Part shown: piece after piece, positions 1 through 64,000 of the stretch | Layout of the letters: each line of letters opens with the position of its first letter | Position numbering within the stretch: the stretch's first letter is position 1 | NCBI GenBank assembly: GCA_964016885.1 | Contig: OZ024743.1 | Span: 303,738,001 to 303,802,000 of the forward strand | From: Eledone cirrhosa | Lineage: Eukaryota | DNA: 64,000 nt | Direction of reading: 5' to 3' | The notes under the pieces: model-generated | What the model saw: the letters and a program-made list of their open reading frames with translations, nothing else | What the model was told of the DNA's origin: nothing | The model's database searches: none | Made by a program: the position numbers and the translations under genes

Positions 1-329
1 AATATATTTTTTTCATACTCACACATATCAGTATAATCACACATACATGTGCGTATATATATAAATATACATATAACCACGAACACACAAACACACACAC
101 TCCCCCACTCACATTTATATATGTGGATATAAAATCATAAGCAAATAGAAATTAAGTCACTCACATAAACACACTGGTACACACATTTCAAGATCAAGAT
201 ACAGAAATTAGGTGGGAGGGGGGGGGAGGGGTCAGTATTAGACTGTCAGACCAGACAACCTTAATATAAATGTATCTATAAATTATGAAAAATAAAAAAA
301 TAAAAACAATAAAGTATAATACATATAAT

Positions 330-517
330 ATAATGTACGTACGCATACAGATATACATACACATACATACATGTACGCGCACATAGAGATATCTATACAT
401 ACATACATACACACATACCTATACTGTCATACACACACATACATTTACACGAACATACACATACACATATAAAAAGATATAAATACGGACACACACACGC
501 GCAACACATACATACAT

Positions 518-564
<47 letters not shown>

Positions 565-675
565 TATACACACACACGTAGACTCATATATATATATACA
601 TACACATACATACATTTATACACAAACATATATATCCCACACTCATACCACCATAAAAACACATACAAACATCCA

Positions 676-726
<51 letters not shown>

Positions 727-822
727 ACATACACACACGTACACACATATGTATATATACATACATATATACACACATACACATATATATATATCCACAC
801 ACACACATAAAATACAGACATG

Positions 823-857
<35 letters not shown>

Positions 858-951
858 CATTACTCTTATATATACACATAGTATATATACATACACAATC
901 TCACTTATACACATATACACATAAGTTATATTACAATAATAATAAAGAATA

Positions 952-982
<31 letters not shown>

Positions 983-1131
983 CATATATATACACACATA
1001 TACACATATACATACACACACATACACATACATACATACATACACATACATACATACACCTAAATATAAACATATATAAATACACACATACGAATAAAGA
1101 CATATATTCACACATAGACACCTATATACAC

Positions 1132-1180
<49 letters not shown>

Positions 1181-1195
1181 TACACATACATACAC

Positions 1196-1233
<38 letters not shown>

Positions 1234-1262
1234 GCACACACATACAGACACACATACACACT

Positions 1263-1297
<35 letters not shown>

Positions 1298-1800
1298 GTG
1301 TATGTGAGTGTGCGCCAATACATATATATATATATACACACACACATACAAACACACACAAACTCATACATATGCATACGCACACACACACACACATATA
1401 CCACATAGATACGAAAATAAACATATAAATAGAGAGACATACAAATATATACAGCATAATATAATTATATGCATACATATGCATACGCACACACACACAC
1501 ACATATACCACATAGATACGAAAATAAACATATAAATAGAGAGACATACAAATATATACAGAACCCATATACACGTACATACAAACACGCATATACATAT
1601 ATATATATATATACACACATATATATTCCTATATACAAGCATACACATACACACACATATATACATATACATACACATATACATATCACACATTCACATA
1701 CACGTACATATATAATACATATATATACATACATATACATATATATGTATGTACAATCATATATACACACTCAATCTTACATTCATATTTACATGCTCAT
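330..1800. repeat. Compound (CA)n/(TA)n low-complexity tract, probably within the long 3' region of the minus-strand PLE
   Basis: Continuous CA/TA dinucleotide repeats; the overlapping YI/CV-rich ORFs are artefacts. Confidence 0.9.
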
Positions 1801-2200
1801 ATATGTATTTTTATATTTAGAAATAAATACCAAAAAAACTATATAGATACCCATCTACACATATATTCATACATATACACTTACAAAAACAGATGATAAT
1901 AGTATGGGGGAAAGGGGGGGTTTGGAGAAGGGGATCAAAGTAAATATATGTTTCAAGAAACATATAATATTTTCCATATCTTAATTCAATGTATGTTCCT
2001 AACATATTTTCAGTGCTAGGAAATACGAAATCTATGCATCACAAAATAAAAAAGTATACTATTAATCATATGTCAACTAAACCAAAGATAGTCAACATAA
2101 TGATTTCCAAGGTGTAAATTAGTTAGGTTTATAATATTTGAGGCAGAATTATGAAGTCAAACAGTAGTAGATTATTAATTACATTATAACTAAATTAAAG

Positions 2201-2549
2201 TTAATAACGTTATGGTATCAATATTAGGAGATGAATAGGGAAAAGAAACCCAAATAAAAATAAAAATAAAATAAAGTATTACATCGGTAGTAGCATATAA
2301 ATTATATGTTAACTAAGTTAAAAATTATATATTTATTTCAATAGTATATGTTAATTAGTATATGTTAATTAGTATATGTTAATAACGTTATGGTATCAAT
2401 ATTAGGAGATGAATAGGGAAAAGAAACCCAAATAAAAATAAAAATAAAATAAAGTATTACATCGGTAGTAGCATATAAATTATATGTTAACTAAGTTAAA
2501 AATTATATATTTATTTCAATAGTATATGTTAATTAGTATATGTTAATTA
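2201..2549. repeat. Tandem duplication, ~178 bp period
   Basis: ttaataacgttatggtatcaatattaggagatg starts at both 2201 and 2379. Confidence 0.85.
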
Positions 2550-3314
2550 GGTATACAATACATAAAGCAGATATTGTATTTCATCAATAGCATAATATAA
2601 TTATATGCAAATAAAAATCAAAATTAATACGCACACATATACATATACATACACATACACATACCTATACATATACATACACATATATATATATATATAT
2701 ATACATATATATACACATACATACATATATAGTCACATAAATATACATACAGATACACGTAGAACACACACATATACATATACATATAGATATACATATC
2801 TTTTTCAAAAAACTTGCACAGAATATATTAACTAGGTATATATCCAAAAACACCTCCCATTCTATGATTACATGACATTCTGCAATTTGTCTGTACAATG
2901 ATACTAATTTTAAGCAAATTAAAGTTAAAATTAAAGTTTTAGGTTGATTAAAGCTAAAACCAAATAATAAATATATTTCCAAAATGTATATTAATTAGGT
3001 CAATAATACTAAAAATTCTTTCTCCGTCATAGGATACATGATATTATTTTGTTATATTTTATCTGTAAAAGAATTATAATAAAAAAAAAAAAATTATAAT
3101 AAAAGGTTAAACTAAATTAAAAAATTATAATAAAAGGTTAAAATAAGTTAAAATTAATCTATAAATTAAATTACTGAATATATATTAGTAATATTTAAAG
3201 GTTTTTCAAAATTAATGATTACATAATATTTTCTCATCTGTAATAAAATATTAATTAAATTAAATTTATAGGTTAACTAACATTTAAATTAAATTAAATT
3301 CTAGAATAATGTTA

Positions 3315-4050
3315 TTAATTAGGTTTATAATATTTAAATGTTTTTTTTAGTTTATGATTACACGATATAATTAATTCCTGTCTTTTATTTAATAAGATAT
3401 CCCTAGACTTCATTATTTCAAATAGTTCTTGGGAACATAATCTACATTCCTTTCTATTATTTTGATAAGGGGTGGCTCTTTTGAGCACACTCCAGGTCAA
3501 ATCATATTTTATATTTTTATTTTTATAACTATTGATTTTTTCTGCTAGAGATGTTGTATTAGCCAGTGCGGCATTTTTAAAGCTATGTTTGTGGGTATTA
3601 TATCTTGTCTTAAAATTGTTAGAGGTAGCTCCTATATATGAGCAAATAGAATCTTTAGTTTTAACATTACATTTATAGACTATGTTGTTAACAAGACAAT
3701 TCCCTTTTAATGGGCAGTTTGTTTTGTTTCTACAGTTACATCCTTTCGTTAATTCTGTATTTGAGGAGATATTATTGTTAATTTGATGTACTGGTGGTAT
3801 ACTTATAGTTTTCTTACATTTATATGCATTATATGCACTTATATTTTGTTTTATGTTATTTGTTGTAGAATATGAGAATTTAACTGTAGACCTATTTAAG
3901 ATTTGATGGTATTTGTGGTTTGGCGGGAAGTTTTTCTCAAGGATATAAAAAAATTTTTTAGCAATATTATCCTTAACTTGTAAATTAAAAGGAGCATTAT
4001 ACCAAGTAACTCGTCTATTACGGTTTCTATGTTGTTTATTATTTTTATTA
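3315..4050 (-). pseudogene. Penelope-like element (PLE-1), 5'-truncated, GIY-YIG endonuclease region
   Basis: Minus-strand translation RRVTWYNAPF ... CNCRNKTNCPLKGNCL ... SYIGATSNNFKTRYNTHKHSF ... CRLCSQE ... LNKRQELIISCNH; disrupted upstream. Confidence 0.9.
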
Positions 4051-4210
4051 TTTTTATATGTTGTATCATGATTTTTACTAGGAGGAATAATGTTAATGAT
4101 CTCACCACAACTATTTTTAGTTATATTTGTAGATTTAGGTGTTTTATCTTTTTTATTAGGAGTTTTATTATTAATATTTATTATAGTCTTATGATGAGTA
4201 GTTTTTTGAG

Positions 4211-4740
4211 GGTTATATGTATATTTATATATATACGCACATGTATGTGTGATTATACTGATATGTGTGAGTATGAAAAAAATATATTTATATGCTTGAC
4301 TCCATAAGTATCATTGCGTATCTTATCAGCGCATTAAGCTTACAGAGATATTAACCTTGAAATTTTTTATTTGCATCCATCTTTTTAGTATGCACATACA
4401 GATTATACACACATTATTGTAAAATGTGTGTGGGGTTTTACATGTATATACACACACCAAACTGCTTTTTAACCCTTTGTGTTTTCATTGGTCAATTTTG
4501 AACTGATATTTTGAATTGTTGTTATTATCAATAAATATACTTCATTATTTCTGAAGACGGCGTATATATGAGTTAGGTATGTATATTTAATCTTGATAAT
4601 TTGTATAATTTTGTATAATTTTGTACATAGATCTGTTAAATATGCATACCAATTATAACACATATATGCCCTAGAAACGATCGTTAAATAGTGAACTTTT
4701 TTTGTTTAATATAAGGAATTGTTTGTTCATTATTTGTTTA

Positions 4741-4745
<5 letters not shown>
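4211..4745 (+). mobile_element. Inverted pseudo-LTR of PLE-1
   Basis: 4211-4288 is the exact reverse complement of 1-78; carries an HHR; ends at a (TA)n tract. Confidence 0.75.
4541..4695 (+). ncRNA. Type I hammerhead ribozyme with very long stem II
   Basis: Stem I ttcattattt/aaatagtgaa; CTGAAGA at 4551; stem II base ggcgtatat/atatatgcc enclosing ~95 nt; GAAA; palindromic stem III ACGATCGT; UU cleavage site. Confidence 0.7.
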
Positions 4746-4787
<42 letters not shown>

Positions 4788-4859
4788 CGCCATGGCTAAC
4801 ATTGCAGAATGACCAATTCAACCCAGTGGTAAACCAATAGTTTTGAAGGTATATAAATG

Positions 4860-4890
<31 letters not shown>

Positions 4891-4924
4891 ATATATATAT
4901 ATATAGAGAGAGAGAGATATAGCT

Positions 4925-5102
4925 AGAGAGAGAGGAGGAGTCAGAACCCCGACGACTGAGTTCCGGCCATTTCGACAGGATGATCTAAACGCTAACCTTC
5001 GGGGTCCTGACTCTTTTCCTATCAGCAAACCTACTACCCTATGTATCGAATAATATGGTGTGTTACGGTCCACCTGTTTCCTTACCACACTTCCTTCGTT
5101 AT
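4925..5102 (-). mobile_element. Diverged copy of a ~200 bp hairpin-ended non-autonomous element
   Basis: Reverse complement resembles 5163-5357 (ataacgaagga..gtggtaaggaa..agggtagtag..ataggaa..gacccc..ggggt). Confidence 0.6.
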
Positions 5103-5162
5103 ATATATGTATATATGTATATATATATATACGTTAAATATATATATATATATATATGTATA

Positions 5163-5354
5163 TATAACGAAGGAATTGTGGTAAGGAACCAGATGCACCA
5201 TAACGCACGAATGTACTCAATACTTAGGGTAGTAGAGTGGGGAATAGGAACAAGTATGACCCCGCCGTCAGAGCTCAAGCCGTTTCGACGGCTATTTCGT
5301 TGAAATGGCCGTCGAAACGGCTTGACCTCTGTCGTCGGGGTCATACTTGTTCCC

Positions 5355-5357
<3 letters not shown>
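5163..5357 (+). mobile_element. ~200 bp non-autonomous element ending in a ~52 bp-arm hairpin, inserted in (TA)n
   Basis: Hairpin at 5247-5353; homologous copy at 59600-59800; both flanked by (TA)n. Confidence 0.7.
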
Positions 5358-5448
<91 letters not shown>

Positions 5449-5478
5449 AGATCAAAAGATGGTTAAAAGAGTTCCATG

Positions 5479-5549
5479 TATTTTATTATGCGCATTTCAA
5501 AAACAAATATCATCATGCAATAATATTTGTGTTTTCATCAAATTAAATA
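5479..5549 (-). ncRNA. Hammerhead motif in PLE-2 3' pLTR, core mutated (TTGATGA)
   Basis: Reverse-complement homologue of 9842-9912 with C3->U. Confidence 0.65.
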
Positions 5550-6491
5550 GGAAGACATGATATGAAGGTTAAAAAACACTTGTGAATAGTGCAGTTTTAA
5601 ATCAACATATAAAAAGTAGTTTTAGATTGATGTGTGATATTGGGAAAAACAATGGTGAGGGGGGTGGGGGTGGAAAGGATGAAAAAGAGGTGGAGATCAG
5701 AGTAAAAAGTGGAAGGGGAGTAGTATAATGAGGAAGGATGTGATAGGAGGAGAGATGGGTGATAGGGAGAGAGAGGTAGCTTTTATAACTGAGAAAAATA
5801 TATTGTTTTACATAGAGAGGTTAAAAAACCGTTGGAAGATAATGTATACATTAAAAGAATTTGAAAATTAACGAAGAGAAAAAAATAATGTAAAGTTAAG
5901 TTTTTTATATTGAAGGGTTTAATAATATGTGCGATGAAAAGAAAATGTTAATACGTATTAAAAATAATATTTAAGGGTTTAATAATATGCGCGATGGAAA
6001 AAATATTTTTAATATGTATTAAGAATAATATTTAAGGGTTTAATATGTGCGATGGAAAGAAAATGTTGATATGTATTATTGAAAAAACACAAGTAATGTA
6101 AGTAAGGATATATTGTGAGATGAGCATGAGTAAGTTAGATGAAAGGGAAAAAATAATGAATTGAGGATGAATAATCTAACGTCAAAAAAAATGTTTATGT
6201 TTACGAAGGTTTTTTCAAGGTGATATACAGTAAGAATATATTGTATTGTATAATAATTGTTTCAATGTTAGGCACAGTGAGAAAATGTACAGATTAGGGG
6301 TTAGAAATTAAAAGAATAAGAAAAGAAAAGGAAAAGGAAGAAAGGGAAGTGATAAATAGGAGTGATATAGAATGAGTAACAAGTATTATATAATGTATAA
6401 TAAATCACTTTGAAATAAGGTAGAAAGATGGCTATATTTTTAAAGATGTGCCTTTGAGAAAAGGTTTCTAAATTGATAAAGTTATTGGATA

Positions 6492-8840
6492 TTAGCTGTA
6501 TACTTTATGCAATGTTCTGTGGAATTTATGCAAGCAGAGAGAAAACAAGTCAGTGCGTCTATCTATTATAGAATCTAAATTATAAATAATGGTAAAGTTT
6601 TCATTTAGACCGAGATTACACGTCTTGGATAGAGAACAGTTCAAGTATAACGAAGCAGAAGAAAACTTTTTCCAAGATATGTTATATTTAATATTTTTGT
6701 CTTTCAAGGACCATATGAGTTCTGAGAGAGCCGTGTTGGTTCTTTTAAGTTGGTATTTAAAAGACTAATGATGATTATAAAGACGAGCTTTAAAGGAGGT
6801 GGAAGTGGAGCCAGAATAGGTGAAGGAATTGGTGTCAATTATAACTTTACATTCGTAGATTAAGTTTTTATCAAGACAATGGTTGTTGAGAGGACATTTA
6901 TTTTTAACAGGGCAATTGCAATTGCGATTAGAGAGATTATTAACGGGTGACCTAGTGTTATCTATAGAAGGAATTGGATTGGAGAAGTTATTTGTGATAG
7001 GAATAATAGTTTCTTGATTTAGAATGGGATTAAGAACATTTAGCGAAGTTGTGTTTGACGTTGTATTTGGGTTTGCAGAAATTAGCCTAGAGTTTACAAT
7101 GACGTCGGGAGTACTATTACTATTATTATGATATTCAGTGTTGGAAGGAAGAGATTTAGTATTTAGTATTTTATTGTTGTGTTTAGAGATAATGTTGGAA
7201 ATGTTGGAGGATGTCGAATAGGAACATTTTATAGTGTGTTTGTTAAATATGTTACTATATATATGAAAGGGAGGGAAGCATTTATTTAAGGCACTAAAGA
7301 ATAATTTAGGAATATTATTATTAATAGAGATGGAGAAAGGAGCATTATACCAGATTATGTTTTTGTCTCTAGGTCTTTTATTAAAGTTATTGGAATGATC
7401 ATGATTTATTATTCTACTGTAAGATCTTCTAGAATTGTGTTTCTTTACTATATTTGATTTTATCAGGATAGCCGGCTTTAGAAAGCGCGTTATTATAGTA
7501 ATTGGCGTTAGCATCAAATATATTTTTATTAGAAGATAGGTTAGATATTCTTTTTCCAATATTACTAACTATAGCATTCTTAATATTAGTGGGGTGTTTA
7601 GATCTAAAATTAACATAATTTAGGTTCTCATTGTTTTTATGGTAAGGGTAGTGTCAAGATTAAGAGATACATCCAAGAAATTAGCTAGTTTGATGCTGTT
7701 ATCAAATTCAATTTTTAAGTTATGTTGGTTAAAGAGGTTACGTATATTGTTCTTAATAATATTAAGGTTAACTATGTTGCAATTTAAGATATTAAAGAGT
7801 CCATTGTCACGATAAATTCCACCGCGAAATTGAGGAATTTTCCGACTCAAAGAGTTCAAAATAAAGATACCAATTAAATCTGTTAATTGGGATGAATCGG
7901 ATGCTCCCATTGTGATGTCGAAGTTGGTAGAAGTATCAGCTCTGGTCCAATATTAATTGTTGAATTCTAGGATGGTTTTACGTGCGGTGAGAATGATGTG
8001 AAGTTCATCTGTGGTGATGTCAGAATATTTAAATGCGAAATATTTAAATGTTGAGAAGTGAAGGCGAAATAGAAGTTTAGTAGCTGGCAATATCAAATTG
8101 AACACATTTTAGTTTGTTTTTATTATTCAATTTGTTGAACCAGCCAATCACTTCAGAAGTACCAAACCATAAATTTAAGTTCAAAGATGGCTTTACTAAC
8201 AATCCTCAGATCTCATTTAGAGGGGGCGATTTATCTAACAGGTAGTTCAGTACGAAAATTGTTTTTGTGATCCTTGAGATTTATCCTCGGAGTTCTTGGG
8301 AGGAATGGTTCGGTCTTTTTTCCGATGCCAAGTTTTGACATAATCTCAGAGGCTTCAAAGTTTATGGATTCTAAATTATCATGGTTGGTTTTACGATATT
8401 TTTTCATAAGTTCCTTTAGGATAAGGTTGTTATAGTTATCCTTGGAAATACCATATAAATTATTGGTTTTGTCAGAGTGGACTAAAACTTTTTTTGAGGA
8501 ATTTAGGTTTGAAATTGTGTTCCTGAGATTTACAAGGTGCTCTTGTCCTTTGTAAGGGTATCTCTTGAATTTAAGATGTTTTATAATTTTTGTTAACTCT
8601 TCGTCGAATTGCACTAGATTTTTGTTGGAAGGAGGATTTCTTCTAGAATTAAATAGATGATCGAGGAAGTTATGTTCTTTGATATAGAGGTTCCCTTTTA
8701 GGCGCTGGTCATAGAAATAAGCTATCCATCTAAGTCTTCTTACAAAGGAGTCAGTTTTTTTCGATTAGAAGTTTAGTGAATTCAGATTTACCAGGTATAG
8801 GAATGTCTTTAGTTGAATTGGTTATATTGTAATAATCCAT
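6492..8840 (-). pseudogene. PLE-2 polyprotein (reverse transcriptase + GIY-YIG), frameshifted
   Basis: MDYYNITNSTKDIPIP start; SDKTNNLY; LKDHKNNF; FDITMGASDS; GIYRDNGL (YRDD-like); FLDVSLNL; IIWYNAPF; CNCPVKNKCPL; YSGSTSTSFKARLYNH. Confidence 0.92.
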
Positions 8841-9841
8841 GTTGTAGAAGAAAAAAAGGTAAAGAACCATCAAAAGGTATCCAATATGAGAGTTAGCGCT
8901 CAACCGTTAAGGAGCAAATTAATGTAGGTGAGCTTTATTGTAGTACAATAAAGCAATGCAGTTATCGGATAAGAAGAACTCTACAATTTGTAGGACTGGA
9001 GTATACATCTTTAAAAATATACCCATCTTTCTACCTTATTTCAAAGTTATGTATTATACATTATATAATACTTGTTACTCATTCTATATCACTCCTATTT
9101 ATCACTTCCTTTTCTTCCTTTTCCTTTTCTTTTCTTTTTCTTTTAATTTCTAACCGCTAATCTGTACCTTTTCTCACTGTGCCTAACATTGAAACAATTA
9201 TAACACAATACAATAAATTCTTACTTTATATCACCTTGAAAAAATCCTTCGTAAACATCAACATTTTTTTTTTTTTACGTTAGATTATTCATCCTCAATT
9301 CATTATTATTTCCCTTTCATCTAACTTACTCATGCACATCTCACAATATATCCTTACTTACATTACTTGTGTTTTTTTAATAATACATATCAACATTTTC
9401 TTTCCATCGCACATATTATTAAACCCTTAAATATTATTCTTAATACATATTAACATTTTCTTTTCATCGTACATATTATTAAACCCTTCAATATACAAAC
9501 CTTAACTTTACGTTATTTTTTCTGTTCGTTAATTTTGAAATTCTTTTAATTTATACATTATCTTCCAACGGTTTTTCAACCTCTCTATGTAAAACAATAT
9601 AGTTTTCTCAGTTATAAAAGCTATCTCTCTCTCTCTCTATCACCCATCTCTCCTCCTATCTCATCCTTCCTCATTATACTACTCCCCCTCCACTTGTTAC
9701 TCTGATCTCCTCCTCTTTTTCATTCCCCCCCTCACAAATTTGTTTACCCGATATCACACGTCAATCTAAAACTACTTTTCATATGTTGATTTAAAACTGC
9801 ACTATTCACAAGCGTTTTTTAACCTTCATATCATGTCTTCC

Positions 9842-9912
9842 TATTTCATCTGATGAAAACACAAATATTATTGCATGATGATATTTGTTTTTGAAATGCG
9901 CATAATAAAATA
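9842..9912 (+). ncRNA. Minimal type I hammerhead ribozyme in the inverted pLTR of PLE-2
   Basis: tatttcat-CTGATGA(9850)-stem II acaaatatta/tgatatttgt-GAAA(9893)-palindrome ATGCGCAT-A-ataaaata. Confidence 0.8.
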
Positions 9913-10068
9913 CATGGAACTCTTTTAACCATATTTTGATCTTATATATTATGTATACCCCAGTCCTACAACCTGTAGAGTGCTTCCTATCCGATATCTG
10001 CATTGCTTTATTGTACTACAATAAAACTCACCTCCTACATATATATATAAATATATATACGTTAAGTA

Positions 10069-10165
<97 letters not shown>

Positions 10166-10249
10166 TAAATATATATATATATATATAGTAAAAAATTGAA
10201 TGGGAACAAAACAGAGAGGCAGTACGAACAAAGTTTTATTAGTTTCACG

Positions 10250-11270
10250 CTCTTGAGAGTGGGGTGGTGTGTGGGAAGAGAGTTCCAAGGGTGTGTAGGG
10301 GAGTGGTGGAGAGACATATAGAAAAAAAGGGGTGAGACAAAACGGTACAAATGAAATTAAATATAAAAGCATAATCAAAATAAAAATTAATTTGAAGTAA
10401 AACAAGTGGTGGAAGGGTGTTGGGTGTATGGGGGTGGTGGCGGGTGGAGTCGTTAGAGGGATGCGTGGTGTCCGAGCGGGGATGGCTGAAGGTGGTGTGT
10501 GTAGGTGTACGTGTGTGTGCGTGTGTGTGTATGTGAAAGTAAGAGTCGGGGGAAGAACGGGGTTGCATGTTCAGGAAAAGGTGTGTGTGGGGTGGGGTGT
10601 AGGTCGGTGTGTGTGTGCGTGTGTGGATAGGGAGGAGTCAGAGGGGTGTGGGCAGAGGATTCCGGAGTCTGAGTGTGTAAATATGTGGTGGTGCGCACGT
10701 GTGTGGTGTTTATACGTGTCGTCGATATAGGTGGCGTGTAGAAAAAAACATTGTGTTGGGTGTATGGCCATGGATGGGTGCCTGAGGTAGTTCCGTAGAG
10801 GATGTGGTGGGCTGCTGGGTAATTTCCGTGTGATGTGGTGTATTCTTGTGAGCGATGTCCAATGTGTGTAATCCGTGGTTGTGTTGGTCGGAAGAGGGGA
10901 GATGTGGGGTGCGCGCGCAACAGGAAGTGGTCAGAGGGTCAAGGCAGGAGGAGGGTTGTGTGTCTGTGTGTGCGGAGAGGTGGTCAGAGATTCAGCGCAT
11001 AGCAGCAGTCGGGGAGAATGGTAAGTGAAGAAAGTCGGGATGTCAGTGTGTGCGGAGGTGCGGTGGACGGGGAAGAGGATGGGTAGGTGTGACAGTTGGA
11101 GTGTGGAGGGGGTGTGTGTGTATTAATAGAGGTGTTAGTGGGATGTGTATGTGTGAGAAGGGTGTGGGTGGAGCGGGGATGGGGATGGGGAGAGACAGGT
11201 GTGGGGGCCGGTGGCGGGAGTGTAGTGTACTGGTGTGTGTGTGCGTGTTTGGATGAGTGTGTGTGTGATA
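10250..11270. repeat. G/GT-rich strand-asymmetric low-complexity segment
   Basis: Many GT repeats and G-runs on the + strand; ORFs are H/T/P or G/V/C biased. Confidence 0.6.
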
Positions 11271-11282
11271 TATATATATATA

Positions 11283-12104
11283 TCTGTATATATACAAAAT
11301 TAAGTATGTGTGTATGTCTGTGTATTACCTATAGGGGCCTACATCTTACGACCGATTTTCATGAAACTTTACAGGCTCATAGATTTGTCATCGCGGAGCG
11401 TTTTCAATATATCAGCGTATCGTTTTTTTTTTTATTCCGGGGTCATTCTGCAGACAACATTCGATAGGGAGTGTCATATTTTTTTAGGTATCGAAAAATA
11501 AGATTGTTGTTTCTAGCTCCCACATTTTGCCACCGATGTCGTTCAAATTTTAATCAAAATATAATTTATCATTGCACATCCTGTATTGGCTTTATACTTT
11601 GCATTTGTCTTTCAGGGACGGCGTGGCAGCCGCTTAAATATTTAAAAAATACCACTTTTAGACTCAAATTTCCACTCTTTCGGCTCTAGCTCCCACATTA
11701 ATCAACGTACTTTGTTCAAATTTTAGACTACACTAGATCAGGATTATTTCACGTGTTAATCTGCCTTTATATTTTGCATTTCTTGTTCAGGAACGGCGGG
11801 GCAGCCGCTTAAATATTAGAAAATACCAGCTTTTCGGTCAAATTTCCGCCTTTTCCTCTCTATAACCTTTTTTCGGCTCTATAACTTTTTTCAACCGATT
11901 TCATTCAAATTCGAAACTCCCTCCCCCAGCATTCCCCTTCGTCAGTCATCCGCGTTTCTCAGTGGTAGAGATCATCACCACCCTCCCCGCATGGCCTGTG
12001 TGTGGCCATAGATGAGTCATCGAGAAGTAGTCGCTAAGATCAACACCCTTTCATCAAAGCAAATATTACTTTACCTACCCAGGCAACGCTGAGTACTGTT
12101 GCTA

Positions 12105-12105
<1 letters not shown>
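11283..12105 (+). mobile_element. Non-autonomous Helitron (~820 bp)
   Basis: 5' TC after A; 3' subterminal hairpin cccaggcaacgctgag followed by CTAG|T; internal ~170 bp subrepeats; 3' end resembles that of the 19153 Helitron. Confidence 0.75.
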
Positions 12106-12155
<50 letters not shown>

Positions 12156-12744
12156 ATTTGAAAGTTTGTTTATTTTGGGTTTTCCAGAATCGTTGTGTGC
12201 CACCGGATGTCGTATGTCCTGTAGTCGTGATATAAAAAAAATGATTTTTCTCAATTGTTTCTCATGGGTATTAATACATCTAAAGGCATTTTCCTATTAT
12301 AGCGTGGTCTTACATATAAGTTTCGGGCGTACTTAGGTTCGGGTCGCTGATGGCCCGGGGTGTAATTTTGTTACTTTGTGTGGGTTGGGGTCTACGATTT
12401 TGGAACAAGTTCTGTGTGGGATGTGGTCTACGGATCGGCACCTGTTTGTTTCAGGGGGCACTCGCGCTTTTTCAATGGGGTTATAGTTTTGTCTGTGGAT
12501 TCTGGGATTATTCTCATAGTTTTTTTTCTGGGAGTATGTTTGATGTTTGTATCTTTTTTGTTGGTTGTTGTGAGAAAATCACAAACCCTCCATCTCAATT
12601 CTACTTTTGAAAAGCATAAGAAATATGAAAGCGGTAAAGGTAATAAATAAATATTCTTAATAAAACTCCAGATGCGTTTTAGATCTATTTTCCTCTTACT
12701 TTCACACATTGATCGCTCGTATACAGGAAACTGACTGGCCAGTG

Positions 12745-12842
12745 TGCTGATATGCAAATTTGGATGATCAGTGGATCTGCTAATATGCAGATCTGACAGA
12801 TCAGCCAGTCTGCTAATATGCAAATCAGGCTGATCAGTCACT
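12745..12842. repeat. Three ~33 bp tandem repeats containing ATGCAAAT/ATGCAGAT
   Basis: ctgctaatatgca(a/g)at... repeated; gives the DLHIS repeat in ORF 12428-12841. Confidence 0.6.
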
Positions 12843-13167
12843 GTATATTTTAGAAAATATCATATATGTTCACTAGCTCTGACAGTGTGCAGGTGAACAA
12901 TGATTAAGCGTAATACCCAGACACATTAGTGTCAGCAGATGTGTTTACATGCCAACACGGGAGCAAGAATTATGGGCTCATTCTACTGACAGCTTTAACA
13001 ATGAGGATTGTTTGCATTATTACAAACGAATCGAATATTATTTTTCATATTCCAAAATCTCAGATTATATTTATATGTATATATATATATAAGCTGAAAA
13101 AAAATGAAAACGAAATTTCATTTCTCACTCTTAGTATGGCACTTACTTAAATCTGGCAGATGGGTAA

Positions 13168-13210
13168 ACGGTGCTGATGATAGCTAACAAGCTTGAAACT
13201 AGTACATCGT
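13168..13210 (+). ncRNA. Minimal type I hammerhead ribozyme, intact core
   Basis: acggtg-CTGATGA-tagctaacaagctt-GAAA-CTAG-TA-catcgt. Confidence 0.85.
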
Positions 13211-13399
13211 TCCTGTGTCAGTGTTGAACAAAAAGGTGACGTGGTTGCCTTAACACCGTATGGCATAAATTCAGGCTGTTCAGTTTGTTGACAAACGAAC
13301 AAAGCGGCGTTATAATAAGCGTCCGCTAAACTGATGCGTGCATATATGTATGTGTACCTGTATGTATATATATATATTCTCGATAAAAGCACTGGATAT

Positions 13400-13442
13400 G
13401 TAGTCCTGAAGATTTCTAATAAGAATGAAACGCGTAGATTAC
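13400..13442 (+). ncRNA. Minimal type I hammerhead ribozyme, copy 1
   Basis: gtagtc-CTGAAGA-tttctaataagaat-GAAA-CGCG-TA-gattac; outer extension ctcgataaaagca/tgcttttatcgag. Confidence 0.85.
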
Positions 13443-13709
13443 TTCCCTTGCTTTTATCGAGAATCTAATTGTAATACGTGACGTATTCTATTCTATAGCG
13501 ATTAGGTCTTCAAAATGTTTATTATAAACATACAGAATATTTTCGAATATTCTATGTCTATATTCACATATATATCGCTATTTCAGAGCATTTATTCCAA
13601 TTTCTAATTTCTGCCGGACCGGCAACCGCTCTTTCAAACCAGTTCCTGTACACAGCTAAGTATTCTATAAGTCTCTAGCTGTGTCATTCTCGATAAAAGC
13701 ACTGGATAT

Positions 13710-13752
13710 GTAGTCCTGAAGATTTCTAATAAGAATGAAACGCGTAGATTAC
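13710..13752 (+). ncRNA. Minimal type I hammerhead ribozyme, copy 2
   Basis: Same sequence as 13400-13442, offset +310. Confidence 0.85.
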
Positions 13753-14019
13753 TTCCCTTGCTTTTATCGAGAATCTAATTGTAATACGTGACGTATTCTA
13801 TTCTATAGCGATTAGGTCTTCAAAATGTTTATTATAAACATACAGAATATTTTCGAATATTCTATGTCTATATTCACATATATATCGCTATTTCAGAGCA
13901 TTTATTCCAATTTCTAATTTCTGCCGGACCGGCAACCGCTCTTTCAAACCAGTTCCTGTACACAGCTAAGTATTCTATAAGTCTCTAGCTGTGTCATTCT
14001 CGATAAAAGCACTGGATAT

Positions 14020-14062
14020 GTAGTCCTGAAGATTTCTAATAAGAATGAAACGCGTAGATTAC
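14020..14062 (+). ncRNA. Minimal type I hammerhead ribozyme, copy 3
   Basis: Same sequence as 13400-13442, offset +620. Confidence 0.85.
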
Positions 14063-14215
14063 TTCCCTTGCTTTTATCGAGAATCTAATTGTAATACGTG
14101 ACGTATTCTATTCTATAGCGATTAGGTCTTCAAAATGTTTATTATAAACATACAGAATATTTTCGAATATTCTATGTCTATATTCACATATATATCGCTA
14201 TTTCAGAGCATTTAT

Positions 14216-14252
<37 letters not shown>

Positions 14253-14487
14253 TGCTACTATACGTCTGTATACATGTATGTATGTACGTATACATACATA
14301 CTTCAATTTAAGTAAGTGCCATAATAAGAGTGAGAAATGAAATTTCGTTTTCATTTTTTTCAACTTATCGTTTTCGGTATGCCTGACCGATTTAACTCAC
14401 TCAATATGCAAATTAGGCTGCTCAGCCGTTAATTTTCATAAGGAAAGTATATACTTTCGAACGTTCAACTATCTGGCAGATGGTTAA

Positions 14488-14530
14488 ACGGTGCTTATGA
14501 TAGCTAACAAGCTTGAAACTAGTACATCGT
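14488..14530 (+). ncRNA. Hammerhead motif, core mutated (CTTATGA)
   Basis: Homologue of 13168-13210 with G5->U. Confidence 0.65.
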
Positions 14531-14680
14531 TCCTGTGTCAGTGTTGCACAAAAAGGTGACGTGGTTGCCTTAACACCGTTTGGCATAAATTCAGGCTGTT
14601 CAGTTTGTTGACAAACGAACAAAGCGGCGTTATAATAAGCGTCCGTTAAACTGATGCGTGCATATATGTATGTGTACCTG

Positions 14681-14736
<56 letters not shown>

Positions 14737-14784
14737 TGCTACTGTACGTCTGTATACATATATCTATGTACGTATACATACATA

Positions 14785-14837
<53 letters not shown>

Positions 14838-17417
14838 TATACATATATGTATGTATATATATATGTATGTATATTTGCATATATGTATATGTGCATATAT
14901 ATATATATATGTGTGTGTATGTGTATGTATATGTACATACATATGGCGCTCTGAAATAGCGATGAACATATTAATGTACACAATGTGTATTTAACAGTAT
15001 ACGTTATGTTTATGAAATGTTGGTAACATATAGTAACCTCTGTTACATGCGTCCTCCATCGCATTACACCAGAGAATATTCAGGAAAAAAAGACTTTAGC
15101 CTACCAAATACCTGAACTTTATACATATGACCCATATTCTTATTTTAGCAAGTTTGGTATTTGTAGGTATAATTTCTGCCGGATATGAATCGTCATATAT
15201 TTTGCCATCGACAGCTTAATGTCTTCTGCACAGACTATACGTGACAGAAATGATTGCTTACCACTTCCAAAGTTACGAAATCGTTTATAGCTCTTCACCA
15301 GAAATTAATTCGTAAAATAAATGTCACAATTCCTGAAATAGATTCCATTGAGTTTCGATCATATGATCTGATAACGACCTATAATGTATATGAGAATTAT
15401 TGTCAGAACAACATTCAGTCGAGTACTTGTTTTTTTTTTTCAGGTTTTTTTGTCAATCTGAGACGAAGCGTTACATTAATTATTGAATAAGACCTTGGGT
15501 TTGTTCATAAATATTAATTTTCTTTACATAGTTATCTTGCACCCTCTTAACATGTGTTAACATATCGATATTATGAGATAAGTAGTAAACATCGGTGGTT
15601 TGTTATTATTGTCAACATTTATTTATATAAACATTTATACAGAAAGGAATACATTTGTATGAGGTGTGAAAAAGACATTAATTTTATTTTGACAAATTCA
15701 TTTAATCACCGTCAAATTACTCACCTTGGGAGATTATGATAGTCTCCCAACTGTTGTGTCACGGTTGGTAACACTTCTGGAATGCTATGGAGCTCCACCA
15801 TCACTTTTTTCCGGAGCCTGTCGAACAAGTGTTGTTGTTCTCATCCAGGATAGCTTGGATTATATGGGCGGAGTGAGTGTTCGCAATCACGCGGTGAAGT
15901 TGATAAGTATTTGCCGCCCACAAGTCCGGTAGTATTCCTTATTGATTGTTTGGCTTTGTCGAGCGTATTCATGATGCAAAAACCAAAGGGTGACAAATAT
16001 ACATGCCAACATTACCTTTGCATTGCTGCGAACCTGTATTATTCAAACGAGAAAACTTATTTCTAGTAAATATATAAGATAATTATGTATGGCGAAGGCT
16101 TATGAGGCTTCTCAGTTCTGAATTTAAAATGTTATATATGCAACACTTTATAATCTTCTAGGATTTATCACGTTTAATAAACCGTGTGAGACCAACAACG
16201 TATTTTGAGGTGAATTAATGGACTATATATCATACTTTTAGAGGAATACGTTAGACATATTATAATATATCCAATTAAGTTTCCCCATTTAATACAAGAT
16301 TATTTTATAAGAAAGTCGAAAATAAAAGAAGGATTAAAACAAATACTCTATTACGAATAGCGGCAGCGTATTCGACCACTTATAATTTAGATTATTGCGT
16401 CAATACGTAAGATTAATTAAGCCTTCATCAGCAGTATATATGTCCCTTTTCATTTATTTTCTTTCGTAGGAAGACAATGGAAAATCGGATGTCGTCTTAA
16501 AAATACATTCGGCTTCTTCGGCTACTAGTCTCCCTATTATTTGCTCTAAGGGATACATGTTAACCTTTACTTAAAGAAAAATATATGTTGCTTGTCAGAA
16601 GTATTCAATGTGTGTGGGAAGATAAGGCCAGTGCTTATATTTCTTATTTAAAACGGTTAATATAATCCTTATATATTACTATCATTTTGCAGTAGCTGTC
16701 ATGACAGCAGACATTATATCAAGTAATACATTCTCATTTATGATTATTTACTAAGTCTATTTTTGCTTATTCAGTGAGTGGGAAAAACATACTATTTCGC
16801 AAGTACATCTGTTTACTTGCATAAACAGAGATTTTGACGTATTGTAGAAATATTCAATTTTCTTTTTCAGTTCATTATTTGGTAGACATGTCTGAATAAA
16901 TTATACCACCAAGCGAACTGAGATGCAAAATACATTGTTTCGTAATGTCTATATTCATTTCTTTCTCTGTCTATAAATATGTAACTTTTGTGGTCATACG
17001 TATGTGTCGGCATCATTTTTTAAATGTTTTACTCGCAATGTTCCCCTCATATCATAGTACAAATTTCGACATATAATGATGAAAGTATTGTCTAGTTAAT
17101 TTTATGAACCTATAGGTAATTTTTTCCAAAGACGTTTCAGAGTAAATTGAGTACCAAGTTAGCTGACAAATAGACCATGTATATTATAATAAATACGGGT
17201 ACACAATTAGAGGAAAAGAGGTTTAAATATCACTCATCATTTTAAGAGTTCCATACTAAACACGATGGAGGTCTAAAAATGCAGATCGGGAAGAATGCTC
17301 CCATTCTTGTAATTTGAGTGAATTTGTGGCAATTAAACACCACGCCTTCGAGGCAAGTCTCCGACATAACTGCGATGTCACATTTGGTCCTTGTGGTCAA
17401 TAACATTAATTGTCTAT

Positions 17418-17525
17418 ACTTTTGGCACAAGGCCAGCAGTTACCCAGTGCATTACTGGTACTTTATTTTATCGACCCCGTAAGGATGAAAGGCAAAGTTA
17501 ACCTCGGCGGGATTTGAACCCAGAA
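17418..17525 (-). mobile_element. tRNA-derived SINE, partial
   Basis: Core tttatcgaccccgtaaggatgaaaggcaaag plus B-box (gttcaaatcc on the minus strand); shared with 18062 and 26574. Confidence 0.8.
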
Positions 17526-17719
17526 TGATCAATAACATTAATGACATCGGATATGACTCACTATCAAATAAAAATACCGTGCATTACATTTTCGAGTTAG
17601 TTACAATTCAATTTCCATACCAAACTTGTTCAACTTGTGTTTTTATCTTTCCTGGTTCAATAAAATAGCATACTGATGAATTAATTACTCCACACACTCC
17701 ACCTTCCGTTTTCTAGCAG

Positions 17720-17828
17720 TTTGCTGATGGAGCTTTGAATGCGACCGGTTTCCTATCACAATTCGAACCCGATGGACCTTATCACCTTGACAAAGGTCAC
17801 CGAGTTGGGTTATCTATAATTTGTCCCG
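17720..17828 (+). other. Possible spliced exon of unknown gene
   Basis: Pyrimidine tract ending ctagcag; open frame FADGALNATGFLSQFEPDGPYHLDKGHRVGLSIICP; donor G|GTAAGA; no recognised homology. Confidence 0.25.
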
Positions 17829-18061
17829 GTAAGATAATTCACTAATGTAGGTTGTGCAATGTTACTTTTTCTTGAAGACCAATCTCAGCACCTCAATTAA
17901 AACCATCGAACCCGCCGCTTGTAACGTAGTGGAAACGAATATAAACACATAACAGGCTTTGCGTGATCGTTCCCTTCGTATTACTTCAAGGGATTTCTCT
18001 CTCTTTTCCCTCGGGCCAAATTATGGCCCTTGTCGTAGTAGGATGGTATATAATTGTTTCT

Positions 18062-18246
18062 ACTTTTTCCACAAGGCCAGCAATTATCCCAGTGTATTTC
18101 TGGTACTTTATGTTATCGACCTCGTAAGGATGAATGGCAAAAAGTAACCTCGGAGGGATTTGAACTCAGACTATAAAGAGCCGTACTTCTTTGCTGCAAA
18201 GCATGGCGTCCGACCCTCTAACGATACTGCCAATCCACCGCCCTTA
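18062..18246 (-). mobile_element. tRNA-derived SINE, near full length
   Basis: Minus strand: ggcggtggattggcagtatcg (A box) ... gagttcaaatcc (B box) ... gcc.ttcatccttacgaggtcgataa core. Confidence 0.85.
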
Positions 18247-18507
18247 GGAAGGTATATAACGCAGAGTGTATATAGTGACGAAATAGCTGAATGTATATCT
18301 TGCCACATTCAATGAATTAGTATTGAAACAAGGAGAGTCAATGAAAGAGAAGGGAACGTGAATGTGAATAAATAAACAAATACAAAATATGTGCATGATC
18401 TAAAATGTTATTGATAATGTGTTAAATGGAACAGACACCTTCACAGAACGTGATGATTAATATATGGATAAGGGGCAAACAAATATAATACCATGTAATA
18501 TATATTT

Positions 18508-18660
18508 AAGGCGCTGAATAGGCAGAGTCGTTAAGACGACGGATAAAATATTTACGATATTCGTCCCACCACTTTGCGCGTTTCAGTTCTGATCCCTCCG
18601 TAGTGAATTTAGCCTTTCATCCTTTCCAGTCGATAAAAAAAGTCCCCTCTAGTACTGACG
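18508..18660 (+). mobile_element. tRNA-derived SINE, diverged
   Basis: ggcgctgaataggcagagtcgtta ... gcctttcatcctttccagtcgataaaa. Confidence 0.65.
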
Positions 18661-19152
18661 TTGATTATTCTTCTATAGAAAAAATCGGATGTGTTCAGAC
18701 TTGGAGAGGGATGGATTCACCAGGTTGAAATGCGTTCTACGAATGCCGAATGATGATGCCTCTACAACTCTAAAAGGAGTTATGGGATATTTATATTTTT
18801 AATATATATTTACCAATCTAATGATTCAAAACAGAATCAACCATTGTTGCGTTGTATTGATACACTTGTTCTTTGATAAGTTCATTATGCCAATTAAAAC
18901 ACACGCACCTGTTAGGTTTTACTATTGATCTGGAAAAAATGCTGAGAATTAGTTGTGCAATCAAACAATCAATGAAATAATTACTTGACAACGGAATCTC
19001 AATACACACCCTGTGACCGAATCGTATATATTTAACCATCTGTGTTTCTCTCTTTGTGTATATTACTTGTAGTTCTTTGTGCGACCGAACTGCATCTTTA
19101 CTCTTTTATAACTATATTCCTACTCGCCAAAACTGTTTGTCTTTAGTCAATA

Positions 19153-22104
19153 CTAGCAGATGTACCCGGCGTTGCTCGGGGTTTGAAATTATGCTTAGAA
19201 TATACAGCTTGGAAGTAAAAGAGGAACATTATTTGTCCCCAACCTGTCAAAATAAGCAGAAGTCTTCAATAATTAATGCAAACGAATATTTAGTGCAATC
19301 GTTGTACACATAAAACTATGCTGATAATGAAGTAAAACACTGAACAGGATGTAGTTATACAAATGATTAAAGACAATACACGTTGCAAATCTGTAAAAAA
19401 ACAGGCAGTTTTGCTAAAGTACAAAAAGTTGTAATGAAAGCAGAGTTGTATACAAACAATGAGAGTAGAATAAGAGAAAATCTATTCTTTAAGAGCATCC
19501 TTTGCTGTGTATGGTTACATTTTTAACTTATAATCCTAAATATCCTGCATGACATATTCATTGGTATGTTTTGTAATGAGTAAGGTGAAGTCAAGGCAGA
19601 GTTGTAATAAGTCTTTTTGTTAACACTAAAGCACTTCAGGATAGACGATATTCTTTGTTTTTCTTTTCGGAACAAACACAAAGAGATTATCTCGACTGCC
19701 AACTCGTGAGCAGGCAACGTAGAATTGTCCATGCGAAAAGCAAGGTTCATCAAAGTGAATTCCAGCAACGGACAGAGTTTGACTTTGCGACTTGTTTATG
19801 AACATCGCAAAGGCACCACGAAGGGGAAATTGGGTTCGGCGAAAGGAGAAGGGAGTATCAACGCCTTATGTAGTCAGGCTAATTTTTGTTATTGTCACAT
19901 CCTCGCCTTTTCCACATCCGGATAAAATGGTAGCGTCAATACTAAGTGGAGACAGATATTTAACCACAAGGCGTGTACTATTGCATAGATTTGGTGGAGT
20001 GATATTTCTCAGCAAAATAACTGGTGTTCCCACTTTCAGAACCAATGTATTAGGAGGTAAACCAGGAGGATTTAAAGAATTTAGAAATCCAACTGGATAA
20101 TTGACCGCATCCTGTGGATCACATACAGTATCAATAGATTTATATATCCCTGGACATCCAAGAAGAAGATGAAGAAGCTGATCGTAATAACCGTAAAAGT
20201 TTTGGTTGCATGAATGGCTCTTTCGCACAGCCAATCAAGATTCGTATAGTTATCGCGCAAGTTCGGGAATACACTCAGCTTGAGATCATCGACAGTTTCA
20301 ACTACATTGCAGATTTGATCAATTGCTATGTGTCCATCTGTATCTGGAGGTAGGTTACCATCTCCGATTGTAAGAATTTCTCCAGAAAATGTGGATGACA
20401 GAGGTTCACCATGCAACCTTGCACGCATGTTGGTAGTTAGTCTTAATGGGGTCATTTGTCGCCACAATGGTGAGGACTTAAGACATGCATTTACCGCATA
20501 TGCTCTTGTTCCTTTCGGTATTATATGAAGAGTCTGTCCGAAATCTCCTGATAGCAGAAGGGTGATACCCCCCATAACATCATTGCAATCCCGTATGTCT
20601 TGCAAATACCTATCTAGTGCCTCAAGAGCACCTTTGTGTGCCATTGTGCACTCACCCCAAACAATAAGGTGACACCTTCGCAGCAGATGAGCCCTTTCGG
20701 AGTCTTTGGTTATATAACAAGTAGGAGTTTCCAATTTTGCCAAATCAGGGGCAATTTCAAAACTGAATGTGCCGTCCTTCCAGCAGGGAGCAAATTGTTG
20801 CGATTCCGGAGGACGCAAATGCTATTGCTATGTCTTTATTCTGTCAAACCTTTGCAAGAAGAAGTTTAGTAACGAAAGTGTTTCCTGTCACGCCTGGAGC
20901 ATCGAGGAAAAATATGACACCTCTTCTTTGAAATACCAATTCAGTAATGGTGGCATAAGCCAGTCGCTGATCAGCTAGAAGTTTTGGCTCATTATCTGAG
21001 ACGTAAAGGCCAAGATCATGGATGTCATAAGACGTCTCTTGTATGATATCTGTGGGAAGTTTGTTTGAGTCTGTGCGATGAGTTTCTTGTAAACCGTAGT
21101 AACGTAAAACCTTTCCTCCAATCAGAGTTAACTTGTCCTCAATATCAATGGGAGCTCTGTTGTATAATTCATTACTAAAGCCGACCTCTATTTCTGGAAG
21201 CAGCAATTGTGTTTGGTGTCTGTAGTCGTCTGTTAGTTCATCCCTATATTTCATCCACAAGGACAGAGGGTCAAATAAGTTGCACGAGTGCAAAAGTACC
21301 GCAAATAAATTTCTTAGGCTGGCAGGTGAATGTGAAAGAGAAACTTCCGCCATCACTTCATCCCACTGCGAACCATCTTCCAGCAATCCACGCCTCAAAA
21401 ATGCCTTTGTGCATGTTGGAAGAACTTGTCCGTCTAACGTTCGGATACCATAAAAGCAGGTAGGTCCTCTGACCACATGTAGTAGCATGCGAAGATGGAA
21501 GCACACGTGTTAGTTTGGGGGCACAGTATAAACTCTGCCCAAGCACTCGTTGAACTTGATGCCTGGATAACTTCGACACACTGTCCTTTTTTTCTGCGCT
21601 TCCATGTATTTTTCCCAAGTATAGTAATATGGGACTTGTGGATAAAGTAAGGTTTTAGCAAATGGATCTTGATATATTTTAAAGAAAACGGTAAGAGTAG
21701 TATCCTTTGGTTCTAGTGCTAACTGAGCAGCTGATGCATTCGTAAAATATACTCTCTGAACGTTCTCCAGGTGCATTTTAAGTTTTTGAACAGCAGGATG
21801 CCGTTGATGGATAAAAAATTCGAAAATTGGCCAGAACGCTTGACAAGTTGTTTATCTCCCTTTTTGTATAAGGATTGTCAATAAAGTTTGTTATCTCCCT
21901 TACATCAATTTTTCTACCGATAATTTGATATCGATTGTTATTGCTCAACGTGGGCCGATTTGAAAAATGTTTGTGATGTGACAATCTTAGCGACCGGTGC
22001 AACGTGCATAGAAAATTTGGTCAAATTCAGTTGGTAATTGTGAAAGCCTTAAGCATGCAAAGCTGTACACAGACACACAAAAATTCCACGCTTTAATATA
22101 TATA
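19153..22104 (-). mobile_element. Internally deleted Helitron
   Basis: Minus-strand 3' end cccgagcaacgccggg hairpin + CTAG|T at 19153; TA-rich 5' end near 22100 (approximate); PIF1 helicase relic inside. Confidence 0.85.
19480..21776 (-). pseudogene. Helitron RepHel PIF1 helicase region, frameshifted
   Basis: HLENVQRVYF; LRMLLHVVRGPTCF; FFLDAPGVTGNTF (Walker A); LIVWGECTM; LLSGDFGQTL; LRLTTNMR; GLPPNTLVLKVGTPVILLRN. Confidence 0.92.
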
Positions 22105-22274
22105 AATATATGGTAGAATTTTGCTAATCCATGCTTACTCTCTAACATAGATGGGCTTTGTATCTGCTTTTGTTTCTGCTTAACACAAGAAATATTTATT
22201 TTATTTTAACTTTGAAATGTTAATGCTTTTGCTTTACAGAAGTTTCCCTCGTTTAACACAAGGATATATATATG

Positions 22275-22357
<83 letters not shown>

Positions 22358-22756
22358 GTGTCTGTATATGTGTGTGTGTGTGTGTGTGCGTGTGTCTATT
22401 TTTATTTACAGAATCATAGTTCAAAATGGGACCAAATTTGTTGCTCTCGATGTTATATCTTTTTATGTTTAGTTCTCTTAAGGTTTCAAAACAGATATTG
22501 ATTGAAATTTATTAACTTGAGAGGATCAGAGAAGACATAATATATGTATATATTAAATTTTAAACTTCGTTTTTTTATTATAATTTTTCTTAAACATTAT
22601 TGGTTAAATTTTGGAATTCGTACAATCCACCTTATCCATATGCAATATCCTTATGATTATAACAATAATAATGATGATGAAGGTGATGATAATGATAATG
22701 ATGATGATAACAATGAAAATTGCGATGATGATGTTCATAGTAATAATAATAATAAT

Positions 22757-22877
22757 TGTTTCTACTCTAAGCAGTTTGAAGGGAAGGGTAAAGTCGATTA
22801 TATCGACATCACTGAATTACTGGTGCTTCCTTTTATCCGATCTCGTAAGGATGAAAGGCAAAGCACACCTGGGCGGT
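22757..22877 (-). mobile_element. SINE fragment
   Basis: cgtaaggatgaaaggcaaag core. Confidence 0.6.
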
Positions 22878-22893
22878 GACACTGGCAAAATTA

Positions 22894-22949
<56 letters not shown>

Positions 22950-23001
22950 AAAATAAAATAAAATAAATAAGTCAAATATTTAAATTTTGGCTTCGTTTAG
23001 T

Positions 23002-23056
23002 ACTGCTATATATATTTCGGTTACAGCCATCTTTGGCTGTGACCGCTTTAGGAAGT
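23002..23056 (-). ncRNA. Hammerhead motif in inverted pLTR of PLE-3, core mutated
   Basis: acttc-CTAAAGC-ggtcacagccaaagatggctgtaacc-GAAA-TATATA-TA-gcagt. Confidence 0.55.
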
Positions 23057-23641
23057 CCGAATTAGTGTGGTAGAGACAAGTACACATGTTGTCGAGGTGT
23101 TTAACTTTGTAAAATACTCTGATATTCCCAGTTCCTGGTTGGGTTATTATTTCACTGAGGAACTGGAATCGTATGAATTTAAACAAACGAATTTCAGCGT
23201 CAAAGGACATCTCCTCCTCTCATTGGTCAGTTGTTAGAACATTCCTCAGTCAAATGTCTATAGAAATTCGTTCTGAGCAAGCGAATCTGTAGTGGCTGTT
23301 CTTGTTATTGTTAGGTACATCTGACCTCTATTCTTATGTTGGTGGAGGTGTTGTTGTTGGAGTCAGCTAAAAAAAATGATAAAGTGGTAGATGGAATAAG
23401 ATGGTAAAGGAACAAAATAAAATAAAATAATCAAATAAAATGTGTGTGTGTGTGTTATACCCATCTCAATGTTATAAAGATCTGTAAGGTCACTCTTCCC
23501 ATTGGTCAGTTTTGAGGGCATTCCTCAGTCAAAAGTCTATAGAAATTATTTCTGGGGTGAAGCTCCCTGTCGTGTTTGTGTTTGCTATTGTTAAGTACAT
23601 CAGACCTCTACCCTTATTTTGGTAGTGTTGTTGGTGTTGTG

Positions 23642-24521
23642 CAACCCACCAAATCTCCAACAACTCACGACGCCTCCAACCCACCCATATAGGAGGAGAC
23701 GCAGAAAAATCACGTGGTACAACCCACCCTACTCTTCGACCCTAAAGAACAGCTTGGCTCGATCATTCTTTGGAGCACTTGATAAATGCTTCCCGAGAAA
23801 CCATAGATAACACAAGATATTCAACAGACACACTGTGAAGCTCTGGCATTCCACCACGAGAAATCTGACCCAACACATAGCTAGCATCAACAGGAGTAGG
23901 CTTAAAAACCACCCCCAACCAGAAGATGGCAATACAAGCACACAGCAGAACCATGTGGAAGGAGAGAAGGGGGGACCCAGTGCCCACCCAATAAATCCAA
24001 ACATACCCGGGGACACCCCACCGTGCCCGGGGGAAGACCACCATGTAACACTTAACGTGAACCCCACTCTAGGCACGCAGGGGTCGACCACCCTCTCCAA
24101 CTGCAGAAACCCCGAATCATGCCTCCTTAGTAATGAATACCTTAAGAAGAACCTAGTATACGGTTGTAGGGTTAAAACCCCCAACTCCGAACACCTCTAC
24201 ATAGGAGCCACATCAACGAGCTTTAAAGACGGTTGGTATAACCATCGCCATTCCTTCAATAAGGAGGCCAAAACGAAAAGTACGGCTCTCTCCGACTTGA
24301 TCTGGAAGCTTAAGCTGGACAGGACCCCGTACTCTCTGGCCTGGTCCATAATCAGGAAAGTACCACCCGATAAAGGGGGATCTGGCATATGCAAACTATG
24401 TCTGAACGAGATCCTCGAGATACTAAGAGGTGGAAGCCGCCTGATAAACCTCAGAACCGACTTCTTCGGGACATGTAGACACCTCAGGGCCGGGACGTTC
24501 GTCAAGATATATGGACAGTAG
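23642..24521 (+). pseudogene. PLE-3 GIY-YIG endonuclease region
   Basis: RRKITWYNPPYS; LDKCFP then stop; NCRNPESC; LYIGATSTSFKDGWYNHRHSF; STALSDLIWKLK; CKLCLNE; CRH. Confidence 0.9.
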
Positions 24522-25844
24522 CAACACAATAAGATGTGAAATCCCCTCCAGCTATGGGGACTTCTCCAGAACATGTAGACACCTCTCGGCCAGACCTCTC
24601 TCAAGCTATATGGTCAGTAACAACACCATAGGTTAGGAACTCCCCTGAAGCCATAGCGACCAACCCAGGATGAGTAGACACCATGACAGCCTAGTGATTG
24701 ATTCTGACACAGCCTTTATAATTTGGCCAACATATTTATAACACACACACATTATATTTTACTTGATTTTTGATTTTTGATTTTTGATTATTCATTTGTT
24801 ATTTGTTTTCTGTTTTCTTCACTTTATCACCTTATATTTAAGTTGAGATTGGTTATAACACGCACACATTTTAGTTCATTATCCTATTTCGTGTTATTCT
24901 TTTACCATCTTGTTCCTCATACCAATTTATCCAACATATTTCTGATCTTGAGAATGGTTATAGCACACACACATTTTATTTTATTTGAATCTTCATTTTT
25001 ATTTTTCACTTTTCATTTTCATTTTCCTTTTTTCATTTTTCATTTTCATTTTTCATTACTTTTTCATTAATTTTTCATTTATTTTCTATGTATTATTTAT
25101 TTTCTGTTTTCTTCATTTTATTGCCTTCTATTTCTTCATATACATGGCATACCCCCCCCCCCCCCAACCACCACCACGGGAGATGGTGGCAGGAGGGATT
25201 AAGAAACACACACACAGATACTTCTAAATGTCAGCAGTAGCAAGACATATGCTGACCACAACACCAACAACACTACCTAAATAAGAGTAGATGTCAGATG
25301 TACTTAACAATAGCAAACGCAAACACTACAGAGACCCCAAACCCAGAAATAATGTCTATAGACGTTTGACTGAGGAATGCTCTCAAAACTGACCAATGGG
25401 AAGAGTGACCTTACAAATCTTTATAACATTGAGATGGGTATAATACACACACACATTTTATTTGATTATTTTATTTTATTTTATTTTGTTCCTTTACCAT
25501 CTTATTCCTTCTACCACTTTATCATTTTTTTTAGCTGACTCCAACAACAACACCACTACCATCATAAGAATAGAGGTCAGATGTACCTAACAATAACAAG
25601 AACAACCACTACAGATTGAATTGCCTCAGAACGAATTTCTATACACTTTTGACTGAGGAATGTTCTAACAACTGACCAATGAGAGGAGAAGAGGCCCTTT
25701 GACGCTGAAATTCGTTTGTTTAAATTCATATGATTCGAGTTCTTCAGTGATATAATAACCCAACTAGGAACTGGGCATATCAGAGTATTGACAAAGTTAA
25801 ACACCTCAACAACATGTGTACTCGTCTCTACCACACTAATTCGG

Positions 25845-25899
25845 ACTGCCTGAAGAGGTCACAGCCAAAGATGGCTGTCACCGAAATATATATAGAGGT
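25845..25899 (+). ncRNA. Type I hammerhead in PLE-3 3' pLTR; core intact, stem I damaged
   Basis: actgc-CTGAAGA-ggtcacagccaaagatggctgtcacc-GAAA-TATATA-TA-gaggt; the sister copy has the pairing gcagt. Confidence 0.7.
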
Positions 25900-26040
25900 A
25901 ATAAACGAAGCCAAATTTTAAACATTTGATTTATTTATTTTATTTTATTTTACATTACTCCGGAGTCACCAAACCAACATGCGCACTTCGCCGAGTGCTC
26001 CACTGCATAATGAGGTGTTGGTATACAACCAACATATACT

Positions 26041-26084
<44 letters not shown>

Positions 26085-26573
26085 TCTTTTAACCAGGAGA
26101 GATGAAAGGGGTCATCAAAATAGAAACGCGAGGCACATAGGAGACCAACAATCAAACAATTGTCGTTAATTTACATCGAGTAAAATGGGGAGATGAAGAA
26201 TAACAGTAATATGCATGAACAAACGAACAACTCAAAAAGGAGAATAAAGGATATCCGAATAAGACACAGCTGCACCAAAGAGAGGATGTGCCGAAAAAAA
26301 AGATTGCCCAATCAGCATCCTTACCTAATATCCGTCATCACTATATTGGTGTCACTGCATATGTGTCTGCCTTAGCGCGTACCTACGCATCATTGGCATT
26401 GCCAAGTGCAACCCTCTTCATATGCGAAATATGTTATTTCTAAAAGAAGGGAAAGTGTGCACTTTCCAAATGTGTGGTGGTTATTACAAACTCAACATGA
26501 ACACCATTGACAGACCCACATGATACGTAACCGCCGAATAATGTGTAAATAAGGTAGTTCTATATAAATATTT

Positions 26574-26760
26574 TTTTCCACTTTTGGCACAAGGCCAGCA
26601 ATTATCGCAGTGTATTACTGATACTTTATTTTATCGACCCCGTAAGGATGAAAGGCAAAGTTAACCACGATGGGATTTGAACTAAGACCATAAAGGGCCG
26701 TAACCCTTTGCTGCAAAGCATGGCGTCACTCCCTCTACCGATACTGCCAATCCACCGCCA
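26574..26760 (-). mobile_element. tRNA-derived SINE, near full length
   Basis: A/B boxes and gcctttcatccttacggggtcgataaaataaagta core (resembles Meta/MESC-type SINE core). Confidence 0.85.
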
Positions 26761-28934
26761 TGTTCTATATAAATATTGCGAGCAAGTATGTCCCACATAT
26801 TTGGTAATTATTATGAATAAAGAATCTATATTTAAGTTAATATTCCTGCTTACCGCCGATATCACACTCCATATTTTATACTTCCCTTTAATAATTGAAA
26901 ATGCAGGATAACGATCGTGTAGGATAACCATCTATGTTCTGTTTAATGTTAATTCTCGCCTTTGGGATTGTCAAGTGCATTTGATATGCGATAATACCTA
27001 AATATTTTCGACATCACGTGTGATACATTTTAGGATTTACTAGTTCATTCATGGATAATTTGGAGCTGTAATATTTTATTTTGTTCAGGCGGAAATCATT
27101 TATCACTAGACCATGAATTTTGTCTTGAGTGAATCGCTATTACTCATTAAAGAAACTGAAATTGTACAGAGCTCTTTGACGCTATTGCTTATACGCCTGT
27201 GGTTGCTGTTGGTTTTCTCTTGTACATTTTCGTTTTGAAGATGTTACTAGAGGTTGGCACTGTCTGTGTATGGGGTGTGTGATTCTGGTGATGTTATTGA
27301 TGTTGTCATCTGTTTTCTCACGCATCGATTTTACCCACATCTAACATTTTGTCAAACACCCAGCTCACCACATTTGGGGGCTCGAATTTTTAAACGTAGG
27401 TTTCACATGTTACACTTTTTTTCAAATATCGATGTGTCTATATTCTGTCGGCTTTCTAAATATACCTTCATTATTATGGCGTCCTCTCCACTTGGGGACT
27501 ATGAACTTAGCGAGATTATGCTCGCTTAAATATAGGCTTTCCAATGTCGGTTGATGGTGTTTGGTAGCGTTCTTGTAGTTTGTGTTGCTCTCCCTGTTTT
27601 GAGTCTGATGTTGTTAATTATTTTGTGGCTGTGGATAATTATATTGGATGCAATGCACGAAGCCTTAAACTATTTTCTTTTTAACTCTCGTGAAACCCAA
27701 GCCAATAAGTCATTTTATTCTGCCTTATTATCCTTATTTTATTCTGCCTTATTCTCCCTTCGAAATTACTCATAATATGCCTGCATTCGTCCAGTTATAA
27801 ATATACAGAAATATCTAGCTGCAAGAAACACCTAGAAATCCATGTATGTTCCCGTTCAATTGTATTAAGGGGTACGATCTACGTGTATTCCCCGACCATT
27901 GCCATAAATCTGGTTGGGATTCTGTGAGTTGGTATGTTAGTACTATTTAATTTCGAAGAGTAACATCATTATAAATTTATAAGTGCTTCAAGTTGGTGAC
28001 GCTTGTGTGTGCCACTTGCAGAGTGAGTCAAATTCCTAAATCTCCCCTGTGGTTTGTTCACCTCTCTTATGATACAGTCGCGTATATCTCTTCCCGGTGT
28101 TTGAAAGCTTGAGCTGGCTTGGAAACGTCTAGGTATTTTGTCTTCCATCTGATGAATATTTAATTTCCATACGGAGGCATACGATTAAATTTCCTCCCTA
28201 TAATCAGAATGGAAATCACGGACCGAAGTCGCACAACACACCTAGCTCTTATAGCTATATCCCTGAGTTAAAATAAGATTGTTACCGGCAAAGCTGTGGG
28301 GCTTCTACCGAAAGATGAAACCAATAGATATTATCAGCAATGAAAAACTAAAGGCAAAATTGTTGGATCAATTGGAATTCTTATGATGGTAACGCAGCAT
28401 TCCGTTGCACAATATTATTCTTATATTTTTTAAAGAATTTATTTACAATCTGGAGCGAATGTTCGGTACGTGATTTAAGAGCGAATGCGTTATAATTCTT
28501 CGTTACTACTCTCGTGTTGCTCATGCTATTGGCTTCGATGCTGTTTTATTTATTGTCAGTGTGATCTTTCTAGTCTTGTTTATTGTTGAGTTTTTAATCT
28601 CCCTTTATTTTCCTTTATGGATACTGTACTTGGCACTCCGCCACCATATTATTCTGGTGGAAGAATTCTACCAGCAATCAGGTGTAATAGCATGTATATA
28701 CTTTCTTACGCTGAATCCACATGAAAACCACGTTACGGCTGCACGTGTCTGTGTAATGTTCAGTCAATTACGCATTAATTTCATAACCAGGCTACGTTAA
28801 TTCAACGTGCAATGGGAACACTCATCTTCCAAACTAACGGACCTCCGTGCTTCAATCCTAGAATTAGGCGTCCGATATGAGCCGGTTTGTGCAGAGTTGT
28901 AAGGGTATACACTCAAATAATTTCGTGGGTGCCG

Positions 28935-29064
28935 CTTCTTCTTCTTCTTCTTCTTCTTCTTCTTCTTCTTCTTCTTCTTCTTCTTCTTCTTCTTCTTCTT
29001 CTTCTTCTTCTTCTTCTTCTTCTTCTTCTTCTTCTTCTTCTTCTTCTTCTTCTTCTTCTTCTTC
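28935..29064. repeat. (CTT)n microsatellite, likely expanded tail of the adjacent minus-strand LINE end
   Basis: Perfect CTT run of ~130 bp. Confidence 0.9.
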
Positions 29065-29230
29065 ACTCACTTATTCCTGAGAGAGTCGTAGTGGCAGAAC
29101 CCTCAAGCACTATTTCCGCGGATCCTGTCAGAAGCAACCGTTTTCAACTGATCCGGGTTGTTAGCCAACCATCTTGCTCGGGGTTTAACCCTGGGTTTCC
29201 TATCGGTTGGTTTTACGCGTAAAATATGTC
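29065..29230 (-). mobile_element. RTE-like LINE 3' end fragment
   Basis: Minus strand VASDRIR resembles the RTE C-terminal xDRxxWR motif; followed by (GAA)n; similar piece at 63333-63410. Confidence 0.45.
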
Positions 29231-29859
29231 TGGTGATTCTTTCCTCTGACATTCTTACCACATACTAATACTATCTGCTTCTCTATTTTCAAATATATTG
29301 TGAATTTTTTCCAAACAAATTCTCTTAATATTTAGCATGGTAGTTTTGGAATGGATATTTAATTCCAATTCAATGTCAAAAGCGGATATTGATAATGTCG
29401 ATGGTTGGATGGTCACCCACTGAAAATACTTCTTTTTACCAGCAAAGTAAGTGTACGAGAATTTTTTGGAAATCATTGGATGGTTAGCATACATTTCCCA
29501 TGGGTTACTATTTGTATAACGAAACGTTTTGAACTCTTTCTTTCCTCCAATATGTATTTATTTATTCTCTCATTTCACCTACATCTTTATATGTTTCTTT
29601 ATTCACAAGTGTCTACTATCTCTACTAAATATTCTCCTTGTCCTGACCTAATTGAATTACCTTGAGATAAATATCTTTATCTATTTCGCCTCAATTAATT
29701 TCTGCCCTTTAGCTCTATCTCACTCTGTCAGACATTCTACACGTTTTTCTAAACCTTTTTTAATCTCTTTGTATAGAAAGCTATCTCTCCCTTTGTTCTC
29801 AGTTATCTGAGAGATAATGCATAAAACTAAATACCAACGATGATTATTATGAACATAAA

Positions 29860-30700
29860 TGAATATCTTTATTTGCCACACTAGGCTCACATTGAGAAAA
29901 CAGGACTGTACAGAATAATAGCCTGTGGTTATTTCGTGTTAAAGAACATTCAGAGAAGCGAAGAAACGTACAAATTGTAACAAAAATAGAATCCCTAATA
30001 AAAGGGGAACTTTCACGACCCACTCAATAAGGCCTACAAACAACCGAAGTCACCCTGAACGACTCGGTTACTTCACACATCCCAGTTGCCATACTATTCA
30101 GTCGCATACTCAAAACAAGCCCATTAGCTAGGACCATGCTAGTCACTCTCATCCACCTTTAAAAATAGTTGATGAGAATGGTGAGCATGGTCCGAGAGGC
30201 TGGAATGTAGCACATGAAGTGAAACATTAAAAATGTAATCTAAGCTTCGCTTCGATGAAGCGATACATGCTTGCCTTCAAACATTTCAATCATGTTTGCC
30301 ACATGAGCTTATCACCATATCCACCAGACAAAGAAAAATCACCTTTAACTTCGGGGTAAAGACAGGTGGTGGGTTGAATGTTCGACATAAACCCACAAAT
30401 CTGCAATAATCATATTCTCCACGTGTACGTAGCCCGACGGGTTCGTCAGCTTACGTGCACCTCAGACAAGCCCTGCTAATGACACTTCCATGCCTGTAGT
30501 ATTTATCTCGAACTAGCAATACTCCCCAGTATTAATTTCATCCATGCCATAGATTTCCATAAATTATCACTATGCCCTGGACTGAAATTCCTTCGGAAAA
30601 GAGTGACTAGTTGATTTTCATTGACGCCCAGACAATCTCCAAGAATGTCTTCCACGCGCCATTAGTCTTCTACAGCAAGCCAAGGTGGAGTTTCCATCCA
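29860..30700 (-). mobile_element. Degraded L1/Tx1-like LINE 3' portion
   Basis: Similar to 53458-54590 (gatttgtgggtttatgtcgaac; aaaggtggatgagagtg..atggt) and the same gtggcaaataaag 3' end. Confidence 0.6.
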
Positions 30701-31324
30701 TGATAATACAGAGGCCTGTGAGTCATACTGATCTTTACTAACATTTGATCATAATAAGACGGCACATTAGTTGCCTCATCGCGTTTGATGGATGTTATTT
30801 TGTGCGCTTTGGCTTCTTGTTTGGTTGCGAAGGACACAACTACTACGCCAAATATTTACCTTGGGTGATATGCGTTTTGCCTCCCCATATGGACCCTGGC
30901 CACGTAGTAATATTTTCTTCTAAACTTTCTGTCACCCCAGCAAAGGATGTGGCCATCTGTGAGGCAGGTTTCTGTGTGTTGCTGGAGGCAGCTCATTTTC
31001 TTTTGAAATCGCATTTTGTCTGTTATGTTTCGCTGATATTGTTCTTGTTGCTGATAACGTGATTGTTGGTGCTGATGTTTGTCCTCTTATTGTTATTATT
31101 ATTGCTTCTGATGTTGATGCTCCTGTTGTTGGTGCTACTGTTATTGTTACAGATTTTATTGACGGTAGTGATTGATTACTGGTTGTTTCAGTAGTGGTGG
31201 TGTCATCAGTGACATTCATGTTGCTGCTCTCTGGACATTTGCTGATATTCTGAATCACAGTTTGCACGTAAGAAATATTTTTACAATCCAGTATTCCGTC
31301 AATGTGGAGCGGGATGTATAATTA

Positions 31325-31460
31325 TTTCTAATAAGACCAGCATATTGAGGGATGGTGTAAGGCGATTAATTCGGCCCCTAGTATATAATTTTAAAAAATG
31401 ATACCGGCAGAGTATAAGGTAACTAGACCATGGATGGATTTAAACAAATAATAAACTTAG
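31325..31460 (-). mobile_element. Highly degraded SINE
   Basis: aagaccagca..gagggatgg..aggcgatt..cggcccctag..ggatttaaac resemble the other SINE copies. Confidence 0.35.
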
Positions 31461-32935
31461 CCGCAACAACAACAACATCAATCAGGTTTTATTAACCATA
31501 AAGTCAACTAGGTTCTGGTCAATACGAGGTCGAAGATCAGTACAACTTGTGTTAGCATCGTGTAATGATTTGGGAAATTCAACCAAGAAGATCTAATAAT
31601 AAAAACAACTATAAGAAGTATTAAGAATAACATTATATAACATACATACCATGCCAATTAAAATATTCCATTAACAGTGTAAGACACTCTTCGATAATTT
31701 CCTGAATCCCCCAACCAGAAAAATGTCTGGATTACTATACCGCATTGAATTTATTGAAAATATTCCTCTTCCCGGAAAATGTATGGGCATCCATCTTCAA
31801 GCGGTGTTTGAAGAGTCTCTAAAATGTGTTCGCCATGAGGTATCTTTCGCTAGATATATCAGGTCGAAATTGGCATAACACCATTCCTGCTAATGTGTGG
31901 TGACAGTTTTAGATCTTCCATAGACTCGAATGATAGCGAGATCTGTCATATATTTAATAAGAACTGTTTGAAATAAGCTCACAAGTCTGTCATTTTTGTA
32001 ATTCAGTTAAAATCAGTAAAATAGACGTAGTCGTCAAATTAATTATGCATGTGTGTTATACTCAATGCTAGTTGTACATGATACCATCTCGGAGGATTGT
32101 GACTGTTACCCCACCTTCAAGGCTCTTAATTGAAGCGCCTCAGGTATTTAAACTACTAGGTATTTAAAACGTTATACTTATTCTAGTTTCCAGGTTGATA
32201 TGAACTCATTTTCCTTTAATTCGCTAATACATAGAACGTTTTGGGGTTCGATACTCGGAATTAGCACTACATTCTCATAATTGTTCTAATCATGTTCAAA
32301 TAAAACTATCCCCAGTCAGTGTAGCTTCCTCAGTAATCTGCAGCAATATACAAACGTCATTAATTCTATATATTGAACTGGAAAATTACATCAAACTTCA
32401 AAATACCACAAGATAATACATGTGTAATGAAAGAAAAGATGAATGAATGTATATTAGTCAATGAATATGTGTACATAAAACTATATGTATGTTTCCAGAC
32501 AAATCAGCCGAACTACCGCGTCATTGATATTTGAATACGGTTTAACATACTCGCCATTCATTATATAAATATATTGTAAAACATAATTTAGTATTGCATA
32601 CTTTTGCTTATCCTCACTATGTTAGTAATAACGCATTAGATTTCTGGCACTACTAGATACATATTATGAAACACTTCTCTCCTCTATAGAGCGAGCGAAT
32701 GTTCCGTCATGATTTTATTCATGTTTTCCCATCACATATTGCATTATATATGTGCTCCTATTTTCTCATATGCAAACTATAGGAATACATTATTGTAAAT
32801 ATATTCATTACCATACCACAAATAAATGTTGTTTGTGTAAATAGTCTCTGTGATGTAGACAAAACATAGATTTATAAACACACAAACACCAAAAGCCATA
32901 AACATACATACACAAACATGTGTGTGAGTATATAT

Positions 32936-32968
<33 letters not shown>

Positions 32969-33732
32969 ATATAGGCAAGCATGTATATGTCCATGTGTTT
33001 GTTTGTGTACATGTTCATTCTTGTGGAGAGGGTGATAACTTATAAATTGTAGCAGATTAAGTGAATGGCATCTCGTCATGTGAAAATGCATCACAAGTAA
33101 TGGATATTAAACCGGTTATATTCCGTTTATAAAATTAATATTTCTACTCTAAAATTTCCTCTAGAAAATAGATATTTAATTCCTGTGTTGCTGCTGAATG
33201 AGGCAGTTTTCTGAATTGTTCAGTGACTGATATCCTAAATTCACTGAAAACAAAACCTTCCATTGTATCTGATATGAGAAATGTTCGACATAACATTACG
33301 AATTATAACATTACTTGCTAGTAATATTGTGCTTTGAAAGTTTCTCGAATAGTGACATATAATCTGTATGTTTTTCCCAACAGCTAGGAATAGTAACAAT
33401 TTGAAAATATCTGACAGTAATGTATTCAAAACATAGGCATTTTAACCCTCACGAAAATTTAAGTACGATATTAAACACAACATATTTATATGAAATACGC
33501 ATTTTAGATGACATTTATTTAATTATTATCGTGGCGTATACTCATTGTGCAACGGCTTGCTTTTCAAAATGACAACTGATCATAAGACTTACATTCCTCT
33601 GTCATTTTTAAAGTATAGATTATACTTGAGTCAACATTTCCTGTCGCTTCATTTTGAAATGAAGGATTAGCCATTAGACTAGGGAGCAAATATTATATAT
33701 ACACATATTTATATATATACACATATATACAT

Positions 33733-33827
<95 letters not shown>

Positions 33828-33887
33828 TATATATATGAGAGACGTAAAATAAGAAAATTATAAAATTAACTTACTTACTAAAAAATC

Positions 33888-33972
33888 ACTTCCAACTAAT
33901 TAGTTTCTGGAATGGAGTAAAAATATATTTTCCGAAGAATCATATTGAAAATCATTCCGTCATCAGGAAAGT
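33888..33972 (-). ncRNA. Type I hammerhead ribozyme, intact core, no adjacent PLE ORF recognised
   Basis: actttc-CTGATGA-c-ggaatg...cattcc-a-GAAA-CTAATTAG-TT-ggaagt; palindromic stem III ACTAATTAGT. Confidence 0.75.
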
Positions 33973-34696
33973 CTTTTTCCGTATAGGTCTCCAGGCATAG
34001 CGAGGACACTGGAAACTTATTAAAAAAATAATTCAGTGGAATGGAAATAGCAAAGCGTGGACTGGATTCCAAGCCATTGAGAAAATCACTGCCTCTTCGT
34101 CTGTGGCAAATTCAAAAAGAATCAATCACGTGACATCGAGGTCAATCAGTGGAAAGCGAGTGGTTATTAAGGCAGTGGCCAGCTTACTACCATAGTAGCA
34201 GTCATGGCCAAATATTGCTCGACATATATATACAATACATAAACAGAGAAAGCCTTAAGCGAAACTCCGACCAACTCCATCTCACTCAACAAACAGGATA
34301 TACTTAAGTATTATCCAAATTTAGTTTTTGGGATGCTAACTAATAAGTATTTCGTGGATAATTGGTTGTATTATTTTATATGAGACATTATTAAATAAAT
34401 ATCTCATTTCTTCCAGACGGCCGTTTCGTTATAAGATTTCTATAATTTGGGATAAATAATTTCCAGGTTATGTAGAAACTTGTATATAATCCATTGTTTT
34501 ATACACAAGCGGGCTCTTATAAACACATCAGTCGATGCCCAATCAATAACGATATAAGAATTATATCGGCATTAACAGAATGGTGATGGTCTCCCTCATC
34601 GCTAAGAAGAGACTCGTAGATTTGAATCCAGCAGTTCTCTCAAAGAAAACATACACGCTGTCCCCAAAAGGGTAAAGGGAGGTCATCTTAAAATAA

Positions 34697-34764
<68 letters not shown>

Positions 34765-34792
34765 ATTTATATATATATATATATATATATAT

Positions 34793-34856
34793 GTAAGTAT
34801 GTATGTAAGTGCCATACTAAGAGTGAGAAATGAAATTTCGTTTTCATTTTTTTCAA

Positions 34857-34860
<4 letters not shown>
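34793..34860 (+). repeat. Fragment of the ~430 bp HHR family
   Basis: aagtgccatactaagagtgagaaatgaaatttcgttttcattttt. Confidence 0.7.
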
Positions 34861-34916
<56 letters not shown>

Positions 34917-35055
34917 TGTATATGTATATAAATATGTGTATCTATAATATTTGCACCCTAGTCTAATGGTTAATCCTTCATTATATACATATGTATGCAT
35001 GTGTGTGTGTGTTTGTGTGTTTATGTGTGTATGTGTGTTTGTGTTTGTGTATGTA

Positions 35056-35114
<59 letters not shown>

Positions 35115-35126
<12 letters not shown>

Positions 35127-35608
35127 TTAGTAAAAAGGAAAAATTACAGTAGAAAATGCTAGAGGGATTTTTTTCAGTACAACATCAACACATTTATTTA
35201 CAAGGTAGAAATTCCAGCATTTAATTGTTTCCCGTTTTCCGTTTTATATGCGGTTTCAACAACGGACGTGTATAGTGCAGTTAAATTGCAAATGTATACT
35301 AATTATAATAAAGTTTGTCAAAACTAACTGAGAACGAAAGAAAACTACGGACAAAAATATGTAATTTCTTCTCTATATATGAATGTAGAAACAATCTTTT
35401 TCTCCATTTTAGTAATATTCGAATACATATGCAATTTAACTGCACTATACACTTCCATCGTTTACAAAGCATATAAAGCTGAAACCAGTACACTATTAAA
35501 TGCGAAAATCCTTACTTTGTAAATAAATGTTTTATTGTTTTACTGAAAAAAATCCCGCTAGCTTTTTCTACTGTATTTTTTACCTTTTTACTATTTGTTT
35601 ATATATAT
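35115..35608. repeat. Imperfect fold-back element with ~180 bp arms, in (TA)n
   Basis: tacagtagaaaa..gtgtatagtgcagttaaattgca pairs with tgcaatttaactgcactatacac..ttttctactgta. Confidence 0.75.
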
Positions 35609-35646
35609 CAATTCGTGGGTCACTTCTCTACATACCATATATATAC

Positions 35647-35728
<82 letters not shown>

Positions 35729-36977
35729 ATAGGGAAAAGTGTAACCCCGACGGCAGCCTTTACGTCTAACATGATGAAAAGGGCTACAGTTAACTGTTGC
35801 CTATCAGGCTATGAAATCGTTCTACTCAATGCGAGACTTATTTGCAGGAGCTGAATGTTGTTCACAAATATCTCACCAGTAATTAGATCATTCAGATAAC
35901 CTATTGCCTTCTGCTGTTTTAGCAGTCAAGATCTTGAAAAGAATGACACAAAAATGACACTTATTGCCACTGTACACACGTACATTCTATATATTATGTA
36001 AAAAAACGTCCGTTAAGTAGAATGTAAGCTTTAACTTATCGTCAGAGCACATTCACCATTCGACAAATCAATCATTTTCCTTTTGAAATCTGCACGAGTA
36101 TCATAAGAACTATTCAATTGCTGTGTTACACCCGTACAGATGAAATAAATTTAATGCGTTAAGTTTCTTAATATTCTTTATTTTATTAATGCATACAATA
36201 TTTCATACATCAACTAAATTATATTGTTTTCTCCACTATAAACCCGTGTCTCAAAAAAATGTTTTATTCTAACATTAAAAAATATCCATCAGCCTAAAAC
36301 GTATACAAACAAATTATGAATTTCTTGTTTTTCCTTCATGCAATATTATGAAGAATTATACGTCATGCAAACATACGTCATGTACATACTAAATCCGTTC
36401 ATGGTAAGGTTTATGTCGCAATTGTTCCCATAACAAGTACAGAGTTGTTGAAATAATTGAGATAAAGAAAGGCATAATGGTTACAAACTAATGCATTTAT
36501 ACTTCAGTCATGAGTTGACAAGCATTAATAGAGAAATGTTTGTCACAGTTGCTATTTTATTAAAGGTCTGCTGTTTTATTCATAGATAAATGAGTCTCCA
36601 GTATATTTGGAGGGACATTACATTAATTTAGGACAACTAACACATTTCCTCTCCTCAAACAAACAATAGTTTTTTTATGTGAACAATAATATTCTATCTG
36701 GCTCATTATTGATATCGAGTCGTATATTAACTACTTTAAAATAAGTTTAAATTTAATGCGATAGAGTTATTTCGCCATAGAGACATTTATTTGCATTGAT
36801 ACGAAATATAATGAGATCATCATGCGTTGCAAAGTGTTGTGGTAACTTTACTCGGGGAACGTGCCTACATTTTTGAATTTGAGAGATTTAGTCTTATTAA
36901 TTTAGTCTTTCCTAGTCTGCAGCTAGATTGTCTTAGACAGGATCAAAGCAGCCTTAGGCATATATGAGATTGTTTGT

Positions 36978-37034
<57 letters not shown>

Positions 37035-37078
37035 GTGTGTGTGCGTGTGTGTGTGCGCGCGCGAGTGTATGTATATAC

Positions 37079-37109
<31 letters not shown>

Positions 37110-37173
37110 TGAAGTAATTCCGTGGGAAAAAGTCCTGGAAAAAAGAGTGCTCTATGTAGGTAACAGAGCTTAT

Positions 37174-37559
<386 letters not shown>

Positions 37560-37747
37560 AAAGTGGGTGGATGAGGGTGTTATTCCACATTGTTTAATGG
37601 TAAATCTACTGCCTGTAAGTGAGGCCAGGGTGCGGTGTTGAGAGCATCAGGTGTTATAGTGGTTATTCAGTTCTTGGGGTCCATCTGTAGAAAGATTGTT
37701 GTAGTCGATGGCCGGAATTGTTGAGAGTTCCGGCTCTACTATTTATT

Positions 37748-38300
37748 AGTTCCTGGGGTGTTTGCACTATATAAAACAGTTCCATTAGGCAGTGTTCAGT
37801 TTTTTCTGAAATTATATGATGGAGCTCGGTTCATAATTTTCCATTGAGCGGTGTAGCTAATGTTAGAGTCTACTAATTGGGTAATATAATTAGCGATGGA
37901 AGTAGAGTATCTAAGCGCTTGCTATTCCTAAAAGAGTGGAGATGCGCTCGAAATCTATTCTTGAATGCCCCAGAAGTAGCTCCTATTTAAGATTTAACAC
38001 TATTAAACTCGTAACCGTGCATCTATAGATAATATTTCTAGTTAAGCAGTAGCCTCGGAGTGGAGAGTTGACAGGGTTACGACAGTTGCAATGTGTTTTG
38101 TTGTCACCTCTAAGGTGGTGAGGGCTGGTGTTAAACCTATTACTATTATTATCTCCATCACCATACCTGCCATTATTGTGGTTGGCGTTATTATAGATAC
38201 AAACACACGAAGTGGTGCTATCTCCACTTCTTGTGTTATAGCGTCTTCTACAGCGGTTGTAATAGCCGATATAGTTTTTAACCCAACTGCTTGGATAACG
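37748..38300 (-). pseudogene. Penelope-like element (PLE-5), GIY-YIG fragment
   Basis: CNCRNPVNSPLRGYCLTRNIIYRC ... S*IGATSGAFKNRFRAHLHSF ... CKHPRN*. Confidence 0.85.
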
Positions 38301-38303
38301 TTT

Positions 38304-38745
38304 CTATAAGTATCCAGCTTCTATAAGTTACTGTTAGATTCACTCCCTTCTTTCGCCGAAAAGAAGTGACACGGTCAGTACTTTAAAACCGATAGCGTAT
38401 GGTCTATACCATACATACATTCATGTATGCATCGCGCTCTCGGAGCACCAATCCTAATACCTAAATTTTGCTGGACCGGCAATCGCTCTGTATAATCAGC
38501 TCCTGATTATTACTGGAATACTATAAGGATCATCCAGCTTCTATCATTTTCGCTGAAGCAGGGGGAGCGTGGCTCTGATGAGCTTCTCTCCCTTCATTCA
38601 CCGAAAAGAAGTAAGTGTCATAGTTACTTCTTTAAGACCGATAGCGTATGGTCTTCTAAATGTGTTTAATTAAAGATACGGTATATTGCCAAATATACTA
38701 TATATACATTCATGTATACGTTGCTATTTCAGAGCACCAATTCTA
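38304..38745 (+). mobile_element. Diverged relative of the 310 bp HHR repeat, abutting the 5' end of PLE-5 in inverted orientation
   Basis: Shares ggaccggcaa.cgctct, atagcg..tggtcttc, gctatttcagagca; CTGATGAG at 38575 but GAAA/stem III deleted. Confidence 0.65.
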
Positions 38746-38971
38746 TTATATATATATATATATATAAGTATGTACACGTACATACATATATGTATACAGA
38801 TGTACAGTAGTATGTATATATATACATACATGCACACAAATATATATATGTACGTATGGATTTAACGAACATTTATTATAATGTTTGGTTTGTTTGTAAA
38901 CAAACATCACGAATTAACACGTACAATGTTTAGCAACTATCGTTGCCCTTTTGTTCAACACTGACAAAGGA

Positions 38972-39014
38972 ACGATGTACTAGTTTCAAGCTTATTAGCT
39001 CTCGTCAGCACCGT
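38972..39014 (-). ncRNA. Minimal type I hammerhead ribozyme, intact core
   Basis: acggtg-CTGACGA-gagctaataagctt-GAAA-CTAG-TA-catcgt. Confidence 0.85.
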
Positions 39015-39406
39015 ATACCTTCCTGCCTGATGATTGGACGTCTGAAAGTATATACTTTCCTTATGCATATTAACGACTGAGTAGCCTAATTTGCATATCG
39101 AGTGAGTTAATCGGCCGGGCGCACCGAAAACGATAAATGGAAAACATTAAACGAAATTTCATTTCTCACTCTTAGTACGGCTCTTGCTTAAATATAAGTA
39201 TGTACACGTACATACATATATGTATACAGACCTACAGTGGTATGTATATATATACATACATGCACACATATATATATAAATATATGTACGTATGGATTTA
39301 CCGAAAATGTATTATAATGTTCAGTTTGTTTGTAAACAAACATCCCGAATTAAGCCGTACAGTGTTTAGAACCATCGTTGCCCTTTTATTCAACACTGAC
39401 AAAGGA

Positions 39407-39449
39407 ACGATATACTAGTTTAAAGCTTATTAGTTATCGTCAGCACCGT
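39407..39449 (-). ncRNA. Hammerhead motif, GAAA mutated to TAAA
   Basis: acggtg-CTGACGA-taactaataagctt-TAAA-CTAG-TA-tatcgt. Confidence 0.65.
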
Positions 39450-39846
39450 ATACCTTCCTGCCTGATTATTGAACGTCTGAAAGTATATACTTTCTTTATG
39501 CATATTAACGCCTGAGTAGCCTAATTTTCATATCGAGTGAGTTAATCGGCCGGGCGCACCGAGTACGATAAATGAAAAAAATGAAACGAAATTTCATTTT
39601 TCACTCTTAGTACGGCTGTTACTTAAATATAAGTATGGACACGTACATATTAATATGTATACATACGTGCAGTAGTATGTATATATACACATACATGCAC
39701 ACATATATATATGTACGTATGGATTTACCGAACATTTATTATAATGTTCGGTTTGTTTGTAAACAAACATCCCGAATTAAGCCGTACCGTGTTTAGCAAA
39801 GGAAAGTATATACTTTCAGACGTTCAATCATCAGCCAGGAAGGTAT

Positions 39847-39889
39847 ACGGTGCTGACGAAAGCTAATAAGCTTGAAACTAGTACATCGT
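39847..39889 (+). ncRNA. Minimal type I hammerhead ribozyme, intact core
   Basis: acggtg-CTGACGA-aagctaataagctt-GAAA-CTAG-TA-catcgt. Confidence 0.85.
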
Positions 39890-40274
39890 TCCTTTGTCAG
39901 CGTTGAACAAAAGGGCAACGATGGTTGCTAAACTCTGTACGGCTTAATTCGGGATGTTTGTTTACAAACAAACCGAACATTATAATAAATGTTCGGTAAA
40001 TCCATACGTACACATATATATGTGTGCATGTATGTATATATATACATACTATTGTACGTCTGTATACATATATGCATGCACGTGTACATATTTATATTTA
40101 AGTAACAGCCGTACTAAGAGTGAGAAATGAAATTTCGTTTAATTTTTTCCATTTATCGTTTTCGTTGCGCATGGCCGATTAACTCACTCGATATGCAAAT
40201 TAGGCTACTCAGCCGTTAATATGCCTAAGGAAAGTATATACTTTCAGACGTTCAATCATCAGCCAGGAACATAT

Positions 40275-40317
40275 ACGGTGCTGACGATAGCTAATCAGCT
40301 TGAAACTAGTACATCGT
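40275..40317 (+). ncRNA. Minimal type I hammerhead ribozyme, intact core
   Basis: acggtg-CTGACGA-tagctaatcagctt-GAAA-CTAG-TA-catcgt. Confidence 0.85.
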
Positions 40318-40645
40318 TCCTTTGTCAGTGTTGAACAAAAGGGTAACGATGGTTGCTAAACACTGTACGGATTCATTCGGGATGTTTGTTTACAAACAAA
40401 CCGAACATTATAATAAATGTTCAGTAAATCCATACGTACATATATATATATATATATGTGCGCATGTATGTATATATATATACATACTACTGTACTCATA
40501 TATGTATGTACGTGTACATACTTATATTTAAGTAACAGCCGTACTAAGAGTGAGAAATGAAATTTCGTTTAATTTTTTCCATTTATATATATATATATAT
40601 AAGAAGAGAATTAGAGTTTAGCTTCAAGCATAGATGTATACAGAT

Positions 40646-40946
40646 ATGTACTGGAATTTCATATTTCTAAAGAAATACGGTATGATTATAAATATATATA
40701 TTGAAAGACGTTGCTATACTGAAACACCAGCGGCTATCGTCTGTTTTCAAGTCCATCAGTTGCAAAAGCGGGAGGAATCATCCTTATGAGTACCACTTCA
40801 TTTCGTAATGTATCGTTGATTGTCTCCCTTGCATCTGGTGGACATTGCCAGGTGGCGATACCCACCGGTGATTTCGTATAGCCACGGCTTTCTAAATATT
40901 TACTTATAAACATACCATATTTCTTTAGAAATACCAAATTCCAATA
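40646..40946 (+). repeat. Imperfect rod-like hairpin with a degenerate hammerhead at its apex
   Basis: tggaattt..tatttctaaagaaata.ggtatg pairs with cataccatatttctttagaaata..aaattcca; apex gggag..atc-CTTATGA..GTAA..TT-gattgtctccc. Confidence 0.6.
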
Positions 40947-40979
40947 CACACACACACGCACACACATTTATATGTATAT

Positions 40980-41076
<97 letters not shown>

Positions 41077-42829
41077 TATAACCAATCAAACCTCTTTAAT
41101 TCCATTCATATATATTTAAGCCCTGTTTGCCAATAATCGTCTACTCACTCTTAGTCAGTTATAATATTTAATATTTTGCTACTACATTACACTTTTGTCT
41201 TGTTTTCAGATTTATATCATTCATTTTCAAGTCAGAAAGCTTTGATTCAGGAGTGAAATTGTTGCTCCTGCTAGGAAGAAAACTAACAGCGTAGAAGCTT
41301 TCTTGTTGCGGATCCTTCATTTTAAGAGGGCTATGCCATTCGTATTCAAGCCAATAACATGCTTTCAATTGTCATTCTGAAACAATTTTGTTGTGATTGT
41401 TATCTGTGTTGTTTAGTGACACATCAATCATTTGCCACACGGATAAGAAAACGCCGAAGTTTTCCAGTCATTATGTTTCTAAGATTACATTACTTTGTAT
41501 TGTCTTATTAACATTTTTCTCACATGGGAAGGTCAGATTTCCGGAATATGTCACCAATATTTATTCGAAAGCGTGTAAATTCAATTCATAGTGTCTTGAT
41601 AGTATTATATTCCTAGACACTGGTCACAAATGTTAGATAATTTGTCAACAGTACGTAATATAATGCATAAAGCAACACTTACGTATTTACTAATAATATC
41701 CTGAATTAATACACATTTTCAATCACGCAATATCATCAAAACACGAGGTACTATAAGAAGAATGTATATATATATATATATATATTTCTTAATTCTATAT
41801 ATTAGCTAATGTGCAGCAGCTTTGTGGATGAAATTTCAGATTATAATAGCGACATATGATAGGTATTGAAGCAGAACCATAACTTTATTGAAATATGTGT
41901 CCATTGCTCTATTCAATTTCCCTACAGCGTTTTCAACCAGAACTCAATTTGAGAAATCTCTTTTACGAAAAATAAAAATATCCATACTGTAATTGGCCAT
42001 TTGATTCAATGTTGATAATATCCCTTATATGAATATATATTCAGCATTTGCTATATTGCAGTTCTTATGTGATATACGTTAATATTAAATGACGTTCGTT
42101 ACTGATAGATTTAAAATAAACAGTTTAGTATTCATACAATAGGATTTCTTCTTCGGAGCTAAATCAAATTGAATTCATTCTTATCTCTAATAAATAATTG
42201 AGTGTTTTGCCTCTAGAATAAATTTTGTTAAACCAAACATAAGTCTAAATTAAAGCGAAAATGTGTTCAAATTGCAGAGTTGTTATCAATGTTGCCAATT
42301 TATAAATAATATATAGAAATGGTGCATATTATATCAGGACTGACTGATATTGTTACGTATTTCAGTTATATTTAGTTTAAGGATAAGCAATAATGAGAAA
42401 CGACACATGAATTGGAGTCTGTCTCGTGTGAGAAATGATCCGCTATCTTTATGCATGCTCATCTCATATTTTGTCAATTGTTTCTTATAACGTGTAGAAA
42501 TACGTGTACTCCGTGTCTTCATTTAAGTATTCGATCCTATCCTTAACTATGATCATAAGTATTAGGTAACAACTGAAATAATACGATAATGAATGCAAGA
42601 GGCATAAACGTAGTTCCTTCGAAGGGTACCAGAGTAAGTTTACTCCATACTTCTTGTAGCTTGGAGATCATGAGTCAATTTAGGTTTATTTAATTCAGCT
42701 TTTTTCAGTAACATTAGAAGATAATTTTGCCGATTACATTAAAGAAGAGAATTAGAATCTGGGGCAAATATTGATTCGGTCAGACTATAATTGCTCGGCG
42801 AAACATATGCAATAAAATCTTACTCATAG

Positions 42830-42975
42830 GCTCACCCACAAACTCACTTGGCCACACTCGTGCATACACAAGAAAATAAACACATGGGGAAATATACCCA
42901 ATGGCGTAGGTGCCTTCATAATCGTAGCAATTATGTGTGTTGTGTGGACTACATTCAACTTTTATTTGGACATGG
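42830..42975 (+). other. Possible spliced exon of unknown gene
   Basis: cttactcatag acceptor; open frame ...GNIPNGVGAFIIVAIMCVVWTTFNFYLDM (TM-like); consensus donor G|GTAAGT. Confidence 0.25.
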
Positions 42976-45900
42976 GTAAGTGCATGATAACTTGAATATC
43001 CACAAAAGAAGAGAAAGTGTGCTTTCAACGGGTTTCCGCAGTTTATCTTTACCCAATTTGATTGCAAAAAGTGGCTTCATCTTCAGTTTATGAGAAAACA
43101 GACCAGTGTGTTGGAAACCACGTGATTGGAACGGGAAATTTGGAACTAAAGTGTTATGCCTGCACTAAATGTTTTAATATCAAATGATTCAGTGCTCAAA
43201 TGATATCAGTGTCAGTGCACGCTGAATTATATAACTCAATAATATGAATTACGATCAATATTTTGTCTACGTAGCTAAAGATAAACGCTATGAAATCATA
43301 AAACTGTACATAGTGGGTGTACCGAGAAATAAAATTAATTTTTATACAGCACACTGCGCAATGAACTGAACCAACATCATTTCATCAATGGAAAGTATAG
43401 GTTAGTTCTTAACGCGAGGAAACACAAAGATCAAGATAGAAGCATAATAACTTTAGCGAATCTATCATTCATAAGTTTGGTTTAGTTATAATGTAATAAC
43501 CTTCACTCGTTGGCTATCTTTAGAAATTATTCAGCCAAAATCTTGAAATCTATATGCACGCTTCTATAGTACTGCTTTAGTATTCGCTCCCAGAAAACTC
43601 GAAGTGCATTGTGGAAAGTTGACGACGTTGTGTAACGAATCGGTTACAAGTTGTTAATGCTACGCAATTACCGGATCCTACAGGATCAGAGAGTATGTAT
43701 GTAACTGAGATTCTAAACTGCAGTACTCAGAATTCATATACTGCCTTGAGAAATGTATTTTCAATAGAATATTCAACAACCTAGTCTACACAATTGTCTC
43801 AAGTTGGCAACGAACTATCGTCATGTATGGAAATATTCTTTTAAAAACATCACATCGTATATATGATGAAAAGAATTATGAAATTAATATCACTGAAACT
43901 GTAATACCATAACTTCATTAATTGTAGCATTGACTCGGGTGTTTCATTTTTCACAAAGTAAAACAAAGAAATTCAAATGATCCTGTTTTGATAAATTCAT
44001 AGCATGATATAAATCTTCGTATCCGAAAATAAGTAAGTTTGAATGGATGCGTTCCTTAGAAGTACTCGTAATACTTGTATCATAATATAGAAGACTGTTT
44101 CCTCACAAAAGTCTTACAGAAACAAATTAAAATGTATTATTTGAACTAATATATTATTAGAATTTCCCGTGCCCTGATAGAAGTAGAGACATCGGACACA
44201 TATTTCTCCATATTCTCAGTAATATCTTTCGATGAAAATGAATAATTTACGCAGTAATGAATAAATAAGAACGAATGTGGCAAATTGTCAAATAGAATCC
44301 CTTGGAAATATCCCCATCTAGACGAGAATATGTGGACAAAATCAACAAGTCCACTAAAAATTGTGTTAAGATGTATTTAGGAATGCGAGGACAGTTGAAT
44401 AGAAACTTACATTATTTCACATTATTCACACATATATGTGTTTTCTTCTTACTCCTACATGTACACATCATATCTCATTACCATATTCACTGTGTCAACC
44501 GACATTTATTTTCCTTGACATCTTGAATGTGCTGAAAAGTTATAATTTCACAAAATTATTAAGCCTAAATTATATATTTCCTTGTGTAGCACGACGATAT
44601 TTGGATTTAATAATCTCATACTATAACATATCAGTGCAATTAATTAGACAAATATGGTGTGTACATTGAAAGTACTATTACCAAATACATGGGGATCCTA
44701 TACTGCTTTCTAAACTGACGGGAATTATACAGGGACCATTTTCCAAAATTAAAGTATTCAAAGTTAGTTTTTTTCTTTGCTTTTAGTCAATATATTTACG
44801 GTTAAAGTCCAGATAAACGTGTATTGTAAGTTTTTTTCTGTATCCATCCTCATTGAAATCCACACATAATAGAAATGATCTTCCCTGAACTATCGTATAG
44901 TATTCGTTGTACCTAATATATACAAAGTCGACTTCAATATATTCACTAAACAAGGGTGTAACTTCGTACGAATAACATGACTAGCTTTCAAATTCAGTGT
45001 TTTTATTTCAGAGGAAAAACAATTAGATTAAGCTTATATATTTGAAGTTTTCGTTCTGTATCTCTTTTCACTCGATATACAAATAATTGCTATGGAAATA
45101 TACCAGCTATATATGAAATATCAATATAATTGTTGCTTCAATTGTTATCAAATTTCTATGGACTCCGCAGACTCACTCTGGTTGTCATATTAAAAGCTAA
45201 TATTTCTATCCCAATACAAATTTTTTTTTAAATATTAATGTGTATATTTATTTTTTGAATTCGCCAATCACACATAGGAACATTATATTTTTCATCTGAA
45301 TAAACGTTTTTGTTAATATTTATAAATTTTATCTGAATAAAGTTTGTGAGTTTTATCTGCAAATATAAATATATGATCAACCAACCTATTTAATGGTAAA
45401 CTATACCGATTATATAAATTTAATTTTGGATGACTTTGATATTTAATATATGCTCCAAAATTGCATTCAAATAACAATGATAAAGATGGAACGTATTTAC
45501 GATTTAATTTTGTAATAAAGCATACTTTTGTTAATACCGACTTCAAACGAAAGCTATGACTTACTCCATGAATTCTCGGTAAGCACATAGACGAGTTACC
45601 CCTTTTACCCTTTATTTCTAATATATGATATTACATGATGCAAAACCTTCTCTGATTCCAAACTTGTTACTTCGGTCAGAAACTCGAGCACTTCCACACA
45701 TACCACCGGCTTCGCAACCTCTTTAAAATCTAGAAGCATTCATCTCTTGTAAGGAAGCAACCCAGTGATGTAGAATGATTGATGCAGTATTTTCTTTGGC
45801 AGCTCTATGATGCAATGCTTTCGCCATAGTTTGGGTGGTATGCCTAACCAGGGCGCTTGAATTTGCTCCACTTCCTTTCTTTTCCATTATTTATTTACAC

Positions 45901-47199
45901 ACATTTTACTACATTCTTTCTCCGCTGGATTATTATTCTAACCCTTTAAAGAATAATGAATTTATTTAGTTTGATATGAGCCATGACTTCATAGTTTAAC
46001 AATATTCCAAATTCAGTTATTTGTGTATGCAAACTAAACTGTGTCATTATTATATTGTAGCTGTTAAGCATCTAGATTTCTATAAGCATATGCTATTTTG
46101 CAACATGCCAGCAACAGATAGAATAAAAGCGTTTCAAAATGTGTATCCATTAAGATTGCAATTATTAACAAATATTCTTGTCAAAAGGGAATTGTCCGAA
46201 TGACCTCGGGAACATATGCTGAAGGTTTGAACAGTGAACTAACTGCCTTATTTTATTGACTACTGATTATTAAAATTTATTCACATTAACATCTGATTCT
46301 AAATATTTAACTAGAAGGCAGGTAATGTCATCGATTCACACTTATTTATATCTCTTCAACAAATATAACCCTTCTTACATTATCCAACCACGGTTGGTGG
46401 ATACGGAGAGAGTAGGACGGCATTCAAAATGTACAGCATATTAGAAATTCTTTTAAGTTAAGCGATCTAATCTAGACAAATTTGGTTTCTCTCACATCAT
46501 TCATCAATCTTACCAATGTGTACCATTCTAGAGTTGTCGTCTATTATATAAACTTAAACCCATACAAAAGTTGCCGTGGAATTATGTGAGTGTTTGAAAA
46601 TCAATATTTCAGTATACGATCGAGTCTAAACAAGAAATGTTTGATTTATTCGATATATTGATTTTGTTTCCAAAACGAAATAAAACAAAACATATTTTCA
46701 CACAAATTTGAAATAGTGAAAAGAAATGGGATTAAAACTTATTGCACTCACAATCAAAACTCATACGATTACAACGAAAGTTGTTAGATAATATAGAAAC
46801 ATGATTCCCTTGAGCAAATGTGACATATACATTGTCCCAGCTGTAATATTACCACATCCATCATTTTATTTTAAAAAAAGACGCTAGAATATATTAGAAG
46901 ACATTAAAAGTTTGAACGCAGGAGTACATATGTATGTATGTTATTTCAATCCGATGATATGAAGTGAAACGTTGTCCTTAACCTTTTGAATTCAGAGTGG
47001 AGACGGTCCGAAATTCAACGATTCATTTACTAATGACGCAGCAAATTGAGTGTTATGTTCATTGAAATCGATGCTCTAACCGAAATGATAAGGTCATTTA
47101 ATTCGCTTCAACCAATATAGAAATCGTTCTTCAATACCCCCCACCCCCCGAAAAGTACTTTAAATATTGCGGTGAAATTAGAGGATACTAGTTCGTCTC

Positions 47200-48360
47200 T
47201 CAAAAGAGAATATCTGAGAGTCAGATCAAACAGGTTTGGTCTTCATCATTGATGCTTTGAATGTGTTAGAGATAGGCTTCCTCACTGCTCTGTCACTCAT
47301 TATTTATAAGATACACAGCATTAGCCCCGCAGCTGGCCATATCATCACATCCAATGTAGGTGTCCAGTAACGTGTCCACTGGATCTACTCTAGTGTGCCT
47401 TGGCTGACGATTATATTGCCAACTTATTTGTTAGGCCTTATATTTCTTTTGTATGTGATATACAACGCACTGGGTGATTTTGCTGGAATTTATAACACGC
47501 CATCCCCCGACACTACTGATGCTCAGAATCGAGAATAATTCGCTTGTGCCAGACGTAAGAGACGTGAGATACTAATAAACTCCAGATGATTATGTTGTGC
47601 AAAGCGTTCGGTCCGTTCTGAATGAGGCACTTTTCATTTAAATTGATAATGCCTGCATTTTTGTATTTGAAGCCTCTCCAAAACTATGTGAGAGTGCGTA
47701 GAGAGTAAACAAGCTGACCTGGCAAAAATGATTGTGCTTTGGAATGTTCTTTAACATCCTTGATACGGGTGGAGCTCAATGAAATTAGCTCCATAATCCA
47801 TCAAACATCGAAGCAATCAGAGCGTTACGTTAGGCTCCACCATCGTTCAAATGTGGACCTAATACAGCCGGTGAAAATTTATCCATTGATTTTCAGCCGC
47901 ATCCTCATCAATGACGTTCTACAGAAAATGTAAGAACAAATACGGACTGGGAATTCTTGTTTACTCTTGGCATTTGCAATGCCGATAACCTTTTTCTCTC
48001 CCAGTAAGCAGAATACCGGAGCATCTAGAATGACACCAACTACACTCAGCTATCAGGGGAAGCAAATCTTCCTTGGGACAAAACCGTTTCACCTGCCATT
48101 ACTTCGACCCACTATCTAACGGTGGCACTTGGCTCATTTGAAGTCCTCTTAATCACATTGCACCGGGACGCATTGGAAGAGAAATTAAACATATTTCGCG
48201 ATTCGAACGACCATTTCCAATGTGAATCGTTTGCCATCGAGGCATCCGATGTCCTCCGCCAGTGCAGGACCATTTTTCACTGCAAATTCTGGAGGAAGGA
48301 ATCCCACACGACAAAGATGCACGTTAATGTTGCTGGATGTTTCTGCCGTTGAGCTTTCGC
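47200..48360 (-). mobile_element. Degraded RTE-like LINE fragment
   Basis: Scattered minus-strand motifs such as EFAVKNG, GIPSPYLF and YGQL; higher GC than flanks; boundaries approximate. Confidence 0.45.
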
Positions 48361-49859
48361 CATTATCTCCGTGGGAGGCAGCTAAAAGTAACCGCCCAGG
48401 ATTTGATATCGAGTTTCCTCTATTTATTGAAGCTCTCCGTGTTCAATATTTAATTCCCCTAATTTTTAATATTTCCCCGTCTCCAATTTATCATGTTTTA
48501 ATGAATTAATCATTATAGGAATTAAACTATGATGTGTCTTCCGCATTTGGATTTTTATCGCCTAAATATTATCACAAAGAACACTTTGAAAATGATTTAC
48601 CGACACACACCCACTTTCAAATTCCGATATTGTATACATTCAATGAGATGTAACTAATATCAATAATTTACTCATTAAACTCTGACCACCCCCACATAAA
48701 AGGAAATAAACATTAATTCACATCATTTAAATAATAGTGGGCGTACATCATCATCATCTTCATCATCATTATCATCATCATCATCGTCATCATATTCTTC
48801 TTCTTTTTCTTCTTCTTCTTCTTCTACTTGAACACGCGCCCCAAATACTTGAAATCCTCCACCTACTTCGGAGGAACTCCATTGAGATATAGAGGGCACT
48901 GTTCAGGGCTCCTTGAGAGGGCGAATGGCTCAGTGTTTGCAGTACTAATAATTATTCCAGCTATGCAGCATTCGGCATCAAACGTAATGACTGCATGTCG
49001 GAAATCACTTTCTGTTGGGTTACATAATATAATGCCATCTAAAAATTACAGCCGACTAATTTTACAGCTCCCAGTCCTGATACTACTTCAAACACGGCTG
49101 CGCATGTCAATCTTGTTTATCTTGTTTGTGTAAAATAATATCTAGAATAATATTTAGCATTTATTACATTTCGATTTGGACAACTAACATCGAATTAAAT
49201 ATGATGCCCTGCAGTTAAGTACCATTATGATGCATGTAGTTATGTATGTGTATATATATGTATATTTAATGCAAGTACGTAGGTACGTCTGTATGTATGT
49301 ATATGTATATATGTTTTTTTTATATATGTATGTACATGCACCGCCTTCGCTAGTCAGAACATCTGATATGGCTGGACCGTAGCCGTAACCCCAAGGAGAT
49401 GTTTTACGGACAGTTGGAAAAAGGACTCAACAAAACCCATAGAAGTGTTTCAAGGACTATTTCAGAGACTGGTTGTTGCAACTTAACCTCAACCTTCATG
49501 AATGGGAAATGAAGGATGGCAACCGGAACAAGTGGGAAGGAAAAATATATGAAGTATGACATTACAATCACTCCATGCAAAGTAAATAAACTGGACAAAG
49601 ACCAGAACAGCTGCCTGCAAATGAGAGATAGTAAACCAAGCGGTACCTCAGTTTGTTTGTCATGGGTATGTCCGAACATGCCTTTCAAAGGCAGGATTCC
49701 AAACCATATCACCAATCTGGCGCAGTTCATTCACATGAGCTTTGAGTATTGTTGTGCTGATAAACGGGGGGCTTGGTAAGTCATGGATGAGAACATCCTT
49801 GTTCAACATCACACGCACCTAGTGGAGTGTCAATCCCACTTACATGAGGGTTGCCTCAA

Positions 49860-51330
49860 AGTCCGCTCTATCATAATATACATTCATAATTCCGACTTGA
49901 TTCAGGTTATTGAGTAAAGATAATTTCAGATATCTAGAAGAATACTACATCAAATATATCCCATCTAAGAACGGATCGAAACTCACCCAGTTCGATATAA
50001 CTGACTTTTACTGCTCTATTAGTATATACTTACTAGACAAATACTTCGATTTTGCTCGTAATGTTAGATATATCAGTAAACAAAAGCTTGACCGATTTAC
50101 CACACACGAACCACATTTCTATTCCAAAACGGCATGACTTGGGTTAAATAATCTGGCACACGATTCATTCGACATTTCAATAGGATCAGACGACAGTGCA
50201 GATTACACATGTAGTCGTGTTGGATTACACATGTTCCATACATTTAAACGTAAATTCCCTAACTTCACAATCGGTTTATACCAAAAAGAGTGTCTGTCTG
50301 TTTATCCTTACACGACCGCAGCACGCACGATATGGTCAGATTCCGTAAATACCTGATAGGAACCTTTAGTGCCTTAGGACTCAAAATCGCAGCCAACACG
50401 AGCATCATTAACACAGACTTTCAGGACGTTAATCTGGAACTAACAACAGACACACATAAACCCTATCATAAACCGAATGAGAGGTTAATATATATCAAGG
50501 GAGGACCCTGCAATCCACATACGGCTTTTAGAAATCTAGTACCAAACATTAGCTGCAAAATAATACACATTATAATCCAGTAGAGAAATATTTCAAAAGG
50601 CAGCGCTGCACTATAGCAAGGCCCTCCGAATTAGTGGACTCAACTACTAATCAAATATATATCTAATTGACACCCGCCTAGAAATAAAAAAAACAACAGC
50701 AGAAAAATTACTTGTTTCGTGCCTCGTTTCTCGCAAAATATAAAGACTTATCTAGTTAAGAAACTCTTAGACCTTAGTGATAAGCACTTTACCCCACATC
50801 ATAAATAAAATAAAATCGTCAATTTCCATGCCATCAATGAGATAAAAAATGATGGCAAAAACAAATAGATGATGATCTGCGATGCTTTACAGAATGAAAG
50901 AACACTGTCCATTACAACTAAACTGTATCGTAAGCCCACGAGGTTAAGATAAAACACACAAGCGCAAACAACTGTGAAAATTATGAAGGTAAGATCCAGG
51001 ACCGATTTGAGGAAAGTTTCTAATTGCACGTCTACTCATTTAGGCATCCCAACATGAATACCACCACACCGCTAGTGAAATGACAATTTTAAGAAAGGTG
51101 ATTATCGCATGGAATGTCCAGGCCATAACAAAAATAAAAAACAAAAAATGAGGAAAGGAGGTATGCCGCTCGGCATTAACGAGAAATATAGGAATTTGAA
51201 ATATTTAAACTCACGGGAAAAGACCCTATCTTACAAGAATGAGGTCTTTAGACATTGTTTGCATCGTAGGGTTCACATTTTATCTAAGTGGAAGCGCTTC
51301 TCCAGATCTGCTAATTCCTCCATGACACTA
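49860..51330 (+). pseudogene. Degenerate Penelope-like element (PLE-4): RT with partly deleted EN
   Basis: LTQFDITDFYCSIS; FDISIGSDDSA; TDFQDVNLEL..HKPYHKPNERLIYI; RKITCFVPRFSQNIKT; KNEVFRHCLHRR. Confidence 0.8.
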
Positions 51331-51918
51331 TCCTCTTGTTACCTTTCAACGAACACATTACACCCTCACTAAATAATAGCCCGTTGAAAGTATAACCGAA
51401 CGATAAACAATCAACATTATACATATTCAGAGTTTAACTATAAAGGAATTATGACATGATGTATGAATGTTTTAAATATTTTTAATATTTCATCTTAATT
51501 AGTTTAGGTACTTGCAATATTTAAAATCCTAAATTCGCCTCTCTTTATTAACCCCCTCTCCCTCATTGGTAGGAACCTCATTCAAGGGAGTTAAAGTTTT
51601 TAGATAATTAGCACGCAACTCATACTAGATGCATTCTACACAAAGATAGCTTATGATTGAGAGGTCAAGCACCCCAAGATAGCCTACGTTGTTTCCAATT
51701 AAACATCCCCTCTGTTTAGAATAAAATATATTCGGTTAAAGGATTTTCCGTTTTCGTATTATTGTCCGAGTGTCTGATGAGGGGCCGGTTTGTTAGAACA
51801 TCCTCGCACATACATGTTGGTTGTATGAATCTTTATATATACTAAACATAATACTGTCTTGCAAAAGATTGCAGATTGATTTCCTACATATGCCTACACC
51901 AACACACGCACGCACACA

Positions 51919-51962
<44 letters not shown>

Positions 51963-53234
51963 CACACACACAAACATACACACACACAAACGCACACACA
52001 CACATATATATATATATATACACGTGAAGTGGTTAGATATTAGGATTGGCTTTTTGCTTTATTTATAATGTTTCCATTGTTTACGCCTTTATCTTTCGCT
52101 TATTGACTGGTTGTTTGTGTGAATTACATACTGTTATTTATATACGTATAATTTGGACATATGCATGTTCATGTTGCTGTTTCATTGGCAGTAGAAGTAG
52201 AAGGAGAGTTAGTGTTGCCTATATATTTGAGTGCTAGATTGTATATATAGCTAATTACTTGTATGAGTGAGTTTGTGTATGGTAAGCTGTGGTTATGTTA
52301 GAATCGGGCAATGAAATAATTCAATGTAATTATGTATTTAGTTAACCATAAAATCCCCAATAAAAAATCCTTTATATCGGAATAAATGCATGTCGTTATT
52401 AATACCTTTATACTGACTTCCGGTGAAAACGAAGGTATGGTAGTTGGTTTCCCGTGAACAATAAACAATAAGTGAAGTAACATACGGAAGACGATAGCAG
52501 TCGAAGAAGCAAGGGATTTTGAACATATTTGGAGATGTCTAACTCTACAGGAGTAAATTTTGCGTATCAAAAGTGTGGGCTGGCATGTTTCGTGTATATG
52601 TAACTGCAAGAGTTTAGCTGTCAGGGCGTTGAGTGTGTTTATTCATGTGAGTTGCTGGTGGGGTGGTTGAAGTTGTAGTGAAATGCTATTTTATGGAAGG
52701 TTACGAAAGTATTTCTTGTCAAAATTCGTGTTGACTGCAAACACATACATGATAAAAAAATCAAGATTTGCAGAGACAGTAAGGCATAAACATATTCACA
52801 CATCCACATAAATATCTTTAATAATCAGATACAAAGTTGTGATAGGGAAGTGGTAATTTGATATCAACCTCTCTACTATCTCTTCCCCACAATTTTTATG
52901 TTCAGTGGGCATTTCTAAACATTATATATTTTTTATTGTTACAATTATTTCATAAAAGATCAAAATAAATTTAAAAAATCATAAATAAATCTATTTCAAA
53001 TAACAACACATCAGATGTTTTAAAACGGAAACTGAAGGGAAGAGCAAAGGCTCTGGTGTCACAGACGAATGGTGGGAGGAAGGGGTGTGATGGGGCCCAA
53101 GCCTAGGCCACGGCGTTGTTAGGGCTGCGCCCTGCGGACAGCACCGCAAAAGCCTTAATCAACTTTCGATAGATAACTATCTGTGAATATCTCAATATTC
53201 GGACAATAAATACAGCATTTATCTATCTATCTAT

Positions 53235-53456
53235 GAAGAGGAAGAGAAGAAGGGAGTACTCACTGTTGGTGCTCCTGGAGATGAGGGTTGTACATTTATT
53301 CGGGGTGTGTACAACCCCTGTGTAACGTCTCCCCCCTAGTGGGGATTTCAATTGTTATTTGTTATTTTATTAATAGTTTTATTTTCATATATGTAAACTC
53401 CCCATTTGTATGTGTCCCCTTCTTTTGTGCCCTTGTGGCTAATAATGAAATGTATC
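53235..53456 (+). mobile_element. Short L1/Tx1-like LINE 3' UTR fragment in (TCTA)n
   Basis: Homologous to 54375-54590; ends cccttgtggctaataatgaaat+tatctat. Confidence 0.7.
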
Positions 53457-53457
53457 T

Positions 53458-54590
53458 ATGGTGACGAGATCCCTCTGCTGTCAACACCCTTCGAAAAGAG
53501 GGCTGAGGATGCCGTGGCTAATGATGCGTAAACACGCATTAAAGCTACGGCACCTCCACGTATTCCTCACAGGTCAACCGGTGTGGGCCCCGTTTGCGAG
53601 ACCAACCTTTCCCAGATTCGTCTCACTCACTGAGCTGCAATCCTGGGTCAAGCAAAGACCGAGAAAACTGGGCGCCTGGCACACTGACTGTGCCCAGGTG
53701 CTCAAGACCCGGTGGCAGGCGGATCCGGTTATCAGTGGAGACTCCACCTCGACATTCTATAGAGGGCCGGTACGACGATGCCCTCGGAGAAGCCATAGAC
53801 ATGCAGGAAGACGAACTGGACAGCCTGTTCGGTAGGACATTCAGCCCAGGACCTATAGACAACTTCTAGAAGTCCCTGTCCTGGCACTGCTACCGAGGGG
53901 CTCTACCCGTTCGAGAAAAGCTCTACAGACACGGGCGACCGGGTAGGGACCCCGCCAAAAAGATCTGCCCCAGATGCGTGTGCGACGAGGAAACCGTTGC
54001 ACACGCATTGGTACACTGCTCGGGCGTAGCCGATCTGTGGGGCTATGTCGAACGACTGCTGTCACGGGTGGGACCGATCCGGTTGACCACCGAGGCCATT
54101 GTAACGATTAAGCCGCCTCCCCCCGTCAAAAATGAAGGAGAGAATGTGTTTCTGTGCGTAATAGCCATGGTTGTATGGTGGACGCGTCTGAAAGGACTGA
54201 GGTCAGGCAGCTTTCTCTCTGGCCAACAACTGATCCGTTGCTTCCGATATCATTTCGGAAGAAGGATCAGGATGGAGAGAGAGTTGCTCCATCCCAGTCG
54301 TTTTTATGAAAGGTGGTGAAAGTGCCGAGAATGGCCCGTGTGAATGGGCCTTCTCTCTACATCAGCCTGTAGGTGGAAAAGATGAAGGAACGAAGGAGCA
54401 TCCTCTCTCTGTGCTCCTGAGTTGAAGGGTTGCACACTTTTTTCGGGGTGTGTGCGACTTCCGAAAACGCCTCCTCCCTATTGAGAACTTTATTATTAAT
54501 TTTACATTTGTAATTTGTTTTCCTTACTCGCCTTTTTGTGTATATGTATTTGTCCCCTTCTTTTGCGCCCTCGTGGCAATAAATAGAAAT
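53458..54590 (+). mobile_element. 5'-truncated L1/Tx1-like LINE (C-terminal zinc-binding region + 3' UTR)
   Basis: KSLSWHCYRGALPVREKL; CPRC..ETVAHALVHC; VVWWTR; tail runs into (TCTA)n. Confidence 0.8.
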
Positions 54591-54699
54591 ATATCTATCT
54601 ATCTATCTACCTGTCTGTCTATCTATCTACCTACCCATCGATATATCTGGTTGACTGCAATCCCTAGTTATATTATTTAACTTTATTCATCTATGTATT

Positions 54700-57290
54700 A
54701 TCTTCGGACAAATAAAGCAATAAAGAAAACAGATAAAATGCAATATAAGTCCTCAGTTTTTCCGGGGATAATATCGACCATACTTAAATATGGAATGATA
54801 CGCGATGGGGCCTTACCGCAACCCCGGCGGTCAGAATGGAGAAGGCATAACCCTGTAGGACGGCAAGGGAGACGCGCTGGAAAAGTCACTCCAACTCGCG
54901 GGGCTCACACCTGCGGCTGGCCAACTCAGCGCCTATGGTAGGGAGTAGGGAGGTAGCCCTAGGGTCGAGTACACCAGAAGTCTCCACTGCAAGGGGTATA
55001 ACCGCAAACCTGTCAGAGAGCGAACGATATTTGAGGAGTTTAACCTCCTCAGCCCGACGTGCAGCAGAACACGGGTTCATCGCAGACTGCACCAGGTTGC
55101 AGCTGCAGAAAGTGGCGGTGCAAGTGGCATCCCAGACGAGGGGTTTGCCACCGCGGAACGAGAATATGGTCATGCCACCTGGCCTTTTGCCGTCCCCTCG
55201 GTCCAGCCCCACAGCCTCGAGCTGGAAAGAGAAGGTTGCAGCGTCTAAGCCAACGTTTACGTCTTCGTTGAGGGCAGCATGGCGTGGAAGGCGACAGGAA
55301 TGCGGGTGGAGGCCGAAAGTGTCCACGGTGGATCCGCAGCGATATTGGTGTGGCTCGCAGTTCCGGAGGCCGAGCCATAAGGAAACGCCGATGCGCAGGC
55401 TATTGTAGTTCTTAGTGCCAGTGGAGAAGGAGGGTAGGGCGTGGAGCCAGGCACGTTTGTGGGGTTGGGAGGCCGCACGAAAACAGGCAAGTCTGTGCTG
55501 TTCGAGCTGGCATGTGAGCTTGTCTGAGGCCAAGCTGCACTGTATGGCTTCCCAAGTGCTTTGGGGTGACTTGACATCAAGAGGGGGAGAAGGAGGAGGG
55601 ACGTCTACTGGGCTAAGTTGCAGCCGGTCTCACGTCTCACAGGCAGCCTCATGTTCTCTAAACACAGAGGGTTCTATTGTGTTTAGAACAATAGAACCCT
55701 CTGTGTATAGAGAACCCTGCTGACGAGGACGTGGCAGGAGCTTACCGACGAAAGATACGTTGGCAAAGCCAGTGAGATCGGGGACCGGAGGCCAAGGCCG
55801 CCATAACTGAAATATAAAGTGGCCTGTTGCCATACAATGACGTCAAACTTGACGTTGCATATCTCCTCGGCTTCTGCTCGGATACAAGTATCGAGGTCAA
55901 CGAGGAGAGATGAGTGGGCGTAGCACGGAGCGCTGCGAAGGGCATAGAGGAGCTTCGGCATGGCAAAGCAGTGCCTCAACAGAAAGAGGGCTGGGGGGCC
56001 GTCGATCAAGCCCAGTCGGCTCGTGAGAGTCTGGTTTTGATGAAGCCTTGACCTGATGATGGAACGGATGGCCGGCGCGTGGATCGGTGACACGAGAGGA
56101 TATGGACACCATCTTTGGGGGTCACCTGTACTTGGTGGAGGATGAACCGCGCGTCCCAGACGGAGGCTGCAAAGCTCTCGGCTGACATTCACCCCCTCCG
56201 ACTTGGCGGAGTTGACCTGGATGCCGATTCCCGGCAGGGCAGAAACCACTGTTGTAGTTCATGGCAGACAATCTGTACGGACCCGCCCAACGTTGCATCA
56301 TCCAGATACCAAACATTGAGGGGGGCGTGATACACCGGGCGATGTGGTCTATAACAAGGGTAAACGGGATGGGTCAAAAGGGTCGCCCTGTTGGACCCCA
56401 GTGGCCGAACGTATGACCGTATCAGCAGCAAGGAGCATACTTCGTGCTCCATACGACAGGTAGGCCAGCGGGTAGGCAACGTGGGCTCGGCTGAGGGAGG
56501 TATCGAGCAGATGGTCCCGGCGTAAGCAGTTGAAGGCATTCCTCATGTCAAGTTTGACAATGAGGTGCGTGGAGTCTCTGGATGCTGGTTTCGGTGGGCA
56601 GCTGTTGAATAACTGTCTGGCTGCATGTCCGACCTCCTCACAACCACCGGACACGCCGACACCCAGTTCCACCGGACTGAACTCCTCACCCAGTTCGGGT
56701 GTTTTGGACCTGCAGACCACCTTGGCAGCCAGCCTCCGGAAGACATTGCCCACAGCGACGGGGCGTATGCCACCCTCTTTCTTCCTGTAAGCGGTGAGGC
56801 TAGCCGAAAAAAGAGGCCCCGGGCGTTAAGGTCGAGGTTGCCATGGCTAAGCCATGGGGTGAACGCCACGATAGCACTCAGAAGGCGGAGCCCCGCCTCA
56901 GCGGTGAGGGTGATAGCAGCTCCCTGAGGTGGCCTGGTCGGAGACCATCAGCACCGCCGCGACTGCTAGCTGGGAAGGACTTGATCGCGGACATGATGTC
57001 TGCATCAGAAGCCACAAGTGGGTGTCGGGTGGGTGTATGGGTCTGCGATCAGCGGGTGGCTCAGGGTGCTTGAGTCGCAGGGCAGCCAGGACCTCCTCGG
57101 TGGGTTGTAGGACAGTGTCCTCTGAGGCAACGCCTCTGACTGATGCCGAGACATCACCCATGTTTAATTTAGTATTTACTCGTCGCGCAAATGCTTGGCG
57201 CTGGCCTCAGGGTTGGAGGATTGGGGATACTCGAGAGTGGGGTGTATGGTGTCTCTAGGCACGCTTGTAATGGGTGCTTGCCCAAAGGAC
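54700..57290 (-). mobile_element. CRE-like non-LTR retrotransposon (RT + restriction-like endonuclease), frameshifted, 5'-truncated
   Basis: GNVFRRLAAK; LGVGVSGGCE; KLDMRNAFN; GVQQGDP; WYLDDATLGG; YGGLGLR; RHAALN; DGKRPGGM..WDAT; AEEVKLLKY; PLAVETSG. Confidence 0.9.
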
Positions 57291-57899
57291 GATTAACAAA
57301 TAAACGGAGAAAAAAGCTGTAATTGATAGAAAATAATGTAAAATGTAATAGGGTGATTGTTGGTATGATAGGCGGGGTAGATAATGAAATTTGAGAATTA
57401 TATTATATCTACTTAAAACATATTACTATTTGTTAAATTTTTCAATAGATGGACTAGGCAGACATTTGGTTATGCAGGTGGCAATTGTGGTCAACTACCT
57501 TTCCTCGATAAGGTGAATTCAAGAAATGATTTGCTGTGATGTTAATGTACGCCATGTTCAAATTACACAGGTTTTTGTAGAACTTATTCTTGTTGATTGG
57601 AAAGTATGTTGAGTGTTTTAATTTGAAGGATTTAGTGAATGGCGACTATGTGGGGTGGGTCAATTTGCTAGATCCTTAATGGGAATACCATGGTACTCTA
57701 GTAGGAGACATTACAAGAATTGTGGTTGGAAAATTGTGGTGAATTGTGGTTGAAAAACATTGGAACTGACTAGGGGAATGTTCGGTGGTTGACGTGATCA
57801 TGTTTATGATAAACTGCATATTGCATCTAATAACTAAGTCTTCTACGTTTAAATCTAATATATATATACAATATTCTCTTGTCCCATTTCGAATATAGT

Positions 57900-58895
57900 A
57901 ATTTCTCACTCTTAGTACGGCTGATACTTAAATATAAGTATGTATATGTATACATATATGTATACAGACGTACAGTAGTATGTATATACATACATACATG
58001 CACATATATATATATGTACGTGTGGGTTTACCGAACATTTATTTTAATGTTCGGTTTGTTTGTAAACAAACAACCCAAATTAAGCCGTACAGTATTCGGC
58101 AACCATCGTTTCCCTTTGTTCAACACTGACAAAGGAACGATGAACTAGTTTCTAGCTTATTAGCTTTCATCCACATCGTATACCTTCCTGTCAATCGATT
58201 GAACGTTTGAAAGTTTATACTTTCCTTATGCATATTAATGGCTGAGCAGCCTAATGTGCATATCGAGTGAGTTAGTCGGCCGGGCGTACCGAAAACGATA
58301 AATGGAAAAATGAAATTACATTTCTCACAATTTATTTACAAACAAACCGAACGTTATAATAAATGTTCGGTAAAACCATACGTGCATATATATATATATA
58401 TATGTGCATGTGTGTATGTATATAAATATTACTGTACGTCTGTATACATATATGTATGTACATATACATACTTATATTTAAGTATCAGCCGTACTAAGAG
58501 TGAGCATACAATTTCATTTTTCCATGTATCGTTTTCGGTACGCCCGGCCGACTAACTTATTCGATATGCAAATTAGGCTGCTTAGCCGTTAACATGCATA
58601 AGGACAGTATATACTTTCAAACGTTCAATCGACTTACAGGAATGTATACGGTGCTGATGACAGCTAATAAGCTAGAAACTAGATCATCGTTCCTTTGTCA
58701 GTGTTGAACAAAAGGGCAACGATGGTTGTCGAACACTGTACGGGTTAATTCGGGCTGTTTGTTTAGAAACAAATCGAACATTATAATAAGTGTTCTGTAA
58801 ACCCATACGTACATATATATATATGTGTGCATGTATGTATGTATAGACATACTACTGTACGTCTCTATACATATAGGTATGTACGTATACATACT

Positions 58896-58897
<2 letters not shown>
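57900..58897. mobile_element. ~430 bp HHR family, array 3: minus-strand unit then ~1.3 plus-strand units, head-to-head
   Basis: Orientation switch near 58330; HHR relics at 58137-58179 (minus, core TGGATGA) and 58648-58690 (plus, CTGATGA..GAAA-CTAG-AT, U16.1 lost). Confidence 0.85.
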
Positions 58898-58972
<75 letters not shown>

Positions 58973-59531
58973 GCACATATATAAATGTGTGGTGTGTGTG
59001 GGGGGGTGAGGGGGCACGTGGGGCTGTATGTGTGTAGGTATGTTGATATATAATTGTATATGTGTATTTAGATACACATACACATATACACTTATATATA
59101 ACGTCTATGAAAAATGATATTCCACTGTTGCCACTGACATGAGTTGAACAATTTTGTGAATCAATTTATTCCAAGTTTTGCCACATTTGATTGTTGTTAT
59201 TGTATGTTGTTATTTTCTTTATATATATTGTGCGTAATCGTTTTTATATTACAATTCTTCTGAAATACAAAATCAAGTACAAAGTTCCGCATACAAATTC
59301 TGAAGTCCGTAGACGCCATCTGTTTGTTTGTATGTATGCAAATATGTATGTTTGTAAGTATATATATATATATATATATATAACCACACATGTGTTTATT
59401 TATGTATGCATGTGTGTATGTATCTATCTATGCATGCCTGTATTTATGTAACCAGAAATATAGGTATATAGGTATGTATGTATTTATATATGTATATAAT
59501 TATACATAAATACATATATACATACATACAT

Positions 59532-59599
<68 letters not shown>

Positions 59600-59603
<4 letters not shown>

Positions 59604-59795
59604 CGAAGGAGTTGTCGTGTGGTAAGGAACCAGATGGACCATAATGCACTAGAGTACTCAATACTTAGGGTAGTATAGTGGGTAATAGGAAAATGTATGA
59701 TACCGACGGCAGAGCTCAAGCCGTTTCGACGGCTATTTCAGTCCAGAAATAGCCGTCGAATCGGATTGAGCTCTGCCGTTGGGGTCATGCATTTT

Positions 59796-59800
<5 letters not shown>
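59600..59800 (+). mobile_element. Copy of the ~200 bp hairpin-ended element, in (TA)n
   Basis: Homologous to 5163-5357; hairpin ~59684-59800. Confidence 0.75.
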
Positions 59801-59875
<75 letters not shown>

Positions 59876-60089
59876 ACACATATACATTTGCGCATACGTG
59901 TTTGTGTAAATGTAAGTGTCAGTGATTATGTATATGAATTCCCACGTTTTCCTCACTACGCTGAACACCCAAATGACAGGATATTAAAAGCGACCAACAT
60001 TAATTTAGAAATACATACATAAATAGATTTTTTTATCAATCAGAGAAGATGCCACTGATCAATAGAGCATACATCTAAGTATATATATG

Positions 60090-60169
<80 letters not shown>

Positions 60170-63100
60170 AAAACATTTTGTATTTCTTATTCACCTTCTT
60201 TCTCATTTTAACAATATTTCCATTTCTACCATTACAGAATGAATGTTTGGGCTGCCATCATTGGTTGATTGTATGCTAAGCATGCGCCTCTAGATGGAAT
60301 GAATATGTCGGCATTTCAAAACGTAACAGTGATTTTTTTTCTTCTCGTTGACACTATTTCCGTTCTCATTCTTATCAATATTGGGTAAATATTGAATATC
60401 ACAATATCTCATTCATATAGAATGCAATTCTTTTTTATGTAAGAGCATGAAACCTTTTTTTTTTTACTTCGCAGTACTCGTAGTATAATTCGTGTCATGT
60501 ATTTTGCTGAACCTTATTTCCATTTACGAATGACATTTGCCATAATACAGACAACGAGTGGTCGATTAAGTACAGCTCTTTTCTGCAAAATGGTGCCGTA
60601 AGTTATGCAGTGAGTCGTCTTCTTTTATAGCGTATAAATCTATGCATATTCAATCCAAATCACTATACGTTCTACATATAATACTGCTTAGTTAACATCT
60701 TCATAGCATATACCGTCGAAAAACGGCGGTAGAAGCAGGAGAGTGAAAAGACAAATGCAGTATCACATAAGTTGAAACACGTTAGAGGGAGATACGAGTA
60801 AGAATCATGGTGACATGGAATTTAAATTGTATTTACTATATTCAGGTTTCTTGAACCATTAAGAATAAGCAGTAGTTATTATACAGACTTTAGCGTTTAC
60901 GTTCAATAAGAATAATGCTTCTGTGCTTCATTGCCTATTAATCTAATTACACTTGGACCTAATATTTTCGTTTACATCTATGAGGAATGATATATATATT
61001 ACACACGCCAGGGCCAGTATTTGTTTATGTCTTAAATGTGTTATTTGAACATCTCAATTTATCATTTATTTGGCTAATTCGGTATTCATTCATTTCAAAA
61101 AAAGTTGATTTTCCTACTTAATTTGATAAAAATGTTTACGGTGATGCAATTTCATTTAAATATATTATTTTATATGATTGTATATAATCAGTTTGATTCC
61201 ACAGTTTCCGCTTTCTCAGAATTGAATATTTGGCAATCATTTCATTAAGCAATTTACAAGTAATATATATTCAAGTTATTATCTTCGTTCTACATTCGCA
61301 TTGAATGAACAGATGAATAAGGCAATGGAAATCTAAACGGTAGAGTAATTATTAGGTATAGAAAGAAACCAAGGAAGGATAAACGTAATGTATATAGTAA
61401 ATAATTATTTCTGTATTGTCTATGGTTAAAGCAGCCTTTTGTGAATTTAATACTCGTTCAATGATACTTATTGTGTTTTAGCGTTTGGTTTTTATGTGAC
61501 GCTCAAATAAAAGCATGATGCATATTCTTATGATACGCCTGAGTTGACAACTTACATTGAAACGTGTTATTCATGGCTATTATGTATAATAATAACGGCC
61601 GTTTATCGCACTGATTAAACGCATTGGACTGGGAAACTAGTGATACGTGGTTCGATTTTCCATAAATTTCTCTGTTCAATTTTGCCGTTCTACGCAAATA
61701 TTCAAGTTTCACTGATAATTATCTCAGAAAGTATTTACCTAATGAGCAAACCCTTCTTATGCGAATCTATTGCGCAGCTTCAGAAATAGAATTATTGAAA
61801 AAGGCACGACGTTGACCGTTGATTGTGGTACACATCACTTGCCATCCTAAATCAAAACGTGAACACCTGAACCTGTGGGACTTAATCGATTTTAAGGAAA
61901 CTCAAATGTGAAGAGAAAATACGGAAATTGGAGTATTTATCTAATCAAATATTTATTTATTTGGGAGAAATATATCACACTGGGGTGTTTACTGCACCCG
62001 TCAACTCAGACAGAAAACAGATGACGTAAGTATATTGTTTATACTGCCAGAGATATAACGTGTCATAGACAGGTTCCATTTAGTGGTGATTCAATACCAC
62101 CTACTAAAGCGGACACGTATATAGGTGGAGGTAACACTTATGAAATACTGAAAAACGTCTTGTTGAATTATAATATTAACATTCTCATCTTTATACAGGA
62201 TAATGTACCGGACACACTCTTGCATGGTTAACTCGATTAGAATTATCTCTCATCAGCATTGGATTTAATATTTGATTTAAATATAATGCTAGAATGTTTT
62301 GTTTGGTGGCCTAAAATTGGATTCCACCTAAACACCCAATTATTTATATATGTTAACGTGGGAAACCTTTCTGTCTCTGCTGCGGCTATTTAAGACGGCA
62401 TGTACCGCAAGAGCAAGAAGGAGAACCTATTTCTAAGCTATGCTTTGTAAGCAGCATTCTTTCTTCGGGTGGCATCTTTAATTTCCTACTGCCACCTGGT
62501 GACACAGCGATTCGATTGCAAAACGTAACATATGTAGCAGAACATATCAGGTAAATAATCACCATCCTTAGTTTGATAATGGGGTTTGATGAATTTGGAT
62601 GCAATCGTATCCACATACCTGGTTGTGGCCTCCTTATCAACAAGCACTCCTCACTTTATTCTCAAACTAAACATGCATAACACGTTCCTTTTGGTATCAT
62701 GTTATACTTCAATCCTTTTCCACGTGTTACATGGCAAACATGTTACTCAACTATAGGAGTAACATAGATTGCATCTTAATTAGATTTTCTACTTTCTAAC
62801 ACAGACTTATGTTATAAAGGAGAATATATCTACGTTATGCTCGTACATTAAACGTATGAAAACTAAAACCGAATCGCAAGTGAAATACTTGTAGATGAGA
62901 ATAGATTGCATGATATATTATATATTACCTTTCTAGTTATGGAACTGCAAGGAATATATTTTAAGTGGATGTTCAATAGGTTTGCCTCCAAAACTTGCAT
63001 GTCGTTTCATAAGTAATATTTCATCATTAAGATGTGATGATGAAAGATCATCTGATGAAAAAATCGTTTTGAAAATATAATGTTTTGTATATGAATATTA

Positions 63101-63483
63101 TATCTGGAGAGTTGAAAATGATATTAGTAGTTTTCCTGGGAATTTAACGGATGTGTTTCTCAGAATGATATCAACTTCACTAATTAGGAATTATCAGGGC
63201 GTATTACATTCAAGGAATCGTGTAGTGTTAATGTGAATTGTTACAATTAAAGGTCTAAAACGCACAAGTATATATATGAAATACAAGCAAGAAAGCTGTA
63301 ATAAATAGAAAAGTTCTCATTGATAGACGTGTTTCTTCTTCTTAAGAGGGTCGTAAGGGAAGATTCCTGAAAGACTCCTTCCAGCGGGTCCTGTCAGAAG
63401 CAACTCTCTCACACTAATCCGGCTTTATTTCCAAGCGATAACGCCACAATAAGTGAGCGAAGAAGAAGAAGAAGAAGAAGGAG

Positions 63484-63484
63484 G

Positions 63485-63537
<53 letters not shown>
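63484..63537. repeat. (TAA)n microsatellite, tail of the adjacent LINE
   Basis: Perfect ATA run. Confidence 0.9.
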
Positions 63538-63538
<1 letters not shown>

Positions 63539-64000
63539 TTTTCTTTATTAACCACAAGGGTTTACATAAAGTAGACATTAAGGACAGTACAGGACAATAC
63601 AGGACGGTACAAATGGGCATTTCTGCGTGTAAAAAACAGAGGATGAAATAAAATAACAAAGAAAAATTCCCCAATAGGGGGGAGATTTCCGAGGAACATT
63701 TGTGGAGAAAGCCCATTAAAAGACCACAGTGACCCTGACCACCAGGGCAAGTGCCCTCTCCCAGTTTTCCCCCCTTAATTTACAGACACATACTCAGAGA
63801 AGGCCCATTCATTCGGGCCATACTTGCTTCTCTCACCCATCTTTCAACAAAATGCTGGGAAGAGAGCATTTCCGTCTCTACCCTGATTTTCCTTTTCAAA
63901 TGAAATTTGAAAAAGTTAATCAGGGCATCACCGAAGAGTAAGTGCTCGTCTTCAGCCCTTTCAAACGTGTCCACCATACTATCTATTTCGCCCTGGCCAC
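63538..64000 (-). mobile_element. L1/Tx1-like LINE 3' end, continuing beyond the window
   Basis: ORF FFKFHLKRKIRVE..FVERWV..ARMNG is homologous to 53978-54319; ends cccttgtggttaataaagaaaac+(TTA)n. Confidence 0.8.

What the first reader, a model, noticed from the sequence alone, without database searches (positions are those of the whole stretch)
13151..14790. One ribozyme repeat nested in the (TA)n tract of another
Seen: the 310 bp array sits in the internal (TA)n of the first ~430 bp unit (left tatgtgtacctgtatgtatatat, right tatatatgcatgctac). The second unit (~14670-14745) shows the uninterrupted site. The result is five same-strand HHR motifs in 1.4 kb, four with intact cores. Inference: the host repeat carries its own TA target, and a read-through transcript could be cut into chimeric pieces, a possible route to new families.
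Basis: partly seen in the sequence, partly recalled or inferred. Interest (0 to 1): 0.7.

Follow-up and report, generated by a model that had tools for sequence, protein, structure and literature searches.

The report
Ribozyme repeat nested in another's microsatellite
A young 310-base repeat carrying a self-cutting-RNA motif sits inside the TA run of an older repeat of the same kind, likely because Penelope-type jumping-gene enzymes paste both into TA runs; such nesting is about as common as chance predicts, and no hybrid offspring were found in this genome.

Summary
The nesting is real. An 846-bp array of 2.7 identical 310-bp hammerhead units (B, 13376-14221) interrupts the internal (TA)n of an older hammerhead repeat (A). 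The flanks align to the uninterrupted unit at 219/225 and 80/83. There are five same-strand hammerhead motifs, one with a broken core. Both repeats are abundant, retrozyme-type families with the Penelope footprint: fixed paired ends, inverted arms, (TA)n targets. An intact Hydra-type Penelope family in this genome shows the same footprint. Two more independent B-in-A nests were found: 3 among 1,015 B ends, against 1.1-2.3 expected by chance. The proposed route to new families is not supported. Both hybrid cut-site junctions have 0 matches genome-wide, this nest has not been copied, and hybrid ribozymes mispair next to the cut site. A near-identical B in other organisms' runs looks like carry-over. 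The scan has noted these families and TA pile-ups many times on other DNA of this genome. Verdict: an ordinary nested insertion of known element kinds, with one testable twist on which sites would be cut.

The parts
13089..13152 (-). Inverted arm of the outer element A (reverse complement of 14306-14368); its outer end is A's second fixed end and runs into (TA)n
   Evidence: blastn 95% over 64 bp; alignment; the same end seen 6 times in sampled A loci
13151..13375 (+). Outer element A, unit 1, part left of the insertion, ending in the left remnant of the internal TA run
   Evidence: 219/225 to 14471-14695
13168..13210 (+). Type I hammerhead motif of A, intact core, predicted cut after 13204; helix III is a 6-nt palindrome
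   Evidence: descriptor scan; fold
13376..14221 (+). Inner element B: 2.7 identical 310-bp units, one arm only, 5' truncated at the base of the ribozyme hairpin, 3' end at the family's fixed end (unit position 226)
   Evidence: TRF; 1,015 exact 3' junctions into (TA)n in G000; ends mapped in 30 loci
13376..13464 (+). 16-bp stem that encloses the B hammerhead
   Evidence: fold -31.4 kcal/mol, z -6.2, 0 of 200 shuffles as low
13400..13442 (+). B hammerhead 1, intact core, predicted cut after 13436
   Evidence: stem I pairing probability 0.78-1.0
13710..13752 (+). B hammerhead 2, predicted cut after 13746
14020..14062 (+). B hammerhead 3, predicted cut after 14056
14222..14470 (+). Right remnant of the TA run and the rest of A unit 1; holds internal copies of both fixed A end sites (about 14303 and 14368)
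14471..14790 (+). A unit 2 with the uninterrupted TA run (14687-14733); ends at A's first fixed end, into (TA)n
14488..14530 (+). Second A hammerhead with a private G-to-T change in the core (14496); cut site after 14524 intact
   Evidence: 0 of 18 A1 hammerheads matched in fetched loci carry this change

Best explanation
An array of a young 310-bp hammerhead repeat (B) sits in the internal TA run of an older hammerhead repeat (A), likely because both are non-coding passengers that Penelope-like (probably Hydra-clade) enzymes paste into TA runs, and A's own TA run was one target among more than a million. Order of events (inferred): A inserted first as a two-armed copy (inverted arm 13089-13152, forward arm 13151-14790). 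Its two units have since drifted 2.7% apart and one core broke. Later an endonuclease likely cut A's internal TA run, and reverse transcription started at B's fixed site (unit position 226). It copied 2.7 units of a multimeric or circular B RNA and stopped at the base of the ribozyme hairpin, joining the left TA remnant at a 2-3 base overlap. The nest is likely a dead end for hybrids. Each ribozyme would fold only with its own family's stem I and helix III, so a read-through RNA would mainly release ordinary 310-nt B monomers (13437-13746, 13747-14056). If the A motifs work as strand-swapped dimers, the intact core at 13174 would cut the site at 14524 and the broken core would leave 13204 uncut.
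For: Shown: colinear flanks. B copies 0/536 different, A units 6/225 different. B has 15,060 matches to a degenerate 22-mer of its ribozyme 3' half (the first 100 listed were all B), 1,361 exact matches to this variant and 1,015 exact 3' junctions into (TA)n. In 30 B loci the 5' side was in view in 14; 12 of these had an inverted arm, and all 7 arms whose outer end was in view ended at unit position 200, 26 nt from the other end. A has two recurrent ends as well (9 and 6 distinct ends). An intact 821-aa Penelope family with the DKT and CxCX5C motifs of the Hydra clade and a hammerhead in its terminal repeat ends in (TA)n at two fixed sites (46 nt past the cut in 6 of 8 loci, 134 nt in 2 of 8). 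Chance test: 2,731 exact A1 tracts, 0.95-2.0 million TA tracts estimated from 19 pre-chosen 10-kb stretches, 1.1-2.3 detectable nests expected, 3 found, Poisson P 0.10-0.41. Of the first 100 B ends listed, 1 lies in an A internal tract; 6 have the end of an A, B-like or Penelope element within 250 bp. Hybrid junctions: 0 and 0. Literature: Hydra-clade PLEs insert in (TA)n (PMC8557442); two RT start sites make the PLE tail (PMC11167929); animal retrozymes are proposed PLE derivatives (10.64898/2026.07.22.740005).
Against: No autonomous partner was identified: the one intact Penelope family examined has no terminal-repeat homology to A or B, so the enzyme is inferred from the footprint. The count of 3 is above the lowest expectation (1.1, P 0.10), so a mild preference for A's tract is not excluded. 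The inputs are rough: exact-match counts are lower bounds, and TA density comes from 190 kb with 0-20 tracts per 10 kb. This B copy has one arm only, the minority form (2 of 14). Rfam did not score the motifs. No cleavage, transcription or empty allele was observed. A's stem I is only partly paired in folds of up to 400 nt (0.17-0.77) and is lost in a 600-nt fold.
Confidence: 0.82

Rival explanations
1. The nest is a nursery for hybrid families: read-through RNA is cut at A and B sites, the mixed piece is circularised and retrotransposed.
For: Same-strand motifs 232 nt apart. A and B share a ribozyme module (27/37 identical, 1 of 300 shuffles as high) while the other half of A is no closer to B than chance (74 of 300), which a past module swap could explain. 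The 468-nt piece 14057-14524 would carry the fixed end sites of both families.
Against: 0 matches for either hybrid junction in 3.0 Gb. Hybrid stem I has 4 of 6 or 3 of 6 pairs, with a mismatch beside the cut; the mixed helix III duplex is +0.4 against -4.8 and -7.5 kcal/mol. In the three nests only one A unit carries B. A shared ribozyme module is also what common descent with constraint on the ribozyme gives.
Confidence: 0.07
2. B homes on A: the purine-pyrimidine context of A's tract is a preferred target, so nesting is a targeted relation between two parasites.
For: 3 nests against 1.1-2.3 expected. A's tract is long (median 46 bp) and folds into a hairpin with its flanks in the RNA fold.
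Against: Not significant (P 0.10-0.41), and the index case was chosen because it is nested. One of the three is antisense. 99 of 100 sampled B ends are outside A tracts. Unrelated sequences also sit in A tracts (2 of 30).
Confidence: 0.07
3. The join arose at DNA level, by recombination or repair between TA runs, or by mis-assembly across TA runs.
For: Both junctions lie in TA, where joins leave no trace; no read set spans the locus.
Against: B ends exactly at the family's fixed 3' site. The A flanks resume in register with a tract of normal length. Two independent nests have the same design, one with both fixed B ends.
Confidence: 0.04

Closest known systems
Metazoan non-LTR retrozymes (Cervera and de la Pena 2020, PMC7229834: passages and section 13 read; Li, Clavereau and Pollet 2026, 10.64898/2026.07.22.740005: parts 1-3 of 5 read, supplements not seen)
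   Same: Non-coding tandem units of a few hundred bases, low GC, one type I hammerhead per unit, dispersed arrays, proposed mobilisation by Penelope-like elements.
   Different: One family is nested in another's internal microsatellite. The word search of PMC7229834 found no 'nested', 'chimer' or 'microsatellite'. A's period here (474 bp) is just above the 150-450 range given there. Expression and circularity are untested here.
Penelope-like elements, Hydra clade (Craig et al. 2021, PMC8557442: passages and section 11 read) and the PAc mechanism (Frangieh et al. 2024, PMC11167929: parts 1-2 of 4 read)
   Same: (TA)n targeting, partial tandems, inverted 5' truncated arm, two fixed ends that define a tail, hammerhead in the repeat.
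   Different: A and B encode no protein. The tail is 26 nt in B and about 65 nt in A, against 30-40 bp in those papers. No homology to the one autonomous family tested.
SaTar microsatellite-targeting MULE arrays of guayule and rice (PMC5907723: abstract and outline only)
   Same: Unrelated small non-autonomous elements pile up because they share a microsatellite target.
   Different: SaTars are DNA transposons described as uniformly non-nested; here the retroelement carries its target inside and is interrupted.
Dimer-dependent type I hammerheads with palindromic helix III (Cervera and de la Pena 2014, PMC4209133: passages read; Forster et al. 1988 seen only as cited there)
   Same: Helix I of 6 bp, helix II of 4 bp, helix III of 1-2 bp with a palindromic loop.
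   Different: Two families with different palindromes lie in one transcript frame, and one partner core is broken.

Membership tests
Non-LTR retrozyme (B) | Type I hammerhead in every tandem unit | tested here: met
   3 of 3 units, descriptor scan; paired changes against A in helices I-III; not scored by Rfam
Non-LTR retrozyme (B) | Tandem units of 150-450 bp, GC under 50%, no protein | tested here: met
   310 bp; GC 0.36 in 12001-14000; no frame of 110 aa or more overlaps 13376-14221
Non-LTR retrozyme (A) | Type I hammerhead in every tandem unit | tested here: inconclusive
   1 of 2 intact at this locus; 17 of 18 matched motifs in fetched loci have an intact core
Non-LTR retrozyme (A and B) | Self-cleavage in vitro | not testable with these tools
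   needs a transcription assay; only 1 of 9 predicted Xenopus dimers cleaved in the 2026 preprint
Non-LTR retrozyme (A and B) | Expressed as linear and circular monomer RNA | not testable with these tools
   no run on record as RNA was available
PLE-mobilised element | Two fixed 3' ends (tail signature) | tested here: met
   B: unit positions 226 and 200; A: two ends about 65 nt apart
PLE-mobilised element | Inverted 5' truncated arm next to the forward array | tested here: met
   A at this locus (13089-13152); B in 12 of 14 informative loci, though not at this locus
PLE-mobilised element (Hydra clade) | Insertion into (TA)n | tested here: met
   1,015 exact B junctions (the pattern itself required TA, so B ends in other targets were not counted); the 7 inverted-arm ends and the A ends were found without that condition in the window and L093
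PLE-mobilised element | Homology to the terminal repeat of an autonomous PLE | tested here: inconclusive
   none to the one intact family fetched (8 loci); other PLE families not examined
Chimeric retrozyme family | The same A-B junction at more than one locus | tested here: not met

The most novel reading that the evidence does not exclude
Retrozyme families that share one genome and one target are kept apart by family-specific locks (stem I and the helix III palindrome), and nests like this one are the place where the locks are tested. Here a strand-swapped A dimer would cut at the broken motif (14524), not the intact one, and release a 468-nt B-A hybrid (14057-14524) that carries the start sites of both families. 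Such hybrids, or uncut read-through RNA primed at B's site, could be pasted elsewhere and occasionally found a new family, which would explain why A and B share only the ribozyme module.
Probability: 0.1. Interest if true: 0.55.

Novelty: new member of a known kind. Interest (0 to 1): 0.25.

Why it matters
As it stands, little: nested insertion through a shared microsatellite target is expected once one element carries that microsatellite. The value is a measured null result (nesting near chance, no hybrid offspring in 3 Gb) and a natural construct. Two hammerhead families with different helix III palindromes, plus one broken core, lie in one 1.4-kb frame, so one transcription assay can show whether these motifs cut as monomers or strand-swapped dimers and whether families cross-react. 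If hybrids from such nests did found families, it would give a mechanism for ribozyme-module exchange among retrozymes. I found no paper describing that in four full-text searches (listings and abstract starts only), but the genome gives no sign of it.

Tried and rejected
Horizontal spread of B. Runs X4, X5 and X6, X11, X16, from five other coded organisms, each hold the whole B unit as one cyclic contig with 2-3 differences (depth 12-365). Rejected as probable carry-over: raw reads of another sample of X4's organism (X21, 1,938 million letters, about 1 in 100 of the run) gave no read on B or on A outside the simple repeat, and X6, X11 and X16 also hold low-depth near-identical A pieces. The source of the carry-over was not established, and 8 of 24 listed runs were laid. 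No RNA holder listed. Empty allele: contigs break at these repeats, so it could not be tested. DNA search of G000 with the B unit returned nothing, although the unit is in the genome; the tool skips very common words. The degenerate pattern was meant to cover both families, was out of register for A, and so counts B only. Rfam gave only microsatellite-driven miRNA matches below threshold. Pfam did not recognise the five Penelope fragments; their assignment rests on motifs and tblastn. Autonomous partner: not found in the 821-aa family; the two B-like fragments in the window have no Penelope ORF remains upstream. The nest searches covered only B's 226 end, gaps up to 30 bases and exact flanks; 79 of 100 B ends have a pure TA run of 42 or less, used as the detection factor. 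The script timed out and was rerun; an off-by-one in A's stem I there was corrected. Supplements of the bioRxiv preprint could not be seen and may list nested or chimeric families.

Full report
Setting. The window is G000:C4:303738001-303802000 of a 3.0-Gb, microsatellite-rich genome in 1,796 contigs. Earlier notes of the scan call the host a cephalopod; I did not test this.

Observation. Tandem Repeats Finder gives 13376-14221 as 2.7 copies of 310 bp with 100% matches; direct comparison gives 0 differences in 536 bases. I call this element B. The sequence on its left (13151-13375) aligns without gaps to 14471-14695 at 219 of 225, and the sequence on its right (14222-14305) to 14706-14788 at 80 of 83. 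B therefore interrupts the internal TA run of a larger repeat, A, whose second unit shows the uninterrupted run of 47 bp. A descriptor scan finds five + strand type I hammerhead motifs with cuts after 13204, 13436, 13746, 14056 and 14524. The last has a G-to-T change in the core at 14496, found in 0 of 18 matched A1 motifs in fetched loci; that this position is needed for catalysis is recalled knowledge. Rfam lists no hammerhead family among the 150 of 168 matches shown. Support for the motifs comes from their structure. Between A and B the core and GAAA are kept while helices I, II and III change on both sides, and B's motif sits on a 16-bp stem (z -6.2).

The two families. B has 1,361 exact matches to this copy's 43-base ribozyme, 15,060 to a 22-base pattern of its 3' half and 1,015 exact 3' junctions from unit position 226 into (TA)n. 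In the first 30 of these the 5' side was in view in 14. Twelve had an inverted arm and 2 were simply truncated, and all 7 arms whose outer end was in view stopped at position 200. The A subfamily of this locus has 2,731 exact matches to its left flank plus TA. In the first 30, 27 tracts were uninterrupted (12-108 bp, median 46), 2 held unrelated inserts and 1 was a rearranged junction. A also has two recurrent ends, about 65 nt apart (9 and 6 distinct ends), and this locus uses one at each outer end. Two fixed ends, inverted arms and partial tandems are the Penelope footprint described by Craig et al. (PMC8557442, passages and section 11). Frangieh et al. tie the two ends to two internal start sites of reverse transcription (PMC11167929, parts 1-2 of 4). 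The window holds Penelope remains, and a search with one of them found many copies with an 821-aa open frame (150 of 15,990 candidates scored). In 8 fetched loci this family has DKT and CxCX5C motifs (RWT where the paper gives RWK), a hammerhead in the terminal repeat, tandem and inverted copies, and ends in (TA)n 46 nt (6 loci) or 134 nt (2 loci) past the cut. It shares the footprint, but no terminal-repeat sequence, with A and B. The partner enzyme is inferred, not identified.

Is nesting special? Patterns for B's 226 end followed within 30 bases by A's right flank gave 2 matches (this locus and C2:93.98 Mb); with A's left flank reversed, 1 match (C1:120.74 Mb). Both others are true nests with A on both sides, and they are independent. 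The C2 nest is two-armed, with ends 200 and 226 and another B variant; the C1 nest is antisense. TA tracts were counted in 19 pre-chosen 10-kb stretches of C1-C5: 126, 100 and 60 merged tracts of at least 16, 20 and 30 bp, or 2.0, 1.6 and 0.95 million per genome. With 1,015 ends, 2,731 A tracts and a detection factor of 0.79, 1.1-2.3 nests are expected; P for 3 or more is 0.10-0.41, and the index case was selected. Of the first 100 B ends listed, all examined, 1 lay in an A internal tract. Four had an A-family end within 250 bp, 1 a B-like end and 1 a Penelope end (only these families were in the library). This fits a shared target, not homing, though a mild preference cannot be excluded.

Order and mechanism. 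The A units differ at 6 of 225 sites and the B units at none, so B came later. B's 3' end is the family's fixed site; its 5' end is a truncation at the base of the ribozyme hairpin with a 2-3 base overlap with the TA run. That 5' junction has only one other match in the genome, an independent insertion outside any A internal tract. The likely event is target-primed reverse transcription of a multimeric or circular B RNA at a cut in A's TA run; this step is inferred.

The hybrid idea. Circles joining a B cut to an A cut, in either order, would leave a recognisable junction if pasted back; both have 0 matches (exact patterns, so diverged copies would be missed). Hybrid stem I has 4 of 6 or 3 of 6 pairs, with C-C or G-G at the pair beside the cut. 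The helix III palindromes pair within a family (-4.8, -7.5 kcal/mol) but not across (+0.4). A hybrid would thus be predicted not to process itself. The 468-nt piece 14057-14524 holds all four. Motifs with such short helix III are reported to work as dimers (PMC4209133, passages). In the strand-swapped dimer (topology recalled, not seen in a figure) each core cuts the partner's site, so the intact core at 13174 would cut 14524 and 13204 would stay uncut unless the monomer fold works or another A RNA helps. Against a strict dimer need, PMC7229834 reports efficient monomer cleavage for most invertebrate retrozymes. Frangieh et al. also found cleavage unnecessary for insertion in vitro, so uncut read-through RNA is a possible template. 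No such product was found.

Other organisms. Five other coded organisms' contig sets held B at 99% identity, which suggested horizontal spread. Raw reads from a second sample of one of them had no read on B, and three of the sets also carried low-depth near-identical A pieces, so carry-over is the better reading.

Comparison and verdict. A and B meet the sequence criteria of metazoan non-LTR retrozymes; cleavage and circular RNA are untested. The 2026 preprint argues that such elements derive from Penelope terminal repeats (parts 1-3 of 5). Pile-ups of small elements at shared microsatellite targets are known from plant SaTar elements (abstract). I found no paper on retrozymes nested in one another in the listings, but the scan has many earlier notes on these families and on TA pile-ups in this genome, read after my own reading was formed. 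The finding is real, explained by known biology and near chance in frequency. Novelty: new member of a known kind. Interest 0.25.

Noticed in passing
window 38762-40600 and 57901-58897; fragment 34762-34884: Older A-family arrays (74-83% to the copy studied); the two arrays are inverted pairs of arms; three motifs with intact cores (cuts 38978, 39883, 40311).
   Followed up: partly
window 14948-15013 (-) and 38416-38736 (+): Diverged B-like pieces (72-76%) whose ends face the same TA runs as A arrays; the second looks like a degenerate tandem of about 290 bp without a detected hammerhead.
   Followed up: partly
window 6495-8906 (-), 3336-4052 (-), 23691-24515 (+), 49988-50517 (+): Remains of Penelope-like elements; the first belongs to a young family with many intact 821-aa frames and a 3.9-kb unit.
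   Followed up: partly
L069 1560-2040 and L087 1530-2270 (approximate): Unrelated inserts of roughly 480 and 740 bp inside A's internal TA run; not identified.
   Followed up: no
window 37358-37417; L098, L100, L103, L105, L108: Further hammerhead families: 11 motifs in 19 pre-chosen 10-kb stretches, many with different palindromic helix III sequences, which hints at family-specific pairing locks.
   Followed up: no
window 5014-5252: Long inverted repeat around a TA run (about 240 bp), a possible fold-back mini-element.
   Followed up: no
window 19866-21851 (-): PIF1-like helicase frames (Pfam PF05970, E 5e-30), probably a broken Helitron.
   Followed up: no
window 53449-57258: GC-richer stretch with LINE-like fragments: zf-RVT at 53870-54319 (E 8e-6) and RT-like frames on the minus strand at 54886-56825 that Pfam did not call.
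   Followed up: no
window 12745-12840: 33-bp tandem of 2.9 copies containing the octamer-like ATGCAAAT (label recalled), which also occurs in A at 14407; a possible promoter motif.
   Followed up: no
runs X4, X5, X6, X11, X16 on window 13376-13685: B assembles as one cyclic 340-nt contig in runs of other organisms, probably carry-over; a caution for searches that call such contigs viroid-like circles.
   Followed up: yes

Follow-up and report, generated by a model that had tools for sequence, protein, structure and literature searches.

A young, dispersed family of hammerhead tandem repeats in Eledone cirrhosa inserts with the marks of Penelope-like elements

Family A, a 310-bp non-coding tandem repeat with a hammerhead ribozyme in every unit, is dispersed in the genome of Eledone cirrhosa and very young. 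It probably spreads as a monomer RNA circle that is reverse-transcribed into (TA)n tracts by a Penelope-like element (PLE) enzyme. Retrozymes are known as a class, but their life cycle is still a proposal; family A gives countable genomic marks of its steps, namely a pair of fixed start sites with one for each arm, a single haplotype in each insertion and a ribozyme under selection. One array lies in the 64,000-nucleotide stretch analysed (the window; Table 1), and what is new here is the insertion anatomy of 84 other family A insertions.

TRF reports the array in the window (13376-14221, plus strand) as a tandem repeat with period 310, 2.7 copies, 100% matches and 0 indels. An exact period-310 self-match spans the same positions, 536/536 bases are identical between units, and the 2.73 units show no difference among themselves. 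The unit has no ORF of 100 aa, and the G+C content of bins around the array is 32 to 36%. Like other family A arrays, it adjoins (TA)n directly on both sides and has no flanking LTR. The (TA)n tract belongs to a unit of an older hammerhead repeat, family B, and the next family B unit carries a paralogous empty site (about 14685-14732). The microsatellite target makes it impossible to read a TSD. The first-pass annotation had described about 2.7 identical, non-coding copies with an exact 310-bp period, inserted in (TA)n without a clear TSD, and all of these points stand.

Family B, with units of about 435-476 bp, a CUGAYGA core and ACUAGU as its palindromic stem III, is itself found in tandem and inverted copies. 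Its internal (TA)n tracts are insertion targets of younger elements.

Table 1. Features of the family A array, its host element and related elements (positions are those of the window unless a locus, L, is given)
Feature	Position	Strand	Remarks
Whole family A insertion	13376..14221	+	single-arm (non-inverted), 5'-truncated; 2.73 identical 310-bp units; unit position 1 = 13376
Unit 1	13376..13685	+	
Unit 2	13686..13995	+	
Partial unit 3	13996..14221	+	unit positions 1-226
(TA)n target, left portion	13365..13375	.	
(TA)n target, right portion	14222..14249	.	
Host element, left (family B)	13089..13375	+	inverted 64-bp head 13089-13152, then 13151-13375; intact CUGAUGA core at 13174
Host element, right (next family B unit)	14250..14700	+	about 476 bp; mutated core at 14494, empty (TA)n site thereafter
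Type I hammerhead 1	13400..13442	+	stem I 13400-13405/13437-13442; CUGAAGA 13406-13412; stem II 13414-13425; GAAA 13427-13430; palindromic stem III ACGCGU 13430-13435; predicted cut after 13436
Hammerhead 2	13710..13752	+	predicted cut after 13746
Hammerhead 3	14020..14062	+	predicted cut after 14056
Outer stem, 16 bp	13376..13464	+	13376-13391 with 13449-13464; encloses ribozyme; present in each unit
Predicted cut-to-cut monomer, 310 nt	13437..13746	+	folded as circle -67.8 kcal/mol, z -4.2 against 100 shuffles
Proximal end zone	14181..14195	+	unit positions 186-200 (mostly 191, 200), over internal AT run; in one arm of every resolved inverted insertion
PLE-type tail	14187..14221	+	about 26-35 nt; motif common to sister family C; ends at distal site, position 226
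Family B copies in window	13089-13375, 14250-14700, 38762-40600, 57900-58980, 34717-34884		
Sister family C	38250-38750; L157-L186		different, often decayed ribozyme
Hydra-type PLE	L282:5464-7737; L257-L287	minus	abundant; about 5.4-6 kb; 758-aa frame; hammerhead resembling that of family A; tail about 65 nt
Very young PLE family	3315-4310; L141-L155	minus	many identical 830-aa frames; 6.2-kb tandem period; long (TA/TG)-rich 3' part
Two further Hydra-like PLE families	23811-24521 (plus), 6765-8764 (minus); L115-L140, L207-L231	plus, minus	own hammerheads
Young PLE family	L232-L256		longest frames about 900 aa; tandem period 3.13 kb; numerous identical copies

A genome-wide copy search, as proposed in that annotation, with 37 nt of the core in the window's variant as query gave 1,527 exact matches in the 3.0-Gb genome, and a reversed control gave 0, so the array in the window is not an assembly artefact. 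The head-to-tail joint is also present in contigs from public runs. Exact junctions of the distal end (unit position 226) with (TA)n number 1,030 genome-wide, and exact proximal junctions, which lie 26-35 nt upstream of the distal junction, number 1,240. By these counts, which rest on exact patterns, family A comprises at least about a thousand insertions, with 1,500 as a rough estimate. Among about 675 units of 82 insertions, 93 single-unit variants were found (0.44 per kb); assembly polishing can homogenise tandem units, a caveat on identity within arrays. The predicted recent activity of the family is thus supported by low divergence and dispersal, and the tandem non-coding unit, the hammerhead in each unit and the dispersal support its proposed status as a non-LTR retrozyme. 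Of six public runs, all of unrecorded kind, four were assembled, and three of these gave a single closed 340-nt contig of the unit. This was rejected as a sign of circular RNA, as low-depth tandem DNA gives the same result and family B is present too.

The ribozyme was called by motif scan and folding, since the Rfam models miss the motif. Type I cores (CUGAAGA...GAAA-CGCG-UA) begin at 13406, 13716 and 14026, that is, in 3/3 units, each with a 6-bp stem I, a 4-bp stem II above a U.U mismatch, and the ACGCGU palindrome. This agrees with the intact CUGAAGA/GAAA hammerhead with palindromic stem III first read in each unit, and the cuts predicted then (after 13436, 13746 and 14056) coincide with those predicted from the motif scan, after unit position 61. 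The outer stem had been put at 13 bp; it is in fact 16 bp, plus a 3-bp helix, and is predicted to close the circular monomer. An Rfam scan of 11000-17000 (E ≤ 1) gave no match to the family A ribozyme, and the sole match in that region was a weak HH9 (18.5 bits, cut-off 52) on the family B ribozyme.

Folding predicts that neighbouring ribozymes pair with each other. The fold of 13376-13470 has z = -6.44, and 0/200 shuffles fold as well. The unconstrained minimum free energy structure of 13376-13774, which holds two neighbouring ribozymes, is a double hammerhead with a 6-bp stem III (-109.3 kcal/mol; as two separate hairpins the stretch would have -100.4 kcal/mol).

Copies that spread keep the ribozyme fold. 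Across 82 insertions, substitutions at core or paired sites that are fixed throughout an insertion comprise 0 disruptive and 5 pair-keeping changes, versus 19 disruptive and 2 pair-keeping among single-unit substitutions (Fisher P = 3.2e-4). The same holds for the ribozyme proper (disruptive/pair-keeping, fixed 0/3 versus single-unit 11/1, P = 0.009), and when indels are counted as disruptive and set against all other variants (fixed 2/30 versus single-unit 24/69, P = 0.02). The most frequent inherited changes affect core position 35, which is variable, and loop II. The test draws its force from 5 inherited changes, and what it counts are distinct variants rather than independent lineages. Judged from these sequences, retention of the fold is easiest to explain if cleavage belongs to the cycle; binding of the fold by a protein would also account for the signal.

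Insertion anatomy was read at loci that all lie within the first 154 Mb of one contig. The sample consists of the arrays under the first 100 of the 1,527 core matches, the first 58 of the 1,030 distal junctions, and 20 proximal junctions chosen so that none was already paired with position 226. By tiling, 67 of the 84 sampled insertions are head-to-head inverted pairs and 17 are single or unresolved arms. Among the 17, an edge or N interrupts 4, and the second arm of one (L190) measures 10 nt. The copy in the window is single-arm. Arm length ranges from 0.2 to 27.3 units (median 3.2, 153 arms).

Outer ends are always sense 3' ends and fall into two zones, one proximal (186-200, mostly 191 and 200) and one distal (218-233, mostly 226); 191, 200 and 226 are the commonest ends. 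They run into (TA)n in 141/147 cases. Each of the 63 pairs with both ends resolved has one proximal and one distal end (63/63), a count from which L203 was dropped along with eight loci, 4 inverted and 4 single-arm, that an edge or N interrupts. The rule does not depend on how a pair was picked: there was no second distal end in the 42 pairs found via a distal end (0/42), no second proximal end in the 11 found via a proximal end (0/11), and mixed ends in 10/10 of those found via the ribozyme, although two of these ten look like one duplicated event. We infer that the proximal zone is reverse-transcription start site 1, and that position 226 is start site 2, the one used by the copy in the window. 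Mobilisation by PLEs, which the first-pass annotation had suggested, finds its expected marks here: the targets are (TA)n, arrays are inverted head-to-head, and just one end has a tail. PLE-type mobilisation of family A is highly probable.

The inner ends follow no such rule. The inner 5' ends are evenly spread when sorted into 10 bins (P = 0.27), apart from a broad, mild bias around position 125 (Rayleigh P = 0.009), and 3/134 fall at unit positions 55-69, around the predicted cut, where 6.5 are expected. Inner breakpoints of the two arms are unrelated, with 4/67 pairs within 10 nt (4.5 expected by chance). Microhomology of 1-5 nt is present at 34/64 inversion junctions, a count that leaves out 3 junctions with gaps > 150 nt. 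Two loci carry an extra inner segment, L075 (1227-5951) with a duplicated inversion junction and L108 (4228-5951) with a second breakpoint inside one arm, which suggests template switches.

A cleaved linear monomer would limit an arm to at most 165 nt from the distal start, since 165 nt separate the cut site from that start. However, 140/153 arms are longer than this, the longest having 27.3 units, and arms run through the ribozyme cut site. Such a monomer could still be copied repeatedly if the enzyme jumped from its 5' end to its 3' end (a functional circle without ligation), and the inverted arm could come from fold-back self-priming (PMC3846280, from the text available). Either would likewise produce insertions of a single haplotype and place the ribozyme under selection. 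Jumping is at odds with the lack of a 5'-end excess at the cut site and of any fixed variant at unit positions 61-62. Fold-back predicts equal inner positions in the two arms, and the near-equal pairs noted above are no more frequent than chance, so this origin of the inversion was rejected. Taken as a whole this route is the most improbable of those considered.

Variation within and between insertions is informative about the template. Thirty-two distinct variants are fixed across whole insertions. Among insertions with at least two units per arm, 40/41 have identical fixed variants in both arms, versus 72/820 between-locus pairs. There are 20 haplotypes in all, 14 of them seen once, and 102/107 arms of at least two units have no variant limited to some units. 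As variants are fixed in every unit of both arms of an insertion, new variants must pass a one-unit bottleneck, which is what rolling copying of one circle would give.

Exchange after insertion also acts, since a variant of L087 is confined to part of a single arm and 5/107 arms have scattered shared variants (among long arms, L063+64, L097 and L191). Such local exchange is what would be needed if short fragments of PLE ends inserted and then expanded in place as minisatellites through unequal crossover or conversion, a route discussed in the available text of bioRxiv 10.64898/2026.07.22.740005. It is nevertheless very unlikely to have made the arrays. Both inverted arms can be fixed for a rare variant (in L066, for example, in 18/18 units), the two arms combine independent inner breakpoints with fixed outer ends, and the dispersed arrays are long yet nearly free of mutation.

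Two insertions, L073+74 and L093, have unit-specific variants that are mirrored, in the same order from both outer ends. In L073+74 the two outer units have one haplotype and the inner units another. Mirrored site calls number 7 (at these 2 loci) versus 42 that are not mirrored. A monomer circle cannot give mirrored variants, so both insertions require a multimer template; the pattern suggests that both primers started within the same unit of one RNA.

It is therefore conceivable that PLE-type two-site insertion mostly uses an uncleaved linear multimer, the fold being kept for protein binding or late processing and circles being by-products. Besides the mirrored arms of L073+74 and L093, this fits with the use of unprocessed RNA by the PLE PAc in vitro (PMC11167929) and with the accumulation of linear multimers, among other forms, of axolotl retrozymes (PMC7229834), as far as the available text of both papers goes. 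As the general route it is rather unlikely. Mirrored variants are confined to 2 insertions as against the 32 distinct insertion-wide fixed variants, every one of which requires passage through a single unit; copying of a linear template cannot make arrays longer, yet there are arms of 27 units; and the double hammerhead is the predicted ground state.

A monomer RNA circle is probably the main template. The first-pass annotation had taken the non-integer copy number as a sign of a circle, and this argument fails, as any multimer template gives the same. Copy number is not diagnostic because the 3' end is a fixed start (position 226) and the 5' end a random truncation. Better support for a circle comes from the absence of a 5'-end pile-up at the cut site, from the single haplotype of each insertion and from selection on the ribozyme.

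The partner enzyme was sought among five autonomous PLE families, whose open frames measure about 890, 830, 808, 900 and 758 aa, although the genome has more PLE families than these. In comparisons by blastn and tail-motif scan, none of the five had the family A tail. The closest of them, the Hydra-type family with the 758-aa frame, shares only a 28-nt ribozyme core (25/28 aligned positions), and its tail sequence differs; it is a candidate partner. Its frame shows RW[K/R], DKT, CxCx5C and, at its C-terminus, GIY-YIG by eye (marks as given in the available text of PMC8557442), the Pfam GIY-YIG match being sub-threshold only (E = 0.019). A 33-nt stretch of its ribozyme has 3,910 exact matches in the genome, and 9/10 of its inverted pairs have one short and one long end, as in family A. 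A tandem array with a period of about 1.08 kb at L287 carries the ribozyme of this family and is possibly an internal-deletion derivative.

The two further Hydra-like families have stem III sequences that are also palindromic (AUAUAUAU and AUGCGCAU), so the palindrome is kept across unrelated sequences. No hammerhead was found in the stretches of the 830-aa family examined, nor did a motif scan match one at the 3' end of the family of about 900 aa. Pfam found no PLE family in 7 ORFs of the window. The window also contains a broken Helitron-like PIF1 helicase gene (19866-21851, minus; Pfam PF05970, E = 5e-30) and a G+C-rich region where both strands bear pieces of RT frames from non-LTR retrotransposons (53449-57258).

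Sister family C is non-coding, about 320 bp in unit size, and larger and older than family A, with 1,064 tail junctions on the forward strand. It is 75 to 81% identical to the family A unit over parts of unit positions 120-300, and shares the tail motif and its end point. Given the different ribozyme of family C, the 310-bp unit may have gained its own from another element. At 21 loci with the family C tail motif the tail region is non-coding. L176 and L179 have PLE fragments upstream, but these were rejected as partners because they look like separate insertions. A single-copy sequence in the window (14940-14975, minus) has the 13-nt tail motif followed by a TA/TG repeat and is possibly an old remnant of the same group.

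A cycle can be proposed from these observations. Arrays would be transcribed, and neighbouring ribozymes, paired through ACGCGU, would form the double hammerhead predicted by folding and in keeping with selection, releasing 310-nt monomers. A host ligase would presumably circularise these, as in known retrozymes. A PLE protein, most likely of the Hydra clade, would then nick both (TA)n strands, and the nicks would prime at 218-233 and at 186-200, flanking the tail; the anatomy is observed, the nicking a mechanism that would produce it. Each primer would roll round the circle to a random stop, and joining of the cDNA ends would yield a head-to-head pair of arrays with one haplotype. Failure of one primer would leave a single arm, as in the window copy, and a minority of insertions would come from uncleaved or multimeric templates.

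We tentatively go one step further, at somewhat less than even confidence: the arrays may be footprints of rolling reverse transcription, with a dimeric Hydra-type enzyme gripping the 310-nt circle at its tail and priming both nicks at the flanking sites, one each. If so, this would explain how retrozymes move, why the ribozyme is under selection and why Penelope insertions have inverted ends with a one-sided tail. The signal would then be a tail held by a retrozyme family that is not a deletion copy of any current autonomous element.

By its sequence, family A is a non-LTR retrozyme, a class already known (PMC7229834, PMC7761336 and bioRxiv 10.64898/2026.07.22.740005, in the text available of each). 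Metazoan members from coral, mussel and axolotl (PMC7229834) and from vertebrates (bioRxiv 10.64898/2026.07.22.740005) likewise have a non-coding tandem unit of 150-450 bp with low G+C, one type I hammerhead per unit and coexisting PLEs; they have no LTR, PBS or PPT, and family A arrays show no flanking LTR. The stem III of family A, a single pair with a palindromic tetraloop, is like that of axolotl HHR_Amex1, and the U.U at the base of stem II is like that of HHR_Amex2 (both in the available text of PMC7229834). Its sequence is its own, unlike those of the non-LTR retrozymes described in these texts, and it is known here from genome sequence alone. A plant LTR retrozyme (type III hammerhead in LTRs, 4-bp TSD) was excluded, as family A has a type I hammerhead in tandem units. 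No prior description of family A was found in the literature searched, a scope with most subscription papers outside it.

PLEs have been named as candidates for retrozyme mobilisation (PMC7229834), on the grounds of co-occurrence and pLTR homology and, in the available text of PMC7229834, PMC7761336 and bioRxiv 10.64898/2026.07.22.740005, without analysis of junctions. The last of these calls the mechanism unresolved and reports cleavage of only 1/9 predicted dimers, and PMC7761336 describes, in the text available, non-LTR retrozyme repeats without a motif that points to a partner. The pairing of arrays in inverted orientation, the tail on one side and the choice of (TA)n as target are features of family A that have no description in the available text of PMC7229834 and bioRxiv 10.64898/2026.07.22.740005.

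These features are those of PLE insertions, which have an inverted truncated copy and a tail of 30-40 bp, often at one end only (available text of PMC8557442 and PMC3846280), a tandem or inverted structure that PMC8557442 calls undefined. In PAc, two internal start sites flank the tail, cutting and extension take place on both strands of the target, and a dimer has been predicted; the ribozyme is dispensable for insertion in vitro, where unprocessed RNA is the main template (PMC11167929, in the part available). With Hydra-clade endonuclease PLEs and PAc (PMC8557442, PMC11167929), family A thus has in common a (TA)n target, tandem and head-to-head inverted insertions, a tail of 30-40 bp at one end, two adjacent internal start sites and a type I hammerhead upstream of the tail. 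Unlike Hydra-clade PLEs it has no ORF, a unit of only 310 bp and a tail without homology to the five autonomous families examined. It was rejected as an autonomous PLE, since the unit has no RT or GIY-YIG ORF and its arrays meet (TA)n on both sides. Strict proximal/distal pairing is a count made on family A, whereas PAc shows no strand difference in start site in vitro (available text of PMC11167929). Non-autonomous Chlamys PLEs such as MRC1 are also non-coding and make multicopy head-to-tail insertions through PLE machinery, but according to the available text of PMC8557442 canonical hammerheads are absent from them, and their 3' end is as a rule also that of a known autonomous family.

One genome supplies both the 310-nt substrate and intact candidate enzymes, so that rolling reverse transcription of a circle can be tested directly at the bench. 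In twin priming of L1, both target nicks prime, and the result is a head-to-head inversion with 1-5 nt of microhomology. Family A shares head-to-head inversion with such microhomology. In contrast to L1, both of its start sites are fixed and separated by 26-35 nt within a repeating unit, and both arms may extend over many units.

Follow-up and report, generated by a model that had tools for sequence, protein, structure and literature searches.

Three tandem arrays of a non-coding repeat of about 430 bp in the window (the whole 64-kb stretch of DNA that was analysed) are each composed of a minus-strand arm joined head-to-head to a plus-strand arm. The arrays carry a hammerhead motif, have fixed outer ends and (TA)n flanks, and the two arms of a pair have a common origin; the same anatomy is present in adjacent PLEs. 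Each array is likely to be a single insertion of a non-autonomous type I hammerhead retrozyme, inserted in trans by the RT/GIY-YIG endonuclease of a (TA)n-targeting PLE. Such a PLE would probably belong to the Hydra clade.

The 430-bp unit and its head-to-head arrays

The window is AT-rich animal DNA, rich in (TA)n runs and element remnants. The repeat unit is 428-435 bp long, non-coding and arranged in tandem, with 1-2.4 copies per arm, and as a type I hammerhead tandem repeat it fits a non-LTR retrozyme. Position 0 of the unit was set at the first base past the hammerhead cleavage triplet (39884 in the window), with the hammerhead strand as sense; E1 (~213) and E2 (~270) are the unit positions at which arrays end. 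The features of the arrays are as follows.

13091..13152, minus strand: array 1 left arm, tail only, unit position 212 to ~270, E2 end in (TA)n
13151..14790, plus strand: array 1 right arm, diverged subfamily, position ~381 to 213, E1 end in (TA)n
38759..39799, minus strand: array 2 left arm, 2.4 units, position 41 to 213, E1 end without tail at (TA)n 38745-38766
38966..39018, minus strand: array 2 left-arm hammerhead, intact core
39798..39800: array 2 head-to-head junction, arms overlapping by 1 nt, in-register arms separated by 125 unpaired nt
39799..40586, plus strand: array 2 right arm, 1.8 units, position 343 to 272, E2 end with tail at (TA)n 40584-40601
39840..39896, plus strand: array 2 hammerhead, type I, intact core, short palindromic helix III, predicted cleavage after 39883
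40271..40323, plus strand: array 2 second hammerhead, intact core, predicted cleavage after 40311
40528..40586, plus strand: tail of array 2, spanning E1 to E2 (~57 nt), confined to a single outer end
57900..58328, minus strand: array 3 left arm, ~1 unit, position 236 to 245, outer end neither E1 nor E2 and off (TA)n, hammerhead broken
58331..58903, plus strand: array 3 right arm, position 73 to 213, E1 end in (TA)n, hammerhead broken

The hammerhead motif was found in all eight unit copies, with an intact core in four of them. It comprises a helix I of six pairs, a helix II of four to five pairs, and a short, palindromic helix III. Across the eight copies 90.8% of helix cells are paired, compared with 28-45% when the partners are slid, and two-sided covariation is absent. 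A relaxed hammerhead scan gave 13 hits in the window, 12 of them inside elements described here, versus 0-1 in 10 shuffles. At gathering score Rfam returned no hit in the window; a weak HH9 match below this score (E 0.048) coincides with the left-arm hammerhead of array 2 (38966..39018). The unit also contains a TA-rich hairpin segment, and miRNA-like Rfam hits obtained at loose thresholds were rejected because they fall on it. The predicted fold of the monomer beats 100 of 100 shuffles (z -5.0), partly through this hairpin. A further feature of non-LTR retrozymes was found in the right arm of array 2 (39853, 40281) and not in arrays 1 and 3.

The family is abundant in RAD data, in which one unit accounts for 72,971 of 12.47 million records (0.59%) in sample X8 and for 68,264 of 12.79 million (0.53%) in X9. 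It was also detected in organism B, and runs X5-X7 gave small word shares only. Among the 15 listed of 119 read joints, the head-to-tail joint is best supported (6), another 6 are of other kinds and 3 are opposite-strand. No PLE protein match was found inside the arrays, nor the RT and GIY-YIG ORF of an autonomous PLE. Two metagenome pattern scans gave 0 matches.

As the first-pass annotation had reported, a minus part is joined to a plus part in all three arrays. The joints, at 13152, 39799 and 58329, are all 5'-to-5' and fall at differing points of the unit (212 and ~381, 41 and 343, and 236 and 73, respectively). The strand switch occurs once per array, however, and not repeatedly as had been stated, and the minus arm of array 1 measures only about 60 nt. 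Junction microhomology, which the same annotation had proposed to tabulate for all genomic copies, was scored for the three window arrays: 2 nt are shared in array 1, 1 nt is shared in array 2, and 2 nt are added in array 3. None of the three junctions contains a (TA)n remnant. In this sample of three arrays from one 64-kb window, an inverted, 5'-truncated, head-to-head copy of the kind seen in PLE-type insertions is present in 3/3 arrays, and in 0/1 loci of a second retrozyme family with a 310-bp unit.

Fixed outer ends, one-sided tails and neighbouring PLEs

Five of the six outer ends of the arrays lie at E1 or E2 and abut (TA)n; edges of such runs make up about 1% of window positions. In arrays 1 and 2, one end is E1 and the other E2. 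Array 3 has an E1 end on the right only; its left end, at position 245 and 31 nt from a TA run, fits neither. The two fixed ends are ~57 nt apart, and the intervening 57 nt constitute a one-sided tail, as in PLEs. The complete tail between two fixed 3' ends is present in two of three arrays, the left end of array 3 being atypical. This feature of the arrays was absent from the first-pass annotation. Among the 24 loose ends listed, both ends recur outside the window: 40156 continues into (AT)n in 61 X1 contigs, and the E1 site does so in 5364 X8 and 5992 X9 reads. Target-site duplications are unreadable within (TA)n. E1 also coincides with the end of a TA-rich segment belonging to the unit itself; breakage might be favoured at this point, which counts against the PLE reading.

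The following tiny locus raises the count of such ends to seven of eight.

34792..34860: fourth locus, between two (TA)n runs, plus-strand tail to E2 preceded by ~14 nt resembling an inverted E1 end

Its reading as an inverted E1 end with an E2 tail is tentative, and slippage is the alternative. An inverted duplication (33658-33781 / 34859-34982) of 52 nt of unique DNA plus TA-rich sequence, with copies 1.08 kb apart, adjoins this fragment.

A candidate third terminus at 40134-40136 (about 30,000 X8 reads) was rejected as a probable product of library cutting or ligation, because an AATT site precedes it and its flanks are mixed. Read ends at 39949, 40131 and 40198-40201 likewise follow AATT sites, and the joint 39955/40226 may be an artefact of the same kind. 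Interpretation of the arrays as MITE/TIR elements was also rejected, as they have unlike ends and a tandemly repeated interior.

Four neighbouring elements are relevant for comparison.

1..4747, minus strand: PLE-1, 5'-truncated, inverted hammerhead-bearing arm 4211-4747
5434..10036, minus strand: PLE-2, broken, Hydra-like, inverted arm 9005-10036, ~79-nt tail, hammerheads in both arms, both ends at (TA)n
22949..26042, plus strand: PLE-3, 5'-truncated, with (TA)n at both ends, an inverted arm (22949-23641) and a right-end tail of ~90 nt
37111..37448: head-to-head hammerhead fold-back lacking an ORF, with (TA)n on either side and a left-end tail of 60 nt

The inverted arms noted earlier in PLE-1, PLE-2 and PLE-3 were found again. 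In PLE-1 the arm from 4211 matches window positions 1-78 at 78/78, so its partner arm runs off the window start and is cut by the window edge. Matching arm stretches are 5434-6449 / 9005-9957 in PLE-2, and the arms of PLE-3 are 22949-23641 / 25257-25952. PLE-2, PLE-3 and the 37.1-kb fold-back share the anatomy of the arrays; their tails measure ~79, 90 and 60 nt, and (TA)n adjoins every end. The distance from the cleavage site differs: E1 is ~213 nt past it in the arrays, versus ~37-67 nt in the PLE-type elements of the window.

PLEs of the Hydra clade target (TA)n (Craig 2021, PMC8557442). Judged by its sequence motifs, PLE-2 appears close to this clade and is a candidate helper type, sharing with the clade, as described in the available text of Craig 2021, DKT, CxCX5C, a C-terminal nuclease region, hammerheads and (TA)n ends. 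It differs in that the window copies are broken and RWI replaces the published RWK, and its placement is a motif match, not a tree; the absence of CCHH in the PLE neighbours was judged by eye. The full-length relatives P0002 and P0003 carry RWK, DKT and CxCX5C. Pfam did not recognise the window PLE ORFs or P0001-P0003, and revealed no host gene among the 62 of 132 open frames scanned.

Several further observations concern elements of this type. The hammerhead-like motif of PLE-1 (4541-4690) combines a helix I of 10 pairs with a helix II of unusual length, a hairpin of ~110 nt. At 8926-9008, the main arm of PLE-2, which is one full unit, starts within 2 nt of the E1 boundary, hence the tail is present twice. 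Small inverted elements at 5.2, 35.1 and 59.6 kb have the same build, with a sense that lacks an independent fix. Those at 5166-5356 and 59603-59800 (with a relative at 4935-5099) are 86%-identical fold-backs with a ~80-nt tail and centres at the same position, and the hammerhead scan found none in them. The pair at 35121-35637 has 181-nt arms of 80% identity between (TA)n runs and a ~29-nt one-sided tail, again with no hammerhead found by the scan. A diverged PLE-like RT remnant at 49922-50835 has no inverted arm.

Origin of the inverted arms

The possibility that the two arms represent subfamilies of different age, raised in the first-pass annotation as a sign of independent insertions, was addressed on the four long arms of arrays 2 and 3 over 289 scorable columns (35 ties left out, TA-rich segment excluded). 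Fourteen columns group the arms by locus and none by side or crosswise, thus each arm pair derives from one insertion. Arm divergence is 6.8% in array 2 and 10.0% in array 3, compared with 11.3-14.3% between arrays, and overlaps that of PLE-type arms (4.4%, 7.1% and 6.0%). The left arm of array 1 is 98.2% like its own right arm and about 91% like array 2 (BLAST, 54-55 nt). Position 377 is A in all four array-2 units that cover it, and T in 99.9% of X1 depth and 94% of X8 reads. In 262 columns covered by at least four units, the array-2 units show 36 singletons and 1 shared change; they were therefore near-identical at insertion, as from one template. A tree of unit pieces is weak, with an array 2 clade at 72% and array 3 not recovered because its pieces barely overlap.

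Two opposite insertions placed side by side in (TA)n hot spots and later homogenised would produce a similar picture, and the abundance of the family in RAD records (0.59% and 0.53%) as well as the nesting of the 310-bp repeat in array 1 would favour such a history. It is nonetheless very improbable. No junction contains (TA)n, the arms pair by locus 14:0:0, and a rare allele is shared. Furthermore, all seven loci in which sense is fixed by an ORF or a hammerhead (the three arrays, PLE-1 to PLE-3 and the 37.1-kb element) are head-to-head, which under random polarity would have a chance of 1 in 128. Separate insertions followed by gene conversion fit poorly, and we regard independent insertion as largely refuted.

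Fold-back chimeras in the assembly are scarcely credible as a source of the arrays. The 310-bp copies are 100% identical, and the 39799 joint is absent among the 15 of 119 joints listed (reads compared with the monomer), two points in favour of an artefact. Yet the array arms are 7-10% diverged, and divergence of 6.8% and 10.0% means that arrays 2 and 3 are not fold-back read chimeras. Raw reads from two other samples (73 and 90 of them) contain opposite-strand joints of the array-1 type. The opposite-strand joints 40100/40272 and 40109/40272 were found in both RAD samples and fit an array-1-type joint read from the AATT at 13114, polarity not given; the third listed opposite-strand joint may be a library chimera.

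L1 twin priming also yields head-to-head pieces. This mechanism in another retroelement such as a LINE, or inverted duplication of a satellite at the DNA level through template switching at TA cruciforms, is quite improbable for the arrays, despite the TA-rich hairpin in the unit and the LINE-type and Helitron remnants in the window. Replication errors do not predict two fixed ends that recur in other copies. Neither poly(A) nor another kind of 3' tail was observed at the array ends, and the anatomy matches that of the adjacent PLEs.

Fixed ends, a one-sided tail, (TA)n and the matching neighbour PLEs make PLE-driven insertion likely. The earlier proposal that PLE machinery inserts the arrays is in this respect supported, and on stronger grounds than those given there, by the fixed 3' ends, the one-sided tail at (TA)n and the pairing of arms by locus. 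For its second part, that the machinery is the same as that of PLE-1 to PLE-3, no sequence support was found: compared with eight window targets including three pLTR regions, the unit has no similarity above shuffles (2-74 of 100 shuffles reach the score), and no parent PLE or helper emerged from this comparison. Further points against the PLE reading are the left end of array 3, which fits no rule, the lack of an inverted arm in the 310-bp retrozyme, and tails longer than published (57-90 nt here vs 30-40 bp).

According to the available text of Frangieh 2024 (PMC11167929), a purified PLE protein nicks AT-rich DNA on both strands in vitro and extends each of them, and its synthesis begins at two neighbouring positions inside the RNA which delimit the genomic tail. 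For the arrays we infer a PLE as the enzyme, double-ended priming and a (circular) RNA template. The PLE enzyme would bind retrozyme RNA and cut both strands of a (TA)n run. One cDNA would then be primed per target strand, from the E1 and E2 RNA start sites ~57 nt apart, and the two 5'-truncated cDNAs would be joined head-to-head at points of little or no homology. Arms longer than the unit would result if the template RNA were circular or multimeric; the units within an arm, up to 2.4 in number, are near-identical, which points to a circle or a uniform multimer. In array 1 (left arm), the 34.8-kb piece and the main arm of PLE-2, arms start at or within a few bases of E1, three cases noticed post hoc. 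Such starts could reflect cDNA collision with the other primer, or a full turn of the circle.

PLE-driven insertion with a single priming event is an unlikely variant, in which one strand self-primes or folds back to form the second arm, and resolution then trims one arm at the AT-rich E1. The available texts contain proposals that head-to-head junctions of PLEs arise by self-priming (PMC3846280) and that the PLE tail arises by endonuclease resolution (PMC8557442). The small elements at 5.2, 37.1 and 59.6 kb fold back almost perfectly on themselves around spacers of 3-7 nt, and once trimming is allowed, arm lengths in tandem repeats are compatible with fold-back. The array junctions, on the other hand, are not palindromic, with 125 and 192 nt between in-register arms. 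In the absence of trimming, neither arm contains the other in array 2 and PLE-2, which excludes simple untrimmed fold-back for array 2. A change at position 379 is common to both right-arm units and absent from both left-arm units, although this is one site only, and both tail boundaries are RT start sites in vitro in the part of PMC11167929 available.

Priming of both strands thus remains the preferred reading for the arrays. Its extension to a general rule, in which a dimeric PLE enzyme inserts animal retrozymes by priming both strands from two fixed sites on small circular RNAs and copying round the circle, is speculative and at present doubtful. If it were true, the tail would be a cis signal carried by a 430-nt RNA without detected helper homology.

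Ribozyme function, known retrozymes and other elements of the window

According to the first-pass annotation, divergent arrays would be self-cleaving in either direction of transcription and could form long dsRNA. From the motifs, we infer cleavage activity in both directions for array 2, which has an intact core on each strand, and not for array 1 (one intact core, plus strand only) or array 3 (0/2). The core of the other left-arm hammerhead of array 2, near 39410-39440, is broken. For an RNA that reads through array 2 on the plus strand, folding predicts 683 cross-arm pairs, with both sense ribozymes locked in duplex, thus dsRNA formation and cleavage would compete. On this folding model, long dsRNA from array 2 is possible. 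The inversion is most simply explained as a by-product of insertion, not a selected design.

Mobilisation of retrozymes by PLEs has already been proposed (PMC7229834), and Li et al. 2026 (10.64898/2026.07.22.740005) base their case for the link on co-occurrence and on similarity to pLTRs. In the parts of these two papers available to us, metazoan non-LTR retrozymes are characterized, as are the arrays, by a non-coding tandem unit of 150-450 bp, low GC, high copy number, co-occurring PLEs, and a single type I hammerhead in each unit, whose helix III is short and palindromic. The published arrays are head-to-tail, whereas those studied here are head-to-head pairs with two fixed ends. In Xenopus, 24 of 57 families matched TEs, mostly PLEs, according to the same literature; in contrast, the 430-bp unit is without pLTR homology in the window.

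The main texts of both papers do not contain the word “orientation”, and that of Li et al. also lacks “tail” and has “inverted” only in a reference title. The 12 passages of PMC7229834 that were covered, of 13, mention no inverted arrays. In the literature available, we found no description of animal retrozyme arrays with inverted arms or tails, and supplements and subscription papers may hold one. The PLE-retrozyme link is thus already proposed, and we did not find its integration signature described for retrozymes in these sources.

With PLE insertions, as described in the available texts of PMC3846280, PMC8557442 and PMC11167929, the arrays share a head-to-head inverted truncated arm, a tail at one end, an AT-rich or (TA)n target, and a hammerhead upstream of the 3' end. 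They differ from them in having no ORF and in a tail of ~57 nt compared with 30-40. Hammerhead pairs of PLEs lie on opposite strands 100-700 bp apart (PMC4209133, in part). Non-autonomous Chlamys PLEs (MRC1) are likewise PLE-mobilised and form multicopy head-to-tail insertions; they differ in being algal, in a 3' end that generally resembles that of the autonomous partner, and in that most are without canonical hammerheads (Craig 2021, available text).

An integration scar is more direct evidence than shared hammerheads, co-occurrence or pLTR similarity, and it can be counted in any assembly. The scar described here supports the existing proposal that PLEs move retrozymes. In addition, a high-copy 430-nt substrate with two mapped start sites offers natural junctions and a minimal RNA for testing how PLEs form arms and tails.

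The 310-bp retrozyme family sits in the TA segment of array 1 and interrupts its right arm.

13376..14221, plus strand: nested 310-bp retrozyme family, 2.7 copies, 100% identical, three intact-looking hammerheads, no inverted arm

These copies are either very young or collapsed in the assembly. A PLE nuclease remnant on the minus strand and a relative of the family on the plus strand meet head-to-head at 37675-38745, and the 310-bp retrozyme may derive from the pLTR of this PLE. A left-hand pLTR copy for it was not found, and the remnant at 37.7-38.3 kb is ambiguous. A decayed relative at 14944-15200, a minus piece followed by a plus piece, is possibly a head-to-head remnant.

Other repeats in the window include a zf-RVT fragment (53870-54316) and a GC-rich element at 54886-56825 which, from its motifs, we take to be a non-LTR retroelement remnant. 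Broken PIF1 helicase frames at 19869-21509 are probably a Helitron remnant. Copies of a short interspersed repeat, 82-92% alike, were found at 17407-18242, 22810-22876 and 26565-26759.
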